Positions 1 through 18,478 of a stretch of DNA of 18,478 nucleotides are shown piece by piece. The translations under genes were made by a program, and so were the position numbers. Source of the DNA: a virus. Its lineage: Duplodnaviria; Heunggongvirae; Uroviricota; Caudoviricetes. The stretch spans positions 1 through 18,478 of IMG/VR virus record IMGVR_UViG_2802429220_000018. One strand, 5' to 3'. The notes under the pieces are model-generated. The model did no database searches. It was not told the origin of the DNA and saw nothing but the letters and a program-made list of their open reading frames with translations. Numbering within the stretch: position 1 is the first letter of the stretch; every line of letters starts with the position of its first letter.

Positions 1-339
1 CGGGAAATTGAGGCATGGCGCGACAGTCAGGAAAACGTTGAGTTTATTTTCACGTTTGATGGCCGTCGTTTTGATGGTGGAAAAACCTCGCAGTCACGCC
101 TTGCCCCCGTGGTTGCAGCAGCACAGGCCGGACTGCTTCCGGATGGTTTTTTCTGGACTGATGCGGATAATAACAACGTCGTACTGACCAGGGAGAAACT
201 TATTGCGCTGAACGATGCCATGATGGTGGCCATGGTGGCGGAGGGCTTTAAAATCCACGAACGCCAGCGCGAGATGAAAGAGCAACTTTCCCTGCTGTCC
301 ACACTGAGCGATATAAGAGCGTTAACGCCCGGTTATTAA
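1..339 (+). CDS. 3' end of a 5'-truncated ORF (112 codons in window) of unknown function; does not match any lambda head or tail protein I recognise
   Basis: Frame 1 is open from base 1 to TAA at 337-339 (...FFWTDADNNNVVLTREKLIALNDAMMVAMVAEGFKIHERQREMKEQLSLLSTLSDIRALTPGY). The ORF track starts it at 109 only because the window cuts the 5' end. Coding-like composition; no family assignment possible by eye. Confidence 0.4.
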   Translation, partial: REIEAWRDSQENVEFIFTFDGRRFDGGKTSQSRLAPVVAAAQAGLLPDGFFWTDADNNNVVLTREKLIALNDAMMVAMVAEGFKIHERQREMKEQLSLLSTLSDIRALTPGY

Positions 340-362
340 GTAATCATTTTATATAGTTTATA

Positions 363-388
363 ACGATCGATACAATCGTATCGATCGT
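363..388. promoter_or_regulatory. Perfect 11-bp inverted repeat (acgatcgatac / gtatcgatcgt, 4-bp spacer) carrying two GATC Dam sites, about 75-100 bp upstream of com; candidate methylation-sensitive operator
   Basis: Read directly: arms 363-373 and 378-388 are exact reverse complements; GATC at 365-368 and 383-386, a third GATC at 458-461 abutting the com ATG. AT-rich TATA-like stretch at 345-362. In Mu, mom transcription is controlled by Dam methylation of GATC sites upstream of the promoter (OxyR binds the unmethylated sites). Confidence 0.4.
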
Positions 389-461
389 CAGTTTGCATCA
401 TCTGTGATTAAATACCCTGGCCCTCAGGGCTGTCGTATCTGGTTAATACACAGGTGGGATC

Positions 462-647
462 ATGGATGCTGTTCGTTGTAAAAACTGCAATAAATTGCTG
501 TTTAAAGGAAGTTTTAAGCATATAGAAATCAAATGCCCTCGTTGTAAACGTTACATTGTCATGTCGAGTGCCCGGGAGCATCCCACGGAGCTGTATTGTG
601 GGAAAAGAGAAGAAATCACGCATTCTTACAAAACCCTGCGTTATTGA
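462..647 (+). CDS. com: Com-like zinc-finger translational activator (Mu Com homologue), 61 aa
   Basis: ATG 462 with AGGTGG 5-6 nt upstream. Four-Cys zinc knuckle CKNC...CPRC (C6, C9, C25, C28). The string [16 protein letters not shown]...[11 protein letters not shown]...HPTE..CGKRE.ITHS matches my recollection of Mu Com closely. The 3' end overlaps the next gene as com overlaps mom in Mu. Confidence 0.75.
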
Positions 648-1314
648 ATATGAAGGCCGTATTGTCGGCTATGGTTCAAGGGAACTGCGCGTTGAAACCA
701 TATCCTGCTGGCTGGCCCGCACAATCATTCAGACAAAGCACTATTCCCGCCGTTTTGTGAATAACTCCTACCTGCATCTGGGGGTATTCAGCGGACGTGA
801 TCTGGTTGGCGTTCTCCAGTGGGGATATGCCCTTAATCCCAACTCAGGGCGTCGGGTCGTGCCAGGAACGGATAACCGGGGCTATATGGAACTGAACCGC
901 ATGTGGTTACACGACGACATGCCCCGCAACTCTGAATCACGGGCCATCAGCTACGCACTGAAAACCATCAGGTTACTGTATCCGTCAGTGGAGTGGGTTC
1001 AGTCCTTTGCAGACGAACGCTGCGGACGTGCAGGTGTTGTGTATCAGGCGTCGAATTTTGATTTTATTGGTAGCCACGAAAGCACGTTCTACGAACTGGA
1101 CGGCGAGTGGTATCACGAGATAACGATGAACGCGATTAAGCGTGGAGGACAACGAGGCGAGTATTTACGGGCTAATAAGGAGCGGGCGGTGGTACACAAA
1201 TTTAATCAGTATCGCTACATCAGATTCCTGAACAAGCGCGCAAGGAAGCGATTAAATACTAAGCTATTCAGGATTCAGCCATACCCAAAAACACGCCAGA
1301 TTAGTATCAAATAA
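598..1314 (+). CDS. mom: Mom-like DNA modification protein (Mu Mom family, acyltransferase-like adenine-modifying enzyme); start uncertain (GTG 598 preferred, TTG 556 is the longest ORF)
   Basis: The ORF overlaps the com 3' end in another frame, the Mu com-mom arrangement. The conserved core ...[24 protein letters not shown]...[26 protein letters not shown]... resembles Mu Mom as I recall it. GTG 598 has GGAG 7 nt upstream, and both lie in a potential stem (tcccac 581-586 / gtggga 598-603) that would sequester the start site. TAA at 1312-1314. Confidence 0.7.
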
Positions 1315-1326
1315 TTTTTCGTTGTG

Positions 1327-1375
1327 CCGTTTTGGGTGGTATCAAAAAAAATCCCAAACGGTATCAAATAATTTT
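1327..1375 (+). terminator. Imperfect hairpin (ccgttttggg ... cccaaacgg, 16-nt A-rich loop) followed by a T-rich tract, directly after the mom stop; possible terminator or junction structure
   Basis: Read directly: 1327-1336 pairs with 1353-1361 with one bulge, then tatcaaataatttt. Weak as an intrinsic terminator because of the long loop and short T run. Confidence 0.3.
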
Positions 1376-1386
1376 GCGCGCTTTAC

Positions 1387-1506
1387 CCGGCACTGTCAGA
1401 TTTGATCACCAGTATGGTGGCCAGTGGCTATGACTACCGGCGCGACGATGATGCGGGCCTGTGGAGTTCAGCCGATCTGACTTATGTCATTACCTATGAA
1501 ATGTGA
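1387..1506 (+). pseudogene. U: 3' remnant (about 40 codons) of lambda tail terminator gene U; the 5' two-thirds is absent
   Basis: Frame ending at TGA 1504-1506 reads ...[39 protein letters not shown], matching the C-terminus of lambda gpU (131 aa) as I recall it. Upstream in frame there is a stop at 1369-1371 and no lambda-like sequence. The remnant sits immediately before V as in lambda. Confidence 0.6.
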
Positions 1507-1513
1507 GGACGCT

Positions 1514-2254
1514 ATGCCTGTACCAAATCCAACAATGCCGGTGAAAGGTGCCGGGACCACACTGTGGGTTTATAAGGGGAACGGTGACCCTTATGCGAAC
1601 CCGCTTTCAGACGTTGACTGGTCGCGTCTGGCTAAAGTTAAAGACCTGACGCCCGGCGAACTGACCGCTGAGTCCTATGACGACAGTTATCTCGATGATG
1701 AAGATGCGGACTGGACCGCGACCGGACAGGGGCAGAAGTCAGCCGGAGATACCAGCTTCACGCTGGCGTGGATGCCCGGAGAGCAGGGGCAGCAGGCGCT
1801 GCTGGCGTGGTTTAATGAAGGTGATACCCGTGCCTATAAAATCCGCTTCCCGAACGGCACGGTCGATGTGTTCCGTGGCTGGGTCAGCAGTATCGGTAAG
1901 GCGGTGACGGCGAAGGAAGTGATTACCCGCACGGTGAAGGTCACCAATGTGGGACGCCCGTCGATGGCAGAAGATCGCAGCACGGTGACGGCGGCCACCG
2001 GCATGACGGTAACGCCAGCCAGTGCTTCCGTAGTGAAAGGGCAGAGCACCACGCTGACCGTGGCATTCCAGCCGGAAGGCGCAACCGACAAGAGCTTCCG
2101 TGCGGTGTCTGCGGATAAAACAAAAGCCACCGTGTCGGTCAGTGGTATGACCATCACCGTGAACGGCGTTGCTGCAGGCAAGGTCAACATTCCGGTCGTA
2201 TCCGGTAATGGTGAGTTTGCTGCGGTTGCAGAAATCACCGTCACCGCCAGTTAA
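1514..2254 (+). CDS. V: Major tail tube protein gpV (246 aa) with C-terminal Ig-like domain
   Basis: ATG 1514 with GAGGA 4-5 nt upstream (the track's 1484 start is an upstream in-frame extension). The sequence [22 protein letters not shown]...[16 protein letters not shown] is essentially lambda V as I recall it; length 741 bp equals lambda V. Confidence 0.95.
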
Positions 2255-2269
2255 TCCGGAGAGTCAGCG

Positions 2270-2692
2270 ATGTTCCTGAAAACCGAATCATTTGAACATA
2301 ACGGCGTGACCGTCACGCTTTCTGAACTGTCAGCCCTACAGCGTATTGAGCATCTCGCCCTGATGAAACGGCAGGCAGAACAGGCGGAGTCAGACAGCAA
2401 CCGGAAGTTTACTGTGGAAGACGCCATCAGAACCGGCGCTTTTGTGGTGGCGATGTCCCTGTGGCATAACCATCCGAAGAAGACGCAGATGCCGTCCATG
2501 AATGAAGCCGTTAAACAGATTGAGCAGGAAGTGCTTACCACCTGGCCTACAGAGGCAATTTCTCATGCTGAAAACGTGGTGTACCGGCTGTCCGGAATGT
2601 ATGAGTTTGTGGTGAATGATGCCCCTGACCAGACAGAGGACGCCGGGCCTGCAGAGCCTGTTTCTGCGGGAAAGTGTTCGACGGTGAGCTGA
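2270..2692 (+). CDS. G: Tail assembly chaperone gpG (140 aa)
   Basis: ATG 2270 with GGAGAG upstream. MFLKTESFEHNGVTVTLSELSALQRIEHLALMKRQAEQ... matches lambda G; ends TGA 2690-2692 shortly after the slippery site. Confidence 0.93.
   Translation: MFLKTESFEHNGVTVTLSELSALQRIEHLALMKRQAEQAESDSNRKFTVEDAIRTGAFVVAMSLWHNHPKKTQMPSMNEAVKQIEQEVLTTWPTEAISHAENVVYRLSGMYEFVVNDAPDQTEDAGPAEPVSAGKCSTVS
2668..2674 (+). promoter_or_regulatory. Programmed -1 ribosomal frameshift site G GGA AAG joining G to T (G-T fusion chaperone)
   Basis: Heptamer GGGAAAG at 2668-2674 is in the G zero frame (gcG GGA AAG); the -1 frame continues open into the T reading frame through 3108. This is the conserved lambda G/GT recoding site. 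Confidence 0.85.
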
Positions 2693-3108
2693 GTTTTGCC
2701 CTGAAACTGGCGCGAGAGATGGGGCGACCTGACTGGCGCGCCATGCTTGCCGGGATGTCATCCACGGAGTATGCCGACTGGCACCGCTTTTACAGTACCC
2801 ATTATTTTCATGATGTTCTGCTGGATATGCACTTTTCCGGGCTGACGTACACTGTGCTCAGCCTGTTTTTCAGCGATCCGGATATGCATCCGCTGGATTT
2901 CAGTTTGCTGAACCGGCGTGAGGATGACGAAGAGCCTGAAGATGATGTGCTGATGCAGAAAGCGGCAGGGCTTACCGGAGGCGTCCGCTTTGACCCGGAC
3001 GGAAATGAAGTTATCCCCGCTTCCCCGGATATGGCGGGCATGACGGAGGATGACGTAATGCTGATGACAGTATCAGAAGGGATCGCAGGAGGAGTCCGGT
3101 ATGGCTGA
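2674..3108 (+). CDS. T: gpT portion of the G-T tail assembly fusion protein; not independently initiated, expressed by -1 frameshift from G
   Basis: -1 frame relative to G, open 2674-3108, product ...LSFALKLAREMGRPDWRAMLAGMSSTEYADWHRFYSTHYFHDVLLDMHF... matching lambda T. The 'M' at 2674 in the track is a GTG and not a real start. Confidence 0.85.
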   Translation: MFDGELSFALKLAREMGRPDWRAMLAGMSSTEYADWHRFYSTHYFHDVLLDMHFSGLTYTVLSLFFSDPDMHPLDFSLLNRREDDEEPEDDVLMQKAAGLTGGVRFDPDGNEVIPASPDMAGMTEDDVMLMTVSEGIAGGVRYG

Positions 3109-5662
3109 ACCGGTAGGCGATCTGGTCGTTGATTTAAGTCTGGATGCGGCCAGATTTGACGAGCAGATGGCCAGAGTCAGGCGTCATTTTTCCGGTACGG
3201 AAAGTGATGCGAAAAAAACAGCGGCAGTCGTTGAACAGTCGCTGAGCCGACAGGCGCTGGCTGCACAGAAAGCGGGGATTTCCGTCGGGCAGTATAAAGC
3301 CGCCATGCGTATGCTGCCTGCACAGTTCACCGACGTGGCCACGCAGCTTGCAGGCGGGCAAAGCCCGTGGCTGATCCTGCTGCAACAGGGTGGTCAGGTT
3401 AAGGACTCCTTCGGCGGGATGATCCCCATGTTCCGGGGGCTTGCCGGTGCGATCACCCTGCCGATGGTCGGGGCCACCTCGCTGGCGGTGGCGACCGGTG
3501 CGCTGGCGTATGCCTGGTATCAGGGTAACTCAACCCTGTCCGATTTCAACAAAACGCTGGTCCTTTCCGGTAATCAGGCGGGACTGACGGCAGATCGTAT
3601 GCTGGTCCTGTCCAGAGCCGGGCAGGCTGCAGGGCTGACGTTTAACCAGACCAGCGAGTCACTCAGTGCACTGGTTAAGGCGGGGGTAAGCGGTGAGGCT
3701 CAGATTGCGTCCATCAGCCAGAGTGTGGCGCGTTTCTCCTCTGCATCCGGTGTGGAGGTGGACAAGGTCGCTGAAGCCTTCGGGAAGCTGACCACTGACC
3801 CGACGTCGGGGCTGACGGCGATGGCGCGCCAGTTCCATAACGTGACGGCGGAGCAGATTGCGTATGTTGCTCAGTTGCAGCGTTCCGGCGATGAAGCCGG
3901 GGCATTGCAGGCGGCGAACGAGGCCGCAACGAAAGGGTTTGATGACCAGACCCGACGCTTGAAAGAGAACATGGGCACGCTGGAAACCTGGGCAGACAGG
4001 ACAGCACGGGCATTCAAATCCATGTGGGATGCGGTGCTGGATATTGGTCGTCCTGATACCGCTCAGGAGATGCTGATTAAGGCAGAGGCTGCGTTTAAGA
4101 AAGCGGACGACATCTGGAATCTGCGCAAGGATGATTATTTTGTTAACGATGAAGCGCGGGCGCGTTACTGGGATGATCGTGAAAAGGCCCGTCTTGCGCT
4201 TGAAGCCGCCCGAAAGAAGGCTGAACAGCAGAGTCAACAGGACAAAAATGCGCAGCAGCAGAGCGATACCGAAGCGTCACGGCTGAAATATACCGAAGAG
4301 GCGCAGAAGGCTTACGAACGGCTGCAGACGCCGCTGGAGAAATATACCGCCCGTCAGGAAGAACTGAACAAGGCACTGAAAGACGGGAAAATCCTGCAGG
4401 CAGATTACAACACGCTGATGGCGGCGGCGAAAAAGGATTATGAAGCGACGCTGAAAAAGCCGAAACAGTCCGGCGTGAAGGTGTCTGCGGGCGATCGTCA
4501 GGAAGACAGTGCTCATGCTGCCCTGCTGACGCTTCAGGCAGAACTCCGGACACTGGAGAAGCATGCCGGAGCGAATGAGAAAATCAGCCAGCAGCGCCGG
4601 GATTTGTGGAAGGCAGAAAGTCAGTTCGCGGTACTGGAGGAGGCGGCACAACGTCGCCAGCTGTCCGCACAGGAGAAATCCCTGCTGGCGCATAAAGACG
4701 AGACGCTGGAGTACAAACGCCAGCTGGCTGCACTTGGCGATAAGGTCACGTATCAGGAGCACCTGAATGCGCTGGCGCAGCAGGCGGATAAATTCGCACA
4801 GCAACAACGGGCAAAACGGGCAGCCATTGATGCGAAAAACCGGGGGCTGACTGACCGGCAGGCAGCGCGGGACGCCACGGAACAGCGCCTGAAGGAACAG
4901 TATGGCGATAATCCGCTGGCGCTGAATAGCGTCATGTCAGAGCAGAAAAAGACCTGGGCGGCTGAAGACCAGCTTCGTGGGAGCTGGATGGCAGGCCTCA
5001 GGTCAGGCTGGAGTGAGTGGGAAGAGAGCGCCACGGACAGTATGTCGCAGGTTAAAAGTGCAGCCACGCAGACCTTTGATGGTATTGCACAGAATATGGC
5101 GGCGATGCTGACCGGCAGTGAACAGAACTGGCGCAGCTTCACCCGTTCCGTGCTGTCCATGATGACAGAAATTCTGCTTAAGCAGGCAATGGTGGGGATT
5201 GTCGGGAGTATCGGCAGCGCCATTGGCGGTGCTGCCAGTGGTGGCGCATCAGCGTCAGGCGGTACAGCCATTCAGGCAGCTGCGGCGAAACTCCATTTTG
5301 CGACCGGAGGATTTACGGGAACCGGCGGCAAATATGAGCCAGCGGGGATTGTTCACCGTGGTGAATTTGTCTTCACCAAGGAGGCAACCAGCCGGATTGG
5401 CGTGGGGAATCTTTACCGGCTGATGCGCGGCTATGCCACCGGCGGTTATGTCGGTACACCGGGCAGCATGGCGGACAGTCGGTCGCAGGCGTCCGGGACG
5501 TTTGAGCAGAATAACCATGTGGTGATTAACAACGACGGCACGAACGGTCAGATAGGGCCACAGGCGCTGAAGGCTGTTTATGACGTAGCCCGTAAGGCGG
5601 CAATGGATGTTGTGACCGGGCAGATGCGTGATGGTGGTCTGTTCTCCGGAGGTGGACGATGA
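3101..5662 (+). CDS. H: Tail tape measure protein gpH (853 aa)
   Basis: ATG 3101 overlapping the end of T. MAEPVGDLVVDLSLDAARFDEQMARVRRHF..., length 853 aa, coiled-coil-rich middle and glycine-rich C-terminus, as in lambda H. Confidence 0.95.
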   Translation: MAEPVGDLVVDLSLDAARFDEQMARVRRHFSGTESDAKKTAAVVEQSLSRQALAAQKAGISVGQYKAAMRMLPAQFTDVATQLAGGQSPWLILLQQGGQVKDSFGGMIPMFRGLAGAITLPMVGATSLAVATGALAYAWYQGNSTLSDFNKTLVLSGNQAGLTADRMLVLSRAGQAAGLTFNQTSESLSALVKAGVSGEAQIASISQSVARFSSASGVEVDKVAEAFGKLTTDPTSGLTAMARQFHNVTAEQIAYVAQLQRSGDEAGALQAANEAATKGFDDQTRRLKENMGTLETWADRTARAFKSMWDAVLDIGRPDTAQEMLIKAEAAFKKADDIWNLRKDDYFVNDEARARYWDDREKARLALEAARKKAEQQSQQDKNAQQQSDTEASRLKYTEEAQKAYERLQTPLEKYTARQEELNKALKDGKILQADYNTLMAAAKKDYEATLKKPKQSGVKVSAGDRQEDSAHAALLTLQAELRTLEKHAGANEKISQQRRDLWKAESQFAVLEEAAQRRQLSAQEKSLLAHKDETLEYKRQLAALGDKVTYQEHLNALAQQADKFAQQQRAKRAAIDAKNRGLTDRQAARDATEQRLKEQYGDNPLALNSVMSEQKKTWAAEDQLRGSWMAGLRSGWSEWEESATDSMSQVKSAATQTFDGIAQNMAAMLTGSEQNWRSFTRSVLSMMTEILLKQAMVGIVGSIGSAIGGAASGGASASGGTAIQAAAAKLHFATGGFTGTGGKYEPAGIVHRGEFVFTKEATSRIGVGNLYRLMRGYATGGYVGTPGSMADSRSQASGTFEQNNHVVINNDGTNGQIGPQALKAVYDVARKAAMDVVTGQMRDGGLFSGGGR

Positions 5663-5988
5663 AAACCTTCCGCTGGAAAGTGAAACCCGGTATGGATGTG
5701 GCTTCGGCCCCTTCTGTAAGAAAGGTGCGCTTTGGTGATGGCTATTCCCAGCGAGCGCCTGCCGGGCTGAATGCCAACCTGAAAACGTACAGCGTGACGC
5801 TTTCTGTCCCCCGTGAGGAGGCCACGGTACTGGAGTCGTTTCTGGAAGAGCACGGGGGCTGGAAAGCCTTTCTGTGGACGCCGCCTTATGAGTGGCGGCA
5901 GATAAAGGTGACCTGCGCAAAATGGTCGTCGCGGGTCAGTATGCTGCGTGTTGAGTTCAGCGCAGAGTTTGAACAGGTGGTGAACTGA
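5659..5988 (+). CDS. M: Tail tip assembly protein gpM (109 aa)
   Basis: ATG 5659 overlaps the H stop (ATGA). MKTFRWKVKPGMDVASAPSVRKVRFGDGYSQRA... matches lambda M. Confidence 0.93.
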   Translation: MKTFRWKVKPGMDVASAPSVRKVRFGDGYSQRAPAGLNANLKTYSVTLSVPREEATVLESFLEEHGGWKAFLWTPPYEWRQIKVTCAKWSSRVSMLRVEFSAEFEQVVN

Positions 5989-6686
5989 TGCAGGATATCC
6001 GGCAGGAAACACTGAATGAATGCACCCGTGCGGAGCAGTCGGCCAGCGTGGTGCTCTGGGAAATCGACCTGACAGAGGTCGGTGGAGAACGTTATTTTTT
6101 CTGTAATGAGCAGAACGAAAAAGGTGAGCCGGTCACCTGGCAGGGGCGACAGTATCAGCCGTATCCCATTCAGGGGAGTGGTTTTGAACTGAATGGCAAA
6201 GGCACCAGTACGCGCCCCACGCTGACGGTTTCTAACCTGTACGGTATGGTCACCGGGATGGCGGAAGATCTGCAGAGTCTGGTCGGCGGAACGGTGGTCC
6301 GGCGTAAGGTTTACGCCCGTTTTCTGGATGCGGTGAACTTCGTCAACGGAAACAGTGACGCCGATCCGGAGCAGGAGGTGATCAGCCGTTGGCGCATTGA
6401 GCAGTGCAGCGAACTGAGCGCGGTGAGTGCCTCTTTTGTACTGTCCACGCCGACGGAAACGGACGGCGCTGTTTTTCCGGGACGTATCATGCTGGCCAAC
6501 ACCTGCACCTGGACCTATCGCGGCGATGAGTGCGGTTATCACGGTCCGGCGGTCGCGGATGAATATGACCAGCCAACGTCCGATATCACGAAGGATAAAT
6601 GCAGCAAATGCCTGAGCGGTTGTAAGTTCCGCAATAACGTCGGCAACTTTGGCGGCTTCCTTTCCATTAACAAACTTTCGCAGTAA
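5988..6686 (+). CDS. L: Tail tip protein gpL (232 aa)
   Basis: ATG 5988 overlaps the M stop (TGATG). MQDIRQETLNECTRAEQSASVVLWEIDLTEVGGERYFFCNE... matches lambda L, including the C-terminal Cys cluster. Confidence 0.93.
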   Translation: MQDIRQETLNECTRAEQSASVVLWEIDLTEVGGERYFFCNEQNEKGEPVTWQGRQYQPYPIQGSGFELNGKGTSTRPTLTVSNLYGMVTGMAEDLQSLVGGTVVRRKVYARFLDAVNFVNGNSDADPEQEVISRWRIEQCSELSAVSASFVLSTPTETDGAVFPGRIMLANTCTWTYRGDECGYHGPAVADEYDQPTSDITKDKCSKCLSGCKFRNNVGNFGGFLSINKLSQ

Positions 6687-6691
6687 ATCCC

Positions 6692-7435
6692 ATGACACAG
6701 GCAGAATCAGCGATTCTGGCGCACGCCCGGCGATGTGCGCCAGCGGAGTCGTGCGGCTTCGTGGTAAGCACGCCGGAGGGGGAAAGATATTTCCCCTGCG
6801 TGAATATCTCCGGTGAGCCGGAGGCGTATTTCCGTATGTCGCCGGAAGACTGGCTGCAGGCAGAAATGCAGGGTGAGATTGTGGCGCTGGTCCACAGCCA
6901 CCCCGGTGGTCTGCCCTGGCTGAGTGAGGCCGACCGGCGGCTGCAGGTGCAGAGTGATTTGCCGTGGTGGCTGGTCTGCCGGGGGACGATTCATAAGTTC
7001 CGCTGTGTGCCGCATCTCACCGGGCGGCGCTTTGAGCACGGGGTGACGGACTGTTACACGCTGTTCCGGGATGCTTATCATCTGGCGGGGATTGAGATGC
7101 CGGATTTTCATCGCGAGGATGACTGGTGGCGTCACGGTCAGAATCTCTATCTGGATAATCTGGAGGCCACAGGGCTGTATCAGGTGCCGTTGTCATCAGC
7201 ACAACCGGGCGATGTGCTGCTGTGCTGTTTTGGTTCATCGGTGCCGAATCATGCCGCCATTTACTGTGGTGATGGCGAGCTGCTGCACCATATTCCTGAA
7301 CAACTGAGCAAACGAGAGAGGTATACCGACAAATGGCAGCGACGCACACACTCCCTCTGGCGTCACCGGGCATGGCACGCATCTGCCTTTACGGGGATTT
7401 GCAACGATTTGGCCGCCGCATCGATCTTCGTGTGA
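6692..7435 (+). CDS. K: Tail tip assembly protein gpK (247 aa; JAB/MPN plus NlpC/P60-like)
   Basis: ATG 6692. MTQAESAILAHARRCAPAESCGFVVSTPEGERYF...HSHPGG... matches lambda K; the 3' end overlaps the start of I in another frame, as in lambda. Confidence 0.9.
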   Translation: MTQAESAILAHARRCAPAESCGFVVSTPEGERYFPCVNISGEPEAYFRMSPEDWLQAEMQGEIVALVHSHPGGLPWLSEADRRLQVQSDLPWWLVCRGTIHKFRCVPHLTGRRFEHGVTDCYTLFRDAYHLAGIEMPDFHREDDWWRHGQNLYLDNLEATGLYQVPLSSAQPGDVLLCCFGSSVPNHAAIYCGDGELLHHIPEQLSKRERYTDKWQRRTHSLWRHRAWHASAFTGICNDLAAASIFV

Positions 7436-8004
7436 AAACGGGGGCTGAAGCTATCCGGGCGCTGGCCACACAGCTCCCGGCGTTTCGTCAGAAACTGAGC
7501 GACGGCTGGTATCAGGTACGGATTGCCGGGCGGGATGTCAGCACGTCCGGATTAACGGCGCAGTTACATGAGACTCTGCCTGATGGCGCTGTGATTCATA
7601 TTGTTCCCAGAGTCGCCGGGGCCAAGTCAGGTGGTGTATTCCAGATTGTCCTGGGAGCTGCCGCCATTGCCGGATCATTCTTTACTGCCGGAGCCACCCT
7701 TGCAGCATGGGGGGCAGCCATTGGGGCCGGTGGTATGACCGGCATCCTGTTTTCTCTCGGTGCCAGTATGGTGCTCGGTGGTGTGGCGCAGATGCTGGCA
7801 CCGAAAGCCAGAACTCCCCGTACACAGACAACGGATAACGGCAAACAGAACACCTATTTTTCCTCACTGGATAACATGGTTGCTCAGGGCAATGTTTTGC
7901 CTGTTCTGTACGGTGAAATGCGTGTGGGGTCGCGGGTGGTTTCTCAGGAGATCAGCACGGCAGACGAAGGGGACGGTGGTCAGGTTGTGGTGATTGGTCG
8001 CTGA
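7333..8004 (+). CDS. I: Tail tip assembly protein gpI (223 aa)
   Basis: ATG 7333 inside the K 3' end. MAATHTLPLASPGMARICLYGDLQRFGRRIDLRVKTGAEAIRALATQ... matches lambda I; ubiquitin-like N-terminus and Gly/Ala-rich hydrophobic segment. Confidence 0.9.
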   Translation: MAATHTLPLASPGMARICLYGDLQRFGRRIDLRVKTGAEAIRALATQLPAFRQKLSDGWYQVRIAGRDVSTSGLTAQLHETLPDGAVIHIVPRVAGAKSGGVFQIVLGAAAIAGSFFTAGATLAAWGAAIGAGGMTGILFSLGASMVLGGVAQMLAPKARTPRTQTTDNGKQNTYFSSLDNMVAQGNVLPVLYGEMRVGSRVVSQEISTADEGDGGQVVVIGR

Positions 8005-8064
8005 TGCAAAATGTTTTATGTGAAACCGCCTCCGGGCGGTTTTGTCGTTTATGGAGCATGACGA

Positions 8065-11000
8065 ATGGGTAAAGGCAGCAGTAAGGGGCATACCCCGCGC
8101 GAAGCGAAGGATAACCTGAAATCCACGCAGCTGCTGAGTGTGATCGATGCCATCAGCGAAGGGCCGATTGAAGGTCCGGTGGATGGATTAAAAAGCGTGC
8201 TGCTGAACAGTACACCGGTGCTGGACAGTGAGGGGAATACCAACATCTCCGGTGTCACGGTGGTGTTCCGGGCAGGTGAGCAGGAGCAGACACCGCCGGA
8301 GGGATTTGAATCCTCCGGTTCCGAGACGGTGCTGGGTACGGAAGTGAAATACGACACGCCGATCACCCGGACCATCACGTCTGCAAACATCGACCGTCTG
8401 CGCTTTACCTTCGGTGTGCGGGCACTGGTGGAAACCACCTCAAAGGGTGACCGGAATCCGTCGGAAGTCCGCCTGCTGGTTCAGATACAACGTAACGGTG
8501 GCTGGGTGACAGAAAAAGACATCACCATTAAGGGCAAAACCACGTCGCAGTATCTGGCCTCGGTGGTGGTGGATAACCTGCCGCCGCGACCGTTCAATAT
8601 CCGGATGCGCAGGATGACACCGGACAGCACCACAGACCAGCTGCAGAACAAAACGCTCTGGTCGTCATACACCGAAATCATCGATGTGAAACAGTGCTAC
8701 CCGAACACGGCACTGGTCGGCGTGCAGGTGGATTCGGAGCAGTTCGGCAGCCAGCAGGTGAGCCGTAATTATCATCTTCGCGGGCGCATTCTGCAGGTGC
8801 CGTCGAACTATAACCCGCAGACGCGGCAATACAGCGGTATCTGGGACGGGACGTTTAAACCGGCATACAGCAACAACATGGCCTGGTGTCTGTGGGATAT
8901 GCTGACCCATCCGCGCTACGGCATGGGGAAGCGTCTCGGTGCGGCGGATGTGGACAAATGGGCGCTGTATGTCATCGGCCAGAATTGCGACCAGTCGGTG
9001 CCGGATGGCTTTGGTGGCACGGAGCCGCGCATCACCTGTAACGCTTACCTGACCACACAGCGCAAGGCGTGGGATGTGCTCAGTGATTTCTGCTCGGCGA
9101 TGCGCTGTATGCCGGTATGGAACGGGCAGACGCTGACGTTCGTGCAGGACCGACAGTCGGATAAGGTGTGGACCTATAACCGCAGTAATGTGGTGATGCC
9201 GGATGATGGCGCGCCGTTCCGCTACAGCTTCAGCGCCCTGAAGGACCGCCATAATGCCGTTGAGGTGAACTGGATTGACCCGAACAACGGCTGGGAGACG
9301 GCGACAGAGCTTGTTGAAGATACGCAGGCCATTGCCCGTTACGGTCGTAATGTCACGAAGATGGATGCCTTTGGTTGTACCAGTCGGGGGCAGGCACACC
9401 GAGCCGGGCTGTGGCTGATTAAAACGGAACTGCTGGAAACGCAGACCGTGGATTTCAGCGTGGGCGCAGAAGGGCTTCGCCATGTGCCGGGCGATGTTAT
9501 TGAAATCTGCGATGATGACTATGCCGGTATCAGCATCGGTGGTCGCGTGCTGGCGGTGAACAGCCAGACCCGGACGCTGACGCTCGACCGTGAAATCACG
9601 CTGCCATCCTCCGGCACCACGCTGATAAGCCTGGTTGACGGTGAGGGTAATCCGGTCAGCGTGGAGGTCCAGTCCGTCACCGACGGCGTGAAGGTGAAAG
9701 TGAGCCGTGTTCCTGACGGCGTTGCTGAATACAGCGTGTGGGGGCTGAAGTTGCCGACGTTGCGCCAGCGCCTGTTCCGCTGTGTGAGTATCCGTGAGAA
9801 CGACGACGGCACGTATGCCATCACTGCCGTGCAGCATGTGCCGGAAAAAGAGGCCATCGTGGATAACGGGGCGCACTTTGACGGCGACCAGAGCGGCACG
9901 GTGAATGGTGTCACGCCGCCAGCGGTGCAGCACCTGACCGCAGAAGTCACCGCAGACAGCGGGGAATACCAGGTGCTGGCGCGCTGGGACACGCCGAAGG
10001 TGGTGAAGGGCGTGAGCTTTATGCTTCGCCTGACCGTGGCAGCGGATGACGGCAGTGAGCGGCTGGTCAGCACGGCCCGGACGACGGAAACCACATACCG
10101 CTTCACGCAACTGGCTTTGGGAAACTACAGGCTGACAGTCCGGGCGGCAAATGCCTGGGGGCAGCAGGGCGATCCGGCGTCGGTATCGTTCCGGATTGCC
10201 GCACCGGCAGCACCGTCGCGGATTGAGCTGACGCCGGGCTATTTTCAGATAACCGCAACGCCGCATCTTGCCGTTTATGATCCGACGGTACAGTTTGAGT
10301 TCTGGTTCTCGGAAAAGCGGATTACCGATATCAGGCAGGTTGAAACCACAGCCCGCTATCTTGGCACGGGGCTGTACTGGATAGCCGCCAGTATCAATAT
10401 CAAACCGGGCCATGATTATTATTTTTACGTTCGCAGTGTGAACACCGTTGGCAAATCGGCATTTGTGGAGGCCGTCGGTCGGGCGAGCGATGATGCGGAA
10501 GGTTACCTGGATTTTTTCAAAGGCAAGATAACCGAATCCCATCTCGGCAAGGAGCTGCTGGAAAAAGTCGAGCTCACGGAGGATAACGCCAGCAGACTGG
10601 AGGAGTTTTCGAAAGAGTGGAAGGACGCCAACGATAAGTGGAATGCCATGTGGGCTGTCAAAATTGAGCAGACCAAAGACGGCAAACATTATGTCGCGGG
10701 TATTGGCCTCAGCATGGAGGACACGGAGGAAGGCAAACTGAGCCAGTTTCTGGTTGCCGCTAACCGTATCGCATTTATTGACCCGGCAAACGGGAATGAA
10801 ACGCCGATGTTTGTGGCGCAGGGCAATCAGATATTCATGAACGACGTGTTCCTGAAGCGCCTGACGGCCCCCACCATTACCAGCGGTGGCAGTCCTCCGG
10901 TATTTTCCCTGACATCAGACGGAAAGCTGACCGCTAAAAATGCGGATATCAGTGGCAGTGTGAATGCGAACGCCGGGACGCTCAACAATGTCACGGTAAA

Positions 11001-11478
11001 TGAAGACTGTACGATTAAGGGCATGCTGGAGGCGACTCAGGTCAGAGGTGACTTCGTTAAAGCTGTATCCAAATCATTCCCGAAACAGGCTGGTACGTGG
11101 GGTAACACGGAAACACCAAACGGGACGGTTACAGTCACCATCAGTGATGATCATAACTTTGACCGTCAAATCATTATTCCGCCCATTATCTTTAACGGAA
11201 TAGCGTATAGCGATCCGGGAAGTGGTAATAACCCGGGAGGTACAAGATACACGGGTTATGGTTTTGAAGTTCGCAAAAACGGTGTATTAATCGCATCCAG
11301 AGAAACTAAAGGGGCCATTCCCGGTAGCTACAGTGCGGTTATTGATATGCCGAGTGGCAGGGGAAGCGTCACTCTGGAGTTTAAGGTTTTCCATAAAGGC
11401 AATCAGTGGGCAGGTAATATCACCGACTGTACGGTGATTGTGACCAAAAAAGCCGCTTCCGGCATCAGTATTCGTTGA
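8065..11478 (+). CDS. J: Central tail fibre / tip attachment protein gpJ (1137 aa)
   Basis: ATG 8065 with GGAG upstream. [42 protein letters not shown]... is the lambda J N-terminus. Length 1137 aa against about 1132 for lambda J as I recall. Confidence 0.95.
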
Positions 11479-11499
11479 AATTGTTATAACCCATATAAG

Positions 11500-11524
11500 G
11501 GCACCAGAAATGGTGCCTTTTTTA
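11500..11524 (+). terminator. Rho-independent terminator after J
   Basis: ggcacca-gaaa-tggtgcc stem-loop (11500-11517) followed by TTTTTTATT. Confidence 0.75.
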
Positions 11525-11547
11525 TTGCAGAAAAGCGAGAGGTAATT

Positions 11548-12147
11548 ATGCGTAAACTTTATGCCGCCATTTTTTCCGCAGCCATCTGTCTGGCCGTATC
11601 CGGTGCGCCTGCATGGGCATCTGAACATCAGTCCACGCTGAGCGCGGGGTATCTTCATGCCTCGACGAACGTTCCCGGCAGCGATGATCTGAACGGGATT
11701 AACGTGAAATACCGTTATGAGTTTACGGATACGCTGGGGATGGTGACGTCATTCAGCTATGCAGGAGACAAGAATCGCCAGCTTACCCGTTACAGCGATA
11801 CCCGCTGGCATGAAGATTCCGTGCGTAACCGCTGGTTCAGCGTGATGGCGGGGCCGTCTGTGCGCGTGAATGAATGGTTCAGCGCGTATGCGATGGCGGG
11901 TATGGCTTACAGCCGTGTTTCGACGTTCTCCGGGGATTATCTCCGCGTAACTGACAACAAGGGGAAAACGCACGATGTGCTGACCGGAAGTGATGGCGGT
12001 CGCCACAGCAACACGTCTCTGGCGTGGGGGGCTGGCGTGCAGTTTAACCCGACCGAATCCGTGGCCATTGACCTTGCTTATGAAGGTTCCGGCAGTGGCG
12101 ACTGGCGCACTGACGGTTTCATCGTGGGTGTCGGTTATAAATTCTGA
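11548..12147 (+). CDS. lom: Lom / Ail family outer-membrane beta-barrel protein (199 aa, signal peptide)
   Basis: ATG 11548 with GAGAGG about 6 nt upstream. N-terminal signal peptide [24 protein letters not shown]; C-terminus ...[26 protein letters not shown] is the Ail/Lom/PagC signature ending in an aromatic residue; same position as lambda lom. Confidence 0.9.
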
Positions 12148-12173
12148 TTAGCCAGGTAACACAGTGTTATGAC

Positions 12174-12200
12174 AGCCCGTCGGTTCAGGCGGGCTTTTTT
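12174..12200 (+). terminator. Rho-independent terminator after lom
   Basis: agcccg-loop-cgggct stem (12174-12195) followed by TTTTTT (12195-12200). Confidence 0.7.
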
Positions 12201-12211
12201 GTGGAGTGGAT

Positions 12212-14587
12212 ATGGCAGCAGTAAAAATCTCAGGTGTGCTGAAAGATGGTGCGGGAAAACCAATACAGAACTGCACTATTCAACTGAAGGCAAAGCGTAA
12301 CAGCACCACGGTACTGGTGAACACGGTGGCCTCTGAAAATCCGGATGAAGCCGGGCGTTACAGCATGGACGTTGAGTATGGCCAGTACAGCGTTATCCTG
12401 CTGGTTGAAGGTTTTCCGCCTTCACATGCCGGAACCATTACCGTCTATGAAGGTTCCAGACCAGGTACGCTGAATGATTTTCTCGGTGCCATGACGGAAG
12501 ATGATGTCATGCCGGAGGCATTGCGTCGTTTTGAGGCAATGGTGGAAGAAGCGGCACACAACGCTGAAGCCGCCTCTCAGAGCGCAGCGGCGGCAAAGAA
12601 ATCCGAAGCTGCTGCGGCATCATCGAAGAACGCGGCGAAAAGCTCAGAAACGAATGCAGCTAACAGCGCACAGGCGGCAGCGGCCTCACAGACTGCATCG
12701 GCAAACTCCGCGACAGCAGCCCAAAAATCAGAAACCAACGCGAAAAATAGCGAAACAGCCGCAAAGACGAGCGAAACCAACGCAAAGTCCAGCCAGACGT
12801 CAGCGAAAACAAGCGAAACGAATGCCAAAACCAGTGAAACTGCGGCGAAAAGCAGTCAGGCTGCAGCAGCCGAAAGCGAGAGTGCTGCAGCCGGTTCTGC
12901 GACTTCAGCAGCTGGATCAGCAACTGCTGCGGCTAACAGCCAGAAAGCAGCGAAGACGAGCGAAACTAACGCAAAGTCCAGCCAGACGGCAGCGAAGACC
13001 AGCGAAACGAATGCCAAAGCCAGCGAAACTGCGGCGAAAAACAGTCAGGATGCAGCGGCCCAAAGCGAGAGTGCCGCAGCTGGTTCTGCAAGTGCGGCGG
13101 CTTCTTCTGCCACTGCATCAGCCAACAGTCAAAAAGCTGCAAAAACCAGTGAAACCAACGCAAAGGCGAGCGAGACTGCGGCGGCTAACTCGGCGAAAGC
13201 ATCCGCTGCAAGCCAGACGGCTGCAAAAGCAAGTGAAGACGCAGCCAGAGAGTATGCAAGCCAGGCTGCGGAGCCGTATAAACAAGTTTTGCAGCCGCTT
13301 CCCGATGTGTGGATACCGTTTAACGATTCACTGGATATGATTACGGGCTTTTCGCCGTCATATAAAAAGATTGTTATTGGTGATGATGAAATAACGATGC
13401 CTGGCGATAAGGTTGTAAAGTTTAAACGCGCATCGAAAGCAACCTATATTAATAAATCTGGTGTGCTGACAGAGGCTGCCATTGACGAGCCACGATTTGA
13501 ACGTGATGGCCTGCTTATTGAGGGGCAAAGAACAAACTACATGCTCAATTCGGAAAACCCTGCCAGTTGGGGGCGATCGTCAAATATGGATGTTCCCGAA
13601 ACCGGGAAGGATAGTTTTGGTTTTACCTATGGAAAGTTTGTCTGTAACGATTCTCTGATTGGGCAAACCTCAGCCATTAATATGGCATCAATTGCTGCAA
13701 CAAAGTCAGTTGATGTCTCAGGCGATAATAAATACGTGACAACCTCATGTCGTTTTAAAACAGAACTGCAGGTAAGGTTGCGTATCCGGTTTGATAAATA
13801 TGACGGTAGCGCAACAACTTTTCTTGGTGATGCGTATATTGATACACAAACGCTTGAAATTAATATGACAGGCGGCGCTGCCTCAAGGATTACAGCGAGA
13901 GTCAGAAAGGACGAAGCTACCGGATGGATTTTTGCAGAGGCAACAATTCAGGCAATTGATGGGGAGTTAAAAATAGGTTCTCAGATACAGTATTCTCCTA
14001 AGCAGGGCGGGGCAACCGTATCTGGTGACTATATTTATCTGGCCACCCCACAAGTAGAAAATGGGCCTTGTGTATCATCTTTTATTATATCAGGAACGAC
14101 GGCGGCGACCCGCGCAAGCGATATAGTTACAGTTCCCATTAAGAATAATCTTTATAATCTTCCTTTTACGGTTCTTTGTGAGGTACATAAGAACTGGTAT
14201 AAAACGCCAAATGCAGCGCCGCGTGTTTTTGACACCGGCGGTCATCAAACCGGAGCGGCAATTATTCTTGGATTCGGTTCTTCAGCAGATTACGACGGAT
14301 TTCCTTATTGCGATATTGGAGGAGCTAACAGACGGGTAAACGAAAACGCATTGCTTGAAAAAATGGTTATGGGGATGCGTGTAAAGTCAGATCAGTCTAC
14401 GTGCTCAGTAAGTAACGGGCGTATATCCAGCCAAACAAAAACCACATGGTCCTATATTCAGAACACCGCAATTATCCGTATTGGAGGCCAAACTACAGCC
14501 GGGTTACGTCATTTATTTGGTCATGTCAGGAATTTCAGAATATGGCACAAGGCATTGACTGATGCTCAGGTGGGGGAGTCAATCTAA
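12212..14587 (+). CDS. stf: Side tail fibre protein (Stf-like, 791 aa from ATG 12212): lambda-like N-terminus, Ala/Ser/Thr/Lys-rich repeat shaft, non-lambda C-terminal domain
   Basis: ATG 12212 with GGAG about 6 nt upstream (the track start 12206 is a GTG two codons earlier). The N-terminus MAAVKISGVLKDGAGKPIQNCTIQLKAKRNSTT... matches lambda Stf as I recall it. The central region is built of KTSETNAKSSQTAAK-type repeats; the C-terminal approx 440 aa is not like lambda Stf, but I did not compare the C-terminus carefully. Confidence 0.85.
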   Translation: MAAVKISGVLKDGAGKPIQNCTIQLKAKRNSTTVLVNTVASENPDEAGRYSMDVEYGQYSVILLVEGFPPSHAGTITVYEGSRPGTLNDFLGAMTEDDVMPEALRRFEAMVEEAAHNAEAASQSAAAAKKSEAAAASSKNAAKSSETNAANSAQAAAASQTASANSATAAQKSETNAKNSETAAKTSETNAKSSQTSAKTSETNAKTSETAAKSSQAAAAESESAAAGSATSAAGSATAAANSQKAAKTSETNAKSSQTAAKTSETNAKASETAAKNSQDAAAQSESAAAGSASAAASSATASANSQKAAKTSETNAKASETAAANSAKASAASQTAAKASEDAAREYASQAAEPYKQVLQPLPDVWIPFNDSLDMITGFSPSYKKIVIGDDEITMPGDKVVKFKRASKATYINKSGVLTEAAIDEPRFERDGLLIEGQRTNYMLNSENPASWGRSSNMDVPETGKDSFGFTYGKFVCNDSLIGQTSAINMASIAATKSVDVSGDNKYVTTSCRFKTELQVRLRIRFDKYDGSATTFLGDAYIDTQTLEINMTGGAASRITARVRKDEATGWIFAEATIQAIDGELKIGSQIQYSPKQGGATVSGDYIYLATPQVENGPCVSSFIISGTTAATRASDIVTVPIKNNLYNLPFTVLCEVHKNWYKTPNAAPRVFDTGGHQTGAAIILGFGSSADYDGFPYCDIGGANRRVNENALLEKMVMGMRVKSDQSTCSVSNGRISSQTKTTWSYIQNTAIIRIGGQTTAGLRHLFGHVRNFRIWHKALTDAQVGESI
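12764..13250 (+). repeat. In-frame tandem repeat of a 189-bp unit (about 2.5 copies) inside stf, with more degenerate 21-bp sub-repeats extending upstream to about 12590
   Basis: Unit starts aagacgagcgaaaccaacgcaaagtccagccagacg at 12764 and 12953, with a diverged third copy at 13142; this gives two near-identical 63-aa protein blocks. Confidence 0.8.
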
Positions 14588-14868
14588 TGAAAGATTTAAC
14601 ACTCAAATTTGCCGACAGGGCCGACTTTTCGGCCTTTATGGAGAGTACTGGCTATTATGATGACGAGTCGATGCAGGATGATATTCTTATTGACGTGATA
14701 GGTAACGTGTACAAAGAAACCGGAGAACTGAATGAAGATGGCGAACCGGTATGTGTTAAGGAAGACGGATATTTTGTAAACGTGCGCATCATTAATGATG
14801 TGAAAACACCATCAATATTCGATGAATACGTGGTTGCTGTTGAGCATCAACTTCGTGGCTGGATGTGA
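14587..14868 (+). CDS. Hypothetical small acidic protein (93 aa), translationally coupled to stf; candidate fibre chaperone or adaptor
   Basis: ATG 14587 overlaps the stf stop (TAATG). D/E-rich, no hydrophobic segment. It occupies the position where lambda carries tfa but does not resemble lambda Tfa. Confidence 0.55.
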   Translation: MKDLTLKFADRADFSAFMESTGYYDDESMQDDILIDVIGNVYKETGELNEDGEPVCVKEDGYFVNVRIINDVKTPSIFDEYVVAVEHQLRGWM

Positions 14869-14877
14869 GGAAGAATA

Positions 14878-15918
14878 ATGGCTACATCGACAGTAATTCC
14901 TGATGACATCAAAACGCTAAAATCCGATGTTAGTAAACTAAAAAACGATCAAGGAAGCTACGCAACAAAATCATATGTAGACAGCAAAGATGAAACCGTT
15001 GGTGACTGGTCTGCTTCATGGTATCAGCAGGTATTGCCAACTAGCGGAGCTATATTTGGGAGAAAACTCCGCTCAACTCACAGGACGGCAGGTGTTGAGG
15101 ATGCGTATTGCGAACTATACCTCAAAAAATGGATAGACAGTCCAGGTAACGCAATGGCGCGCCTTAACCTGAACGATAACGGGACAAACATTTGCTGGGA
15201 CTTTACCAACCTTTATGGCGGTACGATGATTTTTCCCGGTGACAGCGGATACCTCAAAATGGGTGACTGCCTTATGTCATACAGCAAGCGTGGAAGTAAC
15301 GCGCTTATTAAATTTGATTACACCGACACATTACAGATCAAATATGCTAATCATGGGTCAACCATGACATTAAACACACAGGGAACCGCTCACGCTGGCG
15401 TAACAACTAGACTATGGGGTAATTCTAGCCGTCCGGTTGTTTATGAAGTTGGCGTAGATGAGGCTCTGTATATGTTCTACGCACAGAAAACTACCAGCAA
15501 TACCTACGAATTAACGGTTAACGGCGCGTGCAATGCAAGTGCATTTAATCAAGGCTCCGACCGGGATCTGAAAGACAATATTCAGGTGATCGATAATGCA
15601 ATCGACCGCATTCGTAAAATGAACGGCTATACATACACGCTTAAAGAAAACGGTATGCCTTACGCTGGTGTTATTGCACAAGAAACCCTGGAAGCCATCC
15701 CCGAAGCCGTAGGGTCTATGATGAAATATCCAGACGGCGGGAGTGGATTAGATGGAGAAGAAGGTGAACGGTATTACACTGTAGATTATTCTGGTGTTAC
15801 TGGCTTGCTTGTTCAGGTAGCCAGAGAGTCAGACGACAGGATAACAGCACTGGAAGAAGAAAACGCAGAATTAAGACAAAGATTATCTGCAATTGAGGCG
15901 GCGCTTGCGTCTAAATAA
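14878..15918 (+). CDS. Tail fibre / tailspike-like protein (346 aa) with C-terminal intramolecular chaperone autoproteolytic domain (Peptidase_S74 type, about residues 227-346)
   Basis: ATG 14878 with GAGGAAG upstream. The C-terminal motif SDRDLKDNIQVIDNAIDRIRKMNGYTYTLKE....GVIAQETLEAIPEAV fits the conserved SDxxxKxNI ... GxxYxxK ... GVIAQEV..P signature of the endosialidase / T5 L-shaped-fibre C-terminal chaperone, followed by a coiled-coil-like tail. Confidence 0.7.
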   Translation: MATSTVIPDDIKTLKSDVSKLKNDQGSYATKSYVDSKDETVGDWSASWYQQVLPTSGAIFGRKLRSTHRTAGVEDAYCELYLKKWIDSPGNAMARLNLNDNGTNICWDFTNLYGGTMIFPGDSGYLKMGDCLMSYSKRGSNALIKFDYTDTLQIKYANHGSTMTLNTQGTAHAGVTTRLWGNSSRPVVYEVGVDEALYMFYAQKTTSNTYELTVNGACNASAFNQGSDRDLKDNIQVIDNAIDRIRKMNGYTYTLKENGMPYAGVIAQETLEAIPEAVGSMMKYPDGGSGLDGEEGERYYTVDYSGVTGLLVQVARESDDRITALEEENAELRQRLSAIEAALASK

Positions 15919-15922
15919 TATT

Positions 15923-15946
15923 AAGGGGCCGAGCGCCCCGTTTTAT
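15923..15946 (+). terminator. Weak candidate terminator hairpin after the fibre-like gene
   Basis: ggggc-cgagc-gcccc stem-loop (15925-15939) followed by GTTTTATT; short stem and interrupted T tract. Confidence 0.35.
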
Positions 15947-15960
15947 TGGGTAGGATGAAA

Positions 15961-16254
15961 ATGGATATAACACCTTTCCTTCATGCTCTTTGTGCTGTGG
16001 CTGCGCAGCTACTGATTGGTCTTTTTACCGGGAACTGGGCTTACGGAGCGATAGCCGGTTGTACGTTCTTCATTGCGCGTGAACACACCCAGGCAGAATA
16101 TCGCTGGATTGAAATGTTCGGGCATGGCAAGCGTATGAATATGCCGTGGTGGGGCGGTTTTGATCCACGCGCGTGGGATGTGGCAAGCATGATGGATTTT
16201 GCTGTGCCGGTGGTGGCGTGTCTGCTGGTCTGGCGGTTAGTTAATCGTGGGTGA
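15961..16254 (+). CDS. Hypothetical small membrane protein (97 aa from ATG 15961; two predicted hydrophobic segments)
   Basis: ATG 15961 with AGGA 5 nt upstream (the track's 15946 start is a TTG; ATG 15955 is also possible). Hydrophobic stretches FLHALCAVAAQLLIGLFTG...AIAGCTFFIA and MMDFAVPVVACLLVWRLV. No family recognised. Confidence 0.5.
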   Translation: MDITPFLHALCAVAAQLLIGLFTGNWAYGAIAGCTFFIAREHTQAEYRWIEMFGHGKRMNMPWWGGFDPRAWDVASMMDFAVPVVACLLVWRLVNRG

Positions 16255-16700
16255 AAAAGCATGTTTAGTGTACTTTCCCGAAACTGATAGTAAGTGGCGA
16301 GATTAATTACCTGCTTCAGACTGAATGATTTTTTGCAAGCGCCACAGAAGTAATAGGGGTGAGTGAAAAAATATTATATATTAATGAATTGCGTTATTGC
16401 ATCATCAGCTCAAAATGATGAATAACTAGAATTCCTGTCATAGCATTAATGGCTGAATTGGTGGGATGATATATCAGATAGAGTATCAATAAAAGCTGGA
16501 ATGCATGTGGATTCAAATGGTTTTTGGCTAGATGATACTTATATCATATATTATATGAAGTATTTTAATGTTGCTCTGGAGGGAAATAGTGAGAGATGCA
16601 CGGCGAAGCACGTCTTGAACTAAATATACACAAGTAAATCATGCTTTCGCCGCTGTATTAGAGCTTTGTTTCAGATTTGTTAATCGCCAGGTATTACCCC

Positions 16701-16722
16701 ACCAAAAAAATGATTTTTTGGT
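16701..16722. terminator. Perfect 9-bp A/T-rich hairpin (accaaaaaa-atga-ttttttggt) 14 bp past the KAP gene stop; candidate bidirectional terminator
   Basis: 16701-16709 is the exact reverse complement of 16714-16722. The U-rich arm could serve as the 3' tract; weak because of the AT-only stem. Confidence 0.3.
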
Positions 16723-16735
16723 AAAGTGGATGTTC

Positions 16736-18478
16736 TCATAATTTGTTAATGGCAATTTTAACTGTTCTGTTTAGATCGTATATGGCTCCAAATTTAAAGC
16801 TTTCTTTATAGGAAAGGCAAAAAATATCAAGTTTTTGACTAAGATAAATAAGTTTGTTTTTTTCATTAGTGGCGAATTGTTTTATGTTGCTGATTTGATA
16901 GTTGCTACGCAAGAAAGAACTAAATTGCTCAATATCATTAACTGCCCAATTCTTTAAAACGCATTTTGTTACAAATGATACACCTAGTACTTCAAGCGGC
17001 TTATAATTTCCGAATGGATCTAAAGTGGTTAATTGGTTAGCATTGAATGATGCCCAGCCATTCAATTCTAATTGCAACTTAATAGTGTTGAGTTCACGCA
17101 TTTTGATCGTGCTTTCATAACGGTAAAATGAAATTGAGTACAGCAATTTGCTATCTTCAAAACCACTATTTAAGCTATTTTTTCTATCAAGTGAGTATAG
17201 CTCAAAGCATTCTGCAACTTCATTGTCAGTGAATCCGTTCAGAATCGAAGTGACAAACTTTAGAGTTATAATTGGTGATTTTGGTAGGTATTTATGTGTG
17301 GTTAAATACTCATAATTCTGAAACGCTTTTATCCATTCATAGAAATTACAGTCAATCTTACGGCAAATTAAGTCGACAAGTGTATTTGAAAGTTCCTTTT
17401 CATTTATCTCATGTAATTCTGGACGTGCTGATATTGCAATTTCTCTCATAGTAAGCCGTTTTGCTTCATAAAACAAAACATCCAATATGTCATTTAATGA
17501 AGCTTGTCCGCTATAATACCTTTTAATCTCAGGTTTTATTTTGTAATTATTCAATGCTAACCATAGCACTCTCTCACTATCACTTGATTTCTCGGTGTTT
17601 AATAAAAAAGTTGGATCTTTGTCCTTGAGAAGATCCTCAAGAGAGTGATTATGCAAAAATAATAAAATGAAGAAAGAGCATATTGAGTTTAAAAGAATTG
17701 TTGATGGTATTCGCCAAGAAAGATGAGGATATGATTTAACGTATTCATATAATGGCGTAACTGTGTCCAAAATACGCATCAAAATACGGATGTTAACTAT
17801 GTTGTTATTTTTTACTATATCCTCAAAGAGAATTTTATCTTCCTGTGGGAATTGGGAAAGCTTTCCATTTATTATATCTATATCCAATATTTCCTCTGGA
17901 TGCGGATTATAATGAAGTGTTTCTGCAATGAGTTTTTCCTTGTGTTCTATTTTTAAACCAGACTCAGTTGATGTATTGGTAATAATAATAAAGTCTAAAT
18001 TTGAGTTCATCTCGGACATATAAAGAGAATGGCAATATGTCAAAATTTCACTAACTAATGATTTTTCGGATATTCTCTCTATATCATCCAATATAAAAAT
18101 ACCATCCAGTTTTGATAAAATGTTTTCTCTAACACTTGCACCAATAGAATTAAACATGCTGTTAATAATATTGGCACTTGCAGGTGAGCCGCTGGCAATG
18201 CTACCTATCCCTGATAGACTTTCGAGCCCGGATTTAAATGTTTGTATATCTTGCAGGTAGTAACAATCTATAATTTTAGCTTTGAAATCTGATAAGGATT
18301 TAATACCTAGTAAAGAAATATAATAGAAAATGTTTTTATCATAGTACTTGGGGAATTTTTTTCTGATAAAGTGAGTCTTTCCTGTGCCCCAGCTCCCATC
18401 AAGCAAAATCAGACCATCTCTTTTTTGTGAAAGTAGATGTATTATTTTTATAATAAGATTGCTGTTAGAGTATTTCAT
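16736..18478 (-). CDS. KAP-family P-loop NTPase (580 aa); AT-rich, likely horizontally acquired cargo; start codon at the last window base
   Basis: Minus-strand ORF with ATG at 18476-18478 and TGA at 16736-16738. Walker A in the KAP form GSWGTGKT (residues 28-35, LLDGSWGTGKTHF); Walker B-like IFILDDIER (compare the KAP DDLDR motif). The DNA is strongly AT-rich compared with the tail genes. Confidence 0.7.
   Translation of the reverse strand: MKYSNSNLIIKIIHLLSQKRDGLILLDGSWGTGKTHFIRKKFPKYYDKNIFYYISLLGIKSLSDFKAKIIDCYYLQDIQTFKSGLESLSGIGSIASGSPASANIINSMFNSIGASVRENILSKLDGIFILDDIERISEKSLVSEILTYCHSLYMSEMNSNLDFIIITNTSTESGLKIEHKEKLIAETLHYNPHPEEILDIDIINGKLSQFPQEDKILFEDIVKNNNIVNIRILMRILDTVTPLYEYVKSYPHLSWRIPSTILLNSICSFFILLFLHNHSLEDLLKDKDPTFLLNTEKSSDSERVLWLALNNYKIKPEIKRYYSGQASLNDILDVLFYEAKRLTMREIAISARPELHEINEKELSNTLVDLICRKIDCNFYEWIKAFQNYEYLTTHKYLPKSPIITLKFVTSILNGFTDNEVAECFELYSLDRKNSLNSGFEDSKLLYSISFYRYESTIKMRELNTIKLQLELNGWASFNANQLTTLDPFGNYKPLEVLGVSFVTKCVLKNWAVNDIEQFSSFLRSNYQISNIKQFATNEKNKLIYLSQKLDIFCLSYKESFKFGAIYDLNRTVKIAINKL

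Follow-up and report, generated by a model that had tools for sequence, protein, structure and literature searches.

The com-mom operon of phage Mu (genes 54 and 55; PDB 8bv8) is the last operon before the right end of the Mu genome, and its com gene overlaps the start of mom. Passages of PMC7261163 and PMC6483171 describe a modification of adenine by Mom that shields phage DNA from restriction, and PMC6483171 also sets out the Com motif CC(N)2-3GAG together with a translation-inhibition model. The closest isolated relatives of the element described here are the Yersinia phages vB_YpM_5 and vB_YpM_6 (Muvirus), which have been described as Mu-like (PMC10434027). Their nucleotide identity to our element is about 89-90% across com-mom and the early region. 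Related Mu-like prophages are found in Escherichia coli TD225-C4, E300082, FDAARGOS_943, and STEC388. Insertions of Mu into lambda (lambda::Mu) have long been known from laboratory genetics.

We analyzed an 18,478-nucleotide stretch of DNA, IMG/VR record IMGVR_UViG_2802429220_000018, which we refer to as the window. It opens with com and mom in the Mu gene order and continues into the late genes of a lambda-like prophage. We conclude, with a probability of about 0.96, that a Mu-like transposable myovirus prophage is inserted in gene U of a resident lambda-like prophage. The window shows only the last 1385 nt of this element, comprising the end of a DUF4376 gene, com, mom, and attR, followed by the rest of U and by genes V to J. 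The nested prophage is carried by a small group of Escherichia isolates. Like a lambda::Mu insertion, it is consistent with quasi-random insertion into a lambda prophage gene that inactivates the gene and leaves a short target duplication. It differs in being a natural event in wild Escherichia isolates, in having a transposase that is only distantly related to MuA, and in having a duplication of 4 bp, not 5 bp. A shallow search of the literature returned no report of this nested arrangement. The sequence-only reading had recognized Com and Mom homologs in the Mu arrangement, which holds, but it had suggested that com-mom may be a mosaic segment or moron of a lambdoid phage, which is not supported, as the element terminates at position 1385 and U is interrupted there. 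The features are listed in Table 1.

Table 1. Features of the window and its junctions. Positions refer to the window unless a contig or relative is named; a slash marks the point of insertion.
Feature	Position or sequence	Strand	Basis and remarks
3' part of DUF4376 gene, Mu-like tail-fiber module	1-339	+	Pfam DUF4376, E 1e-17; truncated where the draft contig starts
Regulatory region 5' of com-mom	340-461	+	Alignment with Mu 35599-35959
com	462-647	+	61-aa zinc-finger protein, CxxC...CxxC; match to PF10122 (Zn_ribbon_Com)
Com target motif and hairpin	571-603	+	Sequence conserved with Mu; stem from RNA folding
mom	598-1314	+	238 aa, GTG start as in Mu; match to PF25680
Right end (attR) of the Mu-like element	1290-1385	+	Three direct GTATCAAAWAA repeats; terminus ...GCGCGCTTTA at 1385
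Left junction	...GATATCCCG / TATGAAGAGG		Contig PTRY01000076.1; element begins TATGAAG
Right junction	...GCGCGCTTTA / CCCGGCACTG		Window 1385/1386; element ends CTTTA
Intact U across the target site	GATATCCCGGCACTG		Uninterrupted relative
CCCG, right-hand copy of the 4-bp target-site duplication	1386-1389		Both junctions compared with intact U
3' remnant of lambda tail-terminator gene U	1386-1506	+	121 nt, corresponding to nt 276-396 of 396; identical to U of 19KM1831 and PhiR63_1
Lambda major tail protein V	1514-2254	+	PF16461, E 2.6e-70; first intact gene of the V-G-T-H-M-L-K-I-J block
Side tail-fiber gene	12206-14587		phage_tail_N domain
Small ORFs 3' of the side tail-fiber gene	14587-14868, 15946-16254		No family match
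Fiber gene	14878-15918		Endosialidase-chaperone domain
KAP-family P-loop NTPase	16736-18478	-	580 aa; PF07693, E 8e-7

Com, Mom, and their control region

Both products exceed the curated thresholds of the Com and Mom families in Pfam profile searches. Com matches PF10122 with an E value of 2.2e-7 (30.6 bits; cut-off, 22.9). It shares 72% identity with Mu Com, and its four zinc cysteines (C6, C9, C25, and C28) all align with those of the Mu protein. The mom frame, taken as 556/598-1314, matches PF25680 (Mom) over the entire profile (positions 1-202 of 202; E 4e-76, 255.6 bits; cut-off, 27.1), and its uninterrupted ORF is 95% identical to Mu Mom in an ungapped alignment of 241 aa. Translation from the GTG at 598 yields a protein that aligns residue by residue with the Mu Mom chain 8bv8_A (E 1.7e-153; residues 1-231 on 2-232), so the start that had been proposed for mom is correct. 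The com and mom genes occupy different frames and share 50 nt (598-647). No NCBIfam model scored above threshold for Com or Mom, and no PADLOC model matched either protein.

These results support the two products as true Com and Mom homologs in the Mu translational-control arrangement, and they bear out both the four-Cys, Com-like protein and the overlapping Mom-like ORF that had been recognized from the sequence. Mom is a predicted adenine methylcarbamoylase, and Com is, by analogy with Mu, a predicted activator of mom translation. Some details differ from Mu. The final seven codons of mom lie within the first terminal repeat of the element, giving Mom seven additional C-terminal residues. 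The gene upstream of com belongs to the DUF4376 fiber module, in contrast to gin in Mu and the hin invertase in vB_YpM_5. The same order, DUF4376-com-mom, follows the sheath, tube, DNA-circularization, baseplate, and tail-fiber genes in E. coli 06-00048.

The control region is conserved unevenly. Upstream of com, two of Mu's three GATC sites are kept (365 and 383), whereas the promoter-proximal sequence has diverged from Mu and carries a 12-nt gap in the DNA alignment. The roles of Dam, OxyR, and C at mom are known from Mu. Around the mom start, the DNA alignment with Mu is nearly identical. As in Mu, a CC(N)2-3GAG motif (571-578) lies just 5' of a predicted hairpin that contains the mom GTG. 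The predicted stem pairs 581-588 with 596-603, burying the GTG (598-600) and covering part of the GGAG Shine-Dalgarno sequence (587-590). RNA folding of positions 560-625 produces the expected hairpin with an energy no better than that of shuffled sequence (z = 0.52), and the case for the hairpin rests on its conservation with Mu, not on fold energy.

If the element behaves as Mu does, com-mom would be its own last late operon. Com would bind the small CC(N)2-3GAG hairpin that immediately precedes the translation-inhibition stem, and this binding would free the mom GTG and Shine-Dalgarno sequence for translation. Mom would then turn a fraction of adenines into N6-methylcarbamoyl-adenine, and the modified adenines would shield the DNA of the Mu-like phage against restriction.

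A transposon terminus at position 1385 divides gene U

Similarity searches of the window reveal a sharp break in homology at 1385/1386. Positions 1-1385 match the right ends of Mu-like myovirus prophages of E. coli, with several matches ending exactly at 1385, while all matches to lambda-type phages and prophages begin at 1386 or 1387. Homology to Mu and SfMu ends earlier, at 1289, and homology to D108 ends at 1318; the attR downstream of 1289 is unrelated to that of Mu. The vB_YpM_5 lineage and the E. coli prophages share the sequence exactly through 1385. The GTATCAAAWAA repeats lie on the plus strand at 1304, 1339, and 1361 (span, 1304-1371), three exact copies where 0.01 would be expected, and inverted copies lie on the minus strand at the left end of the element. 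They are putative transposase-binding sites. In other genomes, the right terminus ...ATTTTGCGCGCTTTA (window 1371-1385) adjoins at least 10 different flanks, including type VI secretion system (T6SS) genes, a PTS operon, fimbrial genes, and a Rac-like prophage. Given these many different flanks and the terminal repeat array, with its inverted copies at the left end, window position 1385 is the exact terminus of a transposon.

One of these flanks is itself a lambdoid prophage. A Mu-like right end adjoins a Rac-like prophage carrying ydaT, cro, cI, dicB, and an integrase in ABABOW010000077.1 and JAOWSI010000070.1 (about 1400-9200). Among about 10 distinct sites seen, this makes two lambdoid prophages in which phages of this type have inserted independently.

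On the other side of the break, the sequence is that of a lambda-like prophage. It shares 100% identity with PhiR63_1 over 1386-2300 and 98.4% with E. coli 19KM1831 over 1386-18478. In 19KM1831, which has intact Z and U genes, the counterpart of window position 1386 is nucleotide 276 of gene U (396 nt). The 3' end of U had been overlooked in the sequence-only reading, while the lambda-like V-G-T-H-M-L-K-I-J block that it described downstream is confirmed by gene calls and family matches.

The insertion of a transposable element in U predicts a reciprocal junction, in which the 5' part of U runs into the left end of the element. We predicted the resulting fusion protein beforehand in four versions, combining a 4-bp or a 5-bp duplication with two left-end variants. 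Only one of the four was present in a collection of 15 billion proteins; this version, U(1-93)+YEEVNHLILLKNPGGKWIKRDLMG, exactly matches WP_445236458.1, which is annotated as a tail terminator protein in Escherichia sp. MOD1-EC4560. The 5-bp-duplication fusion was absent from the same collection. The contigs encoding WP_445236458.1 carry Rz-bor-Nu1-A-W-B-C-D-E-FI-FII-Z-U' and then the Mu-like genes c (on the opposite strand), ner, transposase, B, kil, gam, gemA, mor, and lysozyme.

Both junctions occur in a single draft assembly, GCA_002965565.1, on separate contigs. PTRY01000076.1 carries the left junction, and PTRY01000027.1 is the contig of the window, which it matches with 0 mismatches over 10.6 kb, starting 2 nt before window position 1. 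Joining the left part of U (the first 279 nt) to the right part and removing one CCCG restores U with 0 mismatches in 396 nt. Extended to 10.3 kb, the reconstruction follows the uninterrupted prophage collinearly; the alignment has 86 mismatches and is free of indels. The left junction is present in the NCBI assemblies GCA_002965565.1 and GCA_002965585.1 and in Logan assemblies of SRA runs; the right junction is present in GCA_002965565.1 and GCA_015337505.1, and further samples carry the same contig. Exact 30-nt scans for the junctions in viral and genome contig collections returned none, the source being a draft NCBI assembly outside both. Z remains whole; U has been cut in two rather than replaced. 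The earlier placement of com-mom in the position of Z and U fails, since Z and the first 279 nt of U lie at the other end of the element in the same assembly.

Several other features of the lambda-like prophage were observed in the window. The side tail-fiber gene contains repeats at 12690-13183, in which 21-nt units are nested within 189-nt tandem repeats. The KAP-family NTPase is encoded at the far end of the prophage, a site that in relatives lies between the tail-fiber genes and thrS. It matches the PADLOC candidate defense family PDC-S49 (E 7e-16) and may be a prophage-borne defense gene.

The Mu-like lineage and its insertions

The contigs of the left junction encode c in reverse orientation, ner, a 695-aa PF09299 (Mu-transpos_C) protein, and a 317-aa PF09077 (Phage-MuB_C) protein. 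The transposase shares 23% identity with MuA, and its D, D, and E positions align; the B protein shares 41% identity with MuB. Mom and Com are much closer to Mu (95% and 72%, respectively), and this disparity suggests that the com-mom cassette (window 472-1289) was recently exchanged between Mu-like lineages. Four complete relatives carry c, ner, a Mu-type transposase, a MuB-like AAA ATPase, gam, mor, lysis, head, sheath, baseplate, and fiber genes, com, and mom. Together with vB_YpM_5 and vB_YpM_6, the related E. coli prophages share with our element the right terminus up to window position 1385, the left terminus TATGAAGAGG, and the GTATCAAA repeats. They differ from it in that the insertion described here lies inside another prophage. 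In the vB_YpM_5 record, 78 nt of other DNA lie between the right end ...CTTTA and the left end TATGAAGAGG....

In four E. coli genomes, the relatives interrupt rlmB, a DUF945 gene, mhpA, and sslE. With the insertion in U included, all five insertions examined are flanked by 4-bp target duplications (GATA, GGCA, TGTT, TGCG, and CCCG), and the termini in this lineage are 5'-TA...TA-3'. A 5-bp duplication with the termini ATG...TTA was also considered; it fits two insertions and fails for three (sslE, the DUF945 gene, and lambda U). The element thus departs from the canonical Mu geometry of TG...CA termini and a 5-bp duplication. The TA termini and 4-bp duplications are evidence that the element is not Mu itself; they do not count against a Mu-like mechanism. 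A shallow literature search returned no report of 4-bp duplications in Mu-like phages, and these termini and duplications may interest transposition specialists.

With a draft contig that opens about 460 nt before com, the window displays just a small part of the element, and the remainder of the Mu-like phage was out of sight for the sequence-only reading. All 10 retrieved draft contigs that encode this exact Com protein open within the DUF4376 gene, at most about 600 nt upstream of com. This shared start is a systematic assembly break, presumably at a repeated or invertible fiber segment. Because short-read assemblies evidently break in the fiber region, com-mom appears in the window to be the lambdoid prophage's own. 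The genes are real and their arrangement is already known; the apparent novelty comes from the point at which the contig happens to start.

Alternative readings and consequences of the nesting

We weighed the nested prophage against three other readings. That a lambdoid phage gained com-mom as an anti-restriction moron or mosaic segment replacing Z and U, and now owns the module, is what the window taken alone would suggest, with com-mom directly upstream of V, neither Z nor a full U between them, and no Mu-like structural gene except the DUF4376 fragment. We consider this highly improbable, as the homology breaks precisely where a transposable element, found at many other sites, terminates (1385), Z and the 5' part of U are joined to the left end of that element in the same assembly, and U is split with a target duplication rather than deleted, so that removal of the element restores it exactly. 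The nearest lambdoid relatives, a comparison that the sequence-only reading had itself proposed, keep an intact Z-U-V, and com-mom adjoins V in none of 5426 complete E. coli genomes and in no phage record. A lambdoid phage without Z and most of U, moreover, cannot build tails. The absence of the com-mom/V junction from complete genomes could point to an assembly artifact, a chimeric short-read join of two unrelated prophages, and the draft source, with a contig that starts just upstream of com in a region where all 10 Com contigs break and which is hard to assemble, would fit such a join. Against this, the join falls exactly at the terminus of the element and not in a repeat, it has a reciprocal partner with a matching 4-bp duplication and a perfectly restored U, and each junction recurs in a second NCBI assembly as well as in further samples or Logan assemblies. 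The misassembly that had been offered as an alternative is contradicted by these observations, and we give it hardly any weight.

A different question is whether a genuine insertion has left a Mu-like element that has since decayed into an internally deleted relic, with com-mom an orphan that is no longer expressed in a phage cycle. Between the two contigs, 2-5 kb of the tail-fiber region is unread, the segment upstream of com (DUF4376 and no invertase) is unlike those of Mu and vB_YpM_5 (gin or hin), and the related prophage of STEC388 has several frameshifts and internal stops. The contig PTRP01000035.1, however, is 41.7 kb long and has room for about 30.5 kb of the element after the left junction; we estimate completeness from this length plus the 1.4 kb in the window, compared with about 34 kb in related prophages. 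Every gene read within the first 10 kb is intact, as are com, mom, and the terminal repeats, and Mom is nearly identical to the active Mu enzyme. A relic is therefore unlikely.

The Mu-like prophage and the lambda late operon point in the same direction, with U' followed by ner-A-B and, at the other end, com-mom followed by V. Q-modified RNA polymerase is terminator-resistant. It is conceivable, though we think it unlikely, that the nesting is functional, such that Q-antiterminated lambda late transcription would read from U' into the Mu-like early operon, antisense to the repressor gene, and on to com-mom. This idea draws only on the gene orientation and the known terminator resistance of the polymerase. 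If true, it would couple the lambdoid induction signal to the Mu-like phage, and Mom would be expressed without its usual activator.

Recognizing the nested prophage removes a false lead, as there is no lambdoid com-mom anti-restriction cassette at this locus. A contig that runs from one prophage into another can mimic a new mosaic, and a sharp homology break at a transposon terminus is a warning sign. The composite of the two prophages is about 80 kb, which exceeds the packaging size of lambda. Because U is split and the composite is this large, the lambda-like prophage would be crippled, having lost its tail terminator and become too large for packaging. The lambda-like prophage of this Escherichia lineage is thus almost certainly defective for tail assembly and packaging, while the Mom protection system of the Mu-like element inserted in it is probably still working.

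Follow-up and report, generated by a model that had tools for sequence, protein, structure and literature searches.

A two-GATC element upstream of com-mom in a Mu-like prophage as a putative Dam- and OxyR-responsive counterpart of the phage Mu mom operator

Introduction

The DNA directly upstream of com in the window (the whole stretch of 18,478 nucleotides that was analysed) probably carries a com-mom operator homologous to 'region I' of phage Mu, in which positions 353-389 would mediate Dam-sensitive repression by OxyR and a promoter dependent on a late activator would lie downstream. It appears to be a new, two-GATC example of the known family of Mu mom Dam/OxyR operators and would involve no new mechanism. 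Gene regulation by DNA methylation has a textbook example in the Dam/OxyR control of mom, which to our knowledge has been studied only in phage Mu. The Mu operator, 'region I', comprises three GATC sites that are bound by OxyR (MomR) when unmethylated, and it lies upstream of the C-dependent promoter Pmom. According to the work of Bolker & Kahmann (1989) and Hattman & Sun (1997), as cited in PMC4461284 and PMC2909390, mom is controlled by Dam together with OxyR, which distinguishes methylated from unmethylated DNA, and Dam methylation of the GATC cluster stops OxyR binding and repression. Mom expression is harmful to the cell and occurs late in Mu, and mom is further controlled by Com (PMC3299994).

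Results

Genes and prophage context

Positions 1-1385 of the window are the right end of a Mu-like prophage, with a DUF4376 gene, com and mom, inserted in the lambdoid tail gene U (Table 1). By BLAST, the com-mom genes and right ends of Mu, D108, SfMu and Yersinia Mu-like phages match 472-1385 with about 89-90% DNA identity, the 3' end of lambda gene U matches the sequence from 1386 on at 100%, and a lambdoid tail module (V to J/stf), about 95% identical, makes up the remainder of the window. A transposable prophage is nested in, and disrupts, a lambdoid prophage. At the junction, the Mu-like end at 1385 (…TTTTGCGCGCTTTA) abuts the last ~40 codons of gene U (1381-1506); the right end of Mu, for comparison, we take to be …GCGCCGCTTCA. 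The 1385/1386 junction was absent from every complete E. coli genome in the collection. The closest complete relative, in E. coli 06-00048 (98%), has a Mu-like gene set that includes transposase, Gam, one Mor/C-family activator, lysis, head and contractile tail genes, together with a different tail-fibre module that ends in DUF4376-com-mom.

The DUF4376 gene is the last structural gene of the Mu-like prophage ahead of com, and the gap of 122 bp between the two contains the putative operator, directly upstream of com. The identity of the open reading frame at 462 as com, proposed in the first-pass annotation of this DNA, was confirmed by its Pfam match. The GTG start of mom that overlaps com is also the one annotated in Mu, and 848 Mom homologues were found. 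Around this start (581-603), CCCAC (581-585) and GTGGG (598-602) flank the GTG, as they do in Mu (CATCCCACGGAG…ATTGTGGGAAAAG). Such a CCCAC/GTGGG pair forms a stem that hides the mom start until Com opens it, and its presence on both sides of the start as in Mu suggests that the translational control of mom is conserved in this lineage. Further downstream, a 15-bp direct repeat, GTATCAAATAATTTT, is found at 1304-1318, where it overlaps the mom stop codon, and at 1361-1375. The same 1304-1375 region holds a third copy that is only partial (1339-1353) as well as an inverted repeat, CCGTTTTGGG/CCCAAACGG; these repeats may be the right-end transposase-binding sites of the lineage.

Table 1. Features of the com-mom locus and of its upstream region (window coordinates).
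Feature	Position	Strand	Basis
DUF4376 (tail-fibre-associated) gene, 3' part	1..339	+	Pfam PF14301, E = 1e-17; DUF4376 annotation in relatives
Sigma-70-like hexamers TTTATA-N17-TACAAT, candidate promoter, overlaps operator	348..376	+	Consensus scan, 9/12 matches
Putative OxyR operator, two 15-bp half-sites 7 bp apart, both Dam sites inside	353..389	.	Consensus 14/20; Mu homology; conservation
OxyR half-site A (putative), ATAGTTTATAACGAT	353..367	.	9/10; 3' end overlaps GATC-1
Inverted repeat, left arm ACGATCGATAC	363..373	.	Contains GATC-1 at 365-368; 363-372 invariant in 15 variants
Inverted repeat, right arm GTATCGATCGT	378..388	.	Contains GATC-2 at 383-386; 379-388 invariant in 15 variants
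Conserved block TGTGATTAAATACCC..GCCCTCAGGGC, possible late-activator site/-35 region	403..430	+	Conserved in 15 variants; includes 420-430 palindrome
Candidate -10 TATCTG, Mu-late-type activator-dependent promoter	436..441	+	TATCCT in relatives L009/L026/L029; start near 448
Shine-Dalgarno region AGGTGGG and third GATC (458-461)	452..461	+	GATC here only in window and L002
com, zinc-ribbon translational activator of mom	462..647	+	Pfam PF10122; ~89% DNA identity to Mu/D108 com-mom from 472
mom, adenine-modifying enzyme	598..1314	+	Pfam PF25680, E = 3e-76; GTG start overlaps com

The inverted repeat and its GATC sites

The first-pass annotation had described an exact 11-bp inverted repeat with two GATC sites upstream of com, and both observations hold. 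The two arms are 100% complementary across a 4-nt spacer, GATC-1 and GATC-2 are spaced 18 bp apart, and the repeat stands 24 nt past the stop codon of the DUF4376 gene. No other perfect inverted repeat in the 18.5-kb window reaches 11 bp with a loop of 10 nt or less; in dinucleotide shuffles, the mean was 0.07 such repeats per window, and 5% of the shuffles had at least one. The chance expectation of CGATCGA-N10-TCGATCG was 0.06 even with two mismatches allowed. Moreover, GATC is depleted over the whole window (42 observed vs ~68 expected), yet three of these sites fall within the 122-bp intergenic region. By sequence statistics alone, the significance of the repeat is only modest; its conservation among relatives is what sets it clearly apart from chance.

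Conservation was assessed in an alignment of 15 distinct variants of the regulatory region from the lineage. At 352-389, 33 of 38 columns are invariant, against 39 of 75 at 390-461 (Fisher p = 3e-4), which makes the operator the most conserved non-coding block among the variants; even the start of the com coding sequence, with 26 of 33 invariant columns, falls below it. Ten of the 11 pairs of the inverted repeat never vary, so that its conserved form is 10+10 bp, ACGATCGATA/TATCGATCGT. The eleventh pair (373/378) is complementary in only 3 of the 15 variants, position 373 varying freely (A/C/G/T) and 378 being A in 13 of them. A selected compensatory change at C373/G378 was rejected, since 373 is free to vary and 378 is mostly A. 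Since most relatives have instead an outer G-C pair (362/389), lost in the window, and do not pair 373/378, the conserved element is best described as GACGATCGATA-N6-TATCGATCGTC and the perfect 11-bp form as a lineage detail of the window. The perfection of the palindrome, emphasized in the earlier reading, is real in this DNA and seems partly a lineage-specific accident.

Two other elements to which that reading had given weight are present where it placed them and are less conserved. The third GATC does abut the com start codon (ATG at 462), but it occurs only in the window and in its closest relative (L002), with GAATC or AAATT in the other variants, and is probably incidental. The second palindrome, GCCCTCAGGGC at 420-430, retains only its GCCC/GGGC arms in the 15 variants.

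Homology to the Mu mom operator

The Mu record (gin stop codon, annotated late promoter, com) was compared directly, without gaps, with the window. This alignment, of ATATAGTTTATAACGATCGATACAATCGTATCGATCGTCA in the window with ATATAGAAAACGACGATCGAATCAATTAAATCGATCGGTA in Mu, gives 28 identities out of 40 and a common core, ATAG-N7-CGATCGA-N10-TCGATCG, with a GATC spacing of 18 bp in both. The homology to region I was seen only in such an ungapped comparison: blastn of positions 1-480 against phages returned no Mu match, and upstream of 472 no similarity to Mu is detected at BLAST level. On this alignment, the window element is the counterpart of the Mu mom operator in a different Mu-like prophage lineage, and the GATC sites of the palindrome are the positional homologues of Mu sites 1 and 2. 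The first-pass annotation had suggested the logic of Mu with a different site geometry. The logic is supported by the comparison (the ungapped alignment, the ATAG box, the 18-bp spacing and the best OxyR match) and remains putative, whereas the geometry is not different: the Mu-type cluster has three GATC sites (18 + 13 bp), of which the window has the first two, and the real difference is the missing third site. In Mu, this third GATC is located 13 bp downstream of site 2 and is followed by the C-binding site. Its absence from the window concerns the number of sites and not the mechanism.

Both operators precede com and an overlapping mom at the right end of a transposable prophage, and their distances to the promoter are similar if transcription in the window starts near 448. 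They differ in the repeat itself, with arms of 10-11 bp and a 4-nt spacer in the window vs arms of 7 bp and a 10-nt spacer in Mu, and in the upstream gene, which is the DUF4376 tail-fibre gene in the window and gin in Mu, where the homologous sequence overlaps the 3' end of gin. A search with the Mom protein gave 43 com-mom loci in IMG/VR with readable upstream DNA, all of either the Mu class or the window class. Both classes keep the ATAG-N7-CGATCGA-N10-TCGATCG core, and where the gene upstream differs, the mosaic junction falls immediately 5' of the ATAG box. When CGATCGA-N10-TCGATCG itself was sought in IMG/VR, only 3 of the 80 matches listed were com-associated; its 14 specified bases are too few as a search pattern for so large a collection.

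Match to the OxyR consensus

Sites were scored against the OxyR consensus ATAGnTnnnAnCTAT-N7-ATAGnTnnnAnCTAT given in PMC2909390 and PMC4856963. The site at 353-389 is the single best match in the 18.5-kb window, with the same score as agn43 of E. coli K-12 (14 of 20), the Mu mom operator scoring 12-13. No site in the window other than half-site A reaches 9 of 10 consensus positions, and validated OxyR half-sites match 7-10 of 10 (PMC4856963; PMC2909390). Its ATAG-N7-CGATC register is common to the window, to Mu mom (ATAGAAAACGACGAT, 7/10) and to K-12 agn43 (ATAGAATAAAACGAT, 8/10). The second half-site is a poor match (5/10), and the palindrome is centred at 375.5 but the best consensus register at 371; because of this offset and of the weak second half-site, the register that OxyR would adopt on 353-389 is uncertain. 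Over the AT-rich end of the window (17100-18478), the next-best matches, which are spurious, reach 12-13 of 20. The OxyR consensus alone is weak evidence in AT-rich DNA.

The GATC pair at other mom loci

A wider scan, with one genome per species and an alignment of diverse Mom proteins, covered 80 further loci. A GATC pair 18 bp apart (19 bp once) precedes com/mom in about ten sequence-unrelated families from Enterobacterales and one Neptunomonas, namely Enterobacteriaceae MAGs, Scandinavium, Symbiopectobacterium, Pantoea, Apirhabdus and the Neptunomonas, and a third GATC is usually located 13 bp away from the pair. The DNA around the pair has dyad symmetry in 10 families, where 6-9 of the 12 non-GATC positions are complementary vs about 3 expected. 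No such pair was found at ~60 mom loci of alpha- and deltaproteobacteria, Pseudomonas and sphingomonads, and the GATC cluster was also absent at several Serratia/Yersinia mom loci that have no com. Because of these com-less loci, the GATC operator is not universal for mom. At the Serratia/Yersinia loci L175-L181 and L192, the com-less mom is preceded by a conserved, structured-looking G+C-rich sequence (…GATGGGCGCCCCGGAAAGTTGCCGCTCTCCGGGGC…); given this sequence and the lack of both com and the GATC cluster, the control of mom is different at these loci.

Another natural variant with two GATC sites in its mom operator was noted in a Scandinavium MAG (L168, ~1230-1360). Its distance from GATC-2 to the ATG is 79 nt, the same as in the window, its activator box, CACAATAAACCCGG, is much more Mu-like, and its -10 is TATCCT, which ends 17 nt before the ATG vs 20 nt for TATCTG in the window.

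The region between operator and com

In the window, unrelated sequence takes the place of the Mu C-binding site (TTATgccccaATAA), T6 spacer and TAAGAT -10, and neither the C-binding site nor the -10 is recognisably conserved. Within the conserved block at 403-430, AATACCC resembles the ATAACCC box of Mu late promoters (oligonucleotides in PMC4461284), and this block is possibly a late-activator site or -35 region. The TATCCT found in some relatives in place of the candidate -10 has a parallel in the Mu P promoter oligonucleotide, where TATCCT stands 20 nt past the ATAACCCC box (PMC4461284). The stretch that holds the proposed -10 (431-442) is the most variable part of the leader among the 15 variants. 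An RNA hairpin of the leader (383-470) that would sequester the Shine-Dalgarno sequence was considered and rejected (z = -0.7, no covariation), and Rfam covariance models run over 1-1600 at E <= 1 gave no relevant match.

A complete related prophage (L046) and its presumed late promoters were also compared with this region. An exhaustive 12-mer comparison of L046 with the com leader and a regular-expression search of L046 for GCC(C)TCCGG(G)C-like palindromes both returned only chance-level matches. A 44-bp element, (A/G)TGAAGCCGGTAAATCCGGCTTTTTTT(A/C)TGCCTyCsGCA, was noticed in L046 before the lysis (lys) and head protease genes (12498-12540 and 20233-20275); it consists of a terminator-like dyad and a T7 run, reminiscent of the T6 spacer of the Mu lys and mom promoters. 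These elements are possibly late promoters of a lineage that has one Mor/C-family gene, which in L046 occupies 12044-12493, vs two in Mu. The 44-bp element is absent upstream of com.

Discussion

The mechanism of Mu is proposed for this locus because its operator is homologous to that of Mu. The steps are what we infer (OxyR binding, methylation sensitivity, direction of the effect and promoter position) from features that were seen directly, that is the sequence, its conservation, the homology to the Mu operator and the match to the OxyR consensus. The LysR-type regulator OxyR of the host would bind the dyad-symmetric, AT-rich DNA of 353-389 when the GATC adenines (A366, A384 and their complements) are unmethylated or hemimethylated, and bound OxyR would repress com-mom transcription. 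Full Dam methylation of both GATC sites would exclude OxyR. Transcription would then most likely start from a weak downstream promoter dependent on a late activator and composed of an activator-box-like TTAAATACCC at ~408-417, a G+C-rich spacer with the second palindrome and a -10 at ~436-441, with a start at ~448. Such a start would place the GATC sites near -83/-65, vs about -87/-69 in Mu (estimated from the Mu TAAGAT -10), and would give a leader of ~14 nt vs ~22 nt in Mu by our estimate. Com would then activate mom translation, like in Mu.

Methylation-sensitive OxyR sites are known from other switches, among them agn43 (flu) of E. coli. It has the ATAG-N7-CGATC half-site with its first GATC in the same register, and in K-12 it has similar arms (TATCGATCG/CGATCGATA) and similar GATC spacings (19 and 13 bp). 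It differs in having three GATC sites and in the position of its operator, which coincides with or follows the annotated 5' end of the IsrC/flu leader. Moreover, the perfect repeat of agn43 spans GATC-II and GATC-III with its ATA ends outward, whereas that of the window spans sites 1 and 2 with its ATA ends inward. OxyR and Dam compete for the same DNA at agn43 (PMC13337833). At gtr and opvAB of Salmonella, GATC sites likewise lie within OxyR half-sites and their methylation prevents OxyR from binding (PMC2909390, PMC4856963), but these systems have three or four half-sites, four GATC sites and alternative occupancy, with OxyR also acting as an activator, whereas one full OxyR site is recognisable in the window. 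Phase variation of mom, according to PMC2909390, has not been studied.

The likeness to agn43 leads to the strongest of the alternatives, which we nevertheless regard as unlikely: that the operator contains the com-mom promoter (-35 TTTATA/TTGTAT, -10 TACAAT at 371-376, start near GATC-2) and that OxyR directly occludes RNA polymerase, so that Dam/OxyR competition could give bistable com-mom expression in lysogens without the late activator. A consensus scan does give TTTATA-N17-TACAAT at 348-376; in the 15 variants T371, A372, A375 and T376 never change, unlike 373 and 374, and most variants have TTG 16 nt upstream of this TAnnAT. The annotated 5' end of IsrC, upstream of flu in K-12, falls on the G of GATC-I within the agn43 operator, and no terminator or clear -10 was found at 390-450 of the window. 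As evidence for a promoter, the hexamers are weak because the scan found 3 sites where 2.5 were expected from shuffles, and the invariant TA..AT bases coincide with the points where the conserved palindrome arms end on the inside, so that no promoter is needed to explain them. Furthermore, the window itself has TTA, not TTG, at -35, and the homologous Mu sequence, ATCAAT, is not -10-like; we know of no promoter described at that position in Mu. A start near GATC-2 would also imply a 79-nt leader, for which covariation gave no support for structure, and expression in lysogens would sit badly with a Mom that is toxic and, in Mu, a late function (PMC3299994). The further step, that an operator doubling as promoter (TTGTAT/TTTATA-N16-17-TAnnAT, start at GATC-2) makes com-mom an agn43-like heritable ON/OFF switch in lysogens, seems slightly less probable again. 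If it were true, Mom-type hypermodified DNA would be present in a fraction of the cells whether or not the prophage is induced.

Other readings dispense with OxyR or with methylation altogether. The palindrome might be the site of another dimeric regulator, phage-encoded or from the host, the GATC sites being kept as part of a CGATCG/ATCGAT recognition sequence. The dyad is centred between the two GATC sites in all families, which is more in keeping with a simple dimer than with the consensus OxyR register, and the second OxyR half-site is poor; we nevertheless hold this to be improbable, since the homologous Mu site is reported to be OxyR-bound in references cited in PMC4461284 and PMC2909390, the ATAG box is invariant and in the OxyR register shared with agn43 although it is not part of the palindrome, and the GATC pair persists despite unrelated flanks, which points to a Dam target rather than to a long specific operator. 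Less probable still is an RNA hairpin, that is a terminator, pause or processing site that ends the upstream late tail-fibre transcript. The repeat does fold at -16 kcal/mol (z = -5.5 vs shuffles), and its place 24 nt beyond the end of the DUF4376 gene would suit this role, but no U-tract follows 388 (CAGTTTGCATC) and the terminator scan did not list it. Its pairs, of which ten never vary and none covaries in a selected way, fit sequence-specific recognition and not pairing, and the Mu homologue, which overlaps the 3' end of gin, has arms of only 7 bp around a 10-nt spacer. A palindrome arisen by chance and without function is the least credible of all: a perfect repeat of this size does occur in ~5% of shuffled windows, and the eleventh pair and the third GATC indeed look accidental, but invariance over 15 variants, the homology to Mu and the recurrence of the GATC pair in unrelated families speak against it.

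To conclude, our comparison supports the notion that 353-389 is a mom operator of the Mu type in another Mu-like prophage lineage. Its core, the ATAG box and two CGATCG sites 18 bp apart, has been kept while the promoter and activator region was exchanged. A version of the mom operator with two GATC sites occurs in nature, and com-mom is preceded by the same GATC geometry in many unrelated sequence families from Dam-positive hosts. These operators may serve as a natural variant series to determine how many methylated sites the exclusion of OxyR needs, and the GATC geometry provides a simple sequence signature for annotating mom-type operators.

Follow-up and report, generated by a model that had tools for sequence, protein, structure and literature searches.

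The stem-loop at positions 581-603 very probably serves as translation inhibition structure (TIS) in a com-mom operon of the Mu type, a structure that the Com protein would open. The operon forms part of the right end of a Mu-like prophage. The element is already known: in the stretch of 18,478 nucleotides analysed here (the window), the TIS of phage Mu is re-identified in a close relative of Mu. The decisive support for the TIS came from comparison among related loci and from homology, not from thermodynamics. The family-level covariation of a neighbouring hairpin predicted to bind Com (H1) is a modest extension of earlier work. The features discussed below are collected in Table 1.

Table 1. 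Position and description of the features of the com-mom region (coordinates of the window).
Feature	Position	Strand	Description
Two CGATCG (Dam GATC) sites	365..386	+	Upstream of com; by alignment, two of the three GATC sites in the Mu mom promoter region appear to be their counterparts
com CDS	462..647	+	ORF of 61 aa with a four-Cys zinc ribbon; putative translational activator of mom
Putative Com-binding hairpin H1	568..581	+	Predicted pairs G568.U581, U569-A580, G570-C579, C571-G578; loop CCGGGA, 572-577
Translation inhibition structure (TIS)	581..603	+	6-bp stem UCCCAC/GUGGGA, 11-nt loop; arms identical to Mu
Second CC(N)3GAG motif (CC-ACG-GAG)	583..590	+	Motif scan; spans the TIS 5' arm and the Shine-Dalgarno sequence
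mom Shine-Dalgarno sequence GGAG	587..590	+	Within the loop of the TIS, 7 nt ahead of the GTG; homologous to the ribosome_binding_site of AF083977
mom GUG start codon	598..600	+	Pairs with C586, A585 and C584
mom CDS	598..1314	+	238 aa, GTG start; overlaps the com 3' end by about 50 nt (47-50 nt)
Right terminus of the Mu-like element (...TTTTGCGCGCTTTA)	1372..1385	+	End of Yersinia Muvirus homology; lambda-like gene U from 1386

The com-mom operon and its surroundings

The com product matched the Pfam family PF10122 (Zn_ribbon_Com) with 30.6 bits, for a cut-off of 22.9, and the mom product matched PF25680 (Mom, the adenine carbamoylmethylation enzyme family) over its full length with 255.9 bits. 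By BLASTP, Mom was 97% identical to Mu Mom. At the DNA level, the sequence from position 472 on was about 89% identical to com-mom of Mu, D108, SfMu and several Yersinia Muvirus phages; in an alignment with Mu, D108 and vB_YpM_5, the segment GAGCATCCCACGGAG....ATTGTGGGAAAAGAGAA was invariant save for four loop bases. The original prediction had spoken of a resemblance to the Mu TIS. This proved too cautious, as the element is the same one, with arms, Shine-Dalgarno sequence (SD) and GTG start identical and in register.

The closest known system is accordingly that of Mu, D108 and SfMu, whose com-mom control has been described elsewhere (Wulczyn and Kahmann 1991; Hattman et al. 1991; Hattman 1999; PMC6483171). 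Besides the TIS, the window shares with Mu the gene pair, the overlap of the two genes and the location of the operon at the right end of a Mu-like genome, and H1 has the same stem positions, C-G closing pair, 6-nt loop ending in GA and CC(N)3GAG motif. In contrast, the Com protein of the window is only 71% identical to that of Mu (BLASTP), the H1 loop reads CCGGGA instead of CUGCGA with an outer G.U pair where Mu has A-U, and the four variable bases of the TIS loop are CUGU instead of AAAC. Upstream of com, the window carries a DUF4376 gene where Mu carries gin. The promoter region is also diverged. When it was aligned with Mu Pmom, which has three Dam/OxyR GATC sites and a site for the C activator upstream of com, those at 365-368 and 383-386 aligned, suggesting that two of the three Mu sites were kept.

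From position 1386 on, the sequence was 100% identical to the 3' part of the lambda-like gene U found in many E. coli genomes; downstream of gene U come V, G/T, the tape measure gene, J, lom and tail-fibre genes. The right end of a Mu-like prophage occupies positions 1-1385 and abuts the interior of the lambda-like gene U. The simplest reading of this arrangement is that a lambdoid prophage was already resident and that the Mu-like prophage inserted into its gene U by transposition. The junction between the Mu-like end and gene U occurred in no complete E. coli genome of the collection searched; in E. coli 06-00048, a DUF4376-com-mom block follows Mu-like baseplate and tail-fibre genes. We also considered that com-mom might be a moron of the lambdoid prophage, and rejected this because homology to the Yersinia Muvirus phages ends at 1385, which is where the genomes of these phages end, and is followed by the interrupted gene U. 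In annotation, the com-mom locus should be assigned to the end of a Mu-like prophage and not to the adjacent lambdoid tail module.

The mom frame is open from position 526 and runs to 1314 on the + strand, giving 252 codons from TTG 556 and 238 from GTG 598. Up to the region of Mom homology, TTG 556, GTG 568 and GTG 598 are the only ATG, GTG or TTG codons in this frame, as originally listed. GTG 598, preceded by the GGAG at 587-590, had been put forward as the most plausible start, and this choice was supported by the Mu record (GenBank AF083977), in which the annotated mom ribosome binding site (GGAG) and GTG map exactly onto 587-590 and 598. It is further supported by the related loci L050 and L064, in which an in-frame stop is located 12 and 3 nt, respectively, upstream of the homologous GTG. 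Initiation at TTG 556 or GTG 568 would make the hairpin intragenic. Both codons are in frame, and the D108 record starts mom at an ATG homologous to GTG 568, an in-frame ATG that is also present in Mu. However, no SD-like sequence was found upstream of 556 or 568, whereas GGAG stands 7 nt before 598; given this and the closed frames of L050 and L064, the D108 start is probably an annotation choice and not evidence of a longer protein. The Mu record and PMC6483171 use the GUG, and the ATG of Mu and D108 is itself changed to GTG 568 in the window. An upstream start is therefore extremely unlikely, and mom should be annotated from GTG 598.

The original prediction held in addition that the structure explains why mom has no ATG start. 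This stood only in part. The GUG does pair with CAC 584-586, but ATG is common in distant com-mom operons with a masked start, and Mu has an in-frame ATG at the position of 568.

Folding of the mom start region

The repeat on which the prediction was based was present as described, TCCCAC (581-586) and GTGGGA (598-603) being complementary at six of six positions, with the SD among the 11 nt between the arms. RNAfold recovered the hairpin in every context tried (29, 51, 70 and 261 nt). It added two G.U pairs, 587.597 and 588.596, which reduce the loop to 7 nt and draw half of the SD into the stem; these two pairs were not conserved among relatives. The isolated hairpin was mildly more stable than expected by chance, with a folding energy of -9.3 kcal/mol (z = -2.26), and 6 of 200 shuffled sequences folded equally well. 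Contexts of 51 to 261 nt revealed no extra stability when compared with dinucleotide shuffles (z +0.5 to +0.9, not significant). The pair probability of the TIS stem ranged from 0.2 to 0.74 depending on the context. Once the context reached about 100 nt, the GUG was paired with a probability of at least 0.97. When the TIS stem was enforced, the energy remained within 0.6-1.3 kcal/mol of the minimum free energy, an alternative fold being better by that margin in some contexts. Thermodynamics alone is thus weak evidence for the TIS and could not establish it.

The hairpin was also considered as a rho-independent terminator. A scan of positions 300-1500 for intrinsic terminators did not report it, and it is followed by AAAAGAGAAG; on both grounds this possibility was rejected. 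An Rfam cmscan of the same interval (E up to 10) gave no family, the only match being a chance one to Xist_exon1 on the other strand, at 1043-1064.

H1 and sequence variation among Mu-type operons

A hairpin that had not been noticed in the original prediction, H1, lies directly 5' of the TIS. It reads GUGC[CCGGGA]GCAU, with the published CC(N)3GAG motif present as CC-CGG-GAG at 571-578. In Mu, Com binds a small hairpin that is proximal to the TIS, the 19-mer GAAUGCCUGCGAGCAUCCC, and its recognition motif is CC(N)2-3GAG, located in a 6-nt loop with a C-G closing pair (PMC6483171). According to PMC6483171, the stem of the Mu TIS hairpin contains the mom GUG, and the Com-binding hairpin lies beside it. 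Alignment showed that H1 is homologous to the Mu 19-mer. A covariance model of H1 (R1, described below) matched positions 564-585 with 24.9 bits and E = 8e-4, the only match below E = 3 in the 18.5-kb window, whose sequence is part of the training set. Nucleotide U581 is common to both hairpins, pairing with 568 in H1 and with 603 in the TIS. Relative to Mu, a single A to G change at 568 turned the outer H1 pair from A-U into G.U and, at the same time, the upstream ATG into GTG 568. The probability of H1 predicted by folding in the window was low, at most 0.34.

We then compared these two hairpins among related loci. A protein-pattern search of IMG/VR gave close relatives only (83-97%); in the 43 close loci, variation was confined to the N3 triplet of the H1 loop and to the TIS loop, and the stems were invariant save for one C586U change, which keeps a U.G pair. 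A metagenome scan with the pattern ATGCCNNNGAGCATN{22,48}AATCACG was too permissive because of its variable gap, and only one of the 120 loci returned encodes Mom (L229, 97% Mu-like). The informative variants came from more diverged loci, 80 of them taken from genome contigs and others from contigs encoding Mom homologues of 70-83% identity. The resulting set comprised 20 distinct Mu-type H1 plus TIS sequences.

The TIS stem was paired in all 20 sequences (100% of cells), which were chosen by the regular expression [CT]CCCA[CT]...GTGGG[AG], so that arm identity is partly selected. Four of the six pairs never vary and are uninformative either way. Pair 586-598 was CG in 19 sequences and UG in one. 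Pair 581-603 was UA in 14, CG in five and UG in one, with no C-A combination, a covariation with a Fisher p of about 4e-4 when phylogeny is ignored; the five C-G sequences belong to two com subtypes and may represent one or two evolutionary events. Column 581 pairs with 568 as well in all 20 sequences (AU 11, GC 5, GU 4), and positions 568, 581 and 603 change together. The TIS loop, on the other hand, is 11 to 20 nt long and also differs in sequence. An unguided RNAalifold consensus of the set consisted of H1 (3 bp) and the 6-bp TIS. A different hairpin, GUCUCCGA/UCGGAGAC, was present in L053 and L082, two com-bearing loci whose Mom is about 77% identical, and it buries the SD before an ATG.

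These data bear on the possibility that the arms are kept by coding constraint only, their complementarity being incidental. They do encode protein: the Com tail (His-Pro-Thr ... Cys-Gly) and the Mom N-terminus (Met-Gly), the 3' arm being coded in two frames and the 5' arm lying within com. The invariance of four stem pairs out of six would be expected under this explanation, and we estimate that about 0.1 inverted repeats of 6 bp would arise by chance in 50 nt, which is not rare. However, C584, a synonymous third position of a Pro codon, is invariant, whereas all 34 third codon positions of the zinc-ribbon part of com vary. The change of CAU to CAC at 581 is likewise synonymous in com, yet it always occurs together with A603G, which is synonymous in mom but comes at the expense of a Lys to Glu replacement in Com. 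In distant homologues, the Com tail shows no conservation otherwise, and in Mu the C-terminal tail is disordered and dispensable for RNA binding (PMC6483171). Finally, experiments on the identical Mu sequence support a function at the RNA level (PMC6483171). Coding constraint as the sole cause is thus very unlikely, and the TIS remains our reading of the repeat. For annotation, this means that the com 3' end has a second role as an RNA control region.

Start masking in distant operons and the proposed role of Com

Many mom loci of Gamma-, Alpha- and Deltaproteobacteria had a Com-like zinc-ribbon ORF whose 3' end overlaps the mom start. Most of the loci with com carried a hairpin of the form NNGC[C-N3-4-GA]GCNN 28-38 nt before the likely mom start, and it was absent from nearly all com-less mom loci. 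In an unbiased test of this hairpin, only GCC-N2-3-GAGC was held fixed. Upstream of mom, its two flanking pairs were canonical in 67 and 73 of 77 distinct instances, compared with 40% and 34% for GCC-N2-3-GAGC located elsewhere in the loci; the inner flanking pair was found as GC (25), CG (23), UA (10) and AU (6). In 31 ungapped H1 instances, which had been pre-selected for pairing, three of the four pairs change on both sides. Run against 253 kb of mom loci, the covariance model R1, built from these 31 instances, gave 44 matches with E up to 1. All except one (43/44) were on the + strand just 5' of mom, several of them at loci outside the training set.

The motif is not read in the same com frame everywhere. 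In Mu, it is read as AAU GCC UGC GAG CAU CCC (N A C E H P), and in phage PAN70 and many Alpha- and Deltaproteobacteria as GAA CGC CCG CGA GCG UCC (E R P R A S). That H1 is maintained in different com frames speaks for selection at the RNA level. In the literature searched and in Rfam, we found no account of how widespread the Com hairpin is and how it covaries, of its conservation across frames or of the three-way covariation of 568, 581 and 603.

Pairing that would mask the start was also seen beyond the Mu type. Pairing of the region from SD to start, relative to shuffled sequences, had a mean z of 1.18 in H1-bearing loci (n = 43) and of 0.21 in com-less mom loci (n = 22), a difference with a Mann-Whitney p of about 0.001 when relatedness is ignored; as in the other family-level statistics, related sequences were treated as independent. 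The distant com-mom operons (Pseudomonas phage PAN70 and prophages of Azospirillum, Desulfovibrio and Rhodopseudomonas; L048, L065-L128) resemble the window in having a com zinc-ribbon ORF that overlaps the mom start, a covarying H1 and a start region paired above shuffles. Unlike the window, they read the motif in a different com frame, often start mom with ATG, and have a masking helix of different sequence that is exclusive with H1. The 5' arm of this helix is usually formed by the loop and 3' arm of H1, making the two structures mutually exclusive, whereas the hairpins of the window and Mu share only nucleotide 581. When H1 was locked in silico in the distant loci, the paired fraction of the start region fell from 0.65 to 0.53 (Wilcoxon p = 3e-5).

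We lean towards the view that a Com hairpin combined with a start-masking helix constitutes a widespread, uncurated family of cis-regulatory RNAs, working in its distant members as a simple switch between two exclusive structures that a protein stabilises; in the Mu type the two structures are separated apart from the shared 581, so that Mu Com would have to open the TIS actively. The com-mom variants could seed an RNA family model. Com homologues have been noted outside mom operons too. According to PMC3299994, which cites Morgan et al. 2002, a Com homologue lies upstream of a DNA-modification gene in FluMu (HI1522.1/hin1523), Pnm1 and Pseudomonas B3, and FluMu-type prophages have putative Com-binding sites at the 5' end of the downstream gene. 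In these prophages the downstream gene encodes an adenine methyltransferase and not Mom, unlike in the window.

For the operon of the window, we propose the following course of events. On the com-mom mRNA, the mom GUG (598-600) would be paired with CAC 584-586 in the 6-bp helix, with the GGAG in or at the edge of the TIS loop. The 30S subunit would initiate poorly on this masked start, and basal transcripts would yield no toxic Mom. The com ORF is translated from an ATG and SD of its own, and its product would bind H1 through the zinc ribbon, immediately 5' of the TIS; bound Com would then open the TIS or hold it open, exposing the GUG and allowing Mom synthesis late in the lytic cycle. In PMC6483171, Com binding is proposed to destabilise the Mu TIS. 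By analogy, we infer that the window's own Com, 71% identical to that of Mu, acts likewise on the variant loop. There are few bacterial cases, com-mom among them, in which translation is activated by a dedicated protein that remodels a hairpin of the mRNA. A functional analogy with HIV Tat-TAR has been drawn (Hattman; PMC6483171), both involving a small basic or zinc-binding protein that activates expression through the loop or bulge of a short hairpin in its own mRNA leader. The analogy is not one of homology, and what Tat-TAR controls is transcription elongation, in a eukaryotic virus.

How Com opens the TIS was addressed by locking H1 in silico in eight Mu-type sequences, including that of the window. 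The TIS stayed closed, with the start codon paired at 0.96 compared with 0.98. A passive switch, in which formation of H1 excludes the TIS, was therefore rejected for the Mu type; it holds in the distant loci. The failure of locked H1 to open the Mu-type TIS implies an active contribution of Com, for instance through the 583-590 motif or through the disordered C-terminal tail. Such a role of the tail or of the second motif is plausible from this modelling. With tail-less Com, melting of the TIS was not seen (PMC6483171).

One form of active opening would be that the 5' arm and SD (CC-ACG-GAG) act as a second Com site, and that Com opens the TIS by capturing this strand and not from H1 alone, as the closed TIS after H1 locking might suggest. 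The motif at 583-590 is invariant in the Mu-type sequences with an 11-nt loop. In Mu, several CC(N)2-3GAG motifs are present in the region, some of them partly overlapping the TIS, and reduced SHAPE reactivity at more than one GA led to the suggestion that several Com sites may be used (PMC6483171). On the other hand, a protein that occupies the SD should be an obstacle to 30S binding, and five loci (L050, L250, L255, L256 and L257) keep the stem without a second motif in register. We consider this second site rather unlikely.

The extensive overlap of the two genes raises another possibility, namely that translational coupling is the main activator, instead of or besides Com, ribosomes in the 3' end of com melting the hairpin. 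The com frame runs about 50 nt (47-50 nt) beyond the mom start, across both arms, and overlap of the com 3' end with the mom start is found in most com-bearing loci. That a locked H1 leaves the Mu-type TIS closed in silico also fits this explanation. However, a covarying, position-specific Com hairpin would have no role under pure coupling, and Com reportedly acts when supplied in trans. Mu Com, moreover, binds mom mRNA specifically and is described as essential for its translation (PMC6483171, PMC3378877). Coupling as the main activator is thus unlikely, and we retain opening by Com; ribosomes that translate com may contribute as they pass through the hairpin.

The natural variants provide a ready-made mutant series for studying how the TIS is opened, comprising the loop triplet of H1, the covariation at 568, 581 and 603, and the exclusive hairpins of the distant loci. 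In the distant loci, a second, tandem copy of H1 was often present 22 nt upstream.

The right-hand boundary of the Mu-like sequence

The Mu-like sequence stops at ...TTTTGCGCGCTTTA, and this end coincides with the end of the homology to the Yersinia Muvirus phages. The very next base opens the 3' part of a gene U of the lambda type, behind which lies an entire tail module, also lambda-like. The arrangement looks like the outcome of a Mu-like prophage transposing into a lambdoid prophage, within its gene U. The junction was absent from all complete E. coli genomes of our collection. Beyond the tail-fibre genes of this lambda-like part, an ORF that weakly matches KAP-family P-loop NTPases continues past the right end of the window.

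Features in the window and at the compared mom loci
Feature	Position	Remark
DUF4376-domain gene, 3' part	1-339	Tail-fibre associated; com follows directly
Two CGATCG sites	GATC 365-368 and 383-386	Within 340-461
Palindrome GCCCT-C-AGGGC	420-430	com leader
Further GATC	458-461	Abuts the com ATG
Com hairpin loop triplet	572-574	Middle three loop bases
Region around the end of the Mu-like sequence	1372-1400	Junction 1385/1386
Gene U ORF	1402-1506
KAP-family-like ORF	16736-18478 (-)
Tandem Com hairpins in L048, L065, L073, L078, L084, L090, L098, L104, L110, L113, L118 and others	~60-90 nt before mom homology

Comparison of the com-mom region with Mu

In Mu, the position held here by the DUF4376-domain gene is occupied by the gin invertase. 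The mom promoter of Mu has three Dam/OxyR GATC sites; two of them align with those of the CGATCG pair upstream of com, whereas the third has been lost here and the remaining com leader, which contains a small palindrome, is unrelated to that of Mu. The two proteins differ in their identity to the Mu homologues, which reaches only 71% for Com as against 97% for Mom (window stretches contrasted: 462-597 and 598-1314), and the divergence of com from Mu ends right at the Com-binding hairpin. This contrast suggests either a recombination boundary or a com gene that evolves fast outside the part carrying the RNA element.

The loop triplet of this hairpin, both in the window and at the homologous place in the compared loci (L001-L260), also constitutes one com codon. 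It is hypervariable between otherwise near-identical phages (UGC, AAA, CGG, CAG, ACA, UUC, UCA, GUA, GUU and GCA), in agreement with the SELEX motif CC(N)2-3GAG, whose N positions are unconstrained.

Distant and com-less mom loci

Many distant com-mom operons carry the Com-hairpin motif in tandem, as two copies about 22 nt apart within com (for example GGGCC-ACGA-GCCC, then ACGCC-CGCGA-GCGU). A different, 8-bp helix burying the mom Shine-Dalgarno sequence, GUCUCCGA/UCGGAGAC, precedes an ATG start in the Symbiopectobacterium and Pantoea persica loci (L053, L082; ~1165-1200). Beside several enterobacterial mom genes com is absent altogether (loci examined: L051, L054, L055, L251, L252), and GATC-rich inverted repeats are found instead just upstream of some of them (L054, L055, L251).

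Follow-up and report, generated by a model that had tools for sequence, protein, structure and literature searches.

The left end of the window (the whole stretch of DNA that was analysed, 18,478 nt) carries a com-mom operon which is followed by a group of short repeats and a hairpin, by the 3' part of a lambdoid tail gene U and by an intact gene V. The features of this region are listed below, with coordinates in the window.

1-339, + strand: DUF4376 (tail-fibre-assembly-like) gene of a Mu-like prophage (Pfam DUF4376, E=1e-17); only its 3' part is present, as both contig and window begin inside it
462-647, + strand: com, translational activator of mom, 61 aa (PF10122 Zn_ribbon_Com); an identical protein occurs in 24 contigs
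568-1314, + strand: mom, DNA adenine modification; 229 of 241 aa (95%) identical to Mu Mom, with PF25680 Mom detected on homologues
1304-1318, + strand: repeat copy A, putative transposase-binding site R3; exact GTATCAAATAATTTT, core GTATCAA at 1304-1310, 76-82 nt from the terminus
1327-1361, + strand: hairpin of 9 bp with a single bulged T, formed by the arms CCGTTTTGGG (1327-1336) and CCCAAACGG (1353-1361); R2 lies in its 16-nt loop
1339-1352, + strand: partial repeat copy B, putative site R2; GGTATCAAAAAAAA, core at 1339-1345, 41-47 nt from the terminus
1361-1375, + strand: repeat copy C, putative site R1; exact GTATCAAATAATTTT, core at 1361-1367, 19-25 nt from the terminus
1376-1385, + strand: terminal 10 nt of the Mu-like element, GCGCGCTTTA; a common terminus that precedes eight unrelated flanks
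1386-1389, + strand: right copy of a 4-bp target-site duplication, CCCG, which is single in intact U and has its other copy at the left junction
1386-1506, + strand: 3' fragment of lambdoid gene U, which begins with the third base of codon 92 and continues through codons 93-131 to the stop; 100% identical to U of Escherichia coli AR_0017
1514-2254, + strand: lambdoid major tail tube gene V, intact (Pfam Phage_TTP_12, E=2.5e-70, and Big_2)

The same DUF4376 gene precedes com-mom in 10 assemblies, and all 10 contigs begin within it. Matching E. coli genomes annotate the homologue of 462-647 as Com. Mom probably starts at GTG 568, which differs from the start chosen by the gene caller and yields a predicted protein of 248 aa, and its final seven codons (TRQISIK) extend into the attR repeats such that copy A overlaps the stop codon (TAA 1312-1314). 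Both exact copies of GTATCAAATAATTTT, the first lying over the mom stop, as well as the third partial copy inside the hairpin loop, are present at the positions given in the original prediction. The R1 and R2 cores are 22 nt apart, and GGTATCAAA occurs at 1338-1346 and 1360-1368, two matches against 0.14 expected. When up to three mismatches were allowed for the 15-mer pair in the 18-kb window, 21 of 200 shuffles reached two or more matches and, by itself, the pair is not striking in a window of this size. The significance of the repeats derives from the cross-genome comparison described below and not from within-window statistics.

To the right of the repeats, the lambda-like DNA is 100% identical from 1386 on to the intact U-V(-G) region of E. 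coli AR_0017, and the same lambdoid U-V-G region matches prophages in many E. coli genomes. An alignment to the U region, as proposed earlier, fixed the breakpoint at 1385/1386, where the window reads ...GCGCGCTTTA|CCCGGCACTG; a junction had been expected there, with lambda-like DNA starting at about 1387, and the exact start proved to be 1386. Translation of 1387-1506 yields the last 39 residues of gpU (PALSDL...ITYEM*) and a stop, in line with the predicted remnant of about 40 codons, and the fragment covers positions 95-130 of the 130-position Pfam Phage_tail_U profile. The in-frame stop that had been noted upstream of the remnant is also present (TAA 1369-1371). Downstream, the tail operon in the window's contig continues in the order V, G, T, H, M, L, K, I, J.

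The nature of the DNA on the left side emerged from comparison with other genomes. Window positions 1-1385 constitute the last 1385 bp of a Mu-like element and match the right ends of Mu-like prophages, and homologous right ends close prophages of 33.5-34.4 kb in E. coli strains TD225-C4, FDAARGOS_943, STEC388 and E300082. These prophages carry c, ner, a Mu-type transposase, a MuB-like ATPase, gam, mor, a Mu-like head gpT and a contractile tail. The TD225-C4 copy, of about 34 kb, lies within rlmB, and the three further full copies lie within sslE, a DUF945 gene and mhpA. Mom-bearing DNA does meet a lambdoid tail operon at this junction, as had been proposed, but the insert is a whole Mu-like prophage and not a com-mom module.

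The precise terminus was defined by the diversity of the flanking sequences. An exact look-up of the window's Com protein yielded ten contigs in which mom is followed by a type VI secretion system (T6SS) locus, a PTS operon, a ydaT-cro prophage region and others. In nine of these contigs, and in the record of Yersinia phage vB_YpM_5, the common sequence stops at the base corresponding to window 1385 (...GCGCGCTTTA), while the tenth contig carries a Mu-type right end. Beyond ...GCGCGCTTTA there are eight unrelated flanks, including U, rlmB, the T6SS locus, the ydaT-cro prophage region and the PTS operon. Furthermore, when 1276-1385 was searched against 5,426 complete E. coli genomes all nine matches ended at 1385. 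Given that a common terminus precedes unrelated flanks, position 1385 behaves as a transposon terminus, with A1385 as the last base of the element and presumably the one whose 3'-OH was used in strand transfer.

The other half of the disrupted gene was found in the same assembly. The window is identical to contig PTRY01000027.1 of assembly GCA_002965565.1, starting at the third base of that contig, over 10,647 nt, the length available for comparison. When residues 1-93 of intact U served as a protein query, the search yielded a 117-aa protein, consisting of U residues 1-93 and 24 unrelated read-through residues, which is encoded, among others, on contig PTRY01000076.1 of assembly GCA_002965565.1. 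The gene order on PTRY01000076.1 is Nu1-A-W-B-C-D-E-FI-FII-Z, the U' fusion, c (minus strand), ner, transposase, MuB, kil and more, such that U codons 1-93 directly adjoin the left end of the Mu-like prophage and Z is intact. The left-end proteins comprise an HTH repressor (minus strand), an HTH_35 protein, a 695-aa transposase with PF09299 Mu-transpos_C, a protein with PF09077 Phage-MuB_C, and Kil. The left junction reads ...GATATCCCG|TATGAAGAGGTAAATCATTTGATAC, also given as GATATCCCG|TATGAAGAGG, and the element starts with TATGAAG. Joining the left part of U to window positions 1390-1506, with one CCCG removed, reproduces the intact AR_0017 U at 396 of 396 nt. Since U is restored exactly when one CCCG is omitted, nothing was deleted and the event corresponds to a simple transposition with a 4-bp target duplication. 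Of the Mu-like prophage of the source genome, about 10 kb at the left end and 1.4 kb at the right end were read; the contigs break in the tail-fibre region and, to judge from its relatives, this copy would be complete.

These results bear directly on the earlier suggestion that the repeats constitute a recombination scar. On that reading, a com-mom module entered a lambdoid prophage through illegitimate recombination, or through recombination between repeats, with loss of Z and most of U. The window alone does convey this impression in that it shows only com, mom and a truncated U, with direct repeats beside the breakpoint. Nevertheless, we consider this origin highly improbable: the repeats are internal to an element with an identical terminus at eight unrelated sites, Z and U codons 1-93 are intact beyond the Mu-like prophage in the same assembly, and removal of the 4-bp duplication restores U with no deletion. 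The repeats also lie at fixed offsets from the terminus, are mirrored at the left end and occupy identical or similar positions in diverged relatives. As to the predicted truncation of U and absence of Z, U is indeed split, with its last approximately 40 codons in the window, but Z is intact and U codons 1-93 are located on PTRY01000076.1. No full-length ORF of about 131 aa for gpU (PF06141) was found in the window, nor was a full-length U found upstream, and the disruption of U therefore stands; the fragment is not a naturally short U but part of a gene split by insertion. An integrase-type att site or scar was also considered and rejected: all of the repeats lie inside the element, the flanking duplication is 4 bp, and no integrase was seen in the full Mu-like copies of TD225-C4, FDAARGOS_943, STEC388 and E300082, where a DDE transposase is present.

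A chimeric assembly of Mu-like and lambdoid prophages with common repeats can be given virtually no credence. The source is a draft assembly and its contig begins inside a repeated gene of the tail-fibre region, but the right junction occurs in at least two NCBI assemblies and its contig is common to four samples, and the left junction is found in two NCBI assemblies and in one independent Logan assembly of a sequencing run. Moreover, a precise 4-bp duplication common to both junctions, together with the perfect restoration of U, is unlike a chimera. Both junctions recur in further assemblies. The right junction is absent from the complete E. coli genomes, and the exact right junction was not found in the genome_contigs search, the source being a draft assembly outside the species representatives.

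The 4-bp duplication is a general property of these insertions. Five independent complete insertions show TA...TA termini (TATGAAG... and ...CTTTA) flanked by exact 4-bp repeats, namely CCCG, GATA, TGTT, TGCG and GGCA, and the depositors of GenBank LC727895.1, a Stx1a phage carrying an Sp18-like Mu-like phage, also annotate a 4-bp duplication. A Mu-style model of a 5-bp duplication with TG or ATG termini fits TD225-C4 and E300082 only, by coincidence, and fails in the window, FDAARGOS_943 and STEC388, and a 4-bp duplication with TA...TA termini was preferred.

The placement of the repeats was then compared at the two ends of related elements. Measured from the right terminus, TTGATAC cores occur at +19, +41 and +76 in all six E. 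coli elements, including the Sp18-like one. At the left end the cores are inverted relative to the right end and occur at +19, +123 and +165 in the window's element, at +19, +123-124 and +165-166 across the five closer elements (+19, +124 and +166 in STEC388), and the offset of the L1 core from the left terminus equals that of the R1 core from the right terminus. The Sp18-like element, for which the transposase is 77% identical and the sequence between the sites is different, has left cores at +19, +114 and +166. In the more distant Klebsiella phage Kp4866-3 (56% transposase identity) the right-end offsets are within 1 nt, with the third core at about +75, and the left cores are at about +19, +89 and +131, the first being degenerate (TTGATAT). 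Pseudomonas phage VW-6B has another core at about the same right-end offsets. The right-end offsets are, therefore, constant across relatives while the left-end spacing is variable. Every complete element examined has three copies of the 8-mer TTTGATAC at each end, in opposite orientations at the two ends, and elsewhere in whole elements the 8-mer is found only once or twice, with about 0.5 occurrences expected per strand per element. The layout at the two ends thus consists of three sites per end in inverted orientation, with R1 and R2 contiguous and L1 far from L2-L3.

The repeats at 1361-1375, 1339-1352 and 1304-1318 are most likely the R1, R2 and R3 sites, respectively, of a MuA-family transposase, an assignment suggested by their fixed distance from the terminus, the mirrored arrangement at the left end and the retention of their positions in relatives. 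We are highly confident that 1304-1385 represents the attR end of a Mu-like prophage of about 34 kb that transposed into codon 92/93 of a lambdoid U gene, with the repeats as its probable transposase end sites, although the individual R1-R3 labels rest on position and conservation and remain putative.

A different function for the repeats and the hairpin, as regulatory signals of mom (a terminator or an mRNA 3' stabiliser) whose closeness to the element end is incidental, is distinctly unlikely. The hairpin starts 13 nt past the mom stop, folds at -14.3 to -18.4 kcal/mol in the mom sense, and is followed 10-13 nt past the stem by a TTTT run. With mononucleotide shuffles, its 54-nt segment gives a z-score of -2.7, and the STEC388 counterpart one of -5.2. 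On the other hand, with dinucleotide shuffles of 71 nt the z-score is only -0.99, and a scan of 1100-1700 for intrinsic terminators detected none, the stem being followed by UAUCAAAUAAUUUU without a directly adjacent U-tract. A Rho-independent terminator was rejected on the scan and the dinucleotide-shuffle value. Furthermore, the left end has three copies of these cores, inverted and far from mom, and the right-end core offsets are retained in relatives in which the stem sequence is different or absent; near R2 these relatives show weak, differently placed inverted repeats. The hairpin may constitute a weak mom terminator, an architectural feature of attR or a chance structure.

A second possibility concerns R3 alone, namely that only R1 and R2 are functional and that copy A was retained as coding sequence for the Mom C-terminus or as a relic of a D108-type recombination. 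Copy A overlaps the mom codons ISIK and the stop, phage D108 maintains GTATCAtATAAaTTT at the same place despite its Mu-type ends, and the similarity of the window to D108 ends exactly at 1318. We nevertheless regard this as rather unlikely because a core at +75/+76 is present in the Sp18-like element and in Kp4866-3, where the surroundings are unrelated to the mom 3' end of the window, and because the 15-nt identity between R3 and R1 exceeds the coding need of four codons. A function for all three right-end repeats as transposase sites is still preferred.

R3 falls within the last codons of mom and a degenerate version is present in D108, so its conservation could be partly coding or historical.

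The element resembles Mu and D108 in several respects. Com-mom is the last operon, encoding a Mom that is 95% identical to Mu Mom at the protein level, and the element ends about 70-120 bp past mom. There are three sites per end, R1 and R2 being contiguous with a period of about 22 bp next to the terminus and L1 lying about 100 bp apart from L2-L3, and the left end encodes a MuA-family transposase, MuB, c and ner. Insertion sites are random. For comparison, the MuA sites computed for Mu lie at 6-27, 28-49 and 56-77 from the right end and at 6-27 and 151-172 (plus L2) from the left, and the annotated transposase sites R1 and R2 of D108 are 21 nt apart beside the end.

There are also clear differences. 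The 695-aa transposase is only 23% identical to MuA (BLASTP E=3e-13), R3 is direct in the window's element and inverted in Mu, and the termini are TA...TA in contrast to the TG...CA of Mu, so that they are not the termini of Mu in the strict sense. The consensus of MuA end sites is YGTTTCAYTNNAARYRCGAAAR. Mu itself shows 0-4 mismatches to this consensus at L1, L3, R1, R2 and R3, whereas with up to six mismatches there was no match at the right end of the window's element, and at the left end there was a single 6-mismatch match, on the opposite strand and away from the repeat cores. Mu joins its ends to phosphodiester bonds that are 5 bp apart (PMC3325207), whereas the duplication here is 4 bp. 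Given the different termini, duplication and site sequence, the analogy to Mu is architectural and not at the level of sequence.

The course of events that we propose is as follows. A Mu-like prophage of about 34 kb inserted into codon 92/93 of U in a lambdoid prophage that was already resident, with its orientation matching that of the lambda late operon. By analogy with Mu, the 695-aa transposase would bind the three sites at each end, bring the two ends together and cut one strand behind the terminal A; it would then link the resulting 3'-OH ends to phosphates of the target, in this case with a stagger of 4 bp. The target CCCG was duplicated, leaving the right copy at 1386-1389 and the left copy, with U codons 1-93, at the opposite end of the Mu-like prophage. 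The hairpin would then be a local feature of attR, holding R2 in its loop, and at most a weak mom terminator.

As a consequence, the lambdoid U gene now exists in two pieces, an N-terminal part that is read as a 117-aa fusion and a 3' fragment that cannot be translated, and about 34 kb of foreign DNA separates the head genes from the tail genes. gpU terminates tail polymerisation and joins heads to tails, and lambda packaging tolerates only a narrow range of genome lengths. Since U is split and the 34-kb insert exceeds the lambda packaging limit, the lambdoid prophage would not be expected to produce infectious particles unaided. The earlier view of a defective prophage is probably correct in its outcome, the prophage being very probably crippled, but the cause would be the nested Mu-like insertion rather than a deletion. 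For annotation this implies that the DNA up to 1385 and the DNA from 1386 on are to be assigned to separate prophages. The truncated U is best described as half of a gene that a transposon has split, and the lambdoid prophage as one that a nested Mu-like prophage has inactivated and not as one decayed by deletion.

Insertion of Mu-like phages into resident prophages, Stx phages among them, has been described for Shiga toxin-producing E. coli (STEC), where in CC119 six of ten Mu-like phages were located inside mobile elements (PMC10132054), and the event described here is another case. It is a clean example in that the target, U, is known base for base. The Sp18-like phages (LC727895.1 and LC727881.1) are similar in that a Mu-like phage lies inside a lambdoid prophage with a 4-bp duplication and the same right-end offsets; they differ in having a left terminus of TG, a size of 39.3 kb and insertion at positions other than U.

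The closest named phages are vB_YpM_5 and vB_YpM_6 of Yersinia (Muvirus). Like the TD225-C4, E300082, FDAARGOS_943 and STEC388 prophages, they share the right end, through to the identical terminus, at 90-95% nucleotide identity. The transposases of the two Yersinia phages are 95% identical to that of the window's element and they exhibit the same left-end sites, while their insertion sites differ. In the paper on vB_YpM_5 and vB_YpM_6 the ends and binding sites are not described (PMC10434027). Literature searches yielded no explicit account of such end sites, nor of Mu-like phages that make a 4-bp duplication, the only record being the GenBank feature in LC727895.1. The arrangement of the ends, with TA termini, a duplication of 4 bp and TTTGATAC sites, thus seems to be undescribed in the papers searched and partly documented in GenBank annotation.

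We are inclined to think that this subfamily, which includes the TD225-C4-type prophages, vB_YpM_5 and vB_YpM_6 and, more distantly, the Sp18-like phages, uses a mechanistic variant of the Mu transpososome that seems to be biochemically unstudied in the literature searched. The readable ends, with their TA termini, 4-bp duplication and TTTGATAC sites, provide substrates for comparison with the Mu transpososome. The subfamily is marked by a transposase of 23% identity to MuA, by TTTGATAC cores, by right-end sites that are all direct, by 3'-TA instead of 3'-CA and by a stagger of 4 bp and not 5 bp.

Finally, the mom gene of the window is closest to that of an element in E. coli 06-00048, with 98% nucleotide identity that extends upstream through com and the DUF4376 gene. 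This match breaks off at window 1286-1289, which is also the point of divergence from Mu and SfMu, and the ending of the 06-00048 match at this point indicates that the window's element is a mosaic.

Exact 4-bp target duplications and TA...TA termini were present at all five independent insertions of the Mu-like subfamily represented in the window, whereas Mu carries TG...CA termini and a 5-bp duplication. The junctions read for these features were as follows:

Window 1376-1389, junction of the Mu-like right end with the lambdoid prophage
L018 10276-10290, contig carrying the left junction
L020-L022, further junctions
L001/L003, further junctions

A 4-bp duplication has likewise been annotated by the depositors of LC727895.1. 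Among 5,426 complete genomes of E. coli, only 9 gave a match to the right-end type of the window at megablast sensitivity. The source of the window may be a non-coli lineage of Escherichia, because the record for the protein encoded by the 5' part of the split gene U is labelled 'Escherichia sp. MOD1-EC4560'. That record has the following location:

L018 10001-10354, 5' half of U (P0001), annotated by NCBI as a 'phage tail terminator protein' of 117 aa

Its final 24 residues come from translation running on into the Mu-like left end and across the L1 site, the first core at that end, and the database entry is therefore an artefact of the insertion.

Comparison with Mu, D108 and a contig with the same Com (L008) placed mosaic breakpoints at the 3' end of mom (window 1286-1318). 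The similarity of Mu and SfMu to the window ends at 1289, and that of D108 at 1318, directly past a degenerate core of R3, a putative transposase-binding site; beyond that point D108 has a gene 56 of its own and ends of the Mu type. The Com encoded by contig L008 is identical to that of the window, yet the right end of this contig is of the Mu type. Given these breakpoints and the combination found in L008, we conclude that the com-mom module is mobile between elements that differ in their transposases and end types. About 75 nt upstream of com there is a perfect 11-nt inverted repeat, ACGATCGATAC / GTATCGATCGT (window 363-388), within which lie two GATC sites; in Mu, the corresponding position is occupied by the mom promoter region, which is under Dam/OxyR control.

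Only 2 nt of the contig precede the window, whose first base falls within the DUF4376 gene, and ten independent assemblies (starts of L007-L016) break near the position of window 1-3. Breakage of so many assemblies at about one place suggests that the Mu-like tail-fibre region contains a repeat, possibly one shared with the lambdoid stf gene (12206-14587), which encodes a PF08400 N-terminal domain, as does the Mu-like tail-fibre region.

Three features were located in and beyond the lambdoid tail operon:

2668-2674, slippery heptamer G GGA AAG at the end of G (2270-2692), overlapping the T frame (2674-3108)
14587-16254, three ORFs following the stf-like gene
16736-18478, minus strand, ORF longer than 580 aa, encoding a P-loop NTPase domain of the KAP family and continuing past the window end

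The heptamer lies in the correct frame and is the signal that classically directs the -1 frameshift of lambda G/GT. Among the three ORFs, the second encodes a protein of 346 aa that includes a Peptidase_S74 (endosialidase chaperone) domain, while the first (93 aa) and third (102 aa) yielded no Pfam match; together they constitute an atypical side-tail-fibre module. The KAP family ORF, downstream of the lambdoid tail-fibre genes, may be a prophage cargo or defence-type gene.

Follow-up and report, generated by a model that had tools for sequence, protein, structure and literature searches.

A small acidic gene translationally coupled to the side tail fibre gene of a lambda-like prophage very probably encodes an accessory protein of lectin-ended phage fibres

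Accessory proteins of tail fibres determine if a fibre that has been engineered, or has recombined naturally, will fold and function. The locus considered here raises the question of what job is done by orf93, a small acidic protein whose gene begins on the stop codon of the side tail fibre gene stf. An earlier note on this DNA had placed the ORF there in place of tfa and had offered two readings of it, either an unrelated fibre chaperone or adaptor for the non-lambda C-terminal domain of Stf, or a decoration protein. The window, that is, the whole stretch of 18,478 nt that was analysed, represents the tail end of a lambda-like E. coli prophage, with the gene order Mom-family gene, V, G, T, H, M, L, K, I, J, lom, stf, orf93, orf346 and orf102; beyond orf102, a KAP NTPase gene regarded as a defence candidate lies on the opposite strand. 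The stf region shares 95% nucleotide identity with Nesevirus phage 2G7b, Tritos and HannyBb. The two genes preceding stf are located as follows:

8065-11478: J
11548-12147: lom

The small gene itself and the signals at its two ends are:

14587..14868, + strand: orf93, a putative small acidic fibre-accessory protein of 93 aa, phrog_1361 (ORF listing and profile match)
14585..14589, + strand: TAATG overlap joining the stf stop and the orf93 start
14572..14578, + strand: Shine-Dalgarno-like GGGGGAG within the 3' end of stf and 8 nt upstream of the orf93 start
14867..14873, + strand: GAGGAAG ribosome site lying across the stop codon of orf93

With the stf TAA at 14585-14587 and the orf93 ATG at 14587-14589, the two genes overlap by 1 nt in the sequence ...GGGGGAGTCAATCTAATGAAAG. 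Considering that stf and orf93 share this TAATG, translation of the two proteins is predicted to be coupled. Promoter-like and terminator-like sites were sought between stf, orf93 and orf346, and none was found; the orf93 stop lies 9 nt ahead of the ATG of orf346. The protein contains 12 D and 9 E (21/93 residues, 22.6%) and 8 K+R, with a pI of 4.1, and the description of a 93-residue, D/E-rich ORF starting on the stf stop is thereby confirmed in both coordinates and composition. Structure prediction yields an alpha/beta domain at aa 1-81 (pLDDT 84) and a flexible, low-confidence C-terminal tail at aa 82-93 that carries the near-invariant residues R90 and W92. In the family as a whole, a PxRxW motif at the C-terminus is kept with or without a distal fibre. 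Neither a signal peptide nor a DNA-binding motif nor a promoter of its own was found for orf93.

Evidence from several directions establishes that orf93 is a real gene, far beyond a chance ORF. The phrog_1361 profile covers the whole protein (E 4.5e-45; residues 1-93, profile positions 1-92 of 92). A database search yields 227 matching proteins, every one named hypothetical, and the family comprises 51 representatives at the 50%-identity level among 1.84 billion proteins, reaching down to 26-30% identity with length preserved. In addition, its dN/dS is ~0.37, and a megablast search of 5,426 complete E. coli genomes finds this allele in 988. Homologs are found in lambdoid phages (2G7b, phage 21, ev243, ev207 and 2E9), Drexlerviridae (Bas06 and tuinn), Nonagvirus (JenP1 and ESCO3), Dhillonvirus (KarlBarth), T5-like phages (Bas32 and Bas34) and the rV5-like phage nimi, as well as in P2-like prophages and unassigned metagenomic contigs. 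The hosts of the small gene thus include myovirus, siphovirus and temperate lineages together with virulent phages that have compact genomes. A distinctive partner domain and an unusually broad spread across phage morphotypes characterize the family.

Searches of Pfam, NCBIfam, PADLOC and PDB, using both the single sequence and a profile, returned no significant relative of orf93. For orf93 and 22 family members, Pfam gave no family at E<=1, Caudo_TAP (PF02413) included, and PADLOC assigned orf93 to 0 families. The best PDB match, telomerase p19 (E 0.01), was judged spurious, and no significant structural similarity was detected to the MecA C-domain, MESD or type III secretion system (T3SS) chaperones. 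Natural domain fusions were also sought, and the two long matches obtained (P0157 and P0170) proved to be low-complexity repeat proteins. A match to a regulator or another unrelated family, which the earlier note had named as the outcome that would speak against its proposal, was therefore not encountered in Pfam, NCBIfam, PADLOC and PDB. The family is catalogued as phrog_1361, VOG7707 and FIG00639828 'hypothetical protein'; these entries give no function and record neither the link to a fibre domain nor the link to a plug motif described below. In the literature searched, no description of the family's function was found, including in two BASEL papers dealing with homologous loci, and the protein is not characterized in the BASEL papers, the DT57C structure paper, the Eligo stf-chimera paper or a paper on small proteins near gpJ. 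The same searches, which were not aimed specifically at proteomics, gave no virion proteomics of an orf93 homolog.

The partner of orf93 is best understood from the architecture of the fibre gene upstream, whose relevant segments are:

12206..14587, + strand: stf, proximal side tail fibre of 793 aa, matching phrog_1419 over its full length
13514..14116, + strand: GTA_spike_fiber beta-sandwich domain, Stf aa 437-637 (NCBIfam NF048003)
14474..14584, + strand: conserved Stf C-terminal end, IRIGGQTTAGLRHLFGHVRNFRIWHKALTDAQVGESI, whose motif marks every fibre preceding the small gene

Stf begins with an N-terminal anchor (PF08400, aa 5-134), continues as a shaft of Ala/Ser/Thr-rich repeats at about aa 115-345, and ends in a non-lambda C-terminal region spanning aa ~347-793. 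Within this region, NF048003 scores 52.1 bits against a curated cut-off of 36, and a sequence match to the RcGTA head spike fibre (PDB 6tb9) is obtained at E 4.5e-7. The GTA_spike_fiber domain is presumably the variable, glycan-binding part of Stf. The AlphaFold 2 model of the C-terminal region is confident only at aa 445-622 (pLDDT 74-95), and its fold matches, to the Pa193 and E217 fibre chains, are weak (TM about 0.3), the confident part being small. Relatives give weak Laminin_G_3 matches, and the Stf end reads IRIGGQ..RHLFGHVRNFRIWHKALTDAQ. In its C-terminal region, Stf shares 63% identity with Gp22, the proximal fibre of the T5-like phage Bas32, in which the homologous, protruding domain has been called 'galectin-like' (Humolli et al. 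2025, PMC11990801). Neither Caudo_TAP nor Peptidase_S74 was detected in Stf itself by Pfam and NCBIfam scans.

The association between this type of fibre end and the small gene is remarkably regular. The fibre C-terminal motif RHLFGH[IV]RN[FL]RIWHKALTD was present in 13/13 diverse loci and in SelmaRatti, in each case directly before the small gene. Conversely, the small gene lies directly 3' of a motif-ended fibre gene in every lineage examined, covering at least eight phage lineages and identities down to 26%; the comparison included lambdoid phages, Drexlerviridae, Nonagvirus, Dhillonvirus, T5-like and rV5-like phages, P2-like prophages and metagenomic contigs. Among 97 loci, the small gene was directly downstream of a fibre gene in all 97, with stop and start overlapping by 1 or 4 nt in 93 (47 TAATG, 43 ATGA and 2 GTGA junctions being among the types recorded). 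The fibre domain was detected in 218 phage records, a distribution similar to that of the small gene (181 by tblastn); SelmaRatti/Bas34 is tblastn-negative, yet the small gene is present there according to an HMM search (E 9e-24). On the strength of these records and of the case recovered by HMM only, the pairing of fibre domain and small gene appears close to obligate. The proposed tie between the ORF and the non-lambda Stf C-terminal domain is consequently upheld: the gene is directly 3' of it and usually translationally coupled to it in every lineage examined.

This pairing operates at the level of the domain type. One small-protein allele (at least 80% identity, E. coli prophages) occurs alongside 11 different Stf tip types and 3 types of downstream gene, and co-variation of the small protein with the Stf tip is rejected on this ground. 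The small gene thus travels with the fibre domain type and not with tip alleles, a behaviour that fits binding to a conserved core or end.

The relation to tfa requires a more restricted statement than the one originally made. No Tfa/Caudo_TAP is detectable in the window, since Pfam scans of the neighbouring ORFs gave none and tblastn with three Tfa sequences gave a best E of 0.05. The claim that Tfa is absent is valid within these 18.5 kb but does not extend to the relatives 2G7b and ev243, in which remnants of a decayed tfa lie about 1.2 kb further 3'. P2-like prophages, moreover, contain both the small gene and a Caudo_TAP gene, the latter located behind the downstream distal fibre, which it presumably serves. 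This coexistence indicates that the small gene goes with its own fibre domain and is not a Tfa substitute; 'in place of tfa' therefore describes a position only, and is rejected as a statement on function.

Downstream of orf93, the locus continues with a further fibre gene and a small membrane protein gene:

14878..15918, + strand: orf346, distal fibre of 346 aa, phrog_4563 'tail fiber'
14878-14958, + strand: N-terminal 'plug' of orf346, MATSTVIPDDIKTLK, aa 1-27
15556-15711, + strand: Peptidase_S74 (PF13884) C-terminal intramolecular chaperone of orf346, aa 227-278 (E 8e-14)
15925..15939, + strand: GC-rich hairpin 3' of orf346
15946..16254, + strand: orf102, small membrane protein, phrog_1443, with the probable true start ATG at 15961

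Because orf346 corresponds to a distal fibre with its own chaperone, the locus is predicted to encode a two-segment fibre. This second, distal fibre is missing from the earlier note. It agrees with the prediction for the homologous Bas32 module, for which an AlphaFold-Multimer model has been published in which the distal Gp24 attaches to the proximal Gp22 (PMC11990801). Distal fibre genes whose products begin with M[AV]TxTxIPxDITxLK follow the small gene at 9-12 nt in six lineages (lambdoid, Drexlerviridae, Nonagvirus, Dhillonvirus, T5-like and P2-like), and the gap between the small gene and the next gene is 9 nt in 85/97 loci. The distal bodies vary, including S74-type proteins of 225-351 aa, the T-shaped Bas32 Gp24 of 574 aa, and a gp37-like protein of 303 aa in P2-like prophages (L097), where it is followed by its own Caudo_TAP gene. 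In lambdoid phages, orf102 comes after the small gene with or without a distal fibre gene; it is a possible member of the fibre module.

A connector would be expected to occur together with both fibre segments, and this pattern did not hold throughout. A distal fibre gene is present in the six lineages above and absent from six others (phage 21, ev243, nimi, L084, L088 and L090) that keep the small gene intact with all of its conserved residues. The small proteins of these distal-less lineages are 23-62% identical to one another, and the small gene of the phage 21 group has a dN/dS of 0.27-0.41. Retention of the gene without a distal fibre suggests that its core function concerns the proximal fibre itself.

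Taken together, the sequence comparisons indicate that the orf93 product is very probably an accessory protein of the lectin-ended fibre, and a fibre-linked function in general can be assigned with high confidence. Within this assignment, the favoured reading, given about an even chance, is that orf93 acts as an assembly or capping partner of the conserved lectin-type end of the proximal fibre. It is favoured because the small gene is coupled to the proximal fibre gene, because the proximal fibre lacks a chaperone of its own and the distal fibres bring theirs (S74, or Caudo_TAP in L097), and because the gene persists where no distal fibre exists. In such a scheme, orf93 would be made in step with Stf through stop/start-coupled translation and would bind a conserved part of the GTA-spike-fibre/LamG-like C-terminal end in preference to the variable receptor-binding surface, with the PxRxW tail as the putative contact element. 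The protein would be needed for folding, trimerizing or stabilizing the Stf end, and may remain on the fibre as a cap. The earlier proposal, a chaperone or adaptor of an unrelated kind acting on the non-lambda Stf end, is thus supported in outline by synteny and by the lack of relationship to Tfa; nothing supports the decoration-protein option.

The main rival explanation, possible but less probable, is that orf93 is a joint adaptor, a permanent virion piece at the end of the proximal fibre that forms a socket for the M[AV]TxTxIPxDITxLK plug of exchangeable distal fibres, loosely comparable to the way in which gp35/gp36 connect the T4 half-fibres. The recurrence of plug-bearing distal fibres at a fixed 9-12 nt spacing in six lineages agrees with this explanation, as does a pattern scan of viral contigs in which 79/79 occurrences of the plug motif had a small-gene homolog directly upstream, in a set made up largely of E. 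coli prophages related to each other. Podovirus (Gordonclarkvirinae) homologs of Bas32 Gp24 match only from residue 49 onward, which implies that the plug is specific to this module, and the small gene and the ~27 codons that open the following gene stay constant, flanked on either side by a variable receptor-binding region. The fact that distal fibres come with their own chaperones also fits a joint. However, the small gene is intact in the six divergent lineages without a distal fibre, its PxRxW motif is retained regardless of whether such a fibre is present, and the published Bas32 model joins Gp24 to Gp22 with no role for the small Gp23 (PMC11990801). A broader version of this idea, in which orf93 would serve siphoviruses and myoviruses, temperate and virulent alike, as the universal 'socket' of plug-and-play fibres, is likewise tentative. 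So is its corollary that a capped, lectin-bearing proximal fibre might accept any distal fibre equipped with a 15-27-residue plug. An assembly partner and a joint adaptor are not mutually exclusive, since a retained cap could be a docking platform too.

Two further alternatives appear improbable. The strict tie of the small gene to a lectin-type domain, the small and acidic nature of its product, and the published precedent of chaperone 'caps' on fibre tips cited in PMC11990801 would suit a cap that sits only transiently on new fibres or virions, masks their lectin domain against unproductive binding to host glycans or debris and is released later. Such a mask would be expected to act at the variable, presumably ligand-binding part, with which orf93 does not co-vary, one allele serving 11 tip types, and this role is considered very improbable. 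The location of orf93 in the variable right end of a lambdoid late operon, near a membrane protein and the KAP NTPase defence candidate, could instead point to a cargo gene (a moron, or a gene for superinfection exclusion, defence or regulation) hitch-hiking at a recombination hot spot. Its position and coupling are nevertheless conserved in compact virulent genomes and across myovirus, siphovirus and temperate lineages down to 26% identity, and the lack of any PADLOC, Pfam or NCBIfam match, signal peptide, DNA-binding motif or own promoter likewise makes a cargo gene very unlikely.

The assignment of orf93 as a probable fibre accessory protein would have several practical consequences. Its allele alone is carried by about 18% of complete E. 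coli genomes, though annotated 'hypothetical', and the family occurs in model and therapy-candidate phages, including BASEL Bas06, Bas32 and Bas34, Drexlerviridae, T5-like and rV5-like phages. If the protein is required for lectin-ended fibres or for distal docking, the small gene would have to accompany fibre transplants in host-range engineering, and fibre models built without the small protein, such as that of Bas32, would be incomplete. Should the tentative socket idea be true, receptor-binding tips (IMC-type, T-shaped and gp37/Tfa-type) might be swapped with the rest of the tail untouched. The conserved three-part junction also marks clear recombination and module boundaries of these two-segment fibres.

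Several known systems offer points of comparison. In multi-segment fibres such as those of T4 (gp35/gp36) and the T5-like phage DT57C (LtfA/LtfB), a distal segment docks on a proximal one and gene order equals physical order, as would be the case here and as predicted for the proximal Gp22 and distal Gp24 of the homologous Bas32 locus. However, gp35 and gp36 are much larger than orf93, no homology was detected, and orf93 persists without a distal fibre; in DT57C, gene numbering indicates no small gene between ltfA and ltfB (PMC10713586). Peptidase_S74 domains (T5 pb1, endosialidases and orf346) supply a C-terminal folding aid for trimeric fibres, and one is present in the very operon of orf93. 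Such a chaperone belongs to the fibre polypeptide itself, from which it is cleaved, whereas orf93 is encoded separately and gives no S74 match. A parallel in arrangement is provided by Tfa, gpG and gpU (Caudo_TAP, PF02413) of lambda, P2 and Mu. Like orf93, these proteins are small and encoded directly 3' of the fibre gene that they serve or, for orf93, would serve; Tfa moves as a cassette with a fibre C-terminal domain, as orf93 does at the level of the domain type, and some Tfa proteins stay bound to the tip. The two differ in size (93 versus ~175-200 aa), share no sequence or profile similarity, and are linked to different partners, orf93 to a lectin-type beta-sandwich end with no tip co-variation and Tfa to a gp37-like tip. 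The role proposed here is the same as that of Tfa, gp38/gp57A and the intramolecular chaperones at other fibre tips, to all of which orf93 is unrelated. The family is thus best rated as a new one, distinct from those known, that does a known kind of job, that of a fibre accessory protein.

Directly 3' of the small ORF (orf93) lies a gene encoding a second, distal tail fibre (orf346), followed by one for a small membrane protein (orf102):

14878-15918 (+): orf346, distal tail fibre gene with a Peptidase_S74 intramolecular chaperone
15946-16254: orf102, small protein with two transmembrane segments (phrog_1443), also found at 5367-5660 of compared locus L002 and at 4289-4582 of the phage ev243 locus

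When orf346 is compared with the alternative alleles present in sister prophages (234 and 275 aa), only the first ~27 residues are held in common. The N-terminal motif of orf346, MATSTVIPDDIKTLK (the plug motif), is shared by the distal fibres of six phage lineages, which are otherwise unrelated. The phrog_1443 gene, whose true start in the window is probably the ATG at 15961, is located 3' of the small ORF in lambdoid phages, with or without a distal fibre gene. An insertion sequence with three transposase ORFs breaks stf in phage 4A7 (locus positions 417-3279) but leaves both the small ORF and the gene for the membrane protein intact.

Decayed fragments of tfa, the tail fibre assembly gene, are found ~1.2 kb downstream of the module (the Stf C-terminal region, the small ORF and, where present, the distal fibre) in phages 2G7b (locus positions 8174-8472) and ev243 (5500-5929). 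Their position suggests that the module took the place of the 3' portion of an stf gene of lambda type together with the 5' portion of tfa; within the window there is no tfa remnant of this kind. Several other genes and ORFs accompany the fibre genes:

556-1314 (+): Mom-family protein gene (PF25680, E 4e-76), TTG start
8665-10689 (-): 674-aa ORF antisense to J
12501-13340 (+): 279-aa alternative-frame ORF within the stf repeat region
16736-18478 (-): KAP-family P-loop NTPase gene, with a match (E 7e-16) to PDC-S49, a candidate defence system in PADLOC

The NTPase gene is incomplete, running off the window end, and its place is occupied in relatives by sitABCD or by a methyltransferase gene and tfa remnants. 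Immediately preceding V, the lambda-like major tail gene, the Mom-family gene occupies an unusual site for a DNA-modification moron. The 279-aa and 674-aa ORFs do not look like genes and seem instead to arise from repetitive or biased composition.

In the rV5-like phage nimi, the small protein (locus positions 5001-5333, 110 aa) shows homology confined to residues 1-71; its C-terminal tail differs and is without the PxRxW ending, and its gene is followed by a terminator-like hairpin, with no distal fibre there. Coliphage-type T5-like or rV5-like fibre modules are also contained in GenBank records labelled as Campylobacter or Listeria phages (MG065692, MG065676, MG065666, OR848352 and OR849447), which are probably mislabelled or contaminant assemblies.

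In the virulent Nonagvirus vB_EcoS_ESCO3 (locus positions 4001-6555), the Stf C-terminal region, small ORF and distal fibre show 98% nucleotide identity to those of the window prophage, which indicates that temperate and virulent phages exchanged the entire module very recently. In a P2-like prophage (locus positions 6001-10052), the lectin-type C-terminal domain is fused to a P2 H-type fibre N-terminus, and downstream come the small ORF, then a gp37-like distal fibre of 303 aa that bears the plug motif, and finally a Caudo_TAP chaperone; by this arrangement, the module functions on contractile-tailed phages as well.

Follow-up and report, generated by a model that had tools for sequence, protein, structure and literature searches.

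Gene order at the locus

The window, i.e., the whole stretch of 18,478 nucleotides that was analysed, is the DNA of a Caudoviricetes virus (IMG/VR record IMGVR_UViG_2802429220_000018). Its lambda-like tail genes are followed by Lom (Pfam Ail_Lom, E = 1.5e-118), a 793-aa side tail fibre, Stf (phage_tail_N, E = 2.9e-66), a 93-aa ORF, and a 346-aa fibre protein bearing the Pfam Peptidase_S74 intramolecular-chaperone domain. The gene under study comes next, a 97-aa ORF on the + strand that opens with ATG at 15961 and closes with a TGA stop at 16252-16254, and downstream of it lies a convergent gene for a KAP-family P-loop NTPase (16736-18478). The GC content is 52% in the gene compared to 44-47% upstream and 30-36% downstream. 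With Lom, Stf, and the S74 protein on one side and DNA of such low GC content on the other, the gene does indeed occupy a position between fibre genes and an AT-rich island, as the original prediction had it. The same arrangement, followed by thrS, is found in strain 2452. No lysis gene lies near the 97-aa gene in the window, and a search of Rfam found no RNA family within it. The features are collected in Table 1.

The ORF listing and the sequence bear out both the coordinates and the length of the gene, as does RefSeq, where an identical 294-nt CDS encodes WP_001551179.1, labelled 'hypothetical protein'. Two other in-frame start candidates exist, TTG at 15946 and ATG at 15955. Homologues in other genomic settings open with M-D-I/L-T/S-P right behind an AAGGAGG Shine-Dalgarno sequence, and from these N-termini and the RefSeq CDS we place the start at 15961. 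The ribosome-binding site had been described as strong, which does not apply to this copy: it has only AGGA, which is adequate, and AAGGAGG is seen in the two other upstream configurations found in E. coli (see below), in both of which it lies at the same distance from the start.

The 97-codon ORF is not a product of chance, since it has a full-length match to the phage protein family PHROG 1443, 568 relatives, 446 clusters, and a dN/dS of 0.10 (mean dN 0.013, mean dS 0.126; 28 distinct E. coli alleles), a value that reflects strong purifying selection on the protein. It is almost certainly a genuine gene for a stand-alone inner-membrane protein of ~97 residues, a member of PHROG 1443 in which a Trp-rich loop joins a helical hairpin to the third helix, and in E. 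coli prophages it forms a one-gene cassette that is always the last on its strand after the side-tail-fibre genes.

Table 1. Positions of features in the window (helices and loop as predicted).
Feature	Position	Strand	Basis and remarks
Side-tail-fibre module (793-aa Stf, 93-aa ORF, 346-aa S74 protein)	12206..15918	+	Pfam phage_tail_N, Peptidase_S74; RefSeq names
Weak terminator-like hairpin GGGGC-CGAGC-GCCCC followed by GTTTTATT	15925..15946	+	Follows the S74 fibre gene and precedes the 97-aa gene; consensus scan
Shine-Dalgarno-like AGGA	15949..15952	+	8 nt before the ATG; read from the sequence
CDS, 97 aa, three-helix inner-membrane protein, PHROG 1443	15961..16254	+	ORF, profile match, RefSeq, dN/dS, homology block 15960-16258 in most of 84 loci
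Helix 1, residues 4-23	15970..16029	+	Near-invariant H8 and Q16; G20xxxG24; AlphaFold and conservation
Helix 2, residues 26-53	16036..16119	+	Hydrophobic 26-39 with G29xxxG33, then amphipathic stretch; AlphaFold, hydropathy, conservation
Trp-rich loop, residues 54-73	16120..16179	+	G-x-G-K-R58-x-N-M-P62-W-W-G-G-F-D68-x-R-x-W72; AlphaFold and conservation
Helix 3, residues 74-96	16180..16248	+	D79, P83, then basic C-terminal tail; hydropathy, AlphaFold, conservation

Family membership and distribution

The match to PHROG 1443 (E = 5.6e-58, 194 bits) aligns residues 1-96 with positions 1-96 of the 97-position profile. The only other PHROG matches, 34165 and 9191 (E = 0.1), are weak, and none of the three carries a function annotation. 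Neither Pfam, in which the sole match is PhoR at E = 0.11, nor NCBIfam has a family for the protein. The earlier statement that no family was recognised is therefore correct for Pfam and NCBIfam, and in that PHROG 1443 has no function assigned to it, but it does not stand as far as membership itself is concerned. A profile search of PDB sequences returned only a chance match (E = 0.6), and a fold comparison found neither a relative nor any enzyme or transporter family or fold resembling the protein. PADLOC gave no defence-system match, and searches covering Pfam, PHROGs, and PADLOC showed no similarity to Imm, SieA, HK97 gp15-like proteins, Cor, Llp, GtrA, or the PADLOC systems. Our literature search found no paper on the protein, on PHROG 1443, or on its phenotype. 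Two candidate reports were set aside: the Tai/Ati tail-assembly-interference system (PMC11364771) targets J or needle proteins and has its genes at another site in phi80, and a preprint on Hf4s seroconversion concerns GtrABC, not the 97-aa gene.

The family is large. The 568 relatives come from a word-seeded search of a 5.8-billion-protein set, another search that started from a Sphingomonadales sequence yielded 706 more, and the 446 clusters, formed at 50% identity, come from a profile search; among the 150 clusters listed, the length ranges from 63 to 146 aa. Phages and bacterial chromosomes of Alpha-, Beta-, Gamma-, and Deltaproteobacteria are represented, and homologues in distant taxa with 45-60% amino-acid identity retain the motif described below where nucleotide similarity is gone. 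Of 5426 complete E. coli genomes, 2068 (38%) contain the gene, with a per-genome median of 2 places and a maximum of 8. Its spread across species is patchy, with 70 loci detected by peptide patterns in 185,579 species genomes. Among the 40 records listed, the E. coli copies are either called 'hypothetical protein' or have no annotated feature, and the source names of the relatives comprise only 'hypothetical', 'Ybl63' (which UniRef gives to a close cluster from E. coli), and a single stray 'Lgt' label. We discarded the last of these, 'Prolipoprotein diacylglyceryl transferase' on one Aeromonas member in UniRef, because no Pfam LGT match lies behind it.

Predicted architecture and conserved residues

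Hydropathy divides the protein into two hydrophobic blocks, residues 3-39 and 71-95, in line with the two hydrophobic segments originally proposed. In the AlphaFold2 model (pLDDT 94.6, pTM 0.79, from a 61-sequence alignment), the first of these is split into a helical hairpin, so that the predicted architecture has three helices rather than two: an N-terminal hairpin (helices 4-23 and 26-53), a compact, structured, Trp-rich loop (54-73), and a C-terminal helix (74-96). Helix 2 consists of ~14 hydrophobic residues followed by the near-invariant amphipathic stretch R40-E41-x-T-Q44-A-E46-Y-R48-W-I.

Across 168 full-length members filtered to at most 70% identity, H8, R40, E41, Q44, A45, E46, R48, R58, W72, D79, and P83 are conserved at 91-100%, and the conservation of the PWWGGFD loop lies below that of these residues. 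Judging from secondary structure rather than coordinates, H8, R40/E41, and D79 should meet in a single polar cluster at the same membrane interface, since each is located a few residues from the same helix end. The Trp-rich WWD motif of CcmC and CcmF serves in heme handling, and PWWGGFDxRxW resembles it; we dropped this likeness, as no Pfam Cytochrom_C_asm match was found at E values up to 1.

Indications of the orientation in the membrane diverge. The number of lysines and arginines per sequence is 5.9 on the side of the N-terminus and the loop and 1.7 on the other, which favors a cytoplasmic loop. A periplasmic loop is favored by the very basic C-terminal tails of alphaproteobacterial members and by a TMHMM note in the phage 21 record, which places both termini inside. 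The cleavable signal peptide that the same record proposes is unlikely, because there is no basic n-region and H8, Q16, and a GxxxG motif are conserved within the segment.

A one-gene cassette in E. coli prophages

A comparison with 84 related loci shows that the gene constitutes an island of ~300 bp with 90-100% nucleotide identity, sharp boundaries, and variable flanks. Similarity to the window begins at 15960, 1 nt before the ATG, in 48 of these loci and ends at 16254-16258 in 76. The gene directly upstream encodes a 234-aa S74 protein (39 loci), the 346-aa S74 protein (32), or a 92-aa ORF (11), and the same protein, more than 90% identical, thus follows three different genes in E. coli. 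The gap to the upstream gene is ~10-12 nt in the 234-aa and 92-aa configurations and 42 nt in the 346-aa configuration, to which the weak hairpin inside the gap is confined; the fold energy of the latter (15925-15939) is unexceptional (z = -0.78). Downstream, there are at least 18 different kinds of neighbours, on either strand, and 30 provirus calls end directly after the gene.

The consensus-only scan, which weak promoters may escape, found no promoter-like site on the + strand within ~360 nt upstream in the window, and no sigma-70-like promoter within ~1 kb upstream in the other two E. coli configurations. Nor did it find a terminator-like site on this strand from 16254 to 17000, and the one hairpin that it detected lies upstream of the gene. 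Of the features of a moron, the gene thus shows neither a promoter nor a downstream terminator of its own, but has the third, insertion between syntenic genes with deviant base composition. The sharp boundaries, together with the lack of a predicted promoter and of a terminator after the gene, show that it is an exchangeable one-gene cassette without regulatory DNA of its own, which in physical terms closes the fibre (late) operon as its final cistron.

With no promoter of its own predicted, the gene would probably be read from the Q-antiterminated late transcript, which in the window must pass the weak hairpin at 15925 to reach it. That the start codon overlaps the stop codon of the fibre or tailspike gene in many phages, among them lambdoid, P22-like, and P2/HP1-like ones, likewise suggests that expression is tied to the late operon rather than to a lysogen-specific program, and any expression in a lysogen would stem from read-through. 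In sum, this is a non-structural accessory gene that is probably transcribed with the late operon. An intact copy is also kept in a heavily deleted, DLP12-like prophage remnant.

Homologues in other phages and in chromosomes

The position behind receptor-binding genes recurs far beyond the E. coli prophages. In phage 21, Stf and a 92-aa ORF precede the homologue (annotated as 'putative membrane protein'), which is followed by sitABCD on the opposite strand, and a 108-kb, ParA-encoding, plasmid-like phage has the order J, Stf, 92-aa ORF, homologue. In the P22-like JEP4, the homologue overlaps the tailspike gene and is followed by int; in the P22-like 611R6, the order is tailspike, O-acetylase, a 38-aa fibre remnant, homologue, and int. 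Halomonas phiHAP-1 carries it between a tail-fibre-assembly gene and the sheath gene, and a Leclercia HP1-like prophage behind a 939-aa S74 fibre. A second Leclercia locus and prophages of Pantoea, Comamonas, Sphingobium, and Desulfovibrio likewise have it behind a fibre or spike gene or a chaperone. Its start overlaps or abuts the fibre, tailspike, or assembly gene in phiHAP-1, JEP4, the Leclercia HP1-like prophage, and prophages of Comamonas, Acidovorax, Halomonas, and Desulfovibrio. What comes next varies: a DGR Avd gene in prophages of Comamonas nitrativorans and Pigmentiphaga humi, and holin-like ORFs or endolysins in some Comamonas, Pantoea, and Acidovorax prophages.

The family occurs alike in temperate, jumbo, and plasmid-like phages. 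A P22-like phage of Aeromonas and 235-kb jumbo phages of the same genus carry intact homologues of 87 aa. Neither an integrase nor a repressor is annotated in the T1-like phage 6947, which retains only a 51-aa remnant, ...RRANIPWWGGFDWRAWDLPSLLD, behind an intact 859-aa S74 fibre, and three related phages give the same partial match. This S74 fibre, intact where the gene has decayed, therefore does not need it.

Chromosomal copies are found among neighbours with no common functional theme. The Sphingomonadales offer several settings: a region of histidine-kinase (two-component) and GGDEF genes; RmuC, the homologue, and an overlapping DSBA-family gene in a row, close to def, recR, and fmt; and a place just downstream of ligA. 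The last was seen in four genomes, with LigA 70-78% and the small protein 60-67% identical; this pattern of synteny and identity points to long vertical inheritance of a cellular gene. In Aeromonas, a chromosomal copy lies between Pirin on its upstream side and RIO1 on the other, and polB, a YbaK-like gene, and lipid A acyltransferase genes are in the vicinity; Pfam Pirin is directly upstream in two of the Aeromonas species loci.

Proposed function and alternatives

The exchangeable cassette, the retention in a prophage remnant, the chromosomal copies, the decay in T1-like phages, and the P22-like position together fit a gene whose benefit goes to the cell and not to the virion. We tentatively suggest that it encodes a cell-protective accessory protein, most likely one that would act in superinfection exclusion at the inner membrane; we favor this reading because the gene is kept where only the host benefits, is lost in phages without annotated lysogeny genes, and occupies the position between tailspike and int in P22-like phages. 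The protein would act alone in the cytoplasmic membrane, where the cluster of H8, R40/E41, Q44, E46, and D79 under a PWWGGFD cap would bind to, or modify, some conserved part of the envelope. As a result, the infected cell or the lysogen would be shielded, most likely by blocked genome entry of other phages, or alternatively through resistance to another envelope-directed attack. The gene would then be accessory 'cargo' and not a component of the virion or its assembly.

The original prediction pointed to lysogenic conversion or superinfection exclusion, and this remains plausible and partly supported, though we give it clearly less than even weight. In its favor, the cassette that the gene forms at the fibre/cargo boundary is exchangeable and non-structural, and the gene is intact in a deleted prophage, decayed in T1-like phages, present as lone chromosomal copies, and placed as conversion genes are in P22. 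On the other hand, it has no predicted promoter and resembles no known exclusion, conversion, or defence family, and its motif is unlike that of a fast-evolving, phage-specific factor. Judged from the sequences, this motif, near-invariant from E. coli to Sphingomonas and Desulfovibrio, looks more like that of an enzyme or a housekeeping interaction than of an arms-race protein. The intact copies in the 235-kb Aeromonas jumbo phages and the ligA synteny of the cellular copies also count against exclusion.

A rival that we consider equally serious, and likewise give less than even weight, is that the phages have captured a cellular function, i.e., an inner-membrane enzyme, a ligand or ion binder, or an envelope regulator with which they tune the host envelope, without any phage-phage conflict. 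Copies amid housekeeping genes in Sphingomonadales and Aeromonas, the near-invariant set of His, Arg-Glu, Gln, Glu, and Asp, the GxxxG motifs in the helices, the low dN/dS, and the presence of the family in temperate, jumbo, and plasmid-like phages alike are all consistent with this. The lack of similarity to enzyme or transporter families or folds, the patchy distribution among species, the chromosomal neighbourhoods without a functional theme, and the decay of the gene in T1-like phages argue against it. A role in lysis, as a holin, antiholin, or lysis-timing factor made from the end of the late transcript, is improbable. In its length of ~100 aa, its three helices, its basic C-terminal tail, and its late gene, the protein is like class I holins such as lambda S. 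Indications diverge on whether it also has their N-out, C-in orientation, the lysine and arginine bias favoring the opposite one. Some homologues do have lysis genes as neighbours: in an Acidovorax prophage, the next gene encodes an endolysin with an N-terminal hydrophobic anchor and is followed by a lipoprotein-like ORF, and in Pantoea and Comamonas prophages, the homologue directly precedes, with overlap, multi-TM holin-like ORFs and an endolysin or spanin-like set. However, such neighbours are limited to a small number of prophages from beta- and gammaproteobacteria, separate holin-like proteins are already encoded in the Comamonas and Pantoea cassettes, and neither the gene in the window nor the syntenic chromosomal copies have an endolysin nearby. 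Moreover, no holin family of Pfam or PHROGs matches the protein, and its polar loop of 35 residues is long and highly conserved, which is unexpected in a holin.

A tail-fibre helper or virion-associated protein serving the fibre encoded just upstream might be expected from the location of the gene, which in very different phages is directly behind a distal fibre or tailspike gene or a chaperone, often with translational coupling. We nevertheless consider such a role very improbable. There is no constant association with one fibre type, as would be expected of a structural or assembly protein: a nearly identical protein follows three different genes in E. coli, and unrelated fibres and spikes precede it in other hosts. 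Furthermore, hydropathy and AlphaFold indicate an integral membrane protein, T1-like phages have an intact S74 fibre but only a decayed copy of the gene after it, and lone chromosomal copies exist. Least credible of all is that the island, with its high nucleotide identity, sharp edges, and variable flanks, is a conserved DNA 'linker' for homologous exchange of fibre and cargo modules and that the protein is dispensable, as the dN/dS reveals selection on the protein and the motif persists where only 45-60% amino-acid identity is left.

Relation to known systems and implications

The protein is an uncharacterised member of a familiar class of phage accessory membrane proteins, and belongs to PHROG 1443 and to nothing else. 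HK97 gp15, T4 Imm, and P22 SieA are likewise small, non-structural inner-membrane proteins that are encoded in the tail or late region and act alone. In contrast to these, with which it shares neither sequence nor profile similarity, the 97-aa protein belongs to a family that has syntenic chromosomal members and keeps its motif across four proteobacterial classes. HK97 gp15 is encoded by a moron with its own promoter, whereas none is predicted for the 97-aa gene. With Llp of T5 and Cor of phi80, N15, and HK022, the common logic is a small envelope protein encoded beside a receptor-binding or tail-fibre gene. However, Llp and Cor are outer-membrane lipoproteins specific to a single receptor, FhuA, whereas the 97-aa protein is a polytopic inner-membrane protein encoded behind many unrelated fibres. 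P22 keeps gtrABC between tailspike and int, the position that the homologue occupies in JEP4 and 611R6 (beside an O-acetylase gene in the latter), and like the products of gtrABC and Oac it is a membrane protein; it differs from them in being single and in having no GtrA or acyltransferase match in Pfam. In addition, homologues occur in the Sphingomonadales, which are not known to carry LPS O-antigen, and this sets the family apart from O-antigen conversion genes.

A broader reading, which we regard as rather unlikely, would make the protein the phage branch of an undescribed, old bacterial inner-membrane family, inherited vertically and in synteny in Aeromonas and Sphingomonadales, with an enzyme-like or ligand-binding cluster (H8, R40/E41, Q44, E46, D79) at the membrane interface beneath the Trp-rich cap. 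It would have been captured repeatedly as the terminal cistron of receptor-binding operons to modify or block a universal envelope component. The captors would be lambdoid, P22-like, P2/HP1-like, and jumbo phages. If this were true, the family would represent a novel type of envelope conversion or exclusion that does not depend on a receptor.

Of the complete E. coli genomes, 38% carry the gene, frequently more than once, and it is present in reference phages such as phage 21, yet it has no annotation beyond 'hypothetical'. If its product does block phage entry or change the envelope, it would affect host range in phage therapy and competition between E. coli prophages, and would provide a function for a family that is common to phages and the chromosomes of Aeromonas and Sphingomonadales. 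Even if it should prove to be a minor accessory protein, its anatomy has been corrected: three predicted helices, no predicted promoter, the position of last late cistron, and cellular homologues.

Neighbours of the family in other phages and in chromosomes

The cargo that follows PHROG 1443 genes is variable, as is illustrated by phage 21, where a complete iron/manganese ABC transporter (sitABCD) lies immediately downstream of the family gene copy (see the table for the coordinates of this and the other features). The setting differs again in two further loci, L113 and L115, in which the Avd gene of a diversity-generating retroelement (DGR; phrog_3206, E 1e-44) directly follows the family member on its 3' side and a gene of 370–383 aa stands immediately upstream. 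If this upstream gene is the variable target, the family member would be inserted inside the DGR cassette. For one chromosomal homologue, carried by a Sphingomonadales-like contig, the stop codon is overlapped by the start of a thioredoxin-fold gene (Pfam DSBA, E 5.5e-39), which may be its operon partner; the remaining chromosomal contexts showed no such overlap.

Coordinates of the features discussed in this part
Feature	Location	Positions	Strand	Details
Family member and Avd gene	L113 and L115 (Comamonas nitrativorans, Pigmentiphaga humi)	about 4785-6690		
Complete sitABCD transporter	Phage 21 (L155, OL657228.1)	4386-7835	opposite to phage 21's gene copy	
DSBA-family gene overlapping homologue	L163	8001-8971		
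Family remnant, 51 aa, unannotated	Escherichia phage 6947 (ON637251.1; L164/L166)	34129-34284 of record		
Fibre module and 97-aa gene in DLP12-like prophage	Strain 2452, L001 (NZ_CP031833.1)	16590-20555		
1-kb query region with IS1A	Strain FFFEB2, H1 (NZ_OZ001728.1)	1082572-1084349		
KAP-family P-loop NTPase gene	Window	16736-18478, truncated by window end	-	Pfam KAP_NTPase, E 8.3e-07
Tandem repeat in side-tail-fibre gene	Window	12731-13183		189-nt unit, 2.3 copies, 82% matches

Decay, deletion, and insertion

Escherichia phage 6947 is T1-like, with no integrase or repressor annotated, and its family remnant lies directly 3' of an 859-aa S74-type fibre gene. This position, together with the same partial match in the related phages ZCEC08, PBM-3, and HC8A, suggests that the 3' end of the S74 fibre gene and the linked small gene were acquired jointly from a temperate phage, and that the small gene subsequently decayed.

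The DLP12-like prophage of E. coli strain 2452, which carries the 97-aa gene and the fibre module of the window, is heavily deleted: a 5'-truncated fibre gene directly adjoins a partial rrrD lysozyme gene, and the 93-aa, 346-aa, and 97-aa genes are all intact. In strain FFFEB2, an IS1A element breaks the query region into two pieces.

At the protein level, a few family members of 140–146 aa (P0145, P0185, and P0245) carry a hydrophilic insertion of ~45 residues within the conserved loop, flanked by the QAEYRWIE helix on one side and the MPWWGG motif on the other. The loop therefore tolerates a soluble insertion.

Other features of the window

The KAP NTPase gene is located in the 30–33% GC island, and PADLOC matches it to PDC-S49, a candidate defence system (E 6.9e-16). 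No other gene separates the KAP NTPase gene from thrS in strain 2452. The tandem repeat in the side-tail-fibre gene, within which periods of 21 and 42 nt are nested, encodes the fibre shaft, which is rich in Ala, Ser, Thr and Lys (repeats of the type KSSETNAK...). The AT skew reaches 0.5–0.6 over the same stretch of the gene.

Follow-up and report, generated by a model that had tools for sequence, protein, structure and literature searches.

A stand-alone KAP-family P-loop NTPase in the cargo of a lambdoid Escherichia coli prophage, a plausible single-gene candidate for anti-phage defence

The KAP NTPases PifA and QatA, together with a class described in 2026 in which a KAP domain is joined to a region of unknown function, have been tied to defence by experiment (PMC13552941; PMC13001434), and the view of an earlier note on the DNA considered here, that KAP NTPases are poorly characterised, has thus been overtaken. 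PifA is encoded by the F plasmid, where pifC lies immediately upstream of pifA in one operon, and is responsible for the abortive exclusion of phage T7, which T7 proteins trigger. The 2026 class consists of EF_KAP and three proteins from gut metagenomes (PLoS Biol 2026, PMC13552941), for which the Walker B motif and the C-terminal region are both needed, the C-terminal regions themselves being diverse (PMC13552941). Transmembrane (TM) helices are typical of KAP NTPases but are absent from PifA (PMC13001434).

QatA is the KAP-type NTPase of the anti-phage system QatABCD. Tmn (Gao 2020), now placed in the YobI family of transmembrane P-loop NTPases, is a one-gene defence found on mobile elements of E. 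coli. It depends on its NTPase: a sensor arm recognises the phage protein RIIB, and the response is powered by ATP turnover. Finally, PADLOC lists PDC-S49, a single-gene candidate that is untested and is defined by its embedding in BREX, DISARM, RM or Hma loci.

Here we describe a KAP gene that closes an 18,478-nucleotide stretch of phage DNA (the window). The gene is cargo (a 'moron') carried in Enterobacteriaceae by temperate phages and by mobile elements of other kinds, and its product is a plausible single-gene candidate for anti-phage defence. It would add a member to a kind of system that has already been recognised recently, not a new type of system.

The KAP protein and its domains

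The encoded protein is identical to RefSeq WP_000877736.1, annotated as 'P-loop NTPase fold protein'. Its ATG start is at the last base of the window, and in a genome copy that is 100% identical a single TTG codon is all that could be added at the 5' end of the frame before a stop codon is reached, so that the gene is essentially complete as it stands (Table 1). Translation bears out the minus-strand ORF and the GSWGTGKT and DDIER motifs of the earlier note, and its assignment to the KAP family is supported by an HMM search: Pfam KAP_NTPase (PF07693) scores 29 bits against a gathering cutoff of 20 (E 8e-7), in a partial match that joins aa 7-169 to positions 6-192 of 293 in the profile, and the same profile is matched by all 26 members of the family.

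Table 1. Features of the KAP gene and its surroundings, in window coordinates
Feature	Position	Strand	Basis or remark
102-aa hydrophobic ORF, left edge of the end-module	15946..16254	+	annotated hypothetical protein
AT-rich non-coding spacer, GC 0.35, between tail-fibre-region ORF and KAP gene	16255..16735	.	composition
Hairpin, 14-bp stem, -15 kcal/mol, 9 nt past the stop codon	16696..16727	-	RNAfold, sequence
KAP-family P-loop NTPase CDS, 580 aa, complete	16736..18478	-	TGA stop at 16736-16738; ORF and translation
All-alpha C-terminal domain, aa 285-580, matching no known family; candidate sensor or protein-binding domain	16739..17626	-	
Walker B strand and KAP signature IFILDDIER, aa 127-135	18074..18100	-	translation
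Gly/Ser/Ala-rich insert, aa 77-112, in the Walker A/Walker B interval	18143..18250	-	low-confidence model, conserved
Walker A / P-loop GSWGTGKT, aa 28-35	18374..18397	-	translation

The Walker A residues G28, W30, G31, G33, K34 and T35 are invariant across the 26 family members, down to ~18% identity, and the motif has the KAP-type form GxWGxGK[ST], a block shared with PifA. The KAP Walker B signature is hhhhDD(L/I)(D/E)R. Its residues D131, D132, E134 and R135 are likewise invariant in the 26 members, and IFILDDIER aligns with IVVMDDLDR of PifA. The protein fits an ASCE-type (AAA+/STAND-like) NTPase fold; matches to NACHT or AAA_16 are marginal and confined to one to three of the 26 members.

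The insert sits between the Walker motifs, where related NTPases hold transmembrane helices. It is modelled at pLDDT <50 over aa 77-109, is conserved at 0.70, near the 0.72-0.75 of the core, and has a Kyte-Doolittle value of ~0.85, which is too low for a transmembrane hairpin. The sole strongly hydrophobic stretch of the protein (aa 257-275, KD 2.09) is placed by the model, with high confidence, in a helix of the globular helical region, and hydropathy together with the pLDDT of the model gave no TM helices in or near the NTPase domain. This does not disqualify the protein from KAP membership, because PifA also lacks them.

The C-terminal half gave no match to an effector domain, TM segment or enzyme fold, and no secretion signal or TM segment was found in the protein. 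This helical half is rare, occurring in 55 of 1.84 billion representative proteins (clusters), always in the same architecture of KAP domain and tail. As a helical domain it resembles protein-interaction scaffolds.

Comparison with described systems

PDC-S49 is the best profile match for all 26 family members, with E 7e-16 for the window protein. Both groups comprise proteins of ~580-625 aa with a KAP-type NTPase followed by a helical region, but the window protein aligns with positions 27-258 of 624 only, and the lineage as a whole with the first 250-300 of ~620, whereas for the true members P0037 and P0034 the match extends over almost the whole length. Beyond the NTPase, P0034 is collinear with the C-terminal domain (motifs W-x3-DI-x2-F...FLR-x-NY and QKLD...G), a similarity that is weak (E 2.5e-4, probability 43%), and P0037 shows none. 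The surroundings also differ, as the KAP lineage occupies cargo slots of prophages and other mobile elements, and none of ~10 distinct contexts places a copy inside or beside a BREX, DISARM, type I RM or Hma system. Judged by these profile matches, the family may be a divergent branch of the candidate PDC-S49. The 'defence component' of the earlier note can be retained as far as candidate status is concerned, which the PADLOC matches and the hotspot context described below support, but not as a component of a multi-partner system.

With PifA the window protein shares the KAP family, the GxWGxGKT and hhhhDD(I/L)(E/D)R motifs, the lack of TM helices, carriage by an E. coli mobile element and an extended non-catalytic C-terminal portion in a single polypeptide. 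However, alignment is confined to the two Walker blocks (BLASTP E 0.03; 29 columns in hhalign), the Pfam KAP score is 148 bits for PifA against 29 for the window protein, and PifA has 741 aa with an unrelated C-terminus. The gene also lacks a regulator partner equivalent to pifC, and its product is not an orthologue of PifA.

The 2026 class is close by description, and the window protein has its architecture, namely an N-terminal KAP NTPase followed by ~300 aa without known domain or structural match, in a single gene (PMC13552941). It differs in that EF_KAP was modelled with two TM helices (PMC13552941) and none are predicted here, and in that Firmicutes and gut metagenomes are the sources of the described proteins, whose genes adjoin small serine recombinases, the marker used to discover them. 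No small serine recombinase was found in the window or at the thrS end of the prophage; among the contexts studied, only that of a distant homologue (L012, 39% identity) has a resolvase, of 185 aa and three genes away.

Tmn/YobI and QatA can be ruled out. For Tmn there is no match in PADLOC at E<=1, Pfam YobI-ATPase is found in one of the 26 members (E 0.0098), and there is no TM hairpin within the P-loop domain. For QatA there is no PADLOC match, and QatB, QatC and QatD (QueC-like, TatD-like) neighbours are missing from every context. STAND/Avs NTPases differ in turn, as the KAP protein has no N-terminal effector and carries a compact candidate sensor of ~300 aa in place of a TPR or LRR array. 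In the literature no paper names WP_000877736 or PDC-S49; no phenotype has been reported for the protein or its close relatives, which counts against a defence reading.

Prophage location, composition and mobility

Mapping of the att sites in the 100%-identical genome places the KAP gene last before attR in a lambdoid E. coli prophage inserted ~30 bp upstream of thrS, in agreement with the accessory position, like that of the lambda b region, given in the earlier note. Upstream of the gene lie its own promoter-like element, a decayed SRAP pseudogene remnant, attR and thrS. The promoter-like element, which is conserved and is predicted ~50 nt upstream of the gene, is indeed outside the window, as had been supposed; the partner genes also supposed to lie there are not, as no intact one follows the window end in that genome and the gene stands alone. 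Extending the window disposes, too, of an unrelated housekeeping operon, since thrS adjoins but attR intervenes and there is no shared operon. In related lambdoid phages the att-proximal slot holds sitABCD, or a methyltransferase, a hydrolase and ompT, and so the att-side position supports the status of cargo but not, by itself, the defence role that had been read from it.

The gene is transcribed against the phage late operon. The hairpin past its stop codon is likely to be a terminator, in an ancestral arrangement shared with a convergent umuC; we infer this role, because a consensus terminator scan did not call the hairpin. Homology with other lambdoid phages breaks at ~16260, phage matches ending at 16258-16259, and the similarity of the spacer to SRAP-KAP-umuC loci stops at 16641-16669, where a faint trace of the last 17 umuC codons can be made out at 16641-16691 on the plus strand (tblastn, UmuC aa 406-422; weak, E 0.038). 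No Rfam family was found in the spacer and no Pfam family for the 102-aa ORF, the 3' end of which is common to deposited lambdoid phages. None of the deposited phage genomes encodes the KAP protein. From window position 15964 onward to thrS, a 4.2-kb end-module is 98.5% identical between a lambda-like and a P22-like prophage (blastn, L001, of NZ_AP045802.1, against L024), which defines a thrS-targeting att/int end-module that carries the KAP gene between these two kinds of prophage in clinical and environmental E. coli. Strains EC931 and 2452 are examples of natural lysogens.

The gene has a GC content of 0.316 (GC3 0.291) against 0.58 and 0.56 for the tail genes gpH and gpJ and 0.45-0.49 for the tail-fibre genes, and the AT-rich block runs from ~16260 to ~70 bp beyond the window end. 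The contrast reported in the earlier note is thus real, but it is a poor indicator of recent acquisition. Homologues in all hosts, including those across the range of 36% to 98% identity, have GC 0.31-0.36, and because every homologue in every host is equally AT-rich, low GC alone does not date the acquisition; on composition, AT-richness is a trait of this KAP family, and recent acquisition is not proven by it. An AT-rich gene of this kind could also be silenced by H-NS, which would count against its expression in lysogens.

Relatives have the gene in a variable slot flanked by conserved SRAP and umuC genes, and the order SRAP - KAP - umuC - umuD is seen again, at KAP identities of 36-80%, in Citrobacter, Enterobacter and other Enterobacteriaceae. 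Elsewhere the slot holds DRT-UG17 with SLATT, or PD-T4-3; it is empty in 6 loci and filled by unrelated genes in 25, most of the cargoes belonging to no known defence family and some being metabolic genes or an autotransporter. PADLOC gave no convincing match on the neighbours of KAP homologues. With its known defences and many AT-rich unknowns, this slot in mobile elements of Enterobacteriaceae can be mined for candidates. The KAP gene moves as a cassette of ~2 kb without a conserved partner. Its mobile contexts include lambda-like and P22-like prophages, an AlpA/antirestriction island beside a colicin-immunity pair, an AcaB/TraU conjugative element and a plasmid, and it is also kept as a lone chromosomal islet where the surrounding element has decayed.

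Proposed role and alternatives

We lean, by a modest degree, towards a reading in which the protein is a stand-alone, soluble, TM-less, PifA-like KAP sensor-NTPase that would protect lysogens against other phages or competing mobile elements. In this proposal the protein would be expressed from the prophage, its fast-evolving, all-helical C-terminal domain would recognise a phage-made protein, and recognition would switch the N-terminal NTPase, probably via oligomerisation as in related AAA+/STAND-type NTPases, so that the activated NTPase blocks infection. The likeliest outputs may be PifA-like abortive infection, through collapse of the membrane or of nucleotide pools, or NTP-dependent sequestration of an essential phage protein, which are favoured because there is no recognisable effector domain. 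If protective, the gene would be a compact, E. coli-native, single-gene addition to the small set of KAP-NTPase defences, and a protein without TM helices or a recognisable effector domain would offer a clean system in which to study KAP sensing and output, a question that is also posed by PifA. Should it prove not to protect, it simply joins the uncharacterised cargo genes of prophages.

A bolder form of the sensor-NTPase proposal, to which we give only a small chance, is that the C-terminal domain is a new phage-sensing module and that this TM-less KAP protein executes immunity without a separate effector. The output could then come from runaway NTP hydrolysis, or from an assembly whose contact with the membrane is made by the conserved Gly/Ser/Ala-rich insert (aa 77-112). 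If true, the protein would be a soluble equivalent of the Tmn/PifA kind of defence by 'metabolic or membrane collapse', and a tractable E. coli model of KAP NTPase signalling.

It is unlikely that the gene serves instead in competition between, or maintenance of, mobile elements, where the same sensor-NTPase logic would answer to non-phage triggers in plasmid or ICE exclusion or in an addiction-like stabilisation. All of its contexts are mobile elements, of different kinds, and the archetype PifA is plasmid-borne, with phage restriction perhaps not its primary function (PMC13552941). However, retention as a lone islet after decay of the element points to a benefit to the host and not to the element only, there is no antitoxin-like partner, and bona fide anti-phage systems occupy the shared slot.

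Rather unlikely, too, is a gene for lysogenic conversion or fitness outside any conflict between elements, for example a regulator of membrane or signalling complexes, as was first proposed for KAP NTPases generally. Related lambdoid phages do carry fitness or virulence cargo near att (sitABCD, ompT, lom), and the scaffold-like C-terminal domain would suit such a role. Nevertheless, the sparse and patchy distribution of this one, with a full-length ORF in 71 of 5,426 E. coli genomes and 55 clusters worldwide, and its very diverse alleles are more in keeping with conflict genes than with housekeeping or virulence functions; the protein, as noted above, has neither a secretion signal nor a TM segment.

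The recurrent order with SRAP and umuDC, and the remnants of SRAP and umuC that flank the E. coli copy, could suggest that the protein works with these DNA-damage-tolerance genes (SRAP being YedK-like), for instance by modulating translesion synthesis or the processing of DNA-protein crosslinks at prophage induction. We regard this as very unlikely. Between loci whose KAP genes share 38% identity the flanks of the slot share 90-95%, and GC differs sharply, at 0.32 for KAP against 0.49-0.55; on these grounds the gene has been exchanged as a cassette and has not co-evolved with its neighbours. The slot, moreover, can be empty or hold unrelated genes, and LexA boxes precede umuD alone, with none in the vicinity of KAP. 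The KAP gene and umuC run towards each other, and in E. coli and Cronobacter the KAP gene has stayed intact in the absence of SRAP and umuDC.

A silent or decaying passenger, functionless in the present prophage, is highly improbable: although the adjoining SRAP and umuC are decayed, AT-rich DNA is often silenced in E. coli and the closest pairwise comparison gives dN/dS 0.33 (on only 23 substitutions), all 71 genomes retain the full-length ORF (>=99% identity), which is carried by two distinct kinds of phage backbone, lambda-like and P22-like, the catalytic residues are invariant, the promoter-like element is conserved, and dN/dS of ~0.12-0.14 at informative distances shows, at the level of codon substitutions, an intact ORF selectively maintained under purifying selection.

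The KAP gene and its place beside thrS

The KAP gene, which encodes a 580-amino-acid KAP-family P-loop NTPase, runs on the minus strand as 580 codons without interruption, and its translation contains both a Walker A motif and a Walker B/KAP signature (see table). In NZ_AP045802.1, which carries a 100% identical copy, the frame extends upstream by at most one TTG codon before a stop, and the gene is therefore complete in the window. In RefSeq the protein is WP_000877736.1, labelled solely as 'P-loop NTPase fold protein'. The GC content of the gene is 0.316 (GC3 0.291), compared with 0.58 for the tape-measure gene, 0.56 for gpJ and 0.45–0.49 for the tail-fibre genes, and the AT-rich block begins at about 16260 and continues for about 70 bp beyond the window. 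This confirms the observation in the earlier note of an intact, AT-rich KAP NTPase frame; its use of AT-richness as a mark of recent acquisition went too far, as homologues have a GC content of 0.31–0.36 in every host, so that low GC is a stable property of the family and gives no date for its arrival.

The window covers the tail half of a lambda-like prophage, with genes V, G/T, H, M, L, K, I, J and lom and those for the tail fibres, and in NZ_AP045802.1 the gene after the KAP gene is host thrS. Aligning both prophage ends (loci L001 and L002) with the empty K-12 site placed the crossover within TCTTTGTATGTGATCTTTCGTGT, which precedes the thrS ATG by about 30 bp. This makes the KAP gene the final gene of the prophage, with about 700 bp separating it from the attR core, and puts it where lambda has its b region, just as the earlier note had placed it, although taking this att-adjacent position as a pointer to defence was an over-reading. 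About 180 bp of the region upstream of thrS are supplied by the phage as a diverged copy, and consequently thrS in lysogens is preceded by phage promoter/leader DNA and not by its native sequence, which could alter regulation of this essential threonyl-tRNA synthetase gene. Near both att arms there is a tandem motif, TTGTGTACCAAATTGTGTACCAATTT, one copy immediately before the integrase gene, the second in the P arm beside the thrS-like segment; both are candidates for arm-type sites bound by the integrase. Outside the window, this prophage has emrE, iss and lom, together with a split pair that is possibly a disrupted BstA-type abortive-infection gene.

Partner genes had been expected beyond the window, but the 740 bp between the KAP start codon and thrS contain no credible ORF, only the remnant of a SRAP gene, a relic of an ancestral SRAP–KAP–umuCD arrangement. 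A promoter-like element, TTGAGA-N17-TAAGAT, lies about 50 nt upstream of the KAP ATG and is kept in six lineages, one of them with otherwise unrelated upstream DNA, while a hairpin (14-bp stem, -15 kcal/mol) follows the stop codon and transcription opposes the late operon. Taken together, these features make the KAP gene look like an autonomous cargo gene, as predicted from sequence.

Features of the window and of the prophage ends
Feature	Location	Strand	Remarks
Slippery heptamer GGGAAAG	window 2668–2674	+	overlap of gpG ORF (2270–2692) and gpT ORF (2674–3108)
Antisense ORF, 674 aa	window 8665–10689	-	wholly within gpJ gene
Hydrophobic ORF, 102 aa	window 15946–16254	+	end of tail-fibre region; no Pfam family
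KAP gene	window 18478 (ATG) to 16736 (TGA)	-	580 codons
Walker A	aa 28–35		GSWGTGKT
Gly/Ser/Ala-rich insert	window 18143–18250 (aa 77–112)	-	between Walker A and Walker B
Walker B/KAP signature	aa 127–135		IFILDDIER
Decayed SRAP (YedK-like) pseudogene	L001 ~22365–22710		87–430 bp past window end; aa 88–205; several stops and a frameshift
Copy of thrS upstream region	L001 22820–23000; L002 7700–7877		phage-supplied
TTGTGTACCAAATTGTGTACCAATTT tandem motif	L001 22889–22916; L002 8000–8028		near both att arms
emrE, iss, lom; split pair	L002 18324–22000 and 28370–28663		pair annotated 'P22AR C-terminal domain' and 'BstA C-terminal domain' protein
Common end module	window 15964 to thrS; L024 4280–8515		L024, locus of P22-like prophage copy

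The KAP protein and its relation to known systems

For every family member the best PADLOC match is PDC-S49, a candidate single-gene phage-defence system and one of 145 candidate PDC systems whose prediction rests on their embedding in BREX, DISARM, RM or Hma loci. The KAP lineage covers only the first 250–300 positions of the PDC-S49 models, whereas genuine PDC-S49 proteins match end to end. A profile of its C-terminal region gave a weak, collinear alignment to one PDC-S49 member (E 2.5e-4) and none to another, and we read the lineage as a probable divergent branch of PDC-S49. PADLOC gave no match to Tmn or QatA, and only the Walker blocks are common with PifA.

A 2026 study demonstrated anti-phage protection by four KAP NTPases whose C-terminal regions are unrelated and of unknown function; protection by EF_KAP was non-abortive and depended on Walker B as well as on the C-terminal region (PMC13552941). 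When PifA aborts T7 infection, the membrane is depolarised and nucleotides leak out. Tmn, now assigned to the YobI family, detects T2 RIIB and links ATP turnover to the export of Mg2+ (PMC13001434). We found no mention of the KAP protein in the literature; its gene is a candidate addition to these recently recognised single-gene KAP-NTPase defences and to the PDC-S49 candidate lineage.

The insert between the Walker motifs is predicted at very low confidence, yet its conservation (0.70) is on a par with that of the catalytic core (0.72–0.75); it might act as a flexible lid, serve in oligomerisation or interact with the membrane. Since it is too weakly hydrophobic for a membrane span, and since the sole strongly hydrophobic stretch (aa 257–275) is modelled as a high-confidence helix inside the helical region, the protein is probably soluble, like PifA, which has been described as a KAP member that lacks TM helices (PMC13001434).

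Distribution, mobility and the SRAP|umuC slot

An intact KAP gene is present in 71 of 5,426 complete E. coli genomes and is absent from deposited phage genomes, both by DNA search and by tblastn. A 98% identical copy also adjoins thrS in a P22-like prophage (tailspike, Ant, Arc, Mnt). This podovirus-type prophage and the lambda-like, siphovirus-type one have 4.2 kb in common at 98.5% identity (102-aa ORF, spacer, KAP gene, SRAP remnant, P arm and att) and differ leftward of it, which indicates that phages of different types exchanged the att-proximal module recently. The 3' end of the 102-aa ORF matches deposited lambdoid phages, and DNA overlapping this ORF and the adjacent spacer occurs in about 1,770 E. 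coli genomes.

More distant homologues are found in an rstA/rstB islet with a truncated SRAP gene (73% identity), at a Citrobacter lambdoid prophage end and on an Enterobacter plasmid (both 70%), alone between housekeeping genes in Cronobacter (60%), close to terminase and lysis genes (58%), beside a resolvase (39%), in an AcaB/TraU conjugative element (31%) and in an AlpA/antirestriction island adjoining a colicin-immunity pair (30%). No neighbour is constant across the contexts examined.

Five lineages have the order SRAP, KAP, then umuC and umuD in the opposite direction. Between two such loci SRAP, UmuC and UmuD are 90%, 95% and 91% identical and KAP only 38%, with a KAP GC content of 0.32 against 0.49–0.55 in the flanks. 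Among 80 loci with the same SRAP gene, taken from species-representative Enterobacteriaceae genomes (L028–L107, about 7600–13700 each), umuC lies downstream of SRAP in 34, none of which holds a KAP gene. In six of these the slot is empty, with a gap of 1–2 bp, while the widest gap measures 6.1 kb; the ORFs in the 25 occupied slots fall into 63 unrelated clusters, most of them AT-rich. When 20 cargo proteins were run through PADLOC, one slot (L100) had a complete DRT-UG17 reverse transcriptase (E 2e-156) with its SLATT partner (5e-56) and PD-T4-3 (1e-135), a second (L055) had a Lamassu/Gabija/PARIS-like ABC ATPase (4e-20) beside a gene with a receiver-like N-terminus, and a third gave a weak PDC-M36A match; the remaining 14 proteins had no match. 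Further slot cargoes are oxidoreductase-like proteins and an autotransporter. This makes the slot a hotspot for cargo of mixed kinds, genuine defence systems among them, and KAP genes are one type of cassette exchanged there. Beside the E. coli copy there survive a remnant of the SRAP 3' end and a faint trace of the umuC 3' end (E 0.038), which suggests that the gene came from a slot of this kind before entering the thrS att module. Because most of the cargoes belong to no known family, the slot might be mined for new defence genes.

Proposed function and further features of the window

The KAP gene is an autonomous NTPase gene, intact and under constraint, whose product has a helical domain specific to its lineage; many kinds of mobile element carry it, and it sits in slots also carrying defence systems. 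We lean towards the view that the KAP gene protects the lysogen, and the motifs, att mapping, PDC-S49 matches and a slot with defence systems bear out in outline the earlier proposal of a KAP NTPase carried as prophage cargo and a defence candidate. The gene would be expressed in the lysogen, its C-terminal domain would bind a phage-encoded trigger, and nucleotide-dependent switching or oligomerisation of the KAP core would then arrest infection. As there is no effector domain, the likeliest outputs would be that nucleotide pools or membrane function collapse in the manner of PifA or Tmn, or else that a phage protein is sequestered directly in an NTP-dependent way.

Of the other explanations, a gene for competition between, or maintenance of, mobile elements is unlikely. 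A role in lysogenic conversion outside conflict is a little less likely again. It is improbable that the gene works with SRAP/umuDC; LexA boxes are present only in front of umuD. A silent relic is very improbable: dN/dS is 0.116–0.138 (Nei–Gojobori, pairs with dS of about 1–1.5) and below 0.2 in both halves of the gene, with replacements commoner in the C-terminal half (dN 0.19–0.25 vs 0.12). The KAP gene is of interest chiefly as a simple, testable E. coli model.

Elsewhere, the window matches a reference prophage at 97.3% (1386–10995) and 99.0% (11459–18478), with positions 1–1385 unmatched and a short divergent patch at 10996–11458, which makes the window prophage a mosaic whose head-tail joining region differs from that of the reference. 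The long antisense ORF within gpJ is most likely no gene but a consequence of the GC-richness and codon bias of gpJ, and the slippery heptamer agrees with the -1 programmed frameshift that is conserved in lambdoid tail assembly chaperones.
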